Positions 1 through 23,370 of a stretch of 23,370 nucleotides of DNA are shown piece after piece (within the stretch, counting starts at the first letter, position 1; the number at the start of each line of letters is the position of its first letter). The stretch comes from Leptolyngbya sp. 'hensonii' (GTDB taxonomy: Bacteria; Cyanobacteriota; Cyanobacteriia; GCF-001939115): positions 162,006 through 185,375 of the forward strand of contig NZ_MQTZ01000045.1 of NCBI RefSeq assembly GCF_001939115.1, in the 5' to 3' direction. The notes below the pieces were generated by a model. It made no database searches, was not told the DNA's origin, and was given only the letters and a program-made list of their open reading frames with translations. A program made the position numbers and the translations under genes.

Positions 1-84
1 CCCCCTGCCCCCGCGCCAGCAGAACCTGCACCACCGCCCCCTGCCCCCGCGCCCAGTTCTCCCTAACCCAGACGATCGACCCCC

Positions 85-2214
85 TTATTCCGGCTCACCA
101 ATCAGGACAAACGCAGCCCAGGACTTGGGATTAGGATATTCTTTCAATGTGGCCAGCATCGCCTGACGCAATGCCCTGGCCTTATCCGGTTGGCGTTGCA
201 GGTTCTGGTAAAACTGCGTCATCAGGAAACTGGTAGGGGCATCGGGCACTTGCCAGAGGGACACCATCACCGAAGGGACACCAGCGATCAGGAACGATCG
301 AGCCAGTCCCAACACCCCGTCGGAAAACACAATCCCCTGGCCCGTTTCACAGGCACTCAACACCACCAGTTCAGCCCTCAGTCTGAGCTTGACAATTTCT
401 CCCACCGTCAGGAGTCCGGCATCTCGTCCCGATGGGGCCAGGGCCAAAATCCCTGGAAATAGGAAGGGGCTGTAGTCCCCATCGGGGGGTTGATACAGCC
501 CATTGCCCCGATAGGCATACAAAAAGCCATGGGTTGCCAAGTGAATCAATCGGGCGGTCTGCATGCGTTGCATGACCGCTGCTTTGGTGGCCTGGTTTCC
601 AAGCAGGGGCTGGGTTCCCAACAGCGCTGCGATCGATTTGGCCTCTTTTTCCGCTCCGGGCAGGGCGGCCAGTTGCCGTTGCGGTTGATTGGGGGCCACG
701 GAAACCAGCGGCATGGTGGGATTCCCCACAATCAGGGGCAGATCGCCCGAACGTCCAGGGTTCTGGGCAAGGGTAGTACGCTGTCGCTGGGTCAGGGCCA
801 GTACCCGAATGGCAGGGGCGATCGTCAGGGTATGGCGTTCAATCAAATAGCGGCCCGTTTCATCCTGCAGGGCTGCGAAAGGAACCTGGAATAGTTCCTG
901 ATGGGGCACAAAGATCACCTGCTCCTCTGGATTTTGGGGCAACAAATCCGCGATCGGTTGGATCAAAAGTTGATAGAGGTCTCGCAGATTTTGATTGGCC
1001 ACCGGGTCGATCGGATTAGCCGCAGCCTGATTCACCTCTTCCCTAAAAACGAGCCCACTTCGAGTCACTCCCAAAGACCGCAAACTGCTGGCCACCAGCA
1101 CTTCCAGAGAATTCCTGGGTTGCCCCGATGGGAGGGGTAAACTCACCTGCCGAAAGGTAATCTTGCCCTGGGGAGGAATTACCCAGATGTAGAGGGCTTT
1201 ATTTTCTATTCCCAGGCCAAATCTTTTGTGGTTCAGGATAATAGAATATTGCACGATCGTGGCATTATGAGTTGCAGCTACTTGCTGAAGTTGTTGCACA
1301 GTCGGTTGATAGATCAGTGCAGGGTTGAGGGACTGGAGACCCAAGCGAACTACAGCCGCCTCCGTAAATGCCACGGCTTTCCCCCTTTCGGCAGCTTCCA
1401 GGGCTCGATCGGGTTGGCCCTGGGCCACCAAGATTTCTTGTAACAGGGAATATAAATTCCTCAGTCCTGCCCATTCAAACTCCAGAATTCGGCTCCAATC
1501 AAACTGTAGGGCTTCTCCTGCCGGAATGGGCACAGGTTTGGGAATGGCAGACTCCAACAGGCGTTGTGCCTCCGCCCGATCACCAGCATCGAAGAGAGCT
1601 CCCCCCAGTTGAATCTTGATATATCGGCTGTCTGGATTGAGGGCCAGACCCTGGCGGTAATACTTGAGGGCTTCCGCAGGCTGTCCCAATAGGGCATAGG
1701 TCTGAGCCAGATCAGCCAGAACCCAACCTTTTTCCTCATTACTGAACTCCCCCTTCCCCCTGGTCATGAAAGCCAACTGCTCTCGATAGAGCTGGAGGGC
1801 GGTTTCATATTGCCCCAGCAGCACATAATTGGAGGCCAGCATTCTCACCAGATCGACGTTCAGATCATTGCCCAGCATCTTGTTCAGGGTGTAGGCTTGC
1901 CGCAGGAACTCCACAGCCCTGACTTTTTCGCCGGTGATGTTATACATCGTACCGATCGCCCGCAGCAGAGCCGCTTCCTGCTGGCGATTCCCCGTTTTTT
2001 GGGCATTGGCCAGAGCTTGCTGACAAAGCCTCAACTCACTGGCCGCAGCCCGACGCAGTTCTTCCACCATCAGCAGGGTAACTGCATCCCCCTCCGTGGA
2101 CTGCATGGCCTCTGCACTGATTAAACATTTCTCAGTGAGATCCTGGGCTTTGCCGGGCTCAGGGGTTGCCCATCCGATCGACAACAAAAGGGTTCCCATG
2201 AATCCCAGAGCCAT
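85..2214 (-). CDS. TPR-repeat protein with C-terminal CHAT (caspase-like) domain and N-terminal signal/TM segment
   Basis: 728-aa ORF on the track, which uses a GTG at 2271. The first ATG at 2214 gives a signal-peptide-like N-terminus (MALGFMGTLLLSIGWA). The central region has repeated TPR-like helices (YETALQLYREQ, AEALKYYRQGLALNP). The C-terminus has the CHAT His/Cys dyad context: HLATHG ... VLSACETGQG. Confidence 0.75.
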   Translation of the reverse strand: MALGFMGTLLLSIGWATPEPGKAQDLTEKCLISAEAMQSTEGDAVTLLMVEELRRAAASELRLCQQALANAQKTGNRQQEAALLRAIGTMYNITGEKVRAVEFLRQAYTLNKMLGNDLNVDLVRMLASNYVLLGQYETALQLYREQLAFMTRGKGEFSNEEKGWVLADLAQTYALLGQPAEALKYYRQGLALNPDSRYIKIQLGGALFDAGDRAEAQRLLESAIPKPVPIPAGEALQFDWSRILEFEWAGLRNLYSLLQEILVAQGQPDRALEAAERGKAVAFTEAAVVRLGLQSLNPALIYQPTVQQLQQVAATHNATIVQYSIILNHKRFGLGIENKALYIWVIPPQGKITFRQVSLPLPSGQPRNSLEVLVASSLRSLGVTRSGLVFREEVNQAAANPIDPVANQNLRDLYQLLIQPIADLLPQNPEEQVIFVPHQELFQVPFAALQDETGRYLIERHTLTIAPAIRVLALTQRQRTTLAQNPGRSGDLPLIVGNPTMPLVSVAPNQPQRQLAALPGAEKEAKSIAALLGTQPLLGNQATKAAVMQRMQTARLIHLATHGFLYAYRGNGLYQPPDGDYSPFLFPGILALAPSGRDAGLLTVGEIVKLRLRAELVVLSACETGQGIVFSDGVLGLARSFLIAGVPSVMVSLWQVPDAPTSFLMTQFYQNLQRQPDKARALRQAMLATLKEYPNPKSWAAFVLIGEPE

Positions 2215-2389
2215 TCCAGAGCTGCCCAGACGATGCAAAAATTTCAGCACGGCTGTATCCTCCCCAGGCACTATGTCTGTGCTTTTATTGTCTCAAATGC
2301 AACTGGTATGGCTGGGGGATTGCATCAAAATGCAACCTCTCAATGGAGCTGGGCTAATCTAGTAGCCAGTATTGTCTAGAACTGCAGCT

Positions 2390-3175
2390 ATGGCTCATGT
2401 GTCTCGCCTGTTTATCTATCCCATCAAAGCCCTCGATCGGGTGGAAGTGGATCGGGTCACGGTGCTTAAAAGTGGTGCCCTGAAGCACGATCGGGAATTT
2501 GCTCTCTTTGATGCCTCTGGTCATTTCGTCAATGGCAAGCGTCACGATCGGGTCCATGCCTTACGCTCTCGATTTGACCTGGAAACCCGCTGCGTGATAG
2601 TCTCTGCTCCCAGTTTTGCACAAGCGGCCACCTTCCAAATCGATCGGGAACAGGATGCCCTGGCAACCTGGATGGGAGAATACTTTGGGTTTCCAGTCCA
2701 GATTCGCCAGAACCTGGAGCAGGGGTTTCCCGATGACACCGACTCCCCTGGCCCCACCCTGATCAGCACCGCTACCCTGGCCACGATCGCCAACTGGTAT
2801 CCCAACCTGGAAGAAACAGAAGTGCGTCTTCGCTTCCGGGCCAACATAGAAATTGGCGATGTCCCAGCTTTCTGGGAAGATCAGTTGTTTGCTGCTGTAA
2901 ACCAGACCGTTGCCTTTCAGATTGGAGCGGTGCGATTCCTGGGGATTAATCCCTGTCAGCGTTGCGTGGTCGTCACCCGCAACTCCCAAACAGGAGAAGC
3001 AGATCCGAGCTTCCAGAAAATCTTTGCGGCCAGACGACGGGAGACGCTGCCACCCTGGGTCGATCGATCGCGCTTCAACCACTTTTATCGCCTCGCCATC
3101 AATACACGCCTGCCAGAATCAGAAGCTGGGAAAACGATCGCCCTTGGAGATGAGATCAAAATTCAGCTTTGCTGA
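2390..3175 (+). CDS. MOSC-domain protein (YcbX/MOCO sulfurase C-terminal-like)
   Basis: The track ORF starts at a TTG at 2372. The ATG at 2390 gives the N-terminus MAHVSRLFIYPIKALDRVEV, typical of the MOSC N-terminal beta-barrel. The conserved Cys context INPCQRCVVVT is present downstream. The last two codons and the stop (cttTGCTGA) are supplied by the inserted MITE. Confidence 0.7.
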   Translation: MAHVSRLFIYPIKALDRVEVDRVTVLKSGALKHDREFALFDASGHFVNGKRHDRVHALRSRFDLETRCVIVSAPSFAQAATFQIDREQDALATWMGEYFGFPVQIRQNLEQGFPDDTDSPGPTLISTATLATIANWYPNLEETEVRLRFRANIEIGDVPAFWEDQLFAAVNQTVAFQIGAVRFLGINPCQRCVVVTRNSQTGEADPSFQKIFAARRRETLPPWVDRSRFNHFYRLAINTRLPESEAGKTIALGDEIKIQLC

Positions 3176-3321
3176 ATGCAAATATGAATTACCCTCATCC
3201 CCAACCCTTCTCCCGCAGGAGAAGGGAGCTAAAACTCTTGTTCCCTCTCCTTTGGGAGAAGGCTAGGGTGAGGGCTGCATAAGGCTCAAGCACGAAAATC
3301 ATCCTTCTATTCAGCAACGCC
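3165..3321. mobile_element. 157-bp MITE, copy A. TIRs are AGCTTTGCTGAAT ... ATTCAGCAACGCC. Flanked by an 8-bp direct repeat CAAAATTC at 3157-3164 and 3322-3329.
   Basis: The 157 bp are, allowing a few mismatches, the reverse complement of 9970-10126. Termini are inverted repeats of consensus GGCKTTGCTGAAT. A perfect 8-bp target-site duplication flanks the element. Internal hairpins are present (ccttctcccgcaggagaagg). Confidence 0.65.
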
Positions 3322-3716
3322 CAAAATTCTCCCTACCTGAAGCCCCACAAAGGTTTTGCCCGCAACGCTCTCGCCTCTTCTGAGTCAGCATCATGCTCAT
3401 AGAACTTAACTTCTTCAATCGCTGATTGACTATATAATCTTTAGGTCGGGCAAGCTTCAGTTTTTGTCCGACCTCAAGGCTGGTTGCATGGGTTGGGTGG
3501 AGCCTGGCGAAACCCAACATTCATCAAGATTTAATCAAGGTTTCATTGGGTTCCATTCGCACTCCATCCAACCGACCAATTAAGCTTGCAACGCTACTAG
3601 CCTTAAGCCACAGTTCAGGAGGAAAAAGGAAGTTCCAGAGAGCTAAGTCCCAAAGAGCTTCGAAGGGGCTTCATCACGCGACAGACTCTTTTTCCTGATA
3701 CAAGGAGTACAGTCCT

Positions 3717-4787
3717 ATGAGCAGCGTTTTACAACAGCGGCAAAAGCTTGATCCTCTTGCCATCTGGTCAGACTTCGCAGATTGGATTACCAGCACACAA
3801 AACCGGATCTATATCGGCTGGTTCGGGGTGTTGATGATCCCAACCTTGCTGGTTGCGGCCTTCACCTTCATCATTGCCTTTACTGCAGCTCCTCCCGTCG
3901 ATATGGAGGGCATTCGAGCACCCATCACAGGGTCCATCCTGGAGGGTCGCAATCTCATCACAGCCGCAGTGGTCCCAACCTCTGCAGCGATCGGCTTACA
4001 TTTTTATCCCATCTGGGAAGCCAGTTCCCTGGATGAATGGCTCTATAACGGTGGTCCCTATCAACTGATCCTCTTGCACTTTTTAATGGGTATCTGGTCT
4101 TATCTAGGCCGGTTGTGGGAACTGAGTTATCGCCTGGGGATGCGGCCCTGGATTGCTGTGGCCTTTTCAGCCCCGGTCGCTGCTGCGACAGCCGTGTTTC
4201 TGGTTTATCCTATAGGACAGGGTAGTTTCTCTGAAGGTATGCCCCTGGGGATTTCTGGCACTTTCTACTTCATGTTTGCCCTCCAGGCACAGCACAATAT
4301 TCTGATGCATCCCTTTCACATGCTGGGGGTGGCTGGCATCTTGGGTGGTGCTCTGTTGAGTGCTGTGCATGGCTCCCTGGTAACAAGCAGTTTAATTCGA
4401 GAAACCAGCGACTTAGAATCTGCAAATATGGGCTACAAATTTGGTCAGCAGGAAGGAACCTACAACCTGTTGGCTAGCCATGCAGGCTATCTGGGCCGAC
4501 TGTTGATCCCGCAAGTGGGTGCCCGCAATAGCCGTTCAGTTCATTTCCTTTTGGGGGCAGTCCCTACGATCGGCATCTGGTTTGCCGCTCTCGGCATCAG
4601 CACGATCGCCTTCAATTTGAATGGGTTTAATTTCAACCATTCCATTCTGGATAGTCAGGGGCAGGTCATTTCCACGGATGCGGACCTCCTAAATCGTGCG
4701 ACTCTGGGCATTCAGGTGATGCATGGCCTGAATACCCATCATTTCCCGAATCTGATTGCTGGGGGCCAGGAAATTCCACTGAGTTAA
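3717..4787 (+). CDS. psbA: Divergent photosystem II D1 paralogue (rogue/sentinel-type rD1) lacking Mn4CaO5 ligands and the C-terminal extension
   Basis: 356 aa with an ATG preceded by AAGGAG. Clear D1 homology throughout ([54 protein letters not shown]). Aligned to canonical D1: D170->E (FSEGMPLG), E189->Q (LQAQHNIL), E333->G, D342->N (HHFPNLIA), and E130->L. The ChlF QD motif is absent (SYLGRLWEL). The protein ends ...GGQEIPLS without the processed C-terminal tail. Confidence 0.85.
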
Positions 4788-4885
4788 AGCACCCATCTGG
4801 AACCCTGGTTCATCACCTGATCCACCCAACAGCCAGAGCCTTTTAGCTAGCAACAGCAAAACACAATCGGGGAGCGATGATTAAT

Positions 4886-4925
4886 GGATAGGGGTGGGGC
4901 AGATAAGTCTGCCCCACCCCTATCC
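4886..4925 (+). terminator. 18-bp perfect-stem hairpin (GGATAGGGGTGGGGCAGA taag TCTGCCCCACCCCTATCC) about 100 bp downstream of the rD1 stop. Candidate terminator or 3' stabilising stem-loop.
   Basis: Perfect inverted repeat read directly from the sequence. The downstream U-tract is weak (ttgcatcc), so this may instead be a GC-rich palindromic element of the GGGGTGGGG/CCCCACCCC family. Confidence 0.35.
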
Positions 4926-5053
4926 TTGCATCCCTATATAATCTTGTTGAGTACAATGCGTTGAGCACAGCATGTTTGCGGCATATCTCCCCAAACTAGA
5001 CCCACGATTAACCTGTATGTTGCTAGCTTCCTATCCCAACCCACAAAACAGCC

Positions 5054-6481
5054 ATGAGTAAACAACAGGGGGAAAATACCTACCTCCAACAAGTTCTGCA
5101 AGAAAAAGCTGAGGTGGATCGCAAACTCAGCCGCAGTCGCAGTTCCCTGCCCACTCCATCTGCCCAGTCTAACTCGGGGATGGTATCGCCCCCTGCTAGC
5201 AGGGCGATCGACTATCGCATTACCGGGTTCTGGCTCTGGAAAAGTGTCATTGTTCCGCCCAATGTCTACACCGTGCATACCCGACGAGGGCATCGCGAAC
5301 CCTTACACATGGGCAAAGGCATTTCCTTTCGCTTCAATCCCCTCACGGACGCCTTTCTGGTGATTCCTGCTGCCGTACAAACCATTCTGATCAACGCCAA
5401 CTGCATTTGTATTGAGCGGCAGGGACTTCTGGTGCAAGCCTACGTGCAATGGATTATTGATGATATCCAAACGGCATATTGGAAACTGGATTTTTCTGAC
5501 CTAGAAGACCCGATGGGCATTGTCAATTTACAGTTGCGGGAACAGGCTGAAGCAGCCATTAAAGACAAAGTAGCCACCCTCAGCATTGATGAAGTCTTAA
5601 GTGACAAGCAGCCGATTATTGAGGAACTGACTCATCGTCTGCAAGCAGTTGCGGAGGGCAGTAGGGGTCAGGAAGGTAGCAATTTCCCATCCGAGGGGCT
5701 GGGTCTCAAAATTGTGACAGTACAGATTAAGGAGGCGGTGGTCAGTTCAACTCAGTTATGGCAAAACCTGCAAACGCCCTTCCGCGCAGAGCGGGAAAAG
5801 CTGGCTCGTCTGGCACAACTGGAAAATGATCAGGAAATCAAAGCTCGAGAGCTAGCGAATCGGCTGAGCAATGAGCGGGGTGAGCTGAACGTTGCCAGTG
5901 AAATTGAGCAACTTCGGGCCGAGCAAACCCGGATTGCCTACGATCGTGAACAGACTGAGAAGCTGCGCCGCAATCAGGTAGAGCAGGAGGCTGAGCGTCA
6001 GATTTTGGCGGAACAGAACCGTACAGCCCAGGCCCGCAACCAGGCTCAGTTGGAGCTGGTGTTGCAAGAATTCGAGTTGGAAAAACAACGCATCACAGCA
6101 GAAATGGAGAAAGTGCAGCAACAAATTCAACTGGATGCCGTCGTGGCCCAGAAAACTCGCGCCGAAGTATCTGCCAGCCTGGAGGTGGCTGAATTGCAAC
6201 ACCAGGCTGATGTGGCTCAGCGAGATCGGCAACTTGATCTCGATCGTAAGCGGCGTGAGATTGAGAATGAGCTTTCAGAGCGTCATATCCAGGCCCAGTT
6301 AATTGCCCAATTGCCCGACATTGTCCAACACATGCCAGCCCCCCAAGAACAACGCACCACAATCATCACCTCTGATGCCCAGGAGGGACTGGTCAATCCA
6401 CTCTTAGGCTTTTTGGCAGGTCTGTCCAATTTAACGCAAGATGTCTTTGCCCGAACTCAGACTGACAAGAACACGGATTGA
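5054..6481 (+). CDS. SPFH/band-7 (flotillin-like) domain protein with long C-terminal coiled coil
   Basis: 475 aa. The N-terminal portion resembles an SPFH core (IVPPNVYTVHTRRGHREP..VIPAAVQTILINANCICIERQGLLVQAYVQWII). It is followed by about 250 aa of heptad-like E/Q/R/A-rich coiled-coil sequence typical of flotillins. Confidence 0.5.
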   Translation: MSKQQGENTYLQQVLQEKAEVDRKLSRSRSSLPTPSAQSNSGMVSPPASRAIDYRITGFWLWKSVIVPPNVYTVHTRRGHREPLHMGKGISFRFNPLTDAFLVIPAAVQTILINANCICIERQGLLVQAYVQWIIDDIQTAYWKLDFSDLEDPMGIVNLQLREQAEAAIKDKVATLSIDEVLSDKQPIIEELTHRLQAVAEGSRGQEGSNFPSEGLGLKIVTVQIKEAVVSSTQLWQNLQTPFRAEREKLARLAQLENDQEIKARELANRLSNERGELNVASEIEQLRAEQTRIAYDREQTEKLRRNQVEQEAERQILAEQNRTAQARNQAQLELVLQEFELEKQRITAEMEKVQQQIQLDAVVAQKTRAEVSASLEVAELQHQADVAQRDRQLDLDRKRREIENELSERHIQAQLIAQLPDIVQHMPAPQEQRTTIITSDAQEGLVNPLLGFLAGLSNLTQDVFARTQTDKNTD

Positions 6482-6637
6482 ATTCAGACCCATTTGCCCC
6501 AATGCTATGGGCAATGATGAAATATCATCCCCTTCAGGTGCAGAGGCCGTTACCAAAACTGATACCAACTCTCCCAGTCGGAATACCCCTCGATAGGATG
6601 GAGACGTTCGCTCCTCGCGTTTCTCATGCACCACACA

Positions 6638-6670
6638 GCCGTAGAGTTGGGTCTCTACGGCTCGTTTCTT
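6638..6670 (+). terminator. Hairpin GCCGTAGAG-ttgggt-CTCTACGGC followed by TCGTTTCTT, between convergent genes
   Basis: 9-bp stem, 6-nt loop and a T-rich tail on the plus strand. It lies downstream of both the flotillin-like gene (plus) and the membrane-protein gene (minus). Confidence 0.35.
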
Positions 6671-6677
6671 ATGGGGG

Positions 6678-7697
6678 CTAACTCTCGACTCGCCCCTGCC
6701 CCAAAGCCCAGTTCAACGCCAGGAAGACAGCACCCAGGGTCAGCAGCAGCACAGGTGCAGTGGCAAACCCCTGAGAGACCCCCGACAACAGGGAAAAGCC
6801 CCCCAGGGCGATCGCCAGTCCCAGGCCCAATCCAGCAGCCGTTGCCGGATGCTGGGGCAATAACCGGGCGATCGCAGCCAGGGTCAGGGGGGTCACAGAC
6901 TGCAACAAGGCTAGGCCCAGCAGTAACGGGATGGTCTGGGTTCCAGCCAGGGTCAGCAGGGGGATAGCCAGGGCCAAGGCCAGTCCAGCCCAGCGTCGCC
7001 ACCCCCAGAGATCGGCCAGGAAGCCTCCCAGGAGTTTGCCGATCGCTGCCGCCAGGGCCAGTTCCACCAGCAGGGTAACTGGCTCCCGGTGCAGCACCTG
7101 CACCGCATTCCAGACCGCAGAACGGAGGGCGATCGCCCCTAGCAGCACCAGCAGCAGGCTGTCCTGGCCTTCTGGCAGCAGTTCCCCTGCAGCTTCCTGA
7201 CTGGCAGGTGCAGGCTGGGGAAAGCCCAACATGGCCCCAGCGAGTATCAGCAGAACCAGCCCCCAGGGCAGGACATATCCAGCCAGGGCCAGAACGCCTC
7301 CCAATGCCAGACCCAGAACCCCCGGAGCTGTAAAACAGGCTGGCCCGATCGCTGAGTTAGGGGTGGCGGAGAGGGCGATCGCCCCAGCTCCCACGTGAAA
7401 AGCAGCGGACCCCAACCCGGCCAGAAGAACGGCTCCAGCGGGATGATGGGGCACCAAGGTCGAGAGGGTCAGGAGAAGCAGGCCGAGGAGGGTCACCCCA
7501 TGGGGACAACGTCCGCGATCACAGAGGAGACCGATCGCAGGTTGGCCTGCAAACCCCAGGGCATTGTAGAGCAACACCAGGGCCAGCGCCTGTCCGGATG
7601 AATGAGTCTGCACGATGGTTGCCAGCAAAGCTCCAGCCGTGGCATCAGCAACGCCATGGGTCAGCCCAAGTAGCAGCGGCAATCCCAGCCTGGCCAT
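6678..7697 (-). CDS. Polytopic integral membrane protein (Ala/Leu/Gly-rich, about 10 TM), family not assigned
   Basis: Long hydrophobic ORF, 346 aa on the track from a GTG at 7718. The ATG at 7697 gives MARLGLPLLLGLTHGVADA. Last gene of the minus-strand ABC operon. Strong third-position GC. Confidence 0.4.
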   Translation of the reverse strand: MARLGLPLLLGLTHGVADATAGALLATIVQTHSSGQALALVLLYNALGFAGQPAIGLLCDRGRCPHGVTLLGLLLLTLSTLVPHHPAGAVLLAGLGSAAFHVGAGAIALSATPNSAIGPACFTAPGVLGLALGGVLALAGYVLPWGLVLLILAGAMLGFPQPAPASQEAAGELLPEGQDSLLLVLLGAIALRSAVWNAVQVLHREPVTLLVELALAAAIGKLLGGFLADLWGWRRWAGLALALAIPLLTLAGTQTIPLLLGLALLQSVTPLTLAAIARLLPQHPATAAGLGLGLAIALGGFSLLSGVSQGFATAPVLLLTLGAVFLALNWALGQGRVES

Positions 7698-7701
7698 CGG
7701 T

Positions 7702-8157
7702 CTATCGGACCAGATCACTCAAGACCGTCGGCACCACAGGCACAGCAATAATCAAAAGCACGTAGCTGACCACATTGGCCAGGACAGTGGCCTTCCAGGT
7801 TTGGCGCGGCGGGTGTTTGGCAAGGAGGGCCAGAATACCGCCTTCAATCGCGATCGAACTCGCCAGGCAAAACACCCACCAAATCACCACTGCAGCAGGA
7901 CCCATGAGAAACACCAGCATAAACGCCAGGAAGGAAGTCAGCAGAACACCGGTCAGGGTCGAGATGGTATTCACCAGCAGGGACGCCAGCAGGGCTCGGG
8001 GAAAGGCCGCCCACCTGAGCCAAAACAGGACGAGCGTTTCACTCAGGACAATCAGCACAGCGAGGACAACCAGGGTCAAGATCGGCACTGTTGGATCTCG
8101 TAACACGGGTCCCAATCCCACGTCAGCCAGAAGCGGTGCACATAGATAAATGTTCAT
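7702..8157 (-). CDS. Small hydrophobic membrane protein (4 predicted TM), hypothetical
   Basis: 151 aa. Its ATG overlaps the TGA of the upstream ABC gene (ATGA at 8154-8157), giving translational coupling. Segments are highly hydrophobic. Confidence 0.4.
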   Translation of the reverse strand: MNIYLCAPLLADVGLGPVLRDPTVPILTLVVLAVLIVLSETLVLFWLRWAAFPRALLASLLVNTISTLTGVLLTSFLAFMLVFLMGPAAVVIWWVFCLASSIAIEGGILALLAKHPPRQTWKATVLANVVSYVLLIIAVPVVPTVLSDLVR

Positions 8158-9893
8158 TTGGCGTCATTGTCACTAAATTGCTGGGCATAATACCGGGCAT
8201 AGCGATTTCCCTGGGCCAGTAACTCGGTATGGGTACCCGATTCGACCACCTGTCCCTGTTCAAGGACCAGAATTCGATCGGCCTTGCGGACGGTTGCTAA
8301 GCGATGGGCAATGATAAACACAGTCCGATCCTGCATCAACCGCTCCAGGGCCTCCTGTACCAGGGCCTCCGATTCCGAATCCAGGGCCGAAGTGGCTTCG
8401 TCCAAAATCAGGATGCGAGGATTAAGCAGGACAGCCCGGGCGATCGCAATCCGCTGACGTTGCCCCCCAGAAAGGTTCACACCCCGTTCTCCCACCCAGG
8501 TTTCGTAGCCATCGGGAAACTGGCTAATGAACTGATGGGCATTGGCAATTTTGGCGGCCTTCTCCACAGCCTGAAGTTCAAAGTAATCCTGACCAAAGGC
8601 AATATTCTGGGCGATCGTCCCAGAGAACAGGATTGTCTCCTGGGGAACGATGCCGATTTGCCGCCGCAGACTTTTCAACGTCACCTGCCGGACATCAATG
8701 CCATCCACCAGAACCTGACCGGATTGGGGATCATAGAAGCGGGGCAGGAGGTTGACCAGGGTCGTCTTACCGGCTCCAGATGCGCCGACCAGGGCAAGCA
8801 TTTCCCCTGGCAGGGCAATTAGATTCAGATCACGCAAAACCGGCTGGTCTGCATGATAAGCAAAACTGACATGACGATATTCAACCTTCCCTGTCACTGG
8901 CGGCAGGGTCACAGCATCAGGCTTTTCTACAATCGTGGGTTTGATTGCAAGAATCTCGAACACCCGGTCCATTGAGGCTTCCCCCTGCTTGAACTCGTTA
9001 TAGTTCGAGGTGACCGTGTTGATCGGGTCAATCAACATGGCCACAGCAGCGATGTAGCTGATGAACTCGGTTCCTGTCAGATTGTTCTGCGAGATCTGCC
9101 AGCCGCCCAGGCAAAACAGGAACACCACACTCATGGCATACAGAAAGCCAGAAATGGGCATCTGAATTGCTTTCAGCCATTCAGCCTGATATTTGGCCAG
9201 ACGGCTCCGCTCTGACTCTCGTTTAAAGCGCTTGATCTCATAATCCTCAGCAGCAAAGGCTTTAATCAGGCGAATGCCACTAAAGACCTCCGTTAACAGG
9301 GAGGACAGATCGGACACCCGGTTTTGACTATGGCGAGAAAAGACCAGTAACCGGGCCCCAAACCAGGTGATGAGCAGGGCCAGCAGGGGCGCAATCAGTA
9401 GGGTAGCCAGGGTCAGTTGCCAGTTCAGGAAGATCATGTAACCCAGCACAATGATCAACTGCAAACTGTTGGGGGTGAATTGCTGGAAGACTTTACCAAT
9501 GACTTCCCCAATCCGATCGACATCTTCGGTCAGCCGATAGGACAGATCCCCCGTCGCAGCCGTTTCAAAGTAGCTCAGGCTCAGCCGCAACAGATGGGTA
9601 TAGACCTGATTGCGCAAATCCAGGGCCATCTTCAAGGCTGCCTTTGCCATCCAGGCATCTTGTCCATACTGCAGCACAGCCCGAACCAAAAAAATGACGG
9701 CATAAAAACCAGCCATTCTAGCCAAACCCGCCAGGTTCCCCTGGCCTACATAGGTGGCCGTTTGAGACATGGATGCTGCCAGAACTGGCCAGGTGAGGTT
9801 ATAGGCCAGGGTGCAAAGCAGGGCCTGCCCGATCGTGAACCAGTGGGGCTTGATATAAGCCAGAAGTTGCCAGGAATTAGAGCGTGCTTTCAA
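8154..9893 (-). CDS. ABC exporter, fused permease/ATP-binding protein (ABCB/MsbA-like)
   Basis: 579 aa with an N-terminal 6-TM domain. Walker A GASGAGKTT, ABC signature LSGGQRQRIAIARA and Walker B ILILDEATSALD are present. The apparent start is TTG (MKARSNSWQLLAYIKPHW). Confidence 0.85.
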   Translation of the reverse strand: MKARSNSWQLLAYIKPHWFTIGQALLCTLAYNLTWPVLAASMSQTATYVGQGNLAGLARMAGFYAVIFLVRAVLQYGQDAWMAKAALKMALDLRNQVYTHLLRLSLSYFETAATGDLSYRLTEDVDRIGEVIGKVFQQFTPNSLQLIIVLGYMIFLNWQLTLATLLIAPLLALLITWFGARLLVFSRHSQNRVSDLSSLLTEVFSGIRLIKAFAAEDYEIKRFKRESERSRLAKYQAEWLKAIQMPISGFLYAMSVVFLFCLGGWQISQNNLTGTEFISYIAAVAMLIDPINTVTSNYNEFKQGEASMDRVFEILAIKPTIVEKPDAVTLPPVTGKVEYRHVSFAYHADQPVLRDLNLIALPGEMLALVGASGAGKTTLVNLLPRFYDPQSGQVLVDGIDVRQVTLKSLRRQIGIVPQETILFSGTIAQNIAFGQDYFELQAVEKAAKIANAHQFISQFPDGYETWVGERGVNLSGGQRQRIAIARAVLLNPRILILDEATSALDSESEALVQEALERLMQDRTVFIIAHRLATVRKADRILVLEQGQVVESGTHTELLAQGNRYARYYAQQFSDNDAK

Positions 9894-9969
9894 AGGAGAG
9901 AAACCAGAAAAATAGGCATTGCACTTCCAGAATAATCTCTAAGGAGCCCCAGGTGATGGTTGAAACATT

Positions 9970-10126
9970 GGCGTTGCTGAATAGAAGGATGATTTTCGTG
10001 CTTGAGCCTTATGCAGCCCTCACCCTAGCCCTCTCCCAAAGGAGAGGGAACAAGAGTTTTAGCTCCCTTCTCCTGCGGGAGAAGGGTTGGGGATGAGGGT
10101 AATTCATATTTGCATTCAGCAAAGCC
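9970..10126. mobile_element. 157-bp MITE, copy B (inverted relative to copy A). Flanked by an 8-bp direct repeat GAAACATT at 9962-9969 and 10127-10134.
   Basis: Reverse-complement match to 3165-3321. TIRs are GGCGTTGCTGAATAG ... CATTCAGCAAAGCC. Perfect 8-bp TSD. Confidence 0.65.
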
Positions 10127-10337
10127 GAAACATTTAGGTTCTGGTCGTGGTTTTACGCTTTCACCCCAGGCATCAGGACAGGGGCTCCGTCTTGATCCAA
10201 ATGGCTACGGCCTGAGATTAGTAAGTCAACCCGTTGAAACCTGCTACACCCCCCAGCCTGGGGATGTCCTCTCTATTACCTATCCGGATAAAATATTTCA
10301 GCGTTGTCTTAAAGATTGACTATCCACCATCCTGACT

Positions 10338-11381
10338 ATGGAGAATAGGTTTTTCCTACGTAACGTCTGGTACTACGCCATGCCAGGGCAACACCTCAAG
10401 CCCGGAGCCATGATTAGTAAAATGTTCCTGGGGGAACCAGTGCTACTGGCCCGCTGTAATACCGGTCAGATATTCGCCCTGCGAGATATTTGCCCCCACC
10501 GGGGCATTCCCCTATCCTGTGGACGGTTCGATGGGCAAGAGGTCGCGTGCTGCTATCATGGTTGGCGATTTGATGCCAGTGGTCACTGTACCTGCATCCC
10601 CTCTTTAGTCACAGGGCAGGAACTGGATGTCAGTCGGTTTACCGTCCGCCAATATCCAGTCCAGGAAGTTCAGGGCAATATCTGGATTTACATGGCTGAG
10701 CACGATCGTCCCGATCATGCGCCTGCGATCGAGGTGCCCACCATTCCCCACCTGGGGGATCAGACACCCCGGATGCTGGAAACGTCCCACTTCCCCTGCC
10801 ACATTGACCATGCCGTCATTGGCTTAATGGACCCGGCCCATGCTACTTTTGTGCATCAAGTCTGGTGGTGGCGCTCTAAGGGAGCCCTGTTTGAGAAAGC
10901 CAAGCAGTTTGATCCCGCTCCTTACGGCTTCCAGATGCGACGACACCGGCTGTTGAAAACTTCCTTCCTCTATCGCTTGTTGGGAAATGCGCCCGAAGTT
11001 GAAATTATTTTTCGCCTTCCGGGTATTCGGATTGAAACCGTGATGGGGGATCGCCATGCGGTTACCAACCTAACCACCGTAACCCCCATGTCAGAAGCGG
11101 AGACGGAAGTGACCTCAATGTTCTACTGGACCAATCCCTGGTTCTCCCTGATCCAGCCCCTGGTGCGCCCCCTGGTTCGGGCTTTCCTGGAACAGGATCG
11201 ATCAGTCGTGGCAAAACAACAGCTTGGCCTCCGCCACAACCCCGCTTTGATGTTGATTAAGGATGCTGATACCCAGGCTCGCTGGTACTTTCAGGTAAAA
11301 ACAGAATATGCCCGCGCGATCGCAGAACAGCGGGAGTTCATCAATCCAGTTAAGGAACAGGTCCTCCGCTGGCGCAGTTAA
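10338..11381 (+). CDS. Rieske [2Fe-2S] non-haem iron oxygenase (PAO/Tic55-like family)
   Basis: 347 aa with Rieske motif CPHRGIPLS...CCYHGWRF near the N-terminus. The downstream mononuclear-iron domain is typical of the pheophorbide a oxygenase-like group common in cyanobacteria. Confidence 0.7.
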   Translation: MENRFFLRNVWYYAMPGQHLKPGAMISKMFLGEPVLLARCNTGQIFALRDICPHRGIPLSCGRFDGQEVACCYHGWRFDASGHCTCIPSLVTGQELDVSRFTVRQYPVQEVQGNIWIYMAEHDRPDHAPAIEVPTIPHLGDQTPRMLETSHFPCHIDHAVIGLMDPAHATFVHQVWWWRSKGALFEKAKQFDPAPYGFQMRRHRLLKTSFLYRLLGNAPEVEIIFRLPGIRIETVMGDRHAVTNLTTVTPMSEAETEVTSMFYWTNPWFSLIQPLVRPLVRAFLEQDRSVVAKQQLGLRHNPALMLIKDADTQARWYFQVKTEYARAIAEQREFINPVKEQVLRWRS

Positions 11382-11460
11382 ATATTCGAAATTGGCCGGT
11401 TCCATGATTTTTCTGTTAACGTGCAAAATGGATTTATTTTTTCGGTTAGGCTCAATCTAA

Positions 11461-12780
<1,320 letters not shown>

Positions 12781-12913
12781 GTTCTCTCGTCTGTTCCCCC
12801 ATCCCACCCTCTCCCAGGACGTACTCTAAATCCCCTCCTGGGGGAGTGCCCCTTAGGGTCGGGGTGGGCATCACCCGTATCAGGACCAAAATCACCCTCT
12901 ATTAGTAGAGCCT

Positions 12914-13522
12914 ATGTCCGAGTGGATTGTGAACATGATGACCTCCCTGGGCTACCTGGGGATTGGCCTACTGATGTTTCTGGAGAATCTCTTCCCACCG
13001 ATTCCATCGGAGCTGATCATGCCCCTGGCCGGATTCACCGTACAACAGGGGAAGATGAATTTTGGCTATGCTGTCCTGGCTGGCATCATCGGGACCATGC
13101 TGGGGGCTTTTCCCTGGTATTACCTGGGAAAATTGTTGGGAGAAGCCAGGCTGCAGGCCCTGGCCGATCGGTATGGTCGGTGGCTGGGAATCTCAGGTCA
13201 TGACATCAGCAAAGTTTGCACCTGGTTTAATCGCTACGGCAATAGAGCTGTGTTCTTTGGGCGACTGGTCCCTGGTATTCGTACCCTGATTTCCATTCCA
13301 GCTGGCATCAGTGCTATGCCCATCATCCCCTTTGTCCTCTATTCCACGATCGGCACAACCCTCTGGGTGCTGCTGCTAACCGGGGCAGGTTATCTACTGG
13401 CAGAAAAATACACCCTGGTCGATGACTATCTGGGACCAGTCTCTAAGTTCGTCTTGCTGGCTCTGGTGCTTGGCTTTTTAATCTGGGTTGGGTTGCGTCA
13501 GTGGTCCAGACGGGCAAGCTGA
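12914..13522 (+). CDS. DedA/SNARE-associated (VTT-domain) family membrane protein
   Basis: 202 aa. The N-terminus YLGIGLLMFLENLFPPIPSELIMPLAGF and the GRLVPGIRTLISIPAG motif are characteristic of DedA proteins. Confidence 0.7.
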   Translation: MSEWIVNMMTSLGYLGIGLLMFLENLFPPIPSELIMPLAGFTVQQGKMNFGYAVLAGIIGTMLGAFPWYYLGKLLGEARLQALADRYGRWLGISGHDISKVCTWFNRYGNRAVFFGRLVPGIRTLISIPAGISAMPIIPFVLYSTIGTTLWVLLLTGAGYLLAEKYTLVDDYLGPVSKFVLLALVLGFLIWVGLRQWSRRAS

Positions 13523-14422
13523 CTCCACAGATTCCTCGGGGTCTAAAGGTCGCCAGATAGCATCAGCAACCCGACAAACCTCCTGCATTTCCCTGGCATC
13601 ATGAACACGCACCACATCAGCCCCGCCTGCGATCGCCGCACAGCAGGCTGCTGCAGTCCCCCAAACCCGTTTTCTGGGATTGGGCTGGTTGAGGATGTGG
13701 CCAATAAAGCTTTTGCGGGAGGCCCCCACCAGAATGGGGCAGCCCAACGAACGTAGATCGGGGAGTTGCCGCAGGATTTGTAAGTTCTGGTCATAGGTTT
13801 TGGCAAAACCAATACCAGGATCAATCATAATTTGGGCGCGGTCGATGCCCACAGCAACGGCAGCAGCGATCCGCTCCCCCAGAAAAGCACCAATCTCGCC
13901 CATCAGATCCGCATAGGTGGTCAACTGTTGCATCGTCTGAGGGGTGCCCCGCAGGTGCATCAAGACGATCGGCACCCGCAGGTCTGCCACTGTTGCAAAC
14001 ATCTCTGGATCCCCCATCCCACCAGACACATCATTCACCAGGTCTGCTCCAGCTTGAATGGCAGCTCTGGCCACAATGGCTCTGGTAGTGTCCACCGAAA
14101 TGGGTAAATCCAGTTCCTGACGTACCTGATGAATGACTGGAATGACCCGATCCAGCTCTTCTTCCAGGGAAATCTCGATCGCCTGGGGGCGAGTCGATTG
14201 TCCCCCGATGTCAAGGATGTCGGCCCCGGCTTGAGCCAGAGCATGAGCCTGGGCCAACGCGGTCTCAGGACGATCGAACTGTCCCCCATCACTGAAACTA
14301 TCCGGTGTGACATTCAGAACCCCCATAAGATAAGTGCGTTGTCCCCAAAGGAACGATCGCCCTCGGAGTTGCCAGGGCATGACTGTATTCAAAAGATCTG
14401 TCAGATCCGCACTTTCTGTCAT
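13478..14422 (-). CDS. folP: Dihydropteroate synthase
   Basis: 314 aa with pterin-binding motifs (GVLNVTPDSFSDGG, DILDIGGQSTRP, ISVDT, NDVSGG). An alternative ATG at 14380 gives MPWQLRG. The 3' end overlaps the DedA gene convergently by 45 bp. Confidence 0.85.
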   Translation of the reverse strand: MTESADLTDLLNTVMPWQLRGRSFLWGQRTYLMGVLNVTPDSFSDGGQFDRPETALAQAHALAQAGADILDIGGQSTRPQAIEISLEEELDRVIPVIHQVRQELDLPISVDTTRAIVARAAIQAGADLVNDVSGGMGDPEMFATVADLRVPIVLMHLRGTPQTMQQLTTYADLMGEIGAFLGERIAAAVAVGIDRAQIMIDPGIGFAKTYDQNLQILRQLPDLRSLGCPILVGASRKSFIGHILNQPNPRKRVWGTAAACCAAIAGGADVVRVHDAREMQEVCRVADAIWRPLDPEESVESACPSGPLTQPNPD

Positions 14423-14693
14423 AAATTGAAGTTTTGATGAACTTTCTAAACTTGATTAAAGGCTATTTATCGTAACAAATGACAACTATATTTCAAGTAA
14501 AAAGGTTACGGAAATATTAGGAGAAACACTCTCTGGAAGCAGGTTTTATCCCTGTCTTTCCCCCGATGGGATGACCAAGTGGGCTGTAAAATCCGTTGTC
14601 GATCAGAAAATATGATCTCAGTAATACGGATCTGCCAGCGCATGGATCGTAATACAAAGCAGGCCGAAAAGCAGGCGGAGGAAAAAAGCCATT

Positions 14694-16112
14694 ATGGTGC
14701 ATGTTAATCTCGAACGGGTCCTGGCCCGAAAAGATGTGCTGCGGGCAATAGCAGAGCTATCGAGAGGGCTGGATTTCGATCTGGGCCTTGCCGATGCAGA
14801 GGGTCAATCCCTCTGGGGCAGCAGGGCCACAACGATGGGTCAGTATCCGATCGAGCTGTCTGGAGAAGTGATTGGCTGGGTCATCGGACCTGAGAGAGCC
14901 GCTTGCATCCCCCCTCTGATTGCCTGTCTGGTGCGACAGGAAGCGGAAAAAGAAAAACTGCGCCAGACGCTACAGGATTTACAGCTCACCCAAGCCCAAC
15001 TGGTCCAGAGCGAAAAAATGTCCAGCCTGGGCCAACTGGTGGCAGGGATGGCCCATGAAATCAACAATCCAGTCAACTTTATCTACGGCAACCTGCGATT
15101 TGCGACGGATTATGTACAGGACTTGATGCAACTGTTGCAACATTATCAGGAGACAATTCCCATTGCCCCCCCTGAATTACAGGCAGAAATTGAATCGATC
15201 GACCTGCAGTTCCTGATGGAAGATCTGCCCAGTCTGCTTTCTTCGATGCGGGTGGGGGCAGACCGCATTCTGGATATTGTTCGCTCCTTAAAGAATTTCT
15301 CCCGCCATGATGAGGCCGATCGCAAAGTCGTTGACCTGCATGAGGGGCTCGATAGCACCTTGATGATTCTGCATAACCGGATCAAAGCCACTGGCGACCG
15401 GCCCGCCATTCAAGTGCTCCAAGAGTACGGCAACTTGCCCCCCATTGAGTGCTATCCCGGTCAGTTGAACCAGGTGTTCATGAATATCCTGAGCAATGCG
15501 ATCGATGCCCTGGAAGAGGTCCTCGTTACCAGCCCACAATCCTCAATCATCCGTGGTCGCTCCCAGGCTCCAGTACCGGCATCAGAAATCATACCCACCA
15601 TTACCATTCGCACTAAAGTGCTCAACCGCGAGTGGGTCAGTATTCAGATCATCGACAATGGTCCAGGCATGCCTGAAGATGTCCTGCAACGAATTTATGA
15701 CCCATTCTTTACCACTAAAGAGGTCGGTCAGGGCACGGGACTAGGAATGTCCATCAGCCACCAAATTGTGGTGGAGAAGCATGGGGGTGTGTTGAAGTGT
15801 CATTCGCAGGTTGGAGCCGGGACCGAATTTGAAATTCAGATTCCGGTTTGCCGCATCCCCACTGCGCCGGATCAATCTAGCCCTACCACTGGGGCGATCC
15901 AGAAACTACCGGATAATGCTGCGATCGTTCCCCCAATCTCCGGAGACACCCCTGCGCTACAACCGGCTGATCTTTTGGCCCGTCACAAACAACTGATCAA
16001 ACGCCTATCCCGATATAGCTCCAACGCAAGCAATATTCCACCTGAACGTCTTTATCAAATGTTTCAGTCCAACCCCATTCTGCTCAAGCTTTATCTGGCA
16101 CTGCTGAATTAA
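14694..16112 (+). CDS. Sensor histidine kinase (cytoplasmic, unknown N-terminal sensory domain)
   Basis: 472 aa with H-box HEINNPVNF, N-box NILSNAIDA, and G-boxes IDNGPGMPE and GQGTGLGMSISHQIV. No TM segments are evident. Confidence 0.85.
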   Translation: MVHVNLERVLARKDVLRAIAELSRGLDFDLGLADAEGQSLWGSRATTMGQYPIELSGEVIGWVIGPERAACIPPLIACLVRQEAEKEKLRQTLQDLQLTQAQLVQSEKMSSLGQLVAGMAHEINNPVNFIYGNLRFATDYVQDLMQLLQHYQETIPIAPPELQAEIESIDLQFLMEDLPSLLSSMRVGADRILDIVRSLKNFSRHDEADRKVVDLHEGLDSTLMILHNRIKATGDRPAIQVLQEYGNLPPIECYPGQLNQVFMNILSNAIDALEEVLVTSPQSSIIRGRSQAPVPASEIIPTITIRTKVLNREWVSIQIIDNGPGMPEDVLQRIYDPFFTTKEVGQGTGLGMSISHQIVVEKHGGVLKCHSQVGAGTEFEIQIPVCRIPTAPDQSSPTTGAIQKLPDNAAIVPPISGDTPALQPADLLARHKQLIKRLSRYSSNASNIPPERLYQMFQSNPILLKLYLALLN

Positions 16113-16155
16113 GAAAAATCGCCATTGCAGCATCCCTCAGCGTTCTTGGTTCAAG

Positions 16156-16626
16156 CTACTGACAGTGATCAAAAATCCACAGAACATCTTGCAGAAACGG
16201 TGGCGTGTTTTGTGTAATGCGGCCTCGCCGTTGGTAGTAATCATAGCTGCCCAATTCAGCGATTACGGCATACTTGGGTGACTCTGTTTCTTGCCCCAGA
16301 AAAAGTGGTGTAGCAGATTTTAAATTCTGATCAAAAAATGTAATCCACCAGCTCTTGCCCTGCTTTGCATTCTTGTTAACCTGATCCAAAAGTCTAATCG
16401 AGCCATAACCACTAGATTGAGTCACGAGAAATCGGTACAGTTGTCTCTGTTGAGGATGGTTGATGACAGCGGTTGCATGGTAAGGCGTATTGGGGGGTGG
16501 TGGACCAAAAACCAATTGAAATCCTTTGCCATCCCCATCTCGGTAAACGCTTTTCGCAATAGGGCAACCCTGGGTTTGGGCTGCTTTTGCCAAGGCTGGC
16601 ACCGACAGCACCACCATAGATAACAT
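16156..16626 (-). CDS. Secreted hypothetical protein (signal peptide MLSMVVLSVPALAKA)
   Basis: The track ORF runs from a GTG at 16653. The ATG at 16626 gives a canonical signal peptide. There is no recognisable domain. Confidence 0.4.
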   Translation of the reverse strand: MLSMVVLSVPALAKAAQTQGCPIAKSVYRDGDGKGFQLVFGPPPPNTPYHATAVINHPQQRQLYRFLVTQSSGYGSIRLLDQVNKNAKQGKSWWITFFDQNLKSATPLFLGQETESPKYAVIAELGSYDYYQRRGRITQNTPPFLQDVLWIFDHCQ

Positions 16627-16844
16627 AAAGCTGAAGCATGATGAGCGATTCACTCTTACCCCACTCCAAATCCTGTAGACTCCCGGGCACCAGGTGCGTG
16701 GAAACTTAGCCTGTGGTCCCCTTTAATATCCAAATTTAAACCGCATCCATCGCTCAATTCTAGTGATTTCAAGACACCCTCCTATTCTGCCGCTAACAGG
16801 CATTGTGCACCCAGATCGATTTCAGAGGTTAATCCACCGACTTC

Positions 16845-17133
16845 GGCGTTGCTGAATAGCGGGAGGAATCAAACAGGAATCGGAACATCCCAAAATCTCA
16901 AGTAGTGAAGTAGCCAACGAATTGAGTACCTCAGCATTTCTTCTGATTTGGAGTAGCACAATGTTTTGCGATGTAACCGAGCAAGATAGGGTCGCAAGCG
17001 GGTATTTTCACCTTCGACTCGTGTCATATAGGTTTCGCTCACAATCTGGTCGCCTGGTGGAATAAACCCCGGATAGACGCTCCAACCATCAGATCAAAGC
17101 TAACCCTAATTCATCCCTCCATTATGCAACGCC
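16845..17133. mobile_element. Decayed IS1-family element remnant sharing the MITE terminus GGCGTTGCTGAATAG, with a degenerate opposite end ...TTATGCAACGCC
   Basis: The left end at 16845-16859 is identical to the MITE TIR. The interior encodes an IS1 InsB-like transposase C-terminus on the minus strand. The right end at 17126-17133 is GCAACGCC, as at the MITE end. Flanking CCGACTTC (16837-16844) versus CGACTTC (17138-17144) is a possible imperfect TSD. Confidence 0.4.
16872..17093 (-). pseudogene. IS1-family transposase (InsB-like) C-terminal fragment with no N-terminus
   Basis: The minus-strand frame reads ...GFIPPGDQIVSETYMTRVEGENTRLRPYLARLHRKTLCYSKSEEMLRYSIRWLLHYLRFWDVPIPV*. The LARLxRKTLC(F/Y)SKSxEM motif matches the IS1 InsB C-terminus. 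The fragment is bounded upstream by an in-frame stop and lacks a start and the catalytic domain. Confidence 0.45.
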
Positions 17134-17146
17134 GTCTCGACTTCAC

Positions 17147-17773
17147 TTATTCCACCAGATGTTGATTTTCGGGATTAGTTGCAAGGCTCAGTAGAATATG
17201 GATTTGCTGTCGAAATTCAGCAACCAGGCTGCTATGAACATGTTGTTCAAATAGATCGGCAAGTGCCTGGTGTAGCCAGAGGTTATCCTTTTTGCTGGCA
17301 GCAAAGGCTGACCAGGCACTTTCGCCAGTTTGACGCAGGTTAGTAATCAGCGATCGCACATTGTGTAGCTTATCAGCCAGGATGACGCGCTGGGCTTCTG
17401 GCGAAGCATGGCGAATTTGGTTGAGATAGTCGAGCTTATGGCTTTTCCAGGGTTGGGAAGCAGAGCAGGGAGGAATCGTGCAATCATGAACGATCTCGGC
17501 AACTTGTGAACCATAGCGACGCAGAATTTCTGTGTAGATGGGCTCACCCCCCTGATCCTCAACAGCATCGTGGAGGAGGGCGGCGATCGCTTCATCCTCG
17601 CTGCCACCGTCTTCCAGTACCAGGGCGGCTACAGCCATGAGGTGACTGATGTAAGGTACGGCATTTACTTTACGGGATTGGTAGCGATGTAAGTGGAGGG
17701 CATAGGTAAAGGCATCAGCGAAGCGATCGCTCAAAATCACATCAAGGTGGATCTTTTCAGAAACGTGGGTCAT
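17147..17773 (-). CDS. Stand-alone RelA/SpoT-type HD-domain hydrolase (small alarmone hydrolase/Mesh1-like)
   Basis: 208 aa. HRYQSRKVNAVPYISHLMAVAALVLE...AIAALLHDAVEDQ matches the (p)ppGpp-hydrolase HD signature (H..Q.RK.GEPYI.HPL.VA.IL...AALLHDV.ED). The ATG overlaps the TGA of the upstream gene (ATGA at 17770-17773). Confidence 0.7.
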   Translation of the reverse strand: MTHVSEKIHLDVILSDRFADAFTYALHLHRYQSRKVNAVPYISHLMAVAALVLEDGGSEDEAIAALLHDAVEDQGGEPIYTEILRRYGSQVAEIVHDCTIPPCSASQPWKSHKLDYLNQIRHASPEAQRVILADKLHNVRSLITNLRQTGESAWSAFAASKKDNLWLHQALADLFEQHVHSSLVAEFRQQIHILLSLATNPENQHLVE

Positions 17774-19200
17774 AGCAGGTCATCATCATATAACTGCATT
17801 TCTTGCTTGACTTCCTGAGCGGTACGTTGACGCAATTCCCAGGGAAGCAATACTTCTACGTTGGGTCTCCAGGCGCGGAGTCGTTGGAAAACGTTGGGGT
17901 CATCCTGGCGGTAGTATGCCTGATAGTAGGCATCATCGGGGGAGCGATGCTGCCAGAGGCGCAGGAGATGTTCTTGAAGCTGACCAGAGAGGGTCTGACG
18001 GATGAGGAATTGCACCTGATGATAGGGGATTTTGCGAAAGGTGGTATGGCGCAGGGTGTCGCGAATATAGCGGTCATCCCATTTGCGATCGAACCGTAGT
18101 AGAAGTAAGTGGCGGGGTTGGTAGTAATCAAACCCCCAGGCTTCATCCATCGCCGTTTCGATCTCCTCTGGGGTGGGGAGGGTTTGTTTCTGGTATTGCT
18201 GGTAAAGCTTTCGGGGGACAGTGGTATCTTTCCAATTTAGGGAATCGATGGCGAGGATGCGATCGAGGCGGTAATTGCGCCAGTTGAGCGCAGAACTGGC
18301 TGCTTTGGGAAACTGACCATAGGCACACAGGTAGGGTCCACGACGGTAGTAATAGATGCAAACGGGATAGACCACGAGAGGACAACTCCGGGTTTCCCCT
18401 GCACTCTGGTAGTGAAGGCGTACCGGCGGAATGGGGGTTTGCTGCCAGATCTCTGAGAGTAAGGCTTGCCAGTCATCCACGCGATCGAGCTTGTTTTGGG
18501 AAATGACGTAATCGACATGGACAAAGAAGCGGGGGTATCCCTGGAAGGTCCGGGAGAAGGTGTCAGCAATAGCTGCCAGATCGGGCTGGGTAAACAAGGT
18601 GAGCTCCTGCCCGGAGGGAGACTGGATGATTGGGGCTCCAACATGGGGATAATCGGGATAGGAAGTGACTTTTTGAAATTTGTTTTCCTGGATATGGAGC
18701 CATCCTGTGGTAGCAAGGTGATGCAGATCGCTGGAAAGGGTGCGGCGGGTAAACCCAAACAGGCGAGTTTGAAAAAGTAGGTGATCCAGATTGGGCGGCA
18801 GGAGATCATGGTCAATGAGCGATTGGTGCAGTTGATCGCGCTGTTCCTGGATCTGACCTTGCCCAGGCTGCTTACCCTGGTAAACCTGCCACTGGGATTG
18901 GGTGGTAGTCAAATCTGGATGAAAGAGCCAGGCAGCGGTGGGTTTAGTGCAGGGACAGGAGAGACGGTGGAGGGTTGGTTTGGTTTCCCCGCTGGGATGG
19001 TCAGGGGTGAAAAACTGATCGCGCCAATCTGCGTAGCTGAAGGTTTCTGGTAAAGCCAGGGTGTCACCCATTTCGCCGTAGAGTAGATGTAACCAGACCC
19101 ACAGGCGAATGGCTTGAAGGAAGTTTTGCTTGAGAGAACCCCGCACTAACCACTGCAACAGGGGAATGTTGGGAGACTCTTGCCAAAATGCATCAGCCAT
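17770..19200 (-). CDS. WYL-domain protein (putative ligand-binding transcriptional regulator of the CRISPR/defence island; TIGR03985/sll7009-like)
   Basis: 476 aa. A WYL core is recognisable around GPYLCAYGQFPKAASSALNWRNYRLDRILAIDSL (compare the WYLvGwc...RtFRLDRI motif of PafBC/BrxR-type WYL domains). The gene is transcribed divergently from the csx3-like operon and is translationally coupled to the HD hydrolase. Confidence 0.5.
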   Translation of the reverse strand: MADAFWQESPNIPLLQWLVRGSLKQNFLQAIRLWVWLHLLYGEMGDTLALPETFSYADWRDQFFTPDHPSGETKPTLHRLSCPCTKPTAAWLFHPDLTTTQSQWQVYQGKQPGQGQIQEQRDQLHQSLIDHDLLPPNLDHLLFQTRLFGFTRRTLSSDLHHLATTGWLHIQENKFQKVTSYPDYPHVGAPIIQSPSGQELTLFTQPDLAAIADTFSRTFQGYPRFFVHVDYVISQNKLDRVDDWQALLSEIWQQTPIPPVRLHYQSAGETRSCPLVVYPVCIYYYRRGPYLCAYGQFPKAASSALNWRNYRLDRILAIDSLNWKDTTVPRKLYQQYQKQTLPTPEEIETAMDEAWGFDYYQPRHLLLLRFDRKWDDRYIRDTLRHTTFRKIPYHQVQFLIRQTLSGQLQEHLLRLWQHRSPDDAYYQAYYRQDDPNVFQRLRAWRPNVEVLLPWELRQRTAQEVKQEMQLYDDDLL

Positions 19201-19338
19201 ATCCTAGATGGTGCTCTATCAATTTGCCTACTTGTATGAGTGTGCCACAGACATGGAGGAGAGGGTTTCCAATTGAATGCCTCTTAAGCTGATATTGAGG
19301 TTGAGAATCCAACATGTTCCTTTGATAGGATCAGTTTG
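19201..19338. promoter_or_regulatory. Divergent intergenic/promoter region between the WYL-domain gene (minus) and the csx3-like operon (plus)
   Basis: 138-bp non-coding gap between two divergently oriented start codons. This is the likely site of autoregulation by the WYL protein. No operator has been defined. Confidence 0.3.
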
Positions 19339-19695
19339 ATGTCAAACACTATTTATATGGCTGCGATCGAGTTGACGTGTATTTCTCATCGGACAGCATC
19401 AGGGCTCGCCTATCAGCACTTGCATATTCATCTGGCAGCGGAAGATGGGTTGATTGAGCCAGAGGACTTGAAAGGGCTGGTTGTGCCAGACACAATCGTG
19501 TGGAGTCAGGGAGTGGTGATTGAAGGAAAGGCTCCCATTTGGTTGTATGGCTATCTGGTGCATGCCTGTCATCCAGCGGCTTGGGTCGCCTGTTATGATC
19601 CCCGGCTGGGAGATGGGGGTGGGGCAGTAGTGGTAGCCACCCATGCGCGCCAAGTGAAAGTTGGTGAAGTGCTTCTTACGACGTTACCCCTATGA
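19339..19695 (+). CDS. Csx3-like small protein (putative Crn3 ring-nuclease family)
   Basis: 118 aa from the ATG at 19339; the track uses a TTG at 19336. The motif GKAPIWLYGYLVHACHPAAWVACYDPRLGDGGGAVVVATH resembles the Csx3 core as recalled (PIW..YDPRLGAVVV). It is clearly paralogous to the N-domain of the next gene. Its stop overlaps the next ATG (ATGA at 19692-19695). Confidence 0.45.
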   Translation: MSNTIYMAAIELTCISHRTASGLAYQHLHIHLAAEDGLIEPEDLKGLVVPDTIVWSQGVVIEGKAPIWLYGYLVHACHPAAWVACYDPRLGDGGGAVVVATHARQVKVGEVLLTTLPL

Positions 19696-20579
19696 TTCGC
19701 TTAAGCCGAATTGAGTCGAATTATCAGGTTGTGTCGGTGTTACCTCATGCGGAGGGACGGGCGATCGACCCTATAGAACTGATCGACCTGCAGCTCCCTC
19801 ATGATGTGGATCTAAAGCAGCCTGTGATTCTGTTTGGTCCCGTGCCTACTTGGGTTTATGGGCGGCTGGTTGCCCTATGCCGGGAGGCTCCCTGGGTTGG
19901 TTGTTTCTCGGCTCCAGAGGCAGAAGCAGTCGTGATCCAAAGTCGAGTGGCGAATGTGGCAGTGGGGGATGTGATTGCCATTCCGCTGGGGCGGGAAAAG
20001 TTGGCTCCAGCGGTGCTGGTAGTGGGACCGCCAGATAGTGGGAAGAGTGTTTTGTCGAATGCATTGCGCAGGAGTTTACTGGCGCATTATCCGCACAGTT
20101 CTATCTTTTTGCATCGGGCGAATTGGGATGGTGAGGGGAACTGGAGCCATGAGGGGCAAGATCATGCCCTGATCCAGCGTCTTGTGCGGAACCATGAACG
20201 CCGCATTCACGAACGCCCCTCTGCAACAGAATTGATGGCGGCGTTTTTTGCCTATCACGAGGCAGCGGTGATGAATTTGCGGCGGGTGGTGGATCTGGTG
20301 ATTGTGGATGTGGGAGGGAAGGTGCAACCTGAGAAGGCAGGGGTGCGCGATCGCTGTACCCATGGGGTGATTATTAGCCGCGCACCGGAACTGGTAGGGG
20401 AGTGGCGCAGGTTTTGTGAGCCAACGCTGGAGTTGCTGACGGTGATTCACAGCGTACTGGAGGAACGGTGTGAGGTGAAGTCGAGAGTACCCCTGGAGGT
20501 AATTGCGGGACCTTGGTTCCGGGGGAAAACGCACCAAGTGCCAGAGGTGGTGTGGCAGGCAGTGGGGAAATTGTTATAG
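19692..20579 (+). CDS. Csx3-like N-terminal domain fused to a P-loop NTPase (Csx3-AAA-type fusion)
   Basis: 295 aa. Residues of about 40-100 (GPVPTWVYGRLVALCREAPWVGCFSAPEAEAVVIQS) align with the upstream small protein. Walker A VLVVGPPDSGKSVL and a Walker B-like VVDLVIVDVGG follow. Confidence 0.5.
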   Translation: MIRLSRIESNYQVVSVLPHAEGRAIDPIELIDLQLPHDVDLKQPVILFGPVPTWVYGRLVALCREAPWVGCFSAPEAEAVVIQSRVANVAVGDVIAIPLGREKLAPAVLVVGPPDSGKSVLSNALRRSLLAHYPHSSIFLHRANWDGEGNWSHEGQDHALIQRLVRNHERRIHERPSATELMAAFFAYHEAAVMNLRRVVDLVIVDVGGKVQPEKAGVRDRCTHGVIISRAPELVGEWRRFCEPTLELLTVIHSVLEERCEVKSRVPLEVIAGPWFRGKTHQVPEVVWQAVGKLL

Positions 20580-20591
20580 CCCTGGTTAGGA

Positions 20592-21776
20592 CTAGCCAAA
20601 ATCTTTGCCGATACGCTGGTTCAGATCTAAAAGGCAAGCTTGTCGCTCACCAAGTGTTTGACTGGAGGTTTCGATCTCAAACCGAACTATCCAGGTGCCG
20701 TTGCTCAGCGTTCCTTCCAAGGCATCTCCTTGCAAACGAAAGGAATTGAGGCTGGAGAGTGCGGGATTCCAGTAGAAGGTGCGACAGCCTGTGACATAGG
20801 GGCAGACATCGGTGATGCGTTGCAGGTAACGGATGATTGGGTCTCTGGCATTACCCCAATTATGGTTAGACATCTGGGGTTTACGTTTCTGTTGCGGGGG
20901 GACTGGAGATGGCAAATGCAACGCCATTTGTGGCAGTTGTCGTTCTCGAAATGCCTCATAAAATACCTGACCTGTGGGCGACAGGGTGATGTAAACCTGC
21001 CCGTCAATCTCTACTCGTTCTACCAGGGGTTCCAGGGCTTCTGACCAGTCATCCTGCACGGTTTCCCAGGGGGTCTGGTCGTGGGAGTTGCGCCCCAAAG
21101 CAGTGAGCCAGCCGTTATGCTGAATCCACAGGTCAAAATCCAGGCTGACGGGCATGGGTGGAAAGGCGATGATTTCGCTAAACCGTTCATGTTTGTAGTA
21201 AACCGGAACTTTGAGCGCCTGCCCCAATAGAACGGCGATCGCAATTTGTGCTTTATACCCCCCCGTGGCGTTGATCGCGCAATACTCGGCTCCGCGCAAC
21301 CGCAATCCGCAGGACATTTGCTTAACCAGGTTGCGTAACCCATCAGTGCGAAAGGTTTTGGGATGATTGTCTTGAAGCCCTTCTACTCGATACGGAGTGG
21401 CGGTATGCCCCAGTGCCTGGTAGTAATGAACCAGGAGGGTGGCGATCGCAGTGCCTTCGTCAGTGTCAGAGTGACAAAACAGGAGGGTGGCGGTAGGGGT
21501 GACATAGCCCCGCTGGAGCAAATCACCAATGGAGTTGATTTCGGCTCCACATAGACGCAGGGTGGGCGGAAGCTGGCTTAAATGCAGGGCGAGGGTAACC
21601 CAATCAGTATGCTCAAAGGTGGTTTTGAGGGTGGCAACGGTATCAGTGGTGAGATGGGCACGATCGGGGACAGGCTGTTTTTGGAGCCACTCATCGTAAT
21701 GGTCGGGGGCAGGCAAGGTTCTAAGATTGGGATTAAACAGGCTCGTACCAACGGTACAGATAAGGGTATGACGCAT
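20592..21776 (-). CDS. CARF-domain protein (cyclic oligoadenylate sensor) with an uncharacterised C-terminal domain of about 190 aa
   Basis: 394 aa. The N-terminus MRHTLICTVGTSLF is the CARF motif-I glycine/serine loop. AINATGGYKAQ is the CARF motif-II GG(Y/F)K. The C-terminal half has no convincing HEPN Rx4-6H motif, no clear PD-(D/E)xK motif and no HTH. Confidence 0.6.
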   Translation of the reverse strand: MRHTLICTVGTSLFNPNLRTLPAPDHYDEWLQKQPVPDRAHLTTDTVATLKTTFEHTDWVTLALHLSQLPPTLRLCGAEINSIGDLLQRGYVTPTATLLFCHSDTDEGTAIATLLVHYYQALGHTATPYRVEGLQDNHPKTFRTDGLRNLVKQMSCGLRLRGAEYCAINATGGYKAQIAIAVLLGQALKVPVYYKHERFSEIIAFPPMPVSLDFDLWIQHNGWLTALGRNSHDQTPWETVQDDWSEALEPLVERVEIDGQVYITLSPTGQVFYEAFRERQLPQMALHLPSPVPPQQKRKPQMSNHNWGNARDPIIRYLQRITDVCPYVTGCRTFYWNPALSSLNSFRLQGDALEGTLSNGTWIVRFEIETSSQTLGERQACLLDLNQRIGKDFG

Positions 21777-21794
21777 GAGACAAGGTCTAGATGT

Positions 21795-22172
21795 TTATTG
21801 GGGATATAGGTTTATATTCACATTGCAGGCACCCAGCGGATTGACGCAGATTGGCATACTATAGCGAACTCGAAAAACCCCTTCTGCACCGGAGGGAACA
21901 TTAAAGAAAATGGTTTCGTTCCCAAGCTTCTTACCCCGAGCAAATCGCTGACCTGTCGTGTCGTAGAGTTCCACATCCACATCGCCCAGAACAGACGTGG
22001 CTTCGAGGATGTAGCCTCCTGGTCTATTGATTGTCAATCTCACCCAATCCGTCCCTCCGGCATAAAGGGGGCGTACTGCTTCAGCTTTCGCTGTAAGTGG
22101 GTCCAATCTTTCCATCAGCACGATCGTCAGACACGCAAGGGAAACTCGGCTCATCAAGCGTTTGTAGTTCAT
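21795..22172 (-). CDS. Small secreted protein with a PPC (pre-peptidase C-terminal)-like domain
   Basis: The track ORF runs from a TTG at 22202. The ATG at 22172 gives MNYKRLMSRVSLACLTIVLM. LGDVDVELYDTTGQ resembles the PPC GD(A/V)DLYLY motif. It lies 18 bp upstream of the CARF gene, probably in the same transcript. Confidence 0.35.
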   Translation of the reverse strand: MNYKRLMSRVSLACLTIVLMERLDPLTAKAEAVRPLYAGGTDWVRLTINRPGGYILEATSVLGDVDVELYDTTGQRFARGKKLGNETIFFNVPSGAEGVFRVRYSMPICVNPLGACNVNINLYPQ

Positions 22173-22360
22173 GGTATTGTTCCTATTTTTTGAAACCACC
22201 AAACCAGGGGTTGAGAGGTTGCGGTTGGTGGGGCTGGTTTAGTGCAACTGGTCATAGCTTATTCGATGTCTGGAAGGGGGTACTTCCAAGGAGCGATCGC
22301 GGGTTGAAGGGATGGGGCAATCGGGCAGTGGAGTTTTTAGGATCGTGGATTTAATAACTC

Positions 22361-22660
22361 CGAGATTTTCAGCCCTTACCCCCTCCCTCTCTCCCGGCGG
22401 GAGAGCTACCGCGTATACAGATCTCTGAAAAGTTTGGCTCAAGTCAGCAGACTCACGTGAAATCCCCTCTCGGGAGGGGTGGCCCGCAGGGCCGGGGTGG
22501 GTCTAGGAACGGGAGCAGGAGGGTTGAACCCACCCCTACCCCTCCCAGGAGGGGATTATGGGTACACAGTAGCCCAGAACGGGAGAGGGGGCTGGGGGAT
22601 GTAGACGCAGAGCGGCTTCCCCTGGGGTGGGCAACCTTGCAAAACTGGGATGCCCCCGTT
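22361..22660. repeat. GC-rich cluster of palindromic hairpin elements (CTCTCCCGgCGGGAGAG; CCCCTCtcgGGAGGGG; GGGGTGGG...CCCACCCC) between the PPC/CARF operon and the CRISPR array
   Basis: The inverted repeats were read directly. Related GGGGTGGGG/CCCCACCCC-type palindromes occur at 4886-4925, 12790-12890 and 1-80. Confidence 0.35.
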
Positions 22661-22662
22661 GA

Positions 22663-22687
22663 GTTTTTTCAACAGTCCCCAATTGGG
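22663..22687. repeat. Degenerate, internally deleted CRISPR repeat (GTTTTTTCAACagtCCCCAATTGGG) at the array trailer end
   Basis: Matches the repeat 5' part GTTTTCAAC and 3' part CCCAATTGG, with about 13 bp deleted between them. It lies 8 bp before the first intact repeat. Confidence 0.4.
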
Positions 22688-22695
22688 ACGACTGA

Positions 22696-23368
22696 GTTTT
22701 CAACTATTCCAATTTGACCCAATTGGTAGGGGTCCTGAGTGCTCAGGAGCAAGCGGATAGGGATGCCGCTAGAGAGTTTTTCAACTATTCCAATTTGACC
22801 CAATTGGTAGGGACAACTCTCGTCGTGACTCTCCGAGTCTCGATGGTTCTAAGGTCGGTTTTCAACTATTCCAATTTGACCCAATTGGTAGGGAAGTGGT
22901 TGCAAAATGCAAAGACGGAGTTGTTGTGGAGAACTCCGCTGGGTTTTCAACTATTCCAATTTGACCCAATTGGTAGGGGGTTGCGAAGTAGTTGGGAATC
23001 TTTGTTTTCTTCGAGAAAGTTTTCAACTATTCCAATTTGACCCAATTGGTAGGGTGTGCTTGCTGCGGTTATTGCACTGGTGATTTGGCTTCTAGTTTTC
23101 AACTATTCCAATTTGACCCAATTGGTAGGGTTTGTTTTTTTGAAAAAGCAGGAGAATTTCCCATGTCCAACAAAGGTTTTCAACTATTCCAATTTGACCC
23201 AATTGGTAGGGGGTCATTGTTTCAGTTGTTTATTCCCTTTTCAAGGAGAAGTTTTCAACTATTCCAATTTGACCCAATTGGTAGGGACTTTGTTTACACC
23301 TGGAACGAAACCAACAATGGCACTACCACCTAGTTTTCAACTATTCCAATTTGACCCAATTGGTAGGG
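22696..23368 (-). CRISPR. CRISPR array with at least 9 identical 36-bp repeats GTTTTCAACTATTCCAATTTGACCCAATTGGTAGGG and 8 spacers of 39-49 bp. The array continues beyond the window end.
   Basis: Repeats lie at 22696-22731, 22777-22812 (first base T), 22858-22893, 22943-22978, 23019-23054, 23095-23130, 23176-23211, 23251-23286 and 23333-23368. The reverse complement ends ...ATAGTTGAAAAC, the usual 3' GAAAC-type handle. This, together with the degenerate repeat at the left end, suggests minus-strand transcription with the leader to the right of the window. There is an internal 6-bp palindrome CCAATT/AATTGG. Confidence 0.95.
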
Positions 23369-23370
23369 AG

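Follow-up and report, generated by a model that had tools for sequence, protein, structure and literature searches.

A MITE family with IS1-type ends in Leptolyngbya sp. 'hensonii' and other cyanobacteria

Two 157-bp repeats of Leptolyngbya sp. 'hensonii' are very probably non-autonomous MITEs that are moved in trans by an IS1-family transposase of a cyanobacterial branch. They were studied in a stretch of 23,370 nucleotides (contig NZ_MQTZ01000045.1, positions 162,006 to 185,375), which is referred to below as the window, and they represent a widespread cyanobacterial MITE family linked to the IS1 family. Elements of the IS1 family are about 740-1180 bp long and have inverted repeats starting GG...TG. 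The window itself is cyanobacterial in character, with 15 GCGATCGC sites and a psbA-like gene.

Results

Structure of the two MITE copies

The source genome has two MITE copies within the 23 kb of the window, placed in inverted orientation relative to each other (Table 1). Both are 157 bp long and differ at 2 of the 157 positions, namely position 1 (A/G) and position 96 (A/G), which corresponds to 98.7% identity. Both copies lie between perfect 8-bp direct repeats (CAAAATTC for copy 1 and GAAACATT for copy 2); similarity between the copies ceases exactly at the element ends, and the DNA past the duplications is unrelated. The termini, GGCTTTGCTGAAT (AGC... in copy 1) and GGCGTTGCTGAAT, match at 12 of 13 positions, or 11 of 13 in copy 1, and the imperfect inverted repeat reaches about 26 nt (20/26). 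Folding gave minimum free energies of -70.4 and -76.9 kcal/mol for the two strands (z = -6.8 and -6.7, respectively, against shuffled sequences), with a long hairpin on either strand. The two inverted 157-bp copies with terminal inverted repeats, the perfect 8-bp target duplications on both and the internal hairpins, all of them part of the original prediction, were thus recovered.

The MITE is without an ORF of its own, and the only coding sequence that enters it is read-through from a MOSC-domain gene. A search of Rfam with the MITE returned no family at the gathering score; matches to microRNA families at a relaxed threshold were at chance level and were discarded. Promoter and terminator scans around both copies gave nothing above shuffled sequences.

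Table 1. Coordinates of the MITE copies, the IS1-family remnant and nearby genes in the window.
Feature	Position	Strand	Remarks
MOSC-domain ORF	2372-3175		last codons replaced by the insertion of MITE copy 1
Left target duplication of MITE copy 1	3157-3164		CAAAATTC
MITE copy 1	3165-3321	+	157 bp; end A (IRL-like) at 3165, end B (IRR-like) at 3321
Right target duplication of MITE copy 1	3322-3329		CAAAATTC
psbA-like (Photo_RC) gene	3717-4787		start 395 bp downstream of MITE copy 1
ABC transporter gene	8154-9893	-	left of MITE copy 2
Left target duplication of MITE copy 2	9962-9969		GAAACATT
MITE copy 2	9970-10126	-	157 bp; inverted relative to copy 1
Right target duplication of MITE copy 2	10127-10134		GAAACATT
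Rieske-domain gene	10338-11381	+	right of MITE copy 2
Internally deleted IS1-family element	16845-17133	-	289 bp; IRR GGCGTTGCTGAATAGCGGGAGGAAT at 16845, IRL GGCGTTGCATAATGGAGGGATGAAT ending at 17133
InsB-part transposase C-terminus remnant	16869-17090	-	73 codons + stop, DGWSVYPGF...FWDVPIPV*
HD_4 protein	17147-17773	-	
WYL-domain protein	17770-19200	-	
Csx3	19692-20579	+	
Cas_APE2256/CARF	20592-21776	-	

Sites of insertion

Copy 1 took the place of the last three codons of the MOSC gene and provides its stop; the ORF now ends ...GDEIKIQLC*, with the TGA (3173-3175) inside the MITE. When copy 1 and one target duplication were removed in silico, the C-terminus became ...GDEIKILPT*, and at the level of this protein reconstruction ...KILPT fits the endings of the orthologues (...KIL, ...KILPLHH and ...KILSLEAH). 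The MOSC protein is 100% identical to the Leptolyngbya sp. 'hensonii' protein P0121, including ...GDEIKIQLC, and the nearest relative of the gene is 70% identical in protein. Copy 2 lies in the divergent intergenic region between the ABC transporter and Rieske-domain genes. For annotation of this genome, copy 1 accounts for the odd C-terminus and stop of the MOSC protein, and copy 2 for an insertion in a divergent promoter region.

A hairpin with 25-bp arms (4879-4932) was observed 3' of the psbA-like gene; several psbA groups have been reported for Leptolyngbya sp. 'hensonii' (PMC5776472).

A deletion derivative of an IS1-family element

The terminal 15 nt of the MITE (GGCGTTGCTGAATAG) are identical to the right inverted repeat (IRR) of a second kind of element in the window, which starts at 16845, and to those of the full-length elements L131 and L132, described below. 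The frame inside this element matched Pfam PF03400 (DDE_Tnp_IS1) with 31.7 bits (cut-off 24.1), and its product shares up to 91% identity with transposase fragments of the IS1 family from cyanobacteria. A decayed element opening with the MITE terminus at this position, and encoding an InsB-like transposase C-terminus, had been predicted; both features are present, and the element is in addition bounded, at 289 bp, with the left inverted repeat GGCGTTGCATAATGGAGGGATGAAT also kept. By alignment to the 755-bp relative (L132:4-758), about 465 bp of interior are missing. The 289-bp element, whose two ends are intact, is a dead remnant left by internal deletion from the likely parent insertion sequence, and in terms of transposon biology such a derivative is an intermediate. 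It shows that Leptolyngbya sp. 'hensonii' has harboured IS1-family elements. Within the window, no IS1-family transposase gene is intact.

The 7-nt repeat CGACTTC flanks the 289-bp element (16838-16844 and 17138-17144); it abuts one end and sits 4 nt (GTCT) past the IRL at the other, and is not a clean 8-bp duplication. The end of the remnant lies 14 bp past the HD gene of a CRISPR accessory-type gene neighbourhood (17147-21776; Table 1). Positions 22688-23370 hold a CRISPR array that runs off the end of the window; its 36-nt repeat, GTTTTCAACTATTCCAATTTGACCCAATTGGTAGGG, occurs at least nine times at a spacing of 75-85 nt.

Full-length relatives and match of the ends

Full-length relatives of the remnant were found in other genomes. 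In two of these (L132 and L131, about 755 bp), InsA (119 aa) and InsB (115 aa) overlap at TCGAAAAAAAC, a slippery A7 run at which -1 joining of the frames gives a fused protein of 230 aa. The fused protein matched the NCBIfam model NF033558 (transpos_IS1 equivalog) over its full length (positions 1-199 of 199) with 268.5 bits, the cut-off being 100, and NF050000 (IS1/IS1595 zinc-binding domain) with 49.7 bits. A PDB sequence search with the fused transposase returned no solved relative. Among annotated elements of the plasmid collection, ISAcma4 of Acaryochloris marina was the closest (74% protein identity); it is annotated as 'IS1-like element ISAcma4 family transposase' and has the ends GGCGTTGCTCAATGACGGGATGAAT and the 8-bp duplication AAGAAAAG. 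Another full-length element (L010) carries the 8-bp duplication CTATTTTT. The three elements measure 755 bp (L132), 796 bp (ISAcma4) and about 769 bp (L010), and all begin GGCGTTG or GGTGTTG. The 8-9 bp target duplication of the IS1 family was seen in ISAcma4, in L010 and in a copy of E. coli IS1A (GATTTTTG).

The MITE end was compared with the ends of these elements over its first 13 and first 26 nt. Agreement was 13/13 and 21/26 with the IRR that L132 and the window remnant carry, 12/13 and 20/26 with ISAcma4, and 8/13 and 11/26 with E. coli IS1A, whose end was verified. Both MITE ends are closer to the IRR than to the IRL, since the closest full-length elements have GGYGTTGCATAAT at their left ends and not ...GCTGAAT. 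An IS1-family element at the P0012 loci (L001-L008) was considered as the closest partner and rejected, as its right ends differ (GGCGTTGCAGATTT...). When the transposase was searched by tblastn against the at least 120 MITE loci described in the next section, only one partial copy (L102) was found.

The comparison of the ends with IS1-family entries and the search for a full-length autonomous copy both gave positive results, and the assignment of the MITEs to the IS1 family as non-autonomous elements is supported. 'IS1-family, cyanobacterial branch' is the accurate wording, because the similarity to E. coli IS1 is weak (8/13).

Distribution of the family

Further copies with target duplications were sought with the pattern TTGCTGAAT-N(116-146)-ATTCAGCAAMGCC in a collection with a single genome for each prokaryotic species. 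At least 120 loci were obtained, the source-genome copies being absent from the matches listed. These matches include at least 117 elements of 142-172 bp with MITE-type ends, spread over about 45 genome assemblies. The hosts, again among the matches listed, are nearly all Cyanobacteria and include Leptolyngbyales, Phormidesmis, Stenomitos, Tildeniella, Elainellales, Nostoc, Calothrix, Fischerella and others, with at least nine loci in Phormidesmis priestleyi BC1401. Four matches in other phyla had no second proper end and no duplication, and were attributed to chance; the same applies to a single match in viral contigs, which was without a proper left end or duplication.

The 8-mers flanking the 117 listed elements were identical in 56, differed by one mismatch in 19 and by two in 12. 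In a displaced control, in which the right 8-mer was moved by 10 nt, none of the 117 had one mismatch or fewer. The duplicated sites of the listed elements are 69% AT against a background of 52%. The symmetrised target reads V-A-A-W-W-T-T-B, which is roughly palindromic, and both sites of the window fit it. For repeat masking, the signature GGCGTTGCTGAAT ... ATTCAGCAACGCC over 142-172 bp with an 8-bp AT-rich duplication defines a maskable family spread through Leptolyngbyales, Phormidesmiales, Elainellales and Nostocales.

A shorter element of 99 bp, which has the termini GGCATTGCTGAAT and ACTCAGCAACGCC and an AT-rich duplication that has decayed, was observed on plasmid pCC7120alpha of Nostoc sp. 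PCC 7120 (NC_003276; L139 251-349).

The palindromic interior

The interior of the MITE is a palindromic module of about 85 bp that is not derived from an insertion sequence. It contains two local hairpins, CCCTTCTCC-loop-GGAGAAGGG and CCCTCTCC-loop-GGGAGAGG. This interior is common to 60 of the 117 listed elements at about 80-91% identity, none of the matches listed being near-identical; in the other 57, the same ends enclose palindromic interiors that are quite unlike it. The core was also found without IS1-type ends, on a Pseudanabaena plasmid (NZ_AP017564; L135 151-236) and at two other loci (L051 1027-1118 and L020 3478-3572), and between unrelated inverted repeats at L067 3957-4137 and L066 (about 7106-7236). 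Since 57 listed elements differ inside and the core occurs without IS1-type ends, the ends and the interior of the MITE appear to have separate histories.

When a hand-specified structure was applied to 62 sequences, 92% of cells paired, against 44-56% with the partners slid. Covariation was scored on the same 62 sequences, and 6 pairs were changed on both sides against 6.1 expected from column shuffles, with no excess. With RNAalifold, indels in the MAFFT alignment left the consensus fragmentary. The palindromy of the interior is real, and selection on the structure is not supported by covariation.

Some family members contain further insertions that resemble hairpins and measure about 20 nt (CCTCACGAAGTGGGGCAAAGCC; GTAGCTTGCTTCCCGAAGGGT), among them L017, L018, L020, L031, L079 and others at columns 46-67 of alignment A2, and L026, L036, L040 and L043 at columns 168-186. 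The insertions are reminiscent of very small nested repeats.

Discussion

Proposed mode of transposition

The imperfect terminal inverted repeats of about 26 bp (GGCGTTGCTGAAT-nnnn-GTATGAAT) would be the sites of binding and cleavage. The enzyme would be an InsAB'-type DDE transposase whose two overlapping reading frames are joined through -1 frameshifting at an A-run, and its binding and catalysis at the MITE ends are deduced here from sequence comparison. The target would be cut with an 8-bp stagger, repair of which would give the 8-bp duplication, and AT-rich, roughly palindromic sites (V-A-A-W-W-T-T-B) would be preferred. Leptolyngbya sp. 'hensonii' presumably has, or once had, an active copy of the transposase. 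The two window copies may have moved recently and been amplified within the lineage, as suggested by their identity of 98.7% against at most 91% elsewhere among the matches listed. The current understanding of transposition is unchanged by this finding.

Alternative explanations

It is also conceivable, but rather unlikely, that the MITEs are inactive relics, derived from IS1 and immobile in this genome, the autonomous partner having been lost and only degraded copies surviving. This would agree with the presence of a dead deletion derivative as the sole IS1-family sequence in the window, with the lack of a named 'hensonii' transposase among the close homologues and with the mutated first base of copy 1 (A instead of G). 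The near-identity of the two copies and their perfect duplications speak against it, and the nearest copies elsewhere, at 80-91% identity among the matches listed, favour recent amplification within the lineage.

Two further readings would make the interior, rather than the ends, the reason for the repetition, and both are very improbable. The palindromic core could be the primary unit, a REP-like or other small dispersed repeat that spread by another route and acquired IS1-type ends incidentally, and the cores of about 85 bp that lie without such ends (on the Pseudanabaena plasmid and in L051 and L020) or between unrelated inverted repeats (L067 and L066) would be expected on this account. 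The IS1-type termini, however, are the exact boundaries of both window copies, and it is these termini, not the core, that the 8-bp duplications adjoin; many of the 57 other listed elements, with the same ends around different interiors, also have 8-bp duplications. As the same ends enclose different interiors in these 57, the IS1-type ends are the constant mobile feature. Equally hard to credit is a role as a regulatory hairpin, for instance a terminator or a stabiliser of mRNA, or as a structured non-coding RNA, for which the element would have been retained, with selection rather than transposition behind the repetition. The very stable fold (z about -6.8), the pairing of 92% of cells among 62 members against 44-56% with the partners slid and the position of both copies at gene ends or between genes are in line with such a role, but the number of covarying pairs is that expected by chance (6 against 6.1), Rfam gave no match, neither promoter-like nor convincing terminator-like sites were found, and the duplications and transposon ends account directly for the repetition. 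Mobilisation in trans by an IS1-family transposase is accordingly the preferred explanation of the MITE copies.

The modular interiors provide a modest lead on how MITEs are constructed. Tentatively, the IS1-type ends might serve as a reusable chassis that has repeatedly acquired, or been invaded by, independent palindromic hairpin modules across cyanobacteria, an idea held at present with less confidence than its opposite. If it were true, the hairpin modules would form a second, separately mobile layer nested in the MITEs, and the family would document the assembly of MITEs rather than the simple internal deletion of an insertion sequence.

Comparison with known elements

The finding is well supported but ordinary, as MITEs and IS1-family elements are both known in cyanobacteria. 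Cyanobacterial MITEs already described include Nezha, the MaeMITEs and the Anabaena MITEs (PMC3184786, PMC2779907, PMC3542288), and IS1-family elements have been reported in Microcystis (PMC2779907, PMC11448079). A full-text literature search found neither the terminus sequence nor ISAcma4, and the genome paper of strain hensonii makes no mention of transposons or MITEs.

The MITE resembles the cyanobacterial IS1-family insertion sequences (ISAcma4, and ISMae1 and ISMae3 of Microcystis) in that the ends start GGCGTTGC and run to about 25 nt with ...GGGATGAAT, in the 8-bp target duplication and in the cyanobacterial hosts. It differs from them in its length of 157 bp, the absence of a transposase gene and an unrelated palindromic interior. 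With E. coli IS1 (IS1A) it shares, through its partner, the transposase family by profile (PF03400 and NF033558), with two frames and a -1 frameshift on an A-run, and in the element itself a GG..(T)GCTG-type terminus and a duplication of 8-9 bp (GATTTTTG on both sides of the example); the ends agree at 8/13 and 11/26 positions only, and the hosts and the sequence branch are different. In the chromosome of E. coli strain 10, the left end of IS1A was observed to be partly duplicated in tandem (L138 901-966, with GGTGATGCTGCCAACTTACTGAT at 901 and 934).

Nezha was reportedly described by Zhou, Tran and Xu in 2008 as a MITE of Anabaena variabilis and Nostoc PCC 7120. The 99-bp member of the present end-family on pCC7120alpha lies in the strain where Nezha was described. 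Nezha elements are about 130-170 bp long, share their ends with an ISNpu3-like insertion sequence, have a stable fold and insert at AT-rich targets (PMC3184786). Compared by description, the present family agrees with Nezha in its cyanobacterial hosts, its size, the stability of its fold, the AT richness of its targets and the sharing of its ends with an insertion sequence; the reference copy of Nezha is listed with a direct repeat of 10 bp (PMC6042816), as against 8 bp here. MaeMITEa-h of Microcystis, Correia and MITEAba12 resemble the present elements as short, non-coding sequences with terminal inverted repeats, target duplications and hairpins that are presumed to be mobilised in trans (PMC2779907, PMC10969869), and they differ from them in their ends, in their partner families and in the lengths of their duplications.

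Follow-up and report, generated by a model that had tools for sequence, protein, structure and literature searches.

What kind of D1 protein is encoded at positions 3717 to 4787 of a 23,370-nucleotide stretch of the Leptolyngbya sp. 'hensonii' genome (the window), and would a photosystem II (PSII) built with it still evolve oxygen? The original prediction was that this locus encodes a rogue, sentinel-type D1 (rD1) that cannot ligate the Mn4CaO5 cluster. The gene is as follows.

3717..4787, plus strand: psbA paralogue for a Group 2 ('rogue' or 'sentinel') D1 of 356 aa; ATG-initiated ORF, stop codon included

The rD1 sequence shows 100% identity with OLP17008.1/WP_075600023.1 from Leptolyngbya sp. 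'hensonii', and three more proteins of the window match OLP17009, OLP17013, and OLP17014 exactly; these come from the same contig as OLP17008.1. The organism was isolated from a microoxic, sulfidic sinkhole/spring and carries out sulfide-driven anoxygenic photosynthesis (PMC5776472). Hamilton et al. (2018) reported that its draft genome has group 4 psbA copies, one group 3 copy, and one group 2 copy and that it encodes a Mo-dependent nitrogenase and one SQR (PMC5776472); what we say here of the other psbA copies and of the nif genes is taken from that genome paper. The gene at 3717..4787 is a real psbA gene whose class and presence in the genome have both already been published, and our analysis of this Group 2 copy adds confirmation rather than discovery (PMC5776472).

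The protein was matched by the Pfam Photo_RC family at an E value of 9e-88. It scored 598.6 bits against the NCBIfam psbA equivalog model TIGR01151, barely over the cutoff of 596.05, and its scores against the profiles for D2, L, and M were far below that value. The top solved relatives identified by phmmer were T. elongatus PsbA3 (9m5a and 7yq7), Synechocystis PsbA2 (6wj6, and 8tow with Glu at position 170), and T. elongatus PsbA2 (7yq2), with all listed structures near an E value of 1e-170. Identity between rD1 and standard D1 was 71 to 75%.

Residues were brought into register by phmmer alignment with T. elongatus PsbA3 and PsbA2 and Synechocystis PsbA2, together with MAFFT alignment, and are given in T. 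elongatus numbering. Only two gaps separate rD1 from the solved D1 proteins, a 3-residue N-terminal insertion and one extra Ala after H252, and the alignment has no gaps from residue 254 to the C terminus. Because both gaps lie before residue 254, the correspondence of residues in the lumenal C-terminal region is unambiguous, and the Mn ligand changes that had been predicted persist after correct gapping. The substitutions in rD1 are E130L, D170E, E189Q, E329Q, E333G, R334L, L341N, D342L, and L343I. Four of these, D170E, E189Q, E130L, and E333G, were borne out as predicted in both the phmmer and the MAFFT alignments to solved D1. The predicted loss of the ligand at position 342 also stands, but the gap-free alignment places the reported Asn at position 341, and position 342 itself is occupied by Leu, the residue found there most often in Group 2.

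The complete ligand set of the Mn4CaO5 cluster (D170, E189, H332, E333, D342, and A344) is thus broken at four positions in rD1 (E333G, D342L, D170E, and E189Q), and two carboxylate bridges of the cluster, at E333 and D342, are missing. The second-sphere proton/chloride network around the cluster is changed as well (D61E, E65A, N181Y, V185A, E329Q, and R334L), and the H-bond donor to pheophytin is gone (E130L). The QB pocket is altered by the one-residue insertion after H252 (at 253) and by F255L, S264G, and F265A, which are changes of the kind typical of herbicide-resistant mutants. The protein keeps Y161, H190, H198, H215, H252, H272, H332, N335, H337, and A344. They include all those that serve charge separation and the reduction of quinone, namely, the TyrZ pair Y161/H190, the P680 ligand H198, the non-heme iron ligands H215 and H272, and H252.

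It had also been claimed that rD1 has neither A344 nor a C-terminal extension, and this claim must be withdrawn. The Ala at aligned position 344 is query residue 348, and it is followed by eight residues, GGQEIPLS, which match the start of a normal extension; the tails of canonical D1 (SGEQAPV...) and of the other Group 2 proteins (GGEAIPVS...) begin in the same way. Seventeen of the 120 database homologues are 356 aa long, and those inspected finish in similar short tails. This corrected C-terminal register, with A344 and an 8-residue tail present, is new here. A passage of a ChlF review that cites other work states that cleavage is slower with Gly at position 345 and is prevented only by Pro (PMC10535343). 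Judging from these residues, processing of rD1 by CtpA at A344 is conceivable.

Group 2 was defined by Cardona et al. (2015) by Glu170 in most members; Asp, Asn, Arg, Gln, or Ala at 189; retention of H332; loss in every case of E333, to Ala, Ser, or once Gly; replacement of D342 mostly by Leu, Val, or Met; Ala or Ser at 344; strict retention of H337 and N335; mostly Pro and sometimes Val, Leu, Met, or Ile in place of R334; Gln or Arg in place of E329; Gln, Leu, or Met at 130; and a unique extra residue at G253 next to a retained H252 (PMC4408414). Compared point by point, rD1 carries all of these markers. It has E170, L130, Q329, H332, N335, and H337; E333 is replaced by Gly, a rare state but one named by Cardona et al. 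(PMC4408414), and D342 by Leu in a gap-free part of the alignment. The insertion is seen as ...ASH-A-GYLG... in rD1 compared with ...AAH-GYFG... in canonical D1.

For this comparison, rD1 was aligned with 120 homologues from the database, with three references taken from the PDB, and with the D1 genes of genome loci, 87 in number; sequences were sorted as G2-type if they combined the insertion after H252 with a residue other than Glu at 333. This gave 119 G2-type and 76 other sequences, so that the non-Glu residue at 333 in 119/119 G2-type sequences is partly circular, being a sorting criterion along with the insertion. Of the 76 other sequences, 75 carry every ligand of the cluster, and in none of these is there an insertion after H252. 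The exception, P0090, has the insertion and G2-like residues and yet keeps Glu333, with other ligands missing. Substitutions of rD1 that were not used in sorting are widespread in the G2-type set, including S85T (116/119), N87A (119/119), F211L (114/119), I248L (111/119), F255L (110/119), V280T (105/119), and W317D (75/119). E170 and E329Q each occur in 102 of the 119, and position 342 is occupied by Leu, Val, or Ile. In four G2-type homologues (P0037, P0059, P0111, and P0086), the non-heme iron/QB ligand at 215 is Gln rather than His; all but one of them carry Asn at 252 as well, and position 332 is Gln in P0037 and P0059. The Gln215 subset departs more radically than ordinary rD1.

A neighbour-joining tree was built from Kimura distances over 334 columns for 112 sequences with 200 bootstraps. 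Canonical (G3/G4) and G2-type proteins were split in 200/200 bootstraps, and rD1 nests among the G2-type proteins, outside standard G3/G4 D1; the tree covers canonical and G2-type sequences, and the position of rD1 relative to groups G0 (Gloeobacter) and G1 (ChlF) is judged by motifs and percent identity. Together with the full set of Group 2 markers, this split supports the predicted rogue, sentinel-type identity. Within the G2-type proteins, rD1 falls into a subclade of about 17 to 19 proteins that are 80 to 86% identical to it, a grouping with weak support (77 to 98 of 200 bootstraps), whose named members come from an Oscillatoriales MAG, Planktothricoides, Kamptonema cortianum, Oscillatoria salina, and Phormidium.

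The protein therefore belongs to the same class as the Group 2 'rogue' D1 proteins (Murray 2012; Cardona et al. 2015, PMC4408414), which include PsbA4, the sentinel D1 of Cyanothece sp. ATCC 51142. It shares with them E170, a non-Glu residue at 333, a hydrophobic residue at 342, H332/N335/H337, Q329, L130, the insertion after H252, the altered QB pocket, A344 with a short tail, and a diazotrophic host, and it is 74 to 89% identical to other G2-type proteins. Unlike most of them, it has Gly at 333 (2/119 others), Leu at 334 (Pro in 110/119), Ala at 65 (Glu in 112/119), and Arg at 75 (N75R; 1/119). Its Gln189 is also a minority state in Group 2 (29/119), Asp being the commonest. E65 lies on a proposed proton-exit path. 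R334 lies on one as well (PMC4408414), and the rare states at 65 and 334 point to further loss of the catalytic apparatus rather than its retention.

These observations bear on what a PSII containing this protein can do. It is highly probable that rD1 is a Group 2 D1 that replaces standard D1 in the PSII reaction centre whenever the cell cannot or should not evolve oxygen. Replacement would be expected in the dark, without oxygen, on exposure to sulfide, or while N2 is being fixed, and the published account of relatives in PMC4408414, as far as it deals with expression, has Group 2 D1 induced in the dark, in anoxia, or during N2 fixation. Published E333A and nearly all D342 mutants show no cluster assembly and no photoautotrophic growth (PMC4408414), and from this mutant work we infer that rD1 would be unable to ligate the cluster. 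The Cyanothece sD1, when introduced into Synechocystis (Wegener et al. 2015, in the summary given by PMC4408414), allowed PSII to assemble, with low O2 evolution and no photoautotrophy. By analogy with these mutants and with Cyanothece sD1, PSII built with rD1 would assemble and evolve little or no O2. Such a complex might act as an inactive placeholder while electrons from sulfide reach PSI via SQR, or while nitrogenase is active. Grim and Dick (2016) hypothesized that G2 D1 serves to shut off O2 production while cells fix N2 or photosynthesize anoxygenically, and a placeholder role under sulfide would be an instance of that published hypothesis (PMC5061849).

Several features count against a fully silent PSII. 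Synechocystis mutants with D170E or E189Q can still evolve O2 (PMC4408414), a structure of PSII with D170E exists (8tow), and some metal binding or processing at A344 is conceivable because H332, H337, N335, and A344 are kept. PSII containing rD1 could thus be a photo-oxidase for an alternative donor (Mn2+, a sulfide-derived compound, or another), or could hold a partial metal site through E170, Q189, H332, and perhaps a processed A344. Besides the retained E170, Q189, H332, H337, N335, and A344 and the activity of the D170E and E189Q mutants (PMC4408414), strong purifying selection over the whole protein, the lumenal C terminus included, is consistent with this view, as is the presence of sulfur-related genes beside some orthologues (YgaP-like and CsoR-like in locus L084 and a BLH phosphatase in locus L090). 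However, E333 and D342 mutants fail to assemble the cluster (PMC4408414), the Cyanothece sD1 complex showed low O2 evolution and no photoautotrophy as cited there, and neither sqr nor any other sulfur gene lies near rD1 within the window. We therefore regard such a donor-side activity as unlikely, and the Group 2 D1 that replaces standard D1 in a PSII silenced for oxygen evolution is the reading that we retain.

A water-oxidising identity, either as a microaerobic D1' of Group 3 or as a standard Group 4 D1 that has diverged, is very improbable. The profile score just over the psbA equivalog cutoff, the presence of A80 and A286 as in D1', and the citation of D1' literature by the genome paper in its discussion of the G2 copy (PMC5776472) would be compatible with it. 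The D1' protein (Group 3; T. elongatus PsbA2, PDB 7yq2) is indeed comparable as an alternative psbA product for low oxygen that has A80 and A286 in common with rD1. However, D1' retains every ligand of the cluster and is active in O2 evolution, and Groups 3 and 4 are defined by the complete ligand set (PMC4408414), whereas rD1 lacks E333 and D342. The G2-specific insertion after H252 and the separation from canonical D1 in every bootstrap replicate likewise speak against this identity, which is contradicted by the alignments, the marker counts, and the tree.

A decaying, nonfunctional psbA copy is an equally poor explanation of the locus. The loss of catalytic ligands and the residues that are unusual even in G2 (E65A, N75R, E333G, and R334L) might be read as signs of decay. 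Against this, the ORF is intact and full length and is preceded by a good Shine-Dalgarno (SD) sequence, the ligands of the charge-separation cofactors are all conserved, and so is the leader. We compared the rD1 gene with nine orthologous coding sequences and obtained a dN of 0.10 to 0.13 and a saturated dS, with dN/dS below 0.05 wherever dS was computable, which indicates that purifying selection acts on the gene. The GC content (0.51 to 0.52) and GC3 (0.58) of the rD1 gene are those of neighbouring genes, and there is therefore no sign of recent foreign insertion.

The remaining reading, that rD1 is a chlorophyll f synthase (ChlF, the Group 1 'super-rogue' D1), has in its favour only that both are D1 paralogues without the full set of Mn4CaO5 ligands, thought to enter a PSII-like complex, and it can be set aside with near certainty, since the QD motif of ChlF at positions 127/128 (M-G in standard D1) is L-G in rD1, as the predicted absence of the QD signature requires, H252 is retained where ChlF has Gln or Arg (Q252 with the QD motif in PMC10535343), H332 and H337, which are lost in G1 (PMC4408414), are present, identity to canonical D1 is 71 to 75% versus about 55% for super-rogue D1 (PMC4408414), and far-red (FaRLiP) photosystem paralogues were not found within the window.

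The region upstream of the retained Group 2 D1 gene is an intergenic gap of 541 bp, compared with a usual 240 to 843 bp within the subclade. Conservation with orthologues is confined to the last ~110 nt before the gene, which contain three elements.

3609..3632, plus strand: purine-rich element CACAGTTCAGGAGGAAAAAGGAAG (CAGTTnAGGAGGAA..GGAAGC), conserved in loci L082, L084, L086, and L087
3686..3696, plus strand: pyrimidine tract CTCTTTTTCCT (CTCTTTTTCC), with (C)TTTTTCC conserved in 8/10 subclade orthologues
3703..3707, plus strand: Shine-Dalgarno sequence AGGAG, 9 nt 5' of the ATG, invariant in 10/10 aligned subclade orthologues

The counterparts of this leader lie at 1422-1506 in L084 and at 7939-8006 in L082 and are also present in L087 and L086. 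The only difference between the purine-rich element and its counterpart in L084, which is the nearest orthologue, is one A in an A-run, and the element is conserved although the synonymous sites of the coding sequence are saturated. The conservation of the SD sequence, the pyrimidine tract, and the purine-rich element among orthologues points to a stretch of ~110 nt that functions as a leader or operator, in which the purine-rich element may act as leader RNA or as an operator. The predicted 5' UTR of about 390 bp is unsupported, and the ~110 nt of conservation speaks neither for nor against that length. From complementarity, the pyrimidine tract could pair with either the SD sequence or the purine-rich element as alternative partners. 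A hairpin sequestering the SD sequence was rejected as a candidate: RNAalifold of the subclade leaders gave only a 4-bp UUCC/GGAG pairing, with neither covariation nor compensatory changes. A k-mer search of all G2 upstream regions revealed nothing in common beyond the SD sequence and the subclade pyrimidine tract, an Rfam scan of the whole window gave no family match, and a promoter scan of 3100-5200 detected no sigma-70-like promoter. The putative conserved leader common to the rD1 subclade is a small addition of the present analysis.

Two repeats were also observed around the gene. The 12-mer CTATATAATCTT, which includes TATAAT (3433-3438 in the first copy), occurs twice on the plus strand, at 3430-3441 and 4934-4945, where ~0.03 matches would be expected by chance; the copies lie 276 nt 5' of the rD1 start codon and 109 nt 5' of that of the following gene (5054). 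They may be shared -10 elements, neither with a recognisable -35. Directly after the upstream MOSC gene, an imperfect inverted repeat at 3200-3268 has 26-nt arms that are 81% complementary and contains the perfect 9-bp palindrome CCCTTCTCC/GGAGAAGGG. This repeat could represent a terminator or one copy of a dispersed element.

Downstream of the gene, the predicted perfect 18-bp stem-loop was confirmed.

4886..4925, plus strand: perfect 18-bp stem (4886-4903/4908-4925) with a TAAG loop, 99 nt after the rD1 stop codon, no U-tract

Folding of 4788-4960 gave -65.5 kcal/mol (z = -5.3), and the hairpin is present in a single copy in the window. It was not called in a terminator scan of 3100-5200, having no T-run. 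Long hairpins 20 to 150 nt downstream are equally typical of other G2 and of canonical psbA genes, where the best 60-nt hairpin has a median of -25.8 kcal/mol among G2 genes and of -27.0 among canonical ones; that of the hensonii rD1 gene, at -41.9, is at the strong end. Because comparable hairpins follow other psbA genes, we consider it an ordinary feature, probably a terminator or 3'-end stabiliser. With its conserved ~110-nt leader and strong 3' stem-loop, the rD1 gene would be monocistronic.

A combined interpretation can be offered only as a long shot. In the subclade leader, the purine-rich element and the SD sequence might be rivals for pairing with the pyrimidine tract, and the leader might in this way exert translational control over a switch from O2-evolving to silent PSII under sulfide or anoxia. 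The permissive E170/Q189, together with the unusual G333/L334/A65, might also constitute a donor side that is adapted to sulfide instead of being merely disabled.

The immediate neighbours of the rD1 gene are the following.

2372-3175, plus strand: MOSC-domain gene, 5' neighbour
5054-6481, plus strand: gene for an uncharacterised 475-aa protein, 3' neighbour

The 475-aa protein and the small intergenic ORFs had no Pfam match at an E value of <=1, and tblastn/blastn comparison of the window neighbours and flanks with 83 loci returned nothing meaningful. The neighbours differ in every close orthologue examined. In L084 (134-1261 and 3723-4104), genes for a YgaP-like TM protein, a CsoR-like repressor, and a DUF2214 protein lie upstream of the rD1 orthologue and a heme oxygenase gene lies downstream; in L090 (3093-4082), a PetC-like Rieske protein and the BLH phosphatase are encoded downstream. 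The hensonii window has no redox/sulfur gene linkage such as that seen in these two loci. Some G2/G3 genes of anoxygenic cyanobacteria lie within a few genes of sqr (PMC5061849), whereas for the hensonii rD1 gene no sqr was found within the extent of the window, 3.7 kb upstream and 18.6 kb downstream.

Farther downstream, the region at 6600-7800 has an elevated GC content of 0.62-0.66 and a raised AT skew of +0.33-0.37. This region coincides with an Ala/Leu/Gly-rich membrane protein of 346 aa (6678-7718, minus strand) that has only a weak MFS match, and its amino acid bias accounts for the compositional shift. The far end of the window carries a CRISPR array with an accessory cluster beside it (17147-21776), and no CRISPR effector genes are present within the window.

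17147-17773, minus strand: HD-domain protein of the accessory cluster
17770-19200, minus strand: WYL-domain protein of the accessory cluster
19336-19695, plus strand: Csx3, accessory cluster
19692-20579, plus strand: 295-aa Csx3-domain fusion, accessory cluster
20592-21776, minus strand: Cas_APE2256-family protein, accessory cluster
22696-23370: CRISPR array of the 36-nt repeat GTTTTCAACTATTCCAATTTGACCCAATTGGTAGGG, at least 9 copies at 75- to 85-nt spacing, running off the window end

The expectation that this gene says something about the physiology of its host holds, since the organism uses sulfide and has a Mo-nitrogenase, an SQR, and G3 and G4 psbA copies (PMC5776472). The same combination of G2 with G3/G4, SQR, and nif is found in Geitlerinema sp. 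PCC 9228, whose psbA1 is a Group 2 gene, and in other anoxygenic cyanobacteria (PMC5061849), where the proposed role of the G2 psbA is likewise the switching off of O2 evolution (PMC5061849). The rD1 gene thus correctly flags a low-oxygen, sulfidic, diazotrophic lifestyle. Group 2 D1 is a proposed switch by which PSII would stay assembled while O2 evolution is silenced, and as such it is relevant to nitrogen fixation, to sulfide-driven anoxygenic photosynthesis, and to models of the evolution of water oxidation.

Follow-up and report, generated by a model that had tools for sequence, protein, structure and literature searches.

Two adjacent genes in the 23,370-nt stretch of Leptolyngbya sp. 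'hensonii' DNA that we analysed (the window) encode an intact Crn3/Csx3 ring nuclease (ORF1) and, directly downstream, a degenerate Csx3 domain (Csx3') fused to a P-loop NTPase of the SIMIBI class (ORF2), an identification that we consider very likely to be correct. We assign a probability of about 0.5 to the whole explanation, in which the pseudo-nuclease Csx3' domain would act as a sensor or adaptor for the NTPase; taken by itself, the sensor or adaptor mechanism seems to us to fall somewhat short of even odds. Both genes belong to already known families, with ORF2 being a further member of Csx3-"AAA", and together they most likely form a two-gene csx3 operon bordering a type III CRISPR-Cas locus.

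ORF1 (19336/19339..19695, plus strand) encodes a stand-alone Csx3/Crn3 with the full catalytic set, as determined by profile searches and alignment to the archaeal protein AfCsx3. It matched the Pfam Cas_csx3 model PF09620 (E=1.9e-32; 111.4 bits versus a cut-off of 21), exceeded the cut-off of the Crn3/Csx3 equivalog TIGR02579 (93.8 versus 55.4 bits) and matched the AfCsx3 chains 3wzi, 6vjg and 6yud (E~1e-12). Residues G45, I49, H57, H60, D69, R71 and H80 of AfCsx3 were all present in this alignment, and family models and residues alike identify ORF1 as a genuine Crn3/Csx3 ring nuclease. In AfCsx3, one face (the D69 face) comprises S44, G45, R46, I49, D69 and R71, and the other (the H60 face) comprises H57, H60 and H80; the H60A and D69A variants are each inactive alone and regain activity when mixed (PMC7371418). 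By homology, ORF1 is predicted to cleave cA4 in a Mn2+-dependent manner within a composite sandwich of two dimers, and thereby to switch off cOA signalling. It resembles AfCsx3 (PDB 3WZI, 6VJG, 6YUD) in its probable type III accessory setting, but is bacterial rather than archaeal, carries S44E and R46K as well as a four-residue GDGG insertion after the DPRLG motif, and in its lineage always pairs with a Csx3'-NTPase gene. Counted from the ATG at 19339, ORF1 spans 118 aa; however, its orthologues open with M-[TAP]-A-I-E-L, equivalent to the ATG at 19357 (MAAIEL...), and this is therefore probably the true start, yielding a protein of 112 aa.

The second gene, ORF2 (19692..20579, plus strand; 295 aa), starts on the stop codon of the first, as read directly from the sequence (ATGA at 19692..19695, plus strand), in agreement with the overlap reported in an earlier note on this DNA. 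Its N-terminal Csx3' domain (19692..19997, plus strand) matched PF09620 over residues 23-95 (E=1.8e-17, above the 21-bit cut-off) and aligned to ORF1 with 34% identity over 92 aa (BLASTP, E=2e-13), so that the profile search and the pairwise alignment proposed in that note both bear out its description of the pair as tandem Csx3 paralogues. The TIGR02579 score of ORF2, at 51.7 bits, was slightly under the equivalog cut-off of 55.4. The domain belongs to the Csx3 fold: it retains the dimer-forming Trp, its AF2 model is confident throughout (pLDDT 79-97), and the fold residues are invariant among its homologues. Its catalytic and cA4-contacting side chains are, in contrast, replaced (H57A, H60R, D69S, R71E/P, H80R and R46P relative to AfCsx3), leaving none of the set H57, H60, H80, D69 and R71. 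The former catalytic positions have acquired a new consensus across 112 homologous sequences, with F/Y44 in 103/112 and R/Q80 in 101/112, and R/Q60 is a further newly conserved residue. Judged from its residues, the Csx3' domain of the tandem subtype is a pseudo-nuclease and cannot act as a Crn3-type enzyme. The proposal that the fused domain serves as a ring-nuclease module must accordingly be given up, and any 'reset' chemistry falls to ORF1 alone. Moreover, since the cA4-contacting residues R46 and R71 of the D69 face are also gone, Csx3' may not bind cA4 at all.

The C-terminal portion of ORF2 (20004..20579, plus strand) carries a P-loop NTPase domain with a Walker A motif (GPPDSGKS, residues 112-119; 20025-20048), an invariant WDGEG loop (within 20118-20141) and a Walker B/DxGG motif (Walker B-like VDVGG, residues 205-209; within 20295-20318), all on the plus strand. 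The key Walker A and Walker B-like residues are invariant in 98 homologues. These motifs, together with a match to the PADLOC family PDLC01045 (E=6.5e-61, residues 29-295) that places ORF2 in Csx3-AAA, confirmed that the second ORF is a Csx3::P-loop NTPase fusion. Hallmarks expected of AAA+ proteins are a helical lid at the C-terminus, sensor motifs and an arginine finger. The ATPase had been taken for an AAA module, but neither its fold nor its family models identify it as AAA+; its fold is similar to that of MinD, ParA, BioD and SRP, and with its Walker A and DxxG-type Walker B it is a SIMIBI-class NTPase (MinD/ParA/BioD-like). Within this class (MinD, ParA, NifH, Get3, SRP/FtsY, BioD and the CTP synthase N-domain were compared), the domain stands apart, with an identity of merely 9-14%, no NKxD guanine motif and an invariant (A)NWDGEGN loop specific to its own family. 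It also lies outside the MinD/ParA subfamily, whose deviant Walker A (xKGGxxGK[ST]) carries a signature lysine that is missing from the (V/G)GPP(D/N)SGKS motif of the ORF2 family. This family is small, with 366 representatives out of 1.84 billion, and its Csx3 and NTPase domains were found in three orders; among ten odd-length representatives scanned, eight contained a Csx3 domain and the remaining two had no Pfam match. Some relatives carry a fused NUDIX domain.

We then compared positions H57/H60/D69/R71/H80 across 74 loci and the window. In the stand-alone upstream Csx3 proteins (n=27) these residues are kept in 25/24/25/26/25 cases, respectively, as opposed to only 3/4/10/10/1 in fused domains that have a separate Csx3 (n=26), while fused domains lacking a separate Csx3 (n=21) keep them in 17/19/19/20/14. 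The fused domain is hence degenerate in the 26 loci with a separate Csx3 and intact in about 17-21 of the others, a complementarity that extends across the family. The stand-alone Csx3 shares 50% identity with the lone fused domains versus 32% with Csx3'. Nuclease competence is supplied either by the domain in cis or by the neighbouring gene, apart from natural single-chain Csx3-Csx3'-NTPase triple fusions (P0024, P0084, P0098, P0104 and P0110), in which both Csx3 domains lack the nuclease histidines. Because the N-terminal Csx3 of these Rosetta-stone proteins has also lost H57 and H60, a nuclease partner is not obligatory, and the NTPase is kept where cleavage is impossible.

The tandem arrangement itself is retained in all related loci of the same type (25/25), with an exact or near 4-nt overlap in five of them (L001, L015, L023, L031 and L049) and a gap of 22-159 nt between the genes in others. 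This conservation, together with the natural single-chain fusions, makes a functional or physical partnership between ORF1 and ORF2 plausible. In 10/25 split loci the two genes share a frame and are separated by a single stop codon, but this proportion (40%) is close to the one third expected by chance, and we therefore rejected stop-codon read-through between them.

The surroundings of the pair are typified by a divergent gene on its 5' side (17770..19200, minus strand), encoding an HTH-WYL protein of the CRISPR-associated TIGR03985 family (E=3.2e-92; PADLOC HTH-WYL, E=5.5e-156). Based on profiles and synteny (the divergent WYL/csx3 layout occurs in 20/25 tandem, or class A, loci and in 16/21 class B loci, where an intact nuclease domain and the same NTPase share one chain), this candidate regulator is a conserved partner that probably controls the csx3 operon. 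The gene arrangement suggests that the two transcription units share a promoter/operator region (19201..19338); a promoter and terminator scan of 19100-20750 using the sigma-70 consensus yielded nothing above shuffled expectation, and for this reason we claim no promoter there. Overlapping the WYL gene by 4 nt is a gene (17147..17773, minus strand) for a small-alarmone-hydrolase-like HD protein of the RelA/SpoT hydrolase family, which contains the motif LLHDAVED and matched PF13328 HD_4 (E=1.1e-17) and, among PDB structures, RelH (7qoe; E=3.1e-40) and Mesh1 (E=1.2e-12). It is found in 15/25 class A loci, and on pSYSA divergent HD and TIGR03985-WYL neighbours adjoin slr7080.

Downstream of the pair, and convergent with ORF2, lies a gene (20592..21776, minus strand) for a CARF7-family protein composed of a Cas_APE2256 CARF domain and a DUF2103/RelE-like C-terminal region (PF09651, E=1e-32; PADLOC CARF7--CARF_DUF2103, E=1.8e-117; CARF+RelE, E=3.3e-50). 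The protein, whose orthologues adjoin the Csx3 pair in L001/L016, L015 and L012, is a candidate for either a cOA-responsive effector or a ring nuclease. Its gene is followed by a type III-like CRISPR array (22696..23370, plus strand) with at least nine copies of the 36-nt repeat GTTTTCAACTATTCCAATTTGACCCAATTGGTAGGG at a spacing of 75-85 nt, which continues past the window end; the array was picked up by a separate repeat search and not by Tandem Repeats Finder. In Nodosilinea PCC 7104, a 46-unit array of a near-identical repeat is flanked by CARF7 on one side and by cas2/RT-cas1/cmr2 on the other, and syntenic loci likewise carry Cmr2/Cas10 and RT-Cas1 past the array. No cas10 occurs within the 23,370-nt window, and synteny leads us to expect one at this locus.

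In the mechanism we favour, ORF1 would degrade cA4 and so limit the lifetime of the signalling state of ORF2. The Csx3' domain would serve as a non-cleaving, Cat1-like sensor or adaptor that couples cA4 or Csx3 to the NTPase switch, either by binding cA4 directly or by capping a cA4-loaded ORF1 dimer, and its state would govern the dimerisation and activity of the fused NTPase. Ligand binding by Csx3', hetero-assembly with ORF1 and the output of the NTPase are parts of this model that we infer. In a more specific version, the fused Csx3 copy would have changed after duplication from an enzyme into a receptor, forming a cA4-dependent heteromeric sandwich with the stand-alone Csx3 in which the ligand is left uncleaved: cA4 would be held by Csx3 at its D69 face, with the histidine-free face of Csx3', contributing R60 and R80, as the cap. 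This sandwich would activate the NTPase, homotypic Csx3-Csx3 stacking would be a competing off-pathway event, and the SpoT-like HD hydrolase or the fused NUDIX domain would undo the nucleotide-level product of the NTPase. Taken jointly, these steps are tentative and rather unlikely all to be right.

A different division of labour, which takes up the suggestion in the earlier note of a hetero-oligomeric device that resets cOA signalling and in which Csx3' docks on ORF1-cA4 stacks and the NTPase drives ATP-dependent disassembly and turnover of Csx3 filaments, would speed up product release and make the pair an ATP-boosted ring nuclease. Such a role would suit AfCsx3, where complex formation and the release of product limit the rate of turnover and inactive variants assemble into fibres with cA4 (PMC7371418), as well as the conserved adjacency and natural fusions of the two genes and the fold of the NTPase, which matches SIMIBI ATPases that act as assembly/disassembly switches (MinD, ParA and Get3). 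However, class B proteins join an intact nuclease domain and the same NTPase in a single chain, and the NTPase persists in the triple fusions with no nuclease histidines, so we regard this role as improbable.

Somewhat less probable still, and wholly speculative, is that Csx3' serves purely as a constitutive scaffold for dimerisation and ORF1 acts independently. The NTPase would in that case be a kinase or ligase for small molecules (BioD, CTP-synthase or APS-kinase-like), its target would be a nucleotide or the end of an RNA, and the co-conserved SpoT-like HD hydrolase or the NUDIX domain of some relatives would reverse the modification. We identified no substrate pocket or additional substrate-binding domain in ORF2, its NTPase domain is merely about 190 aa long, and the positions of Csx3' that formerly faced the ligand now carry newly conserved residues, which favours a ligand-facing role over a pure scaffold.

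That ORF2 is itself a ring nuclease, redundant with ORF1 in degrading cA4, is what its database labels would imply (NCBI labels both genes of such pairs crn3, the RefSeq-style name is 'Crn3/Csx3', and ORF2 does match Pfam Cas_csx3), but this is very unlikely given that it has lost each of the five residues that are necessary by experiment or by inference (PMC7371418), falls below the TIGR02579 equivalog cut-off and varies at the catalytic positions over 112 homologues. We dropped as hardly tenable the idea that Csx3' is a functionless duplicate in decay, despite its variable catalytic positions and its faster evolution (mean within-group identity of 44%, versus 62% for the stand-alone Csx3), because its reading frame is intact in 26/26 tandem loci, its fold residues are invariant, its AF2 model is confident and positions 44 and 80 carry newly conserved residues.

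Csx3-"AAA" is among the commonest type III CRISPR accessory proteins of cyanobacteria, and in reviews and genome annotation it figures as the fusion of a ring nuclease with an AAA+ ATPase. To this picture the present analysis adds the contrast between an intact ORF1 and the catalytic loss in the Csx3' domain of ORF2, the pattern that this forms across the family, the SIMIBI class of the "AAA" domain and a conserved partner in the divergent WYL protein, a candidate regulator that a SpoT-like HD hydrolase often accompanies. The ATPase would then be a switch or kinase of the MinD/ParA/BioD class rather than an unfoldase-type AAA+, and the annotation of the fused gene as 'crn3' is probably functionally wrong. 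Should Csx3' prove to be a receptor, the pair would represent a new type III CRISPR output that is not a nuclease, protease, TIR or deaminase.

Among known systems, ORF2 is closest to the Csx3-AAA/Csx3' family, defined as cluster 35 of Shah et al. 2019 (CYB_0599, Slr7080), as PADLOC PDLC01045 and as the "Csx3'" of the White lab, with which it shares an N-terminal Csx3 and C-terminal P-loop NTPase, a cyanobacterial origin (its 585 homologues, source-named Csx3, are mainly cyanobacterial) and a probable type III CRISPR neighbourhood. As the earlier note stated, such fusions have been described bioinformatically only, with no function assigned to the ATPase (PMC6546367, PMC7371418, PMC12409355), and Shah et al. 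proposed that the ATPase is under cOA-dependent allosteric control (PMC6546367). The published descriptions are of a Crn3 ring-nuclease domain with an AAA/AAA+ ATPase, whereas ORF2 combines a Csx3' free of catalytic residues with a SIMIBI NTPase and has an intact Csx3 gene directly upstream. Slr7080 is a distant relative that matches in the NTPase (E=7.6e-21) and whose N-terminal domain did not align to the Csx3 HMM built here; its co-fractionation with the Cmr complex (PMC8136920) speaks for the mechanism we favour, and the finding that its deletion in Synechocystis leaves plasmid interference unaltered (PMC6546367, PMC9676260) counts against it. The 'AAA-Csx3' proteins C3a67 (Shah cluster 67, Caur_2269, PADLOC PDLC01059) fuse the same NTPase family (E=9e-26) to a likewise degenerate Csx3 domain (H57 in 0/19, H60 in 1/19 and D69 in 0/19), but in the reverse order, with no WYL/HD partner within 4 kb and no stand-alone Csx3 in the sampled loci. 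Finally, ORF2 resembles Cat1 (CRISPR-associated TIR 1, PDB 9MUD) in joining a non-catalytic Csx3-like domain, a sensor in Cat1 and putatively so here, to an effector domain: in Cat1, cA4 glues the Csx3-like domains together and is not cleaved (PMC12162218). Cat1 has no paired active Csx3, unlike ORF2, in which binding of cA4 by Csx3' is putative, and its effector is an N-terminal TIR NADase rather than a C-terminal NTPase; from equal-length matched stretches, Cat1 K225 appears to occupy the position of AfCsx3 H60.

The two genes of the pair lie on the same strand and encode a stand-alone Csx3 (ORF1, 19336/19339..19695, 118 aa counted from the ATG) and a 295-aa protein (ORF2, 19692..20579), with the ORF1 TGA sharing bases with the ORF2 ATG in an ATGA at 19692-19695. 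Because ORF1 orthologues open with M-[T/A/P]-A-I-E-L, translation of ORF1 probably begins at the ATG at 19357. ORF1 matched Pfam Cas_csx3 (E = 1.9e-32) and scored 93.8 bits against the NCBIfam equivalog 'ring nuclease Crn3/Csx3', above the cut-off of 55.4, and can with high confidence be predicted to be a Crn3 ring nuclease. ORF2 matched Cas_csx3 over residues 23-95 (E = 1.8e-17), fell slightly below the equivalog cut-off (51.7 bits), and carries a Walker A (GPPDSGKS) and a Walker B-like motif (VDVGG); aligned with each other over 92 aa, the two ORFs share 34% identity (E = 2e-13). The earlier note, which had proposed both the Cas_csx3 search and the pairwise alignment as checks, was thus right about the tandem paralogues, the fusion of the second to a P-loop NTPase, and the overlap, all at the coordinates that it gave, and the complex of the two proteins that it suggested is plausible. 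Such fusions were described by Shah et al. as cluster 35, 'Csx3-AAA' (CYB_0599, Slr7080), with the reversed domain order in cluster 67 (PMC6546367). Since ORF2 matches the PADLOC Csx3-AAA profile (E = 6.5e-61), the pair joins a known, functionally unassigned accessory family, for which we found no functional study of the fusion in the literature. Leptolyngbya sp. 'hensonii' is the recorded source of a protein identical to ORF2.

Csx3 is the cA4 ring nuclease Crn3, in which two dimers sandwich cA4; residues are divided between a 'D69 face' (S44, G45, R46, I49, D69, R71) and an 'H60 face' (H57, H60, H80, Mn2+), and the dead H60A and D69A variants complement each other when mixed (PMC7371418). 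We assigned 74 related loci, drawn from genomes, metagenomes and plasmids, by HMMs to three classes: stand-alone Csx3 directly upstream of the fusion (class A; 25 loci and the window, one locus being a single-chain fusion), lone Csx3-NTPase (class B; ~21 loci, of which 17 have 700 nt or more of DNA upstream) and NTPase-Csx3 order (class C; ~20 loci). The upstream stand-alone Csx3 of class A (n = 27) retains H57 in 25, H60 in 24, D69 in 25, R71 in 26 and H80 in 25, as compared with 3, 4, 10, 10 and 1 of the 26 fused domains in the same class. Among the 21 fused domains of class B the same residues are kept in 17, 19, 19, 20 and 14, and among the 19 of class C in 0, 1, 0, 10 and 1. It follows that class A and B loci retain nuclease competence in one of two places, the fused domain or a neighbouring gene of its own; judged by these residues, the fused copy loses it where a separate Csx3 is present. 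This family-level regularity, a nuclease in cis or next door, is one of which we found no description in the literature. In class C and in the triple fusions, such competence is kept in neither place.

The fused domain that accompanies a separate Csx3 (Csx3') is 32% identical to stand-alone Csx3, as compared with 50% for the class B domain, and evolves faster (within-group identity of 44% vs 62% for stand-alone Csx3). Among 112 members of the family, the fused domain shows next to no variation at the fold residues G45, P48 and W50. Its catalytic positions vary, with His at 57 in 20, His at 60 in 16, Asp at 69 in 36, Arg at 71 in 48 and His at 80 in a single member. ORF2 is, on this sequence evidence, a pseudo-nuclease, and the ring-nuclease role that the earlier note assigned to its Csx3 domain does not hold. 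A new consensus has arisen at some former catalytic positions (F/Y at 44 in 103/112; R/Q at 80 in 101/112), so that the domain looks re-specialised rather than decayed.

Natural Csx3-Csx3'-NTPase proteins (~440-452 aa) give Rosetta-stone support for a physical partnership. Their N-terminal Csx3 carries H57Q, H60Q and D69E with R71 kept, which argues that the assembly can act as a sensor without cleavage. In 10 of 25 split loci (L002, L003, L006, L007, L009, L012, L013, L018, L026 and L027) the two genes are in frame with each other, with one stop codon and an open linker between them, such that one point mutation would interconvert split and fused forms; we make no claim of stop-codon read-through, since 10/25 is close to the chance fraction.

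The NTPase has invariant residues at G112, S116, G117, K118, S119, W145, D146, G147, G149, D206, G208 and G209 (ORF2 numbering), which fit a competent SIMIBI-type enzyme with Walker A, a switch-I-like WDGEG loop and DxGG, and lacks the MinD/ParA signature lysine. The 'AAA' domain, so labelled in the earlier note, is not AAA+. With 366 representatives among 1.84 billion clusters, the NTPase family is tiny. A Pfam scan of ten that have unusual lengths gave a Csx3 domain in eight and no match in two; architectures include Csx3-NTPase-TPR-WD40 (P0136, 906 aa), NTPase-Csx3-NUDIX (P0206, 586 aa) and Csx3-NTPase-Csx3 (P0146, 447 aa).

Divergent from the pair lies a TIGR03985 HTH-WYL gene (17770..19200, minus), which shares 4 nt with an HD_4 gene (17147..17773, minus). 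The WYL gene is divergently upstream in 20/25 class A and 16/21 class B loci and missing in every class C locus. The HD_4 protein, which has no PADLOC model, is a small-alarmone-hydrolase homologue (RelH 7qoe closest, E = 3.1e-40; Mesh1, E = 1.2e-12) with an intact HD motif, and its gene accompanies the module in 15/25 class A loci; a SpoT-type hydrolase in a cOA-signalling module is puzzling. The NUDIX fusion parallels this association, both being nucleoside-polyphosphate hydrolases.

On the other side, a CARF7-family gene (20592..21776, minus; Cas_APE2256 CARF with a DUF2103/RelE-like C-terminal region; PADLOC CARF_DUF2103, E = 1.8e-117) converges on ORF2 with 12 nt between stop codons. Its product belongs to the CARF+RelE family, whose Synechocystis member SyCsm6 reportedly degrades cOA rather than acting as an RNase, and the locus may by this analogy encode two ring nucleases, ORF1 and the CARF7 protein. 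A small conserved ORF follows (21795..22202, minus; 135 aa, hydrophobic N-terminal segment), with no match in Pfam, NCBIfam or PADLOC; in L015, the locus most closely related, the counterpart at 12193-12594 shares 71% identity and is flanked by the CARF gene and the array leader. The stretch 22696-23370 is a CRISPR array that continues past the window end; its 36-nt repeat (GTTTTCAACTATTCCAATTTGACCCAATTGGTAGGG) occurs at least nine times, with spacers of ~39-49 nt, and a degenerate repeat copy precedes it at 22665-22685. ORFs called at 22714-23333 are artefacts of the array. No cas10 occurs within the window. Nodosilinea PCC 7104 shares the gene order of the locus, which is followed there by a 46-repeat array with a near-identical repeat and then cas2, RT-cas1 and cmr2, and other relatives adjoin Cas10 and RAMP genes, which marks the pair as a probable type III accessory module. 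The remainder of the window is ordinary cyanobacterial chromosome (e.g., a Photo_RC photosynthetic reaction-centre family protein, AdoHcy hydrolase, ABC transporter). The HD-WYL-Csx3-Csx3'NTPase-CARF7 block adjoins a histidine kinase here (compared stretch 14694-16653) and DUF1156 methyltransferase, SNF2 helicase and Uma2 defence-type genes in L015 (92%-identical relative; 1-7340), and appears to move as a unit. A TPR-CHAT protein (85-2271, minus; CHAT E = 1.4e-69) is encoded 15 kb away from the module, and L018 has two large TPR-CHAT genes <10 kb from its csx3 pair; this proximity may be a coincidence in cyanobacterial genomes.

The best-supported reading is that Csx3' is a non-cleaving sensor or adaptor, for which we infer ligand binding, hetero-assembly and NTPase output. 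Either by binding cA4 itself or by capping an ORF1 dimer loaded with it, Csx3' would control the fused, dimerisation-dependent NTPase. How long this state lasts would be set by ORF1, and the operon would be under the control of the WYL protein. Shah et al. proposed that the ATPase is under allosteric control by cOA (PMC6546367). Rival explanations are an ATP-driven filament-reset device, and a kinase or ligase for which Csx3' is a mere scaffold. The residue and conservation data contradict two further rivals, a pair of redundant nucleases and a decaying duplicate in ORF2.

Slr7080 has been studied experimentally: it co-fractionates with the CRISPR3 complex (PMC8136920), and its deletion leaves plasmid interference unaffected (PMC6546367, PMC9676260). 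On Synechocystis pSYSA, slr7080 has the same WYL arrangement and an adjoining HD gene. Slr7080 (L075, the pSYSA locus, 3647-4579) is only a distant relative (NTPase match E = 7.6e-21), its N-terminal domain does not align to our Csx3 HMM and shows no H57/H60 histidines on visual inspection, and the label 'putative Crn3 ring nuclease' may be unsafe for it.

Follow-up and report, generated by a model that had tools for sequence, protein, structure and literature searches.

On balance, we consider that the minus-strand gene at positions 20592 to 21776 of the window (that is, of the whole 23,370-nucleotide stretch of Leptolyngbya sp. 'hensonii' DNA analyzed here) encodes a cOA sensor-effector of the CARF7 (Crf7)-DUF2103-like family, in which protein the chassis of Cami1 would carry a different alpha+beta module of ~110 residues in the place of RelE. 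The ATG-started frame of 394 aa is intact in the list of open reading frames, and the gene is an intact further example of a family already catalogued, not of a new type; so that the "undescribed type" announced in the original prediction has to be abandoned (PDLC01930; PMC12669027; PMC12065111). The encoded protein consists of three domains, not two, which are distributed as follows:

20592..21776 (-): the whole gene, for a CARF7 / wHTH-like / DUF2103-like protein of 394 aa, with the stop codon at 20592-20594
21141..21776 (-): the CARF7 sensor domain, residues 1-212, with the GTS (S12) and GGYK (K175) motifs
20937..21140 (-): the middle helical winged-helix-like domain, residues 213-280, common to Cami1 and the Crn1-type ring nucleases
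20595..20936 (-): the C-terminal 'DUF2103-like' domain, residues 281-394, the predicted effector module

The family assignment comes from the PADLOC profile PDLC01930 'CARF7--CARF_DUF2103', which matched residues 1-389 of the protein along positions 1-352 of its 353 (E=1.8e-117). The PADLOC profiles discriminate between the related architectures, since Cami1 and Sll7062 matched the RelE profiles over their full length and the Nostoc homologue matched the DUF2103 profile. The Pfam DUF2103 model (PF09876), for its part, gave no match at E<=1 to any of the 40 diverse members compared with it; the name 'DUF2103' is therefore nominal, and the label should at best read 'DUF2103-like'. The CARF7/Crf7-DUF2103 family is reportedly carried in the classification of Makarova et al. 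of 2020. Furthermore, Supplementary Table 2 of Makarova et al. (2025) lists DUF2103 as an effector domain fused to Crf7 (PMC12669027), and the Menshen paper, also of 2025, describes a 'DUF2103-like' domain without a structural homologue that is fused to Cas_APE2256 and also figures among the variable effector domains at the C-terminus of the Menshen protein NsnC (PMC12065111)—in the latter instance within a different sensor and delivery context, Menshen not being CRISPR. In the literature searched, we found no experimental characterization or activity of the CARF7-DUF2103 family.

The N-terminus reads MRHTLICTVGTSLF, and the GGYK motif occupies residues 172-175; in an alignment of 64 homologues both of these CARF motifs were invariant or nearly so. 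The Pfam family Cas_APE2256 (PF09651) matched residues 75-207 (E=1e-32) and the NCBIfam model TIGR02619 also matched (E=7.5e-14), both of them above the curated cut-offs, while NCBIfam gave nothing outside the CARF region. These matches, together with the two motifs, bear out the N-terminal CARF domain that had been proposed, and the expected structural similarity to CARF folds is present as well, Cami1 being the best fold match in the PDB (Foldseek E~1e-15). Residues S12 and K175 line up with S12 and K169 of Sis0811, which pair is key for the degradation of cA4 (PMC9638899). Of the other sensor profiles in PADLOC, that of CARF4 gave a weak match restricted to residues 120-264 (E=2e-5).

As to the protein as a whole, the AF2 model reached a pLDDT of 90.9 and a pTM of 0.86, and a whole-protein profile compared with the PDB sequences returned CARF7 proteins as the only significant matches. 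In that model the middle domain is formed by helices at residues 214-228, 237-243, and 246-251, strands at 252-257 and 260-265, and a last helix at 267-277. Residues ~213-277 match the helix-turn-helix domain of Cami1, Sis0811, and SSO1393: the hhalign comparison with Cami1 covered residues 4-276 at a probability of 99.2, the alignments of PDB HMMs extended to residues 274-275, and Foldseek aligned the entire chains of Sis0811 and SSO1393, CARF and HTH included. Consequently, the earlier statement that the ~190 residues beyond the CARF domain match no known type holds for residues ~281-394, but not for residues ~213-277; likewise, of the PD-(D/E)xK, RelE, HTH, and TM signatures said to be missing, the HTH is in fact there, whereas the other three are indeed missing from the C-terminus.

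Among the known systems, Cami1 (CARF7-RelE, from Allochromatium vinosum; PDB 8PHB/8PHJ) is the nearest in build: its CARF7 and winged-helix-like domains are homologous (28% identity over ~250 residues), its size is similar (381 aa vs 394 aa), it is likewise encoded inside type III loci, and both proteins have a C-terminal effector slot of ~110 residues and likely intrinsic ring-nuclease residues. The difference resides in that slot, which in Cami1 is occupied by RelE and here by a module that is not RelE by either sequence profile or fold. Once activated by cA4, Cami1 cleaves mRNA in the ribosomal A site in a ribosome-dependent manner (PMC11229360). The next-best structural matches were the large stand-alone ring nucleases of the Crn1 type, Sis0811 and SSO1393 (Foldseek E~1e-10), which share the CARF7 domain, the HTH, and the aligned Ser/Lys pair, but end after the HTH (~275 aa) and thus have no conserved extra domain of 110 residues.

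The C-terminal domain was modeled on its own with a pLDDT of 94.3 and comprises an ordered N-terminal arm followed by an alpha-beta4-alpha arrangement; namely, a long helix, a four-strand meander, and a C-terminal helix. The mean column identity was 63% in this domain versus 54% in the whole protein. Pfam searches with residues 205-394 and 296-394 gave no match at E<=10; no HEPN, PD-(D/E)xK, RelE, or TM family of Pfam, NCBIfam, or PADLOC matched the C-terminus; and a PDB fold search with the domain found no significant match, with neither a HEPN nor a PD-(D/E)xK chain among the results. The resemblances below significance were to profilin, roadblock, and longin, as well as to hot-dog and 2H enzymes. 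A profile of the domain compared with the PDB sequences returned ribosomal protein L13 only (E=0.18, a chance match), and a profile search of the domain alignment against a set of 5.8 billion proteins returned four short proteins. The profile and fold searches thus left residues ~281-394 without a confident match to HEPN or to any characterized CARF-linked effector. The inspection of conservation, for its part, did reveal a set of polar residues of the Lys/Arg/Tyr/Asn/Ser/Thr kind: across divergent members K297, C331, Y335, N337, F346, R347, S358, K/R365, T370, and N386 are conserved, and no Asp, Glu, or His is conserved at >=80%. This composition resembles the chemistry of the RelE type, and would equally fit a binding domain. 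From the strand periodicity and the conservation, rather than from coordinates, the conserved polar residues may form an active-site face.

The PD-(D/E)xK type of Can1, Can2, Card1, and Cdn1 was discarded, since the CARF4 match was only weak and no PD-(D/E)xK chain appeared in the fold searches with the domain; Cdn1 (9U49), a metal-dependent CARF nuclease, was a weak match of the whole protein (Foldseek E=9.5e-3, TM 0.24).

That the protein might be a Csx1/Csm6 whose HEPN nuclease domain has degenerated, the alternative contemplated in the original prediction, seems to us scarcely credible. Apart from the PADLOC 'Csm6' profiles, whose matches are confined to residues 51-217, i.e., to the CARF region, what speaks for it is a single R-x6-H string, RKPQMSNH at residues 298-305; of these residues, R298 is variable, and H305 is retained only among the close relatives, the more distant ones having lost it. 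The claim that this string is not a HEPN motif was therefore right, but its placement inside a linker was not: the segment is modeled at pLDDT >90, so that it is not disordered, and the region includes the conserved K297, P300, and L302. Moreover, the sensor is of the CARF7 clade and the C-terminal domain is alpha+beta instead of an all-alpha HEPN bundle, has no conserved R-x4-6-H motif, and is strongly conserved rather than decaying. A Cami1 whose RelE-fold mRNA interferase had diverged past recognition would account for the chassis and the operon position, which are those of the CARF7-RelE proteins, for the Foldseek alignment to Cami1 spanning about 400 columns, and for the conserved Lys/Arg/Tyr set, which resembles the atypical catalytic residues of RelE. 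Even so, we regard this divergence as very improbable: hhalign comparisons with the RelE domains of E. coli RelE, Cami1, and Sll7062 reached probabilities of 0.2-0.3% only; the PADLOC RelE profiles, which span true RelE fusions from one end to the other, stop here at about residue 290; the helix, four-strand meander, and helix differ from the pattern of RelE, which we read as beta-alpha-alpha-beta3; and the global TM-score to Cami1 was only 0.46-0.50.

One homologue is 88% identical over the full length, and the relatives number >1700; one scan located relatives in 373 species genomes of many phyla. Among the 75 loci fetched, 56 contained type III RAMP or Cas10 genes, and the relatives' gene is usually the last or the first of the type III effector operon. 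The GGDD-like motif was present in all 44 Cas10 proteins of >=480 aa and the HDxGK motif in only 3 of them. In 22 of the 45 Cas10-bearing loci we saw no other recognized CARF protein—a count in which unannotated singleton ORFs of those loci could hide other effectors—while Csx1 co-occurred in about a third of the Cas10-bearing loci. The homologue on the Nostoc plasmid pNe_2, which is 54% identical, occupies the operon slot that on the Synechocystis plasmid pSYSA belongs to the CARF7-RelE protein Sll7062 ('SyCsm6'), both being the last of a type III-D-variant operon. Sll7062 nevertheless differs in matching the RelE profile, not that of DUF2103, over its full length (E=2.9e-124), and its hhalign alignment to the CARF7-DUF2103-like family ends at about residue 292. 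Outside these architectures, the same C-terminal domain also occurs without CARF, as the C-terminal part of a protein of 949 aa encoded on a 4.6-kb contig (P0165); three further stand-alone or otherwise odd copies comprise one that resembles a split gene (P0153), one at a contig edge near Cas10 (P0186), and one following a type III restriction-modification system (P0163).

In the window, the gene is accompanied by the following features:

17147..17773 (-): an HD_4 protein (HD of the RelA/SpoT type), forming a pair with the WYL gene (Pfam HD_4 E=1.1e-17)
17770..19200 (-): a WYL-domain CRISPR-associated regulator (TIGR03985 E=3.2e-92; PADLOC WYL E=2.6e-160)
19336..19695 (+): a stand-alone Csx3/Crn3 ring nuclease (Pfam Cas_csx3 E=1.9e-32; TIGR02579 E=5.9e-27)
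19692..20579 (+): a Csx3-AAA fusion (PADLOC PDLC01045 E=6.5e-61; Pfam Cas_csx3 E=1.8e-17)
22696..23368 (no strand assigned): a CRISPR array with at least 9 copies of the 36-nt repeat GTTTTCAACTATTCCAATTTGACCCAATTGGTAGGG spaced 75-85 nt, which runs past the end of the window

The vicinity of Csx3-like ring nucleases and of a CRISPR array is thus as had been noted, and the Csx3-AAA gene converges on the CARF7 gene with a gap of 12 nt. The HD+TIGR03985 pair is likewise present on pSYSA, in common with the Leptolyngbya window, and also in five related loci. An Rfam scan of the window gave no matches. The 23-kb window contains no Cas10 or RAMP genes, so that this copy is tied to a cyclase by analogy with its relatives.

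That the protein is a cOA-gated effector we consider likely, and of the "effector or regulator" initially proposed, the effector is the better reading, in view of the relatives that reside in type III loci with a GGDD-bearing Cas10 and often as the sole CARF protein. In such a response, the type III Cas10 would sense invader RNA and make cOA, with cA4 as the most likely ligand; the cOA would bind the CARF dimer, the CARF7 and winged-helix-like chassis being presumably dimeric, and the C-terminal domains would then be repositioned and unleashed so as to arrest growth. We infer for the protein both an activation as a dimer and a toxicity. The most likely activity would be either a metal-independent RNA cleavage or an inhibition of translation through the conserved Lys/Arg/Tyr/Asn/Ser/Thr surface, although that the C-terminal domain should be an RNase in particular we propose only as a possibility, and a rather doubtful one. 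In the CARF pocket, with its S12 and K175, cA4 would probably undergo a slow degradation, and the two ring nucleases encoded next to the gene, Csx3 and Csx3-AAA, would help to end the response. Sll7062 exhibited ring-nuclease activity, whereas an RNase activity was not seen in vitro (PMC9676260); accordingly, silence in vitro would not be decisive either way for the present protein.

Two other functions must be weighed against that of an effector acting on RNA. The protein might mainly serve as an off-switch or a regulator; that is, as a large ring nuclease of the Crn1 type (CARF7+HTH) that degrades cA4 and/or binds DNA by means of its winged helix, the C-terminal domain being noncatalytic and devoted to dimerization or to the binding of a ligand or partner. 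This alternative is in keeping with CARF7 being the Crn1 clade and with Sis0811 and SSO1393 ranking next after Cami1 structurally, with the conserved ring-nuclease Ser/Lys pair, with the interaction modules of the profilin, roadblock, and longin type among the weak fold neighbors, and with the missing invariant Asp, Glu, or His of a catalytic kind; and the Csx1 of about a third of the Cas10-bearing loci could be the real effector there. We nonetheless judge it unlikely, because where the protein is the sole recognized CARF alongside a Cas10 that bears GGDD and mostly lacks HD, a pure off-switch would leave the locus without an output. In addition, two dedicated Csx3 ring nucleases already adjoin the gene, and the C-terminal domain fills the RelE slot of a homologous chassis, recurs C-terminally in non-CARF proteins, and exceeds the rest of the protein in conservation. 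A cOA-gated effector that did not act on RNA—altering or degrading instead a nucleotide, a cofactor, or a protein, or plugging a cellular machine stoichiometrically—is an improbable alternative in our estimation. CARF effectors with non-nuclease outputs do exist in the recent literature, such as the deaminase Cad1, the phosphatase CARF-HAD, and the TIR protein Cat1, and the median pI of the C-terminal domain, 8.6, makes it only mildly basic. All the fold matches of that domain, however, fall below significance; a 2H phosphoesterase (Usb1/Acb1/CPDase) is discarded by the absence of the H-x-T/S-x catalytic motifs and of any His conserved family-wide, and a hot-dog enzyme by the lack of conservation of the catalytic acid or His; furthermore, the C-terminal modules of Cami1, the closest architectural analogue, and of the Menshen NsnC are mostly nucleases.

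Returning to the cOA-gated effector on the Cami1 chassis, we tentatively entertain, while not holding it to be probable, that its C-terminal domain represents a class of cOA-activated toxin that is new in both fold and catalysis, has no relation to RelE, HEPN, PIN, PD-(D/E)xK, or any other known nuclease superfamily, and was recruited independently by type III CRISPR through CARF7 and by Menshen through NsnC. If this were true, the domain would constitute a further mechanism of the abortive or dormancy immunity of type III—for example, a new attack on translation or RNA—as well as the sole output of many cyclase-only type III-B/D systems of the cyanobacteria, Planctomycetota, Latescibacterota, and other phyla.

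Because of the homology to Cami1 in the CARF and helix-turn-helix portion, HMM-based surveys could easily miscount these proteins as Cami1/CARF-RelE, from which the annotation should separate them. In type III CRISPR a single signal, cOA, leads to many different cellular outcomes, and the effectors already characterized—Cami1, Cad1, Cam1, Cat1, and CARF-HAD—have revealed new ways of arresting the cell. The activity of the CARF7-DUF2103-like proteins, once worked out, would fill one of the larger gaps in the catalogue of type III effectors, and their C-terminal domain could yield a new cA4-switchable enzyme.

The protein encoded by the gene under study, whose type had earlier been thought undescribed, adds a new member to a catalogued and widespread family, since the PADLOC-DB profile CARF7--CARF_DUF2103 (PDLC01930) matched it end to end (E = 1.8e-117; residues 1-389 against positions 1-352 of 353). 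The PADLOC profiles for CARF7 fusions discriminate well between the RelE and the DUF2103 types. Cami1, the CARF7-RelE effector of Allochromatium vinosum, and Sll7062, a CARF7-RelE protein of the Synechocystis plasmid pSYSA, were matched at full length by CARF_RelE_like (E = 3.7e-195) and CARF_RelE (E = 2.9e-124), respectively; the Nostoc homologue of the target was matched by the DUF2103 profile, and the RelE profiles ended near residue 290 of the target protein. The DUF2103 label itself is nominal, because the Pfam DUF2103 model matched none of 40 diverse family members at E ≤ 1; and a literature search found no report of a biochemical activity for CARF7-DUF2103 proteins.

With a full-length homologue of 88% identity as the nearest database protein (hypothetical, from an Elainellaceae cyanobacterium MAG) and more than 1700 relatives at E ≤ 0.001, nearly all of the best 120 sharing a length of ~390 aa, the gene is intact and under selection. 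Its product and its surroundings are laid out as follows.

20592-21776, minus: target open reading frame (ORF list), ATG start, 394 aa
Residues 1-212 of the target: CARF domain (AlphaFold2 model, Pfam and TIGR02619 matches)
Residues ~213-280: helical, winged-helix-like domain (AlphaFold2, profile alignments, Foldseek)
Residues ~281-394: C-terminal domain, an ordered N-terminal arm and then alpha-beta4-alpha
3717-4787: psbA, which marks the host as a cyanobacterium
17147-17773, minus: HD_4 (RelA/SpoT-type HD) protein, 208 aa (Pfam)
17770-19200, minus: WYL/TIGR03985 protein (profile matches)
19336-19695, plus: stand-alone Csx3, 119 aa (profile matches)
19692-20579, plus: Csx3-AAA (P-loop) fusion, 295 aa, convergent with the target
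22696 to the window end: CRISPR array, at least 9 repeats of 36 nt

Both CARF motifs of the original prediction were found—the N-terminal start MRHTLICTVGTSLF and GGYK at residues 172-175—within a protein that Pfam Cas_APE2256 matched over residues 75-207 (E = 1e-32) and TIGR02619 matched as well. The AlphaFold2 model, computed with 64 homologues as input, was confident (pLDDT 90.9, pTM 0.86) and had three domains, so that of the two halves first proposed the CARF half stood, and the other resolved into two domains. Through the middle domain, the profile alignments with Cami1 (PDB 8PHB/8PHJ) extended to residue 274-276, and Foldseek aligned the whole CARF+HTH chains of the Crn1-type ring nucleases Sis0811 and SSO1393 to the model; thus part of the C-terminal half, said to match no known effector, has known relatives. 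For the last ~110 residues that claim held: Pfam gave no match even at E ≤ 10, a profile of 48 diverse copies of the domain found nothing significant among the PDB sequences, hhalign returned a probability of 0.2-0.3% against E. coli RelE and the RelE domains of Cami1 and Sll7062, and the best Foldseek hit in the whole PDB had E = 0.08. The expectation of CARF gating combined with an effector module that resembles none of those characterised was in this way borne out.

Modelled on its own, the C-terminal domain reached a pLDDT of 94.3; it comprises a helix (308-324), antiparallel strands (328-337, 345-349, 352-358, and 363-370), and a final helix (375-388). The segment RKPQMSNH (residues 298-305), previously assigned to a linker, lies according to model and alignment within the ordered, conserved arm, where K297, P300, and L302 are conserved. 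As had been argued, this segment is not a HEPN motif, because R298 varies and distant members lack H305; the alternative of a degenerate Csx1 was rejected as well. A 2H identity was ruled out by the missing HxT/S motifs that define it.

No part of the protein is more conserved than the C-terminal domain, with a mean column identity of 63% versus 54% for the whole. In a set of 49 sequences, made up of the query and 48 cluster representatives (50% identity), conservation was at least 80% at L288, P289, K297, P326, V328, C331, Y335, N337, L340, F346, R347, S358, G360, V368, T370, A372, L385, and N386, and at no Asp, Glu, or His of the domain; position 365 was K or R in 45. Judged by strand periodicity, F346, L348, I353, Y357, V364, F366, and V368 would form the face that presumably packs against the helices, and R347, E354, S358, T363, K/R365, and E/D369 the opposite one. 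RelE and other RNases that need no metal work with a surface of Lys, Arg, Tyr, Asn, Ser, and Thr that lacks metal ligands. The predicted polar surface free of metal ligands, the chassis shared with Cami1, and the nuclease-rich modules of NsnC, a non-CRISPR Menshen effector whose variable C-terminal domains include a DUF2103-like one, make RNA cleavage or an attack on translation our leading, if tentative, guess for the output; other outputs are possible, since the weak fold neighbours include non-catalytic interaction modules and small-molecule enzymes. Outside CARF proteins, the domain was found at residues 849-947 of a 949-aa protein (P0165; locus L083, 875-3724) and as a stand-alone 133-aa gene (P0163; metagenome contigs L086/L087, 6001-6402) with no CARF gene nearby and immediately behind a type III restriction-modification pair (ResIII helicase and N6_N4 methyltransferase). 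Such occurrences would fit a portable defence module; P0165 may be an NsnC-type effector as in PMC12065111, the contig being too short to tell.

When one genome per GTDB species was scanned, 373 species genomes encoded a relative (43-75% identity over the full length), in Cyanobacteriota, Competibacteraceae, Planctomycetota, Latescibacterota, Poribacteria, Binatia, Dehalococcoidia, Bacillota, and others. The ORFs of 80 fetched loci, the window, and two plasmid loci were clustered, and the representatives, checked against PADLOC, were identified as Cas10, Cmr4, Csx1, CARF-TM, CARF-PD-DExK, Csx16, and CARF-AAA-HTH. Type III RAMP or Cas10 genes were present in 56 of 75 relative loci, the target homologue usually lying on their strand and first or last in the effector operon. 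A GGDD-like motif was present in every one of the 44 Cas10 proteins that reached 480 aa, and HDxGK in only 3; these type III systems have to signal by means of cOA. In 22 of the 45 Cas10-bearing loci there was no further recognised CARF protein, and no Csx3 or Csx16 ring nuclease was visible in 34; the family protein is often the sole visible cOA receiver in its locus, which, in loci that must signal by cOA, is the strongest argument for an effector and not merely an off-switch.

Csx3/Crn3 ring nucleases are specific for cA4. The genes of this type beside the target, whose presence there along with a CRISPR array had been anticipated and was confirmed by profile matches and a repeat search, encode ring nucleases (NCBIfam and PADLOC profiles), and cA4 is used by two CARF7 relatives, Cami1 and Crn1 (PMC11229360, PMC12669027, PMC9638899), for which reasons cA4 is the likely ligand. 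Residues S12 and K175 of the target align with S12 and K169 of Sis0811, which are reported to be key for cA4 degradation (PMC9638899), and among 64 homologues K175 was invariant and S12 nearly so; this conservation and the lack of extrinsic ring nucleases in most related loci suggest a self-limiting ring-nuclease activity, as reported for Cami1 (PMC12409355), ring-nuclease activity being also reported for Sll7062 (PMC9676260).

The window contained neither a Cas10 nor a RAMP gene. At 22665-22685, directly ahead of the first full repeat, a degenerate and incomplete repeat copy, TTTTTCAACAGTCCCCAATTG, suggests that the array end nearest the target is the trailer end, with the leader, and probably also the cas genes, outside the window. 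In Nodosilinea PCC 7104, the closest well-assembled relative (62% identity), the order is Cas10 ... Cas1 - array - target - Csx3-AAA - WYL - HD, and the cas genes absent here probably lie beyond the array.

The tandem Csx3 genes (19336-20579, plus) overlap by 4 nt, as do the HD_4 gene and the TIGR03985 WYL gene upstream of it (17147-19200, minus). The latter pair recurs on pSYSA and in five related loci of cyanobacteria; it may represent a conserved accessory module in which a WYL regulator possibly controls a nucleotide-signal hydrolase. Upstream of the target by 18 nt, and on its strand, lies a 135-aa ORF (21795-22202, minus) whose N-terminus resembles a signal peptide; it had no Pfam, NCBIfam, or PADLOC match, and its only homologue occurred in the locus of the closest relative (L003, cluster c54). 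CHAT proteases serve in some type III systems; the 728-aa TPR-CHAT protease (85-2271, minus; CHAT E = 1.4e-69), which is ~15 kb away from the accessory genes of the CRISPR region, is probably unrelated to them. At the thresholds applied, Pfam matched neither a 475-aa ORF (5054-6481, plus) nor a 165-aa ORF (16156-16653, minus), the latter being also without an NCBIfam or PADLOC match.

On the Nostoc edaphicum plasmid pNe_2, a homologue of 54% identity stands last in a Cas10/fused-RAMP/Csx19/TIGR03986 operon, exactly the position held by Sll7062 in the equivalent type III-D-variant operon of pSYSA; the final CARF7 fusion is DUF2103-like in Nostoc, whereas in Synechocystis it is RelE, so that the effector module has been swapped within an otherwise equivalent operon. 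That natural swap could be used for comparative experiments; and although the existence of the target protein would not surprise a specialist, the activity of its family is still a worthwhile target.

What the first reader, a model, noticed from the sequence alone, without database searches (positions are those of the whole stretch)
22663..23370. CRISPR array of 36-bp repeats running off the window. Orientation evidence places the leader, and presumably the cas core, to the right.
There are nine perfect repeats, with spacers of 39-49 bp. The repeat reverse complement ends in GTTGAAAAC, the usual crRNA 5'-handle source. The only degenerate copy, internally deleted, is at the left end next to a GC-rich hairpin-rich segment rather than an AT-rich leader. 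The array is therefore probably transcribed on the minus strand toward the PPC-CARF operon. No cas1, cas2, cas6, cas10 or cmr/csm genes occur in the 5.5 kb to its left. Only accessory genes are visible there, which is unusual unless the core lies downstream of the window or in trans.
Basis: partly seen in the sequence, partly recalled or inferred. Interest (0 to 1): 0.6.

Follow-up and report, generated by a model that had tools for sequence, protein, structure and literature searches.

The report
Trailer end of cyanobacterial CRISPR array
This is the old end of a genuine CRISPR array from a filamentous cyanobacterium, of a known kind that in relatives sits between a reverse-transcriptase spacer-capture module with a type III-B effector and a block of signalling accessory genes, so it is ordinary.

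Summary
The array is real. It has eight exact 36-nt repeats, one copy with a single-base change, and one internally deleted remnant at the left end. The eight spacers are 39-49 nt. The source genome is not in any searchable collection, so the right flank could not be read.

Three related cyanobacterial loci carry the same accessory genes next to the same repeat family. They are an Elainellaceae MAG (CARF protein 88% identical), Nodosilinea nodulosa, and Nostoc N6 plasmid pNPM1. In all three the far end of the array carries a leader, then cas2 and RT-cas1 (or RT plus cas1), a membrane CARF gene and a cmr2-cmr6 operon.

The repeat strand ending GTTG(G/A)AAAC is the strand of cas1-cas2. Variant repeats lie at the end far from cas2 in four relatives.

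Accessory genes flanking the trailer are normal for this family, not unusual. No Cas6 gene lies in the cas-bearing related loci. Their layout matches Synechocystis CRISPR3 (subtype III-Bv), whose crRNAs are cut by RNase E, so a cognate Cas6 may not exist. That step is inferred. This is a new member of a known kind.

The parts
22663..22687 (-). Internally deleted repeat remnant at the trailer end of the array. In crRNA sense it reads CCCAATTGGGGACTGTTGAAAAAAC. It lies 8 nt from the last full repeat.
22696..22731 (-). Full 36-nt repeat, the oldest intact copy.
22732..22775 (-). Spacer of 44/45 nt.
22776..22812 (-). Variant repeat. One extra base in the run at the handle end, so it reads ...GTTGAAAAAC in crRNA sense.
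22813..22857 (-). Spacer of 45 nt.
22858..23368 (-). Seven further exact repeats (starts 22858, 22943, 23019, 23095, 23176, 23251, 23333). They are separated by spacers of 49, 40, 40, 45, 39 and 46 nt. The array continues past the window end.
22324..22662 (.). GC-rich (0.60), strongly structured segment between the array and the downstream operon. It is absent from the homologous trailers of L001 and L003, so it is an insertion specific to this genome. It is not a leader.
21795..22172 (-). 125-aa ORF with an N-terminal hydrophobic segment. The true start is the ATG at 22172 (MNYK...). It is conserved at this position in L001, L002 and L003. No family hit. It ends 18 nt upstream of the CARF gene on the same strand.
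20592..21776 (-). CARF protein (Cas_APE2256; PADLOC CARF7-DUF2103, full length, E 1.8e-117).
19692..20579 (+). Csx3-AAA fusion protein.
19336..19695 (+). Csx3/Crn3 ring-nuclease family protein.
17770..19200 (-). TIGR03985 CRISPR-associated HTH-WYL protein.
17147..17773 (-). HD_4 (RelA/SpoT-type HD) protein. It marks the outer edge of the conserved accessory block.

Best explanation
Window 22663-23370 is the trailer (oldest) end of a CRISPR array of a filamentous cyanobacterium related to Elainellaceae.

Transcription (inferred from synteny). The array is transcribed on the minus strand, from right to left. The promoter lies in a leader beyond the right edge of the window.

What lies to the right (inferred from relatives). 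In three relatives the leader is followed by cas2 and an RT-Cas1 fusion (or RT plus Cas1). Next come a membrane-anchored CARF gene and a divergent cmr2-cmr3-cmr4-cmr5-long-cmr6 operon. This is a type III-B variant. Its Cas10 has no HD domain but keeps the GGDD cyclase motif.

How it works (from knowledge of type III systems; nothing was measured here).
- RT-Cas1/Cas2 inserts new 39-49 nt spacers at the leader end, from RNA or DNA.
- The long transcript is cut within each repeat, in the 13-nt AU-rich tail (AAUAGUUGAAAAC) that follows a conserved 6-bp hairpin.
- Each crRNA therefore carries a repeat-derived 5' handle ending ...UUGAAAAC.
- The Cmr complex uses the crRNA to recognise complementary transcripts.
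- On recognition Cas10 makes cyclic oligoadenylates. These act on the CARF proteins encoded on both sides of the array. The two Csx3 ring nucleases degrade them.

Which enzyme cuts the repeat (inferred, about 45%). No Cas6 gene lies in the cas-bearing related loci. Their layout matches Synechocystis CRISPR3 (III-Bv). The cut is therefore most likely made by a host RNase (RNase E, with RNase J) rather than a dedicated Cas6.
For: Array anatomy
- Repeats, spacers and remnant are as described.

Synteny with L001/L009 (Elainellaceae MAG; CARF protein 88% identical)
- The order is cmr6-long, cmr5, cmr4, cmr3 and cmr2 on one strand. On the other strand come TM-CARF, RT-Cas1 (695 aa: RT 14-282, Cas1 363-691, no Cas6 domain) and Cas2.
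- A 480-nt leader and 54 repeats follow. Then come the 127-aa ORF, CARF7, Csx3-AAA, Csx3, WYL and HD.

Synteny with L011 (Nodosilinea nodulosa; CARF 62% identical)
- The same order is seen, with 46 repeats.

Synteny with Nostoc N6 plasmid pNPM1 (finished, annotated record)
- In the window's orientation the array of 29 repeats is followed by cas2, cas1 and RT on the minus strand.
- HD, TIGR03985, Csx3 and cmr2-6 lie on the other side.

Other loci with this repeat family
- L005 carries Cmr3, Cas10b and TM-CARF. L006 carries TM-CARF and TIGR03985 WYL.

Repeat family
- The window repeat differs from L001's at only two positions. Those two positions form one base pair of the stem (G-C to A-U).
- Nodosilinea has a second compensated pair.
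- Across 12 repeat variants, 100% of cells pair and two pairs change on both sides. Only 1 of 500 shuffles reaches this.

Polarity
- Variant or degenerate repeats lie at the end far from cas2 in L002, L003, L007 and L011, and at the window's left end.
- In L011 an intrinsic-terminator-like hairpin follows the trailer.

Parallel with Synechocystis CRISPR3 (III-Bv)
- It has the same gene layout.
- Its repeat is 36 nt, with a 5' hairpin and an AU-rich tail ending UUGGAAAC. Its spacers are 35-47 nt. It has no Cas6. RNase E cuts it 13-14 nt from the repeat end (PMC3575380, PMC12464536, PMC6546367).
- The long Cmr6 of L009 is homologous to the Synechocystis Cmr1-Cmr6 fusion (E 2e-8). Cas1 is 37% identical.

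Absence of Cas6
- No Cas6 model hit in L001, L009, L011, L007 or L008.

Cas10 features
- GGDD is present and the N-terminal HD region is absent in L009 Cmr2.
Against: - The window stops inside the array, so its own leader and cas genes were never seen.
- The source genome is not in the collections. The exact repeat has no hit in genome or metagenome contigs, and three window proteins are not on record.
- L006 shows that an array of this family can lie next to TM-CARF without cas1 or cas2. Loss of the adaptation module does happen.
- No spacer found a target. A strand test on 131 spacers showed no bias. Orientation therefore rests on synteny and repeat polarity only.
- On the RNase E step: the hairpin sits at positions 6-23, not 2-18 as in Synechocystis.
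- Similarity to the Synechocystis III-Bv proteins is remote (21-24%). The Cmr5-like proteins do not align.
- Cyanobacteria often carry other CRISPR systems whose Cas6 can process orphan arrays (bioRxiv 10.1101/2020.04.14.041012).
- No transcript data exist.
Confidence: 0.8

Rival explanations
1. Stranded array. The array is real and oriented as described. In this genome, however, it is no longer joined to RT-Cas1/Cas2 and cmr genes, because they were deleted or moved. The crRNAs would be used in trans or not at all.
For: - L006 (Leptolyngbya sp. Heron Island J) has arrays of the same family next to a frameshifted TM-CARF and a WYL gene, with no cas1 or cas2. It also has many variant repeats and inserted elements.
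- The window array has a deleted terminal repeat and a 339-nt insertion at its trailer.
- No spacer target was found.
Against: - The two closest relatives with long contigs (L001, L011) and pNPM1 all keep the complete module next to the array.
- Eight of the nine full repeats in the window are identical. All five accessory genes are intact ORFs with full-length family matches. Neither fits a decaying locus.
Confidence: 0.17
2. Cas6 in trans. Same array and orientation, but the repeat is cut by a conventional Cas6 encoded elsewhere in the genome. This would give the usual 8-nt handle UUGAAAAC.
For: - The repeat ends in GTTGAAAAC, close to the common AUUGAAAC-type tag (PMC3575380).
- In Anabaena 7120, two Cas6 enzymes process several orphan arrays (bioRxiv 10.1101/2020.04.14.041012).
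- Only about 20-50 kb around each related array was examined. Whole genomes were not.
Against: - No Cas6 in four independent loci of this family, including a finished plasmid.
- RT-Cas1 lacks the Cas6 domain found in the Marinomonas fusion.
- The gene layout equals Synechocystis III-Bv, which is processed without any Cas6 (PMC12464536, PMC6546367).
- The tail contains the cyanobacterial RNase E signature: A at -3/-4 and U at +2, at A27|G28 (PMC8682795, applied by hand).
Confidence: 0.4
3. Opposite orientation. The array is transcribed on the plus strand from a promoter in the GC-rich segment at 22324-22662. The degenerate copy would then lie next to the leader.
For: - The segment lies directly next to the first repeat.
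- Leaders in this family are not AT-rich, so composition does not exclude it.
Against: - No promoter-like site lies in 22100-22720.
- The segment is absent from the homologous position in L001 and L003.
- In L001, L011, pNPM1 and Synechocystis the ...GAAAC strand of the repeat is the strand of cas1-cas2. In Synechocystis the transcription start is mapped experimentally (PMC3575380).
- Degenerate repeats mark the end far from cas2 in four relatives.
Confidence: 0.03

Closest known systems
Synechocystis sp. PCC 6803 pSYSA CRISPR3 (subtype III-Bv), matured by RNase E and RNase J
   Same: - 36-nt repeat with a 5'-proximal hairpin and a single-stranded AU-rich tail ending (U)UG(G/A)AAAC.
- Long spacers: 35-47 nt there, 39-49 nt here.
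- In the window's relatives the locus layout is the same: long Cmr6, small subunit, Cmr4, Cmr3 and Cmr2, divergent from (x)-cas1-cas2-leader-array.
- No Cas6 gene.
(PMC3575380, PMC12464536, PMC6546367)
   Different: - Cas1 is fused to a reverse transcriptase in the relatives.
- Cmr2 is 589-605 aa and lacks the N-terminal about 217 residues of the 979-aa Synechocystis protein.
- The hairpin is at 6-23 rather than 2-18.
- Proteins are only 21-37% identical.
- The accessory set differs: TM-CARF, CARF7-DUF2103, Csx3, Csx3-AAA, WYL and HD here, Csx18 and others there.
- RNase E processing is not shown for this family.
Nostoc sp. 'Peltigera membranacea cyanobiont' N6 plasmid pNPM1 (NZ_CP026682.1) type III-B/RT locus
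   Same: - Same repeat family: GTTTCCAACTAATCCGATTTAACCCAATCGGTAGGG. Five positions differ, two of them forming the compensated stem pair.
- Same linked genes: HD, TIGR03985, Csx3-AAA, CARF7, TM-CARF, cmr2-6, cas1, cas2 and RT.
- Same orientation of the array relative to cas2.

   Different: - RT and Cas1 are separate genes.
- The accessory HD-WYL-Csx3 block lies next to cmr2 rather than next to the trailer.
- Spacers are shorter (32-43 nt).
- It is plasmid-borne.
Cyanobacterial RT-Cas1 type III-B systems (branch 5 of Silas et al. 2017, for example Arthrospira platensis III-B-RT)
   Same: - In the relatives, an RT-Cas1 fusion without a Cas6 domain sits next to a type III-B module in a filamentous cyanobacterium.
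- Spacers find no match in public virus or plasmid data, as reported for Arthrospira.
(PMC5513706)
   Different: - Placement of the relatives' RT-Cas1 in branch 5 was not tested by phylogeny.
- The window itself shows no RT-Cas1.
Marinomonas mediterranea MMB-1 type III-B with Cas6-RT-Cas1
   Same: A type III-B effector paired with an RT-Cas1 adaptation module that can take spacers from RNA (PMC5513706, PMC5576922, PMC11014452).
   Different: - The Marinomonas protein carries an N-terminal Cas6 domain, which the relatives' 695-701 aa proteins lack.
- The phylum and the repeat are different.

Membership tests
CRISPR array | Several near-identical direct repeats of 23-50 nt at a regular period | tested here: met
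   Eight exact 36-mers plus one single-base variant, at a period of 75-85 nt.
CRISPR array | Unique spacers of similar length between the repeats | tested here: met
   Eight different spacers of 39-49 nt. None is repeated in the window or shared with relatives.
CRISPR array | Linkage to cas genes | tested here: inconclusive
   The window holds only accessory genes (Csx3, Csx3-AAA, CARF, TIGR03985). Core cas genes flank the array in syntenic relatives. The window's own right flank is unseen.
CRISPR array | Polarity: degenerate terminal repeat at the trailer, leader next to cas1-cas2 | tested here: met
   The deleted remnant is at the window's left end. Variant terminal repeats lie far from cas2 in L002, L003, L007 and L011. 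The leader itself was seen only in relatives.
Subtype III-B variant (III-Bv, Synechocystis CRISPR3 type) | cmr2, cmr3, cmr4 and a long Cmr6 (Cmr1-Cmr6 fusion) next to the array | tested here: inconclusive
   Not in the window. Present in relatives L001/L009 and pNPM1, and the start of the same operon (cmr3-cmr2) in L011. The 552-aa Cmr6 matches the Synechocystis 649-aa RAMP at 21% identity, E 2e-8.
Subtype III-B variant (III-Bv, Synechocystis CRISPR3 type) | No Cas6 gene in the locus | tested here: met
   No Cas6 hit in the window or in L001, L009, L011, L007 and L008. Whole genomes were not searched.
Subtype III-B variant (III-Bv, Synechocystis CRISPR3 type) | 36-nt repeat with a 5' hairpin and a single-stranded AU-rich tail ending GAAAC | tested here: met
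   The stem is 6-11/18-23. It is predicted by folding and supported by two compensated pairs. The tail is AAUAGUUGAAAAC. The hairpin position differs from Synechocystis (2-18).
Subtype III-B variant (III-Bv, Synechocystis CRISPR3 type) | crRNA 5' ends made by RNase E (13-14 nt handle) | not testable with these tools
   This needs small-RNA sequencing or in vitro cleavage. The published A-U clamp rule (PMC8682795), applied by hand, would place a cut at A27|G28 or G28|U29, giving a 9- or 8-nt handle.
RT-Cas1-linked array | RT-Cas1 (or RT plus Cas1) and Cas2 at the leader end | tested here: inconclusive
   Met in L001, L011 and pNPM1. The window ends before the leader.
Rfam CRISPR-DR families | Repeat reaches a family's gathering score | tested here: not met
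   No match at gathering thresholds. The best was CRISPR-DR46 at 18.7 bits against a threshold of 50, E 7.5, and it straddles a repeat-spacer junction (23109-23145) rather than a repeat.

The most novel reading that the evidence does not exclude
The whole repeat family would be matured without any Cas6, by host RNase E and RNase J. The family has a CCGATT/AATCGG stem and an AAUAGUUG(G/A)AAAC tail. It is found with RT-Cas1 and HD-less Cmr2 in Elainellaceae, Nodosilinea, Leptolyngbya and Nostoc. This would turn the single Synechocystis CRISPR3 case into a widespread cyanobacterial mode of crRNA biogenesis that also serves RNA-derived spacers.
Probability: 0.4. Interest if true: 0.45.

Novelty: new member of a known kind. 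Interest (0 to 1): 0.25.

Why it matters
For annotating this contig, the result says what to expect past the window edge. That is a leader, cas2, RT-cas1, a membrane CARF gene and a cmr2-6 operon. It also says the array should be read on the minus strand.

More broadly, it ties one repeat family to a conserved cyanobacterial island: a type III-B variant, RT-Cas1 and a fixed set of cyclic-oligoadenylate accessory genes, with no Cas6 gene nearby. If host RNases mature these crRNAs, as in Synechocystis, Cas6-independent biogenesis would be common in cyanobacteria. As it stands, this is one more example of a described system.

Tried and rejected
Finding the source genome
- The exact repeat has no hit in genome contigs or metagenome contigs.
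- An exact-protein look-up of the CARF, Csx3-AAA and WYL proteins found nothing. The contig could not be extended directly.

Repeat classification
- Rfam gave no CRISPR-DR family at gathering or permissive thresholds.
- Tandem Repeats Finder reports nothing. This is expected for repeats separated by unique spacers.
- A full-text literature search for the repeat string found no paper.

Spacer targets
- Blastn of the array against phages and plasmids gave only chance-level hits (E about 0.2-0.7), plus one repeat match to pNPM1.
- The 24-25 nt cores of the four youngest spacers have no exact hit in IMG/VR.
- No spacer matches elsewhere in the window or in the relatives' arrays.

Independent orientation tests
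- A stop-free-frame test on 131 spacers from four arrays showed no bias (36 against 35).
- One spacer (23131-23175) reads like a ribosome-binding site plus ATG on the plus strand. That would fit an antisense crRNA from the minus strand, but it is a single case.
- Leader and trailer GC content does not discriminate in this family.

The GC-rich segment
- It has no promoter or terminator consensus.
- It has no related sequence in plasmids beyond 40-nt GC hairpins in Azospirillum.
- A hairpin motif search found no other copy in the window.

Other
- The 'PPC' label for the small ORF has no support from any library.
- The Behler et al. 2018 paper could not be read. Its content is cited through PMC12464536 and PMC6546367.

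Full report
**Observation**

The sequence at 22663-23370 is a CRISPR array. The 36-mer GTTTTCAACTATTCCAATTTGACCCAATTGGTAGGG occurs exactly eight times, starting at 22696, 22858, 22943, 23019, 23095, 23176, 23251 and 23333. A ninth copy at 22776/7-22812 has one extra T, or a G-to-T change, at its plus-strand 5' end.

The eight spacers are 44/45, 45, 49, 40, 40, 45, 39 and 46 nt. All are different. Their GC content is 33-51%, against 53% for the window. The last repeat ends two bases before the window does.

At the left end, 22663-22687 is a repeat remnant. It keeps both ends of the repeat but lacks about 11 internal bases. It sits only 8 nt from the first full repeat.

**Surroundings in the window**

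To the left, in order, lie:
- a 125-aa ORF (21795-22172, minus strand; the real start is the ATG at 22172, judged from the relatives);
- a CARF protein of the APE2256 / CARF7-DUF2103 kind (20592-21776, minus strand);
- Csx3-AAA and Csx3 (plus strand);
- a TIGR03985 HTH-WYL protein and an HD_4 protein (minus strand).

The rest of the window holds ordinary cyanobacterial genes: a photosystem II reaction-centre protein, AdoHcy hydrolase, an ABC transporter, a histidine kinase, a Rieske protein, and a TPR-CHAT protein at the far left. No core cas gene is present. The 'PPC' label for the small ORF has no support in any library.

**Extending the picture**

The source genome is not in the searchable collections. 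Homologues of the CARF protein led to syntenic loci.

In an Elainellaceae MAG (L001, CARF 88% identical; L009 is a Logan contig carrying the identical Cmr2 and covers the cmr side), the order on the strand corresponding to the window's minus strand is:
- cmr6-long, cmr5, cmr4, cmr3 and cmr2, pointing away;
- TM-CARF (284 aa), RT-Cas1 (695 aa) and Cas2;
- a 480-nt leader and 54 repeats;
- the 127-aa ORF, CARF7, Csx3-AAA, Csx3, WYL and HD.

Nodosilinea nodulosa (L011, CARF 62% identical) has the same order with 46 repeats. A blastn hit of the array led to the finished Nostoc N6 plasmid pNPM1. There, in the window's orientation, 29 repeats are followed on the right by cas2, cas1 and RT on the minus strand. 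HD, TIGR03985, Csx3-AAA, cmr2-6, CARF7 and TM-CARF lie to the left.

A degenerate repeat pattern found three more arrays of the family. They are in Leptolyngbya sp. SIO4C1, Nostoc sp. FACHB-110 and Leptolyngbya sp. Heron Island J. Two of the three lie next to Cas10b/Cmr3, TM-CARF or TIGR03985 genes. The third, the Leptolyngbya sp. SIO4C1 contig, is only 3.6 kb and shows no cas-related gene.

**Orientation**

In L001, L011 and pNPM1 the repeat strand ending GTTG(G/A)AAAC is the strand of cas1-cas2. The leader lies between cas2 and the array. Variant or degenerate repeats lie at the end far from cas2:
- L002: GTAGAAAAC;
- L003: three substitutions;
- L007: tail GGAGTT;
- L011: CACTACC variants and a palindromised last copy, followed by a terminator-like hairpin.

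The window's remnant and its variant copy sit at the corresponding end. Synechocystis CRISPR3 has the same layout, and its transcription start next to cas2 is mapped experimentally (PMC3575380).

The composition argument used to reach it is weak. Leaders in this family are not AT-rich. The GC-rich segment 22324-22662 is simply absent from the homologous trailers of L001 and L003. It is a strongly structured insertion of unknown kind (z = -5.8).

**The repeat**

In crRNA sense the repeat is CCCUA-CCAAUU-GGGUCA-AAUUGG-AAUAGUUGAAAAC. It has a 6-bp stem at 6-11/18-23, a 6-nt loop and a 13-nt tail.

The window's repeat differs from L001's at exactly two positions, 8 and 21. Together they turn a G-C pair into A-U. 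Nodosilinea changes pair 10-19 from U-A to A-U. Over 12 repeat variants:
- every cell pairs;
- two pairs change on both sides;
- only 1 of 500 shuffles does as well;
- slid registers do much worse.

The loop varies freely. The tail is nearly invariant.

**How it most likely works**

Shown:
- array anatomy;
- the conserved hairpin;
- conserved linkage, in relatives, to RT-Cas1/Cas2 and to a cmr2-6 operon;
- a Cas10 in L009 that lacks the HD region but keeps GGDD;
- the conserved accessory set.

Inferred from knowledge of type III systems:
- RT-Cas1/Cas2 adds spacers at the leader end.
- The minus-strand transcript is cut in each repeat's tail.
- The Cmr complex binds complementary transcripts.
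- Cas10 then makes cyclic oligoadenylates. These act on TM-CARF and CARF7-DUF2103 and are removed by the Csx3 ring nucleases.
- The WYL protein probably regulates the locus.

**Cas6 or RNase E**

No Cas6 gene was found in the cas-bearing related loci. RT-Cas1 has no Cas6 domain.

The layout is that of Synechocystis III-Bv. That system is defined by a Cmr1-Cmr6 fusion and no Cas6 (PMC6546367). Its 36-nt repeat has a 5' hairpin and an AU-rich tail. RNase E cuts it 13-14 nt from the 3' end, with help from RNase J (PMC12464536, PMC3575380). The long Cmr6 of L009 is a remote homologue of the Synechocystis fusion (E 2e-8).

The published cyanobacterial RNase E signature is A at -3/-4 and U at +2 (PMC8682795). 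Applied by hand, it fits a cut at A27|G28 or G28|U29. That would give a 9- or 8-nt handle.

I put host-RNase maturation at about 45% and a Cas6 in trans at about 40%. Only small-RNA data or in vitro cleavage can decide.

**What led nowhere**

- Spacers have no match in phage, plasmid or IMG/VR data. This fits what was reported for RT-linked cyanobacterial arrays (PMC5513706).
- A strand test on 131 spacers is flat.
- Rfam has no family for the repeat.

**Verdict**

It is the trailer end of a cyanobacterial type III-B-variant / RT-Cas1 locus of a kind already described. Accessory genes flanking the trailer are the conserved layout of this family, not an anomaly. It is a new member of a known kind, and its interest is low to moderate. 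The one open point of wider interest is whether this repeat family is matured without Cas6.

Noticed in passing
window 22324-22662: A 339-nt GC-rich (0.60) segment lies between the array remnant and the small ORF. It is absent from the homologous trailers in L001 and L003. As minus-strand RNA it folds far better than shuffled sequence (z = -5.8). It has no promoter or terminator consensus and no relatives in plasmid records. Its origin and role are unknown. One possibility is an insulator between the array transcript and the downstream operon.
   Followed up: partly
window 21795-22172 (-): A 125-aa ORF with an N-terminal hydrophobic segment ends 18 nt upstream of the CARF gene on the same strand. 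It is conserved at the same place in L001, L002 and L003 but missing in Nodosilinea and pNPM1. It has no hit in Pfam, NCBIfam, PADLOC or PDB. The mechanical ORF list starts it at a TTG at 22202, but the relatives point to the ATG at 22172.
   Followed up: partly
L011 9838-9925; L005 6218-6249: The trailer-most repeat is 'palindromised' in Nodosilinea nodulosa and in Nostoc sp. FACHB-110. The 5' half of the repeat is followed by its own reverse complement (CCCTACCGAAT...ATTCGGTAGGG), and the tail is lost. In Nodosilinea a terminator-like hairpin with a T run follows.
   Followed up: no
L001 5240-5299; L007 15687-15760 (minus strand): The last roughly 60 nt of the leader are conserved between the Elainellaceae MAG and Nostoc pNPM1: GGTGTCGATTTG, then about 35 nt, then AGACGAAC directly abutting the first repeat. 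This is a candidate leader anchor for integration. It is also a probe for finding the window's own leader.
   Followed up: no
L006 1200-6300: The arrays of this repeat family in Leptolyngbya sp. Heron Island J are interrupted by several copies of 100-216 nt repeated elements and carry many variant repeats. The adjacent TM-CARF gene is split into two ORFs. The locus looks like it is decaying.
   Followed up: no
window 23131-23175: On the plus strand this spacer reads like a gene start: AGGAG, then 9 nt, then ATG TCC AAC AAA. If the target is an mRNA, the crRNA must come from the minus strand. It is a single case with no database match.
   Followed up: partly
window 85-2271 (-): A 728-aa TPR-CHAT protein lies at the far left of the window, 15 kb from the CRISPR accessory block. 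pNPM1 also has a CHAT-domain gene about 7 kb beyond its RT-cas1-cas2 module. No link was examined.
   Followed up: no
L011 11325-11914 and 13437-17518: In Nodosilinea the accessory block is interrupted. A RelB/ParE toxin-antitoxin pair and two transposase genes lie among CARF7, Csx3 and WYL. The block therefore tolerates insertions.
   Followed up: no
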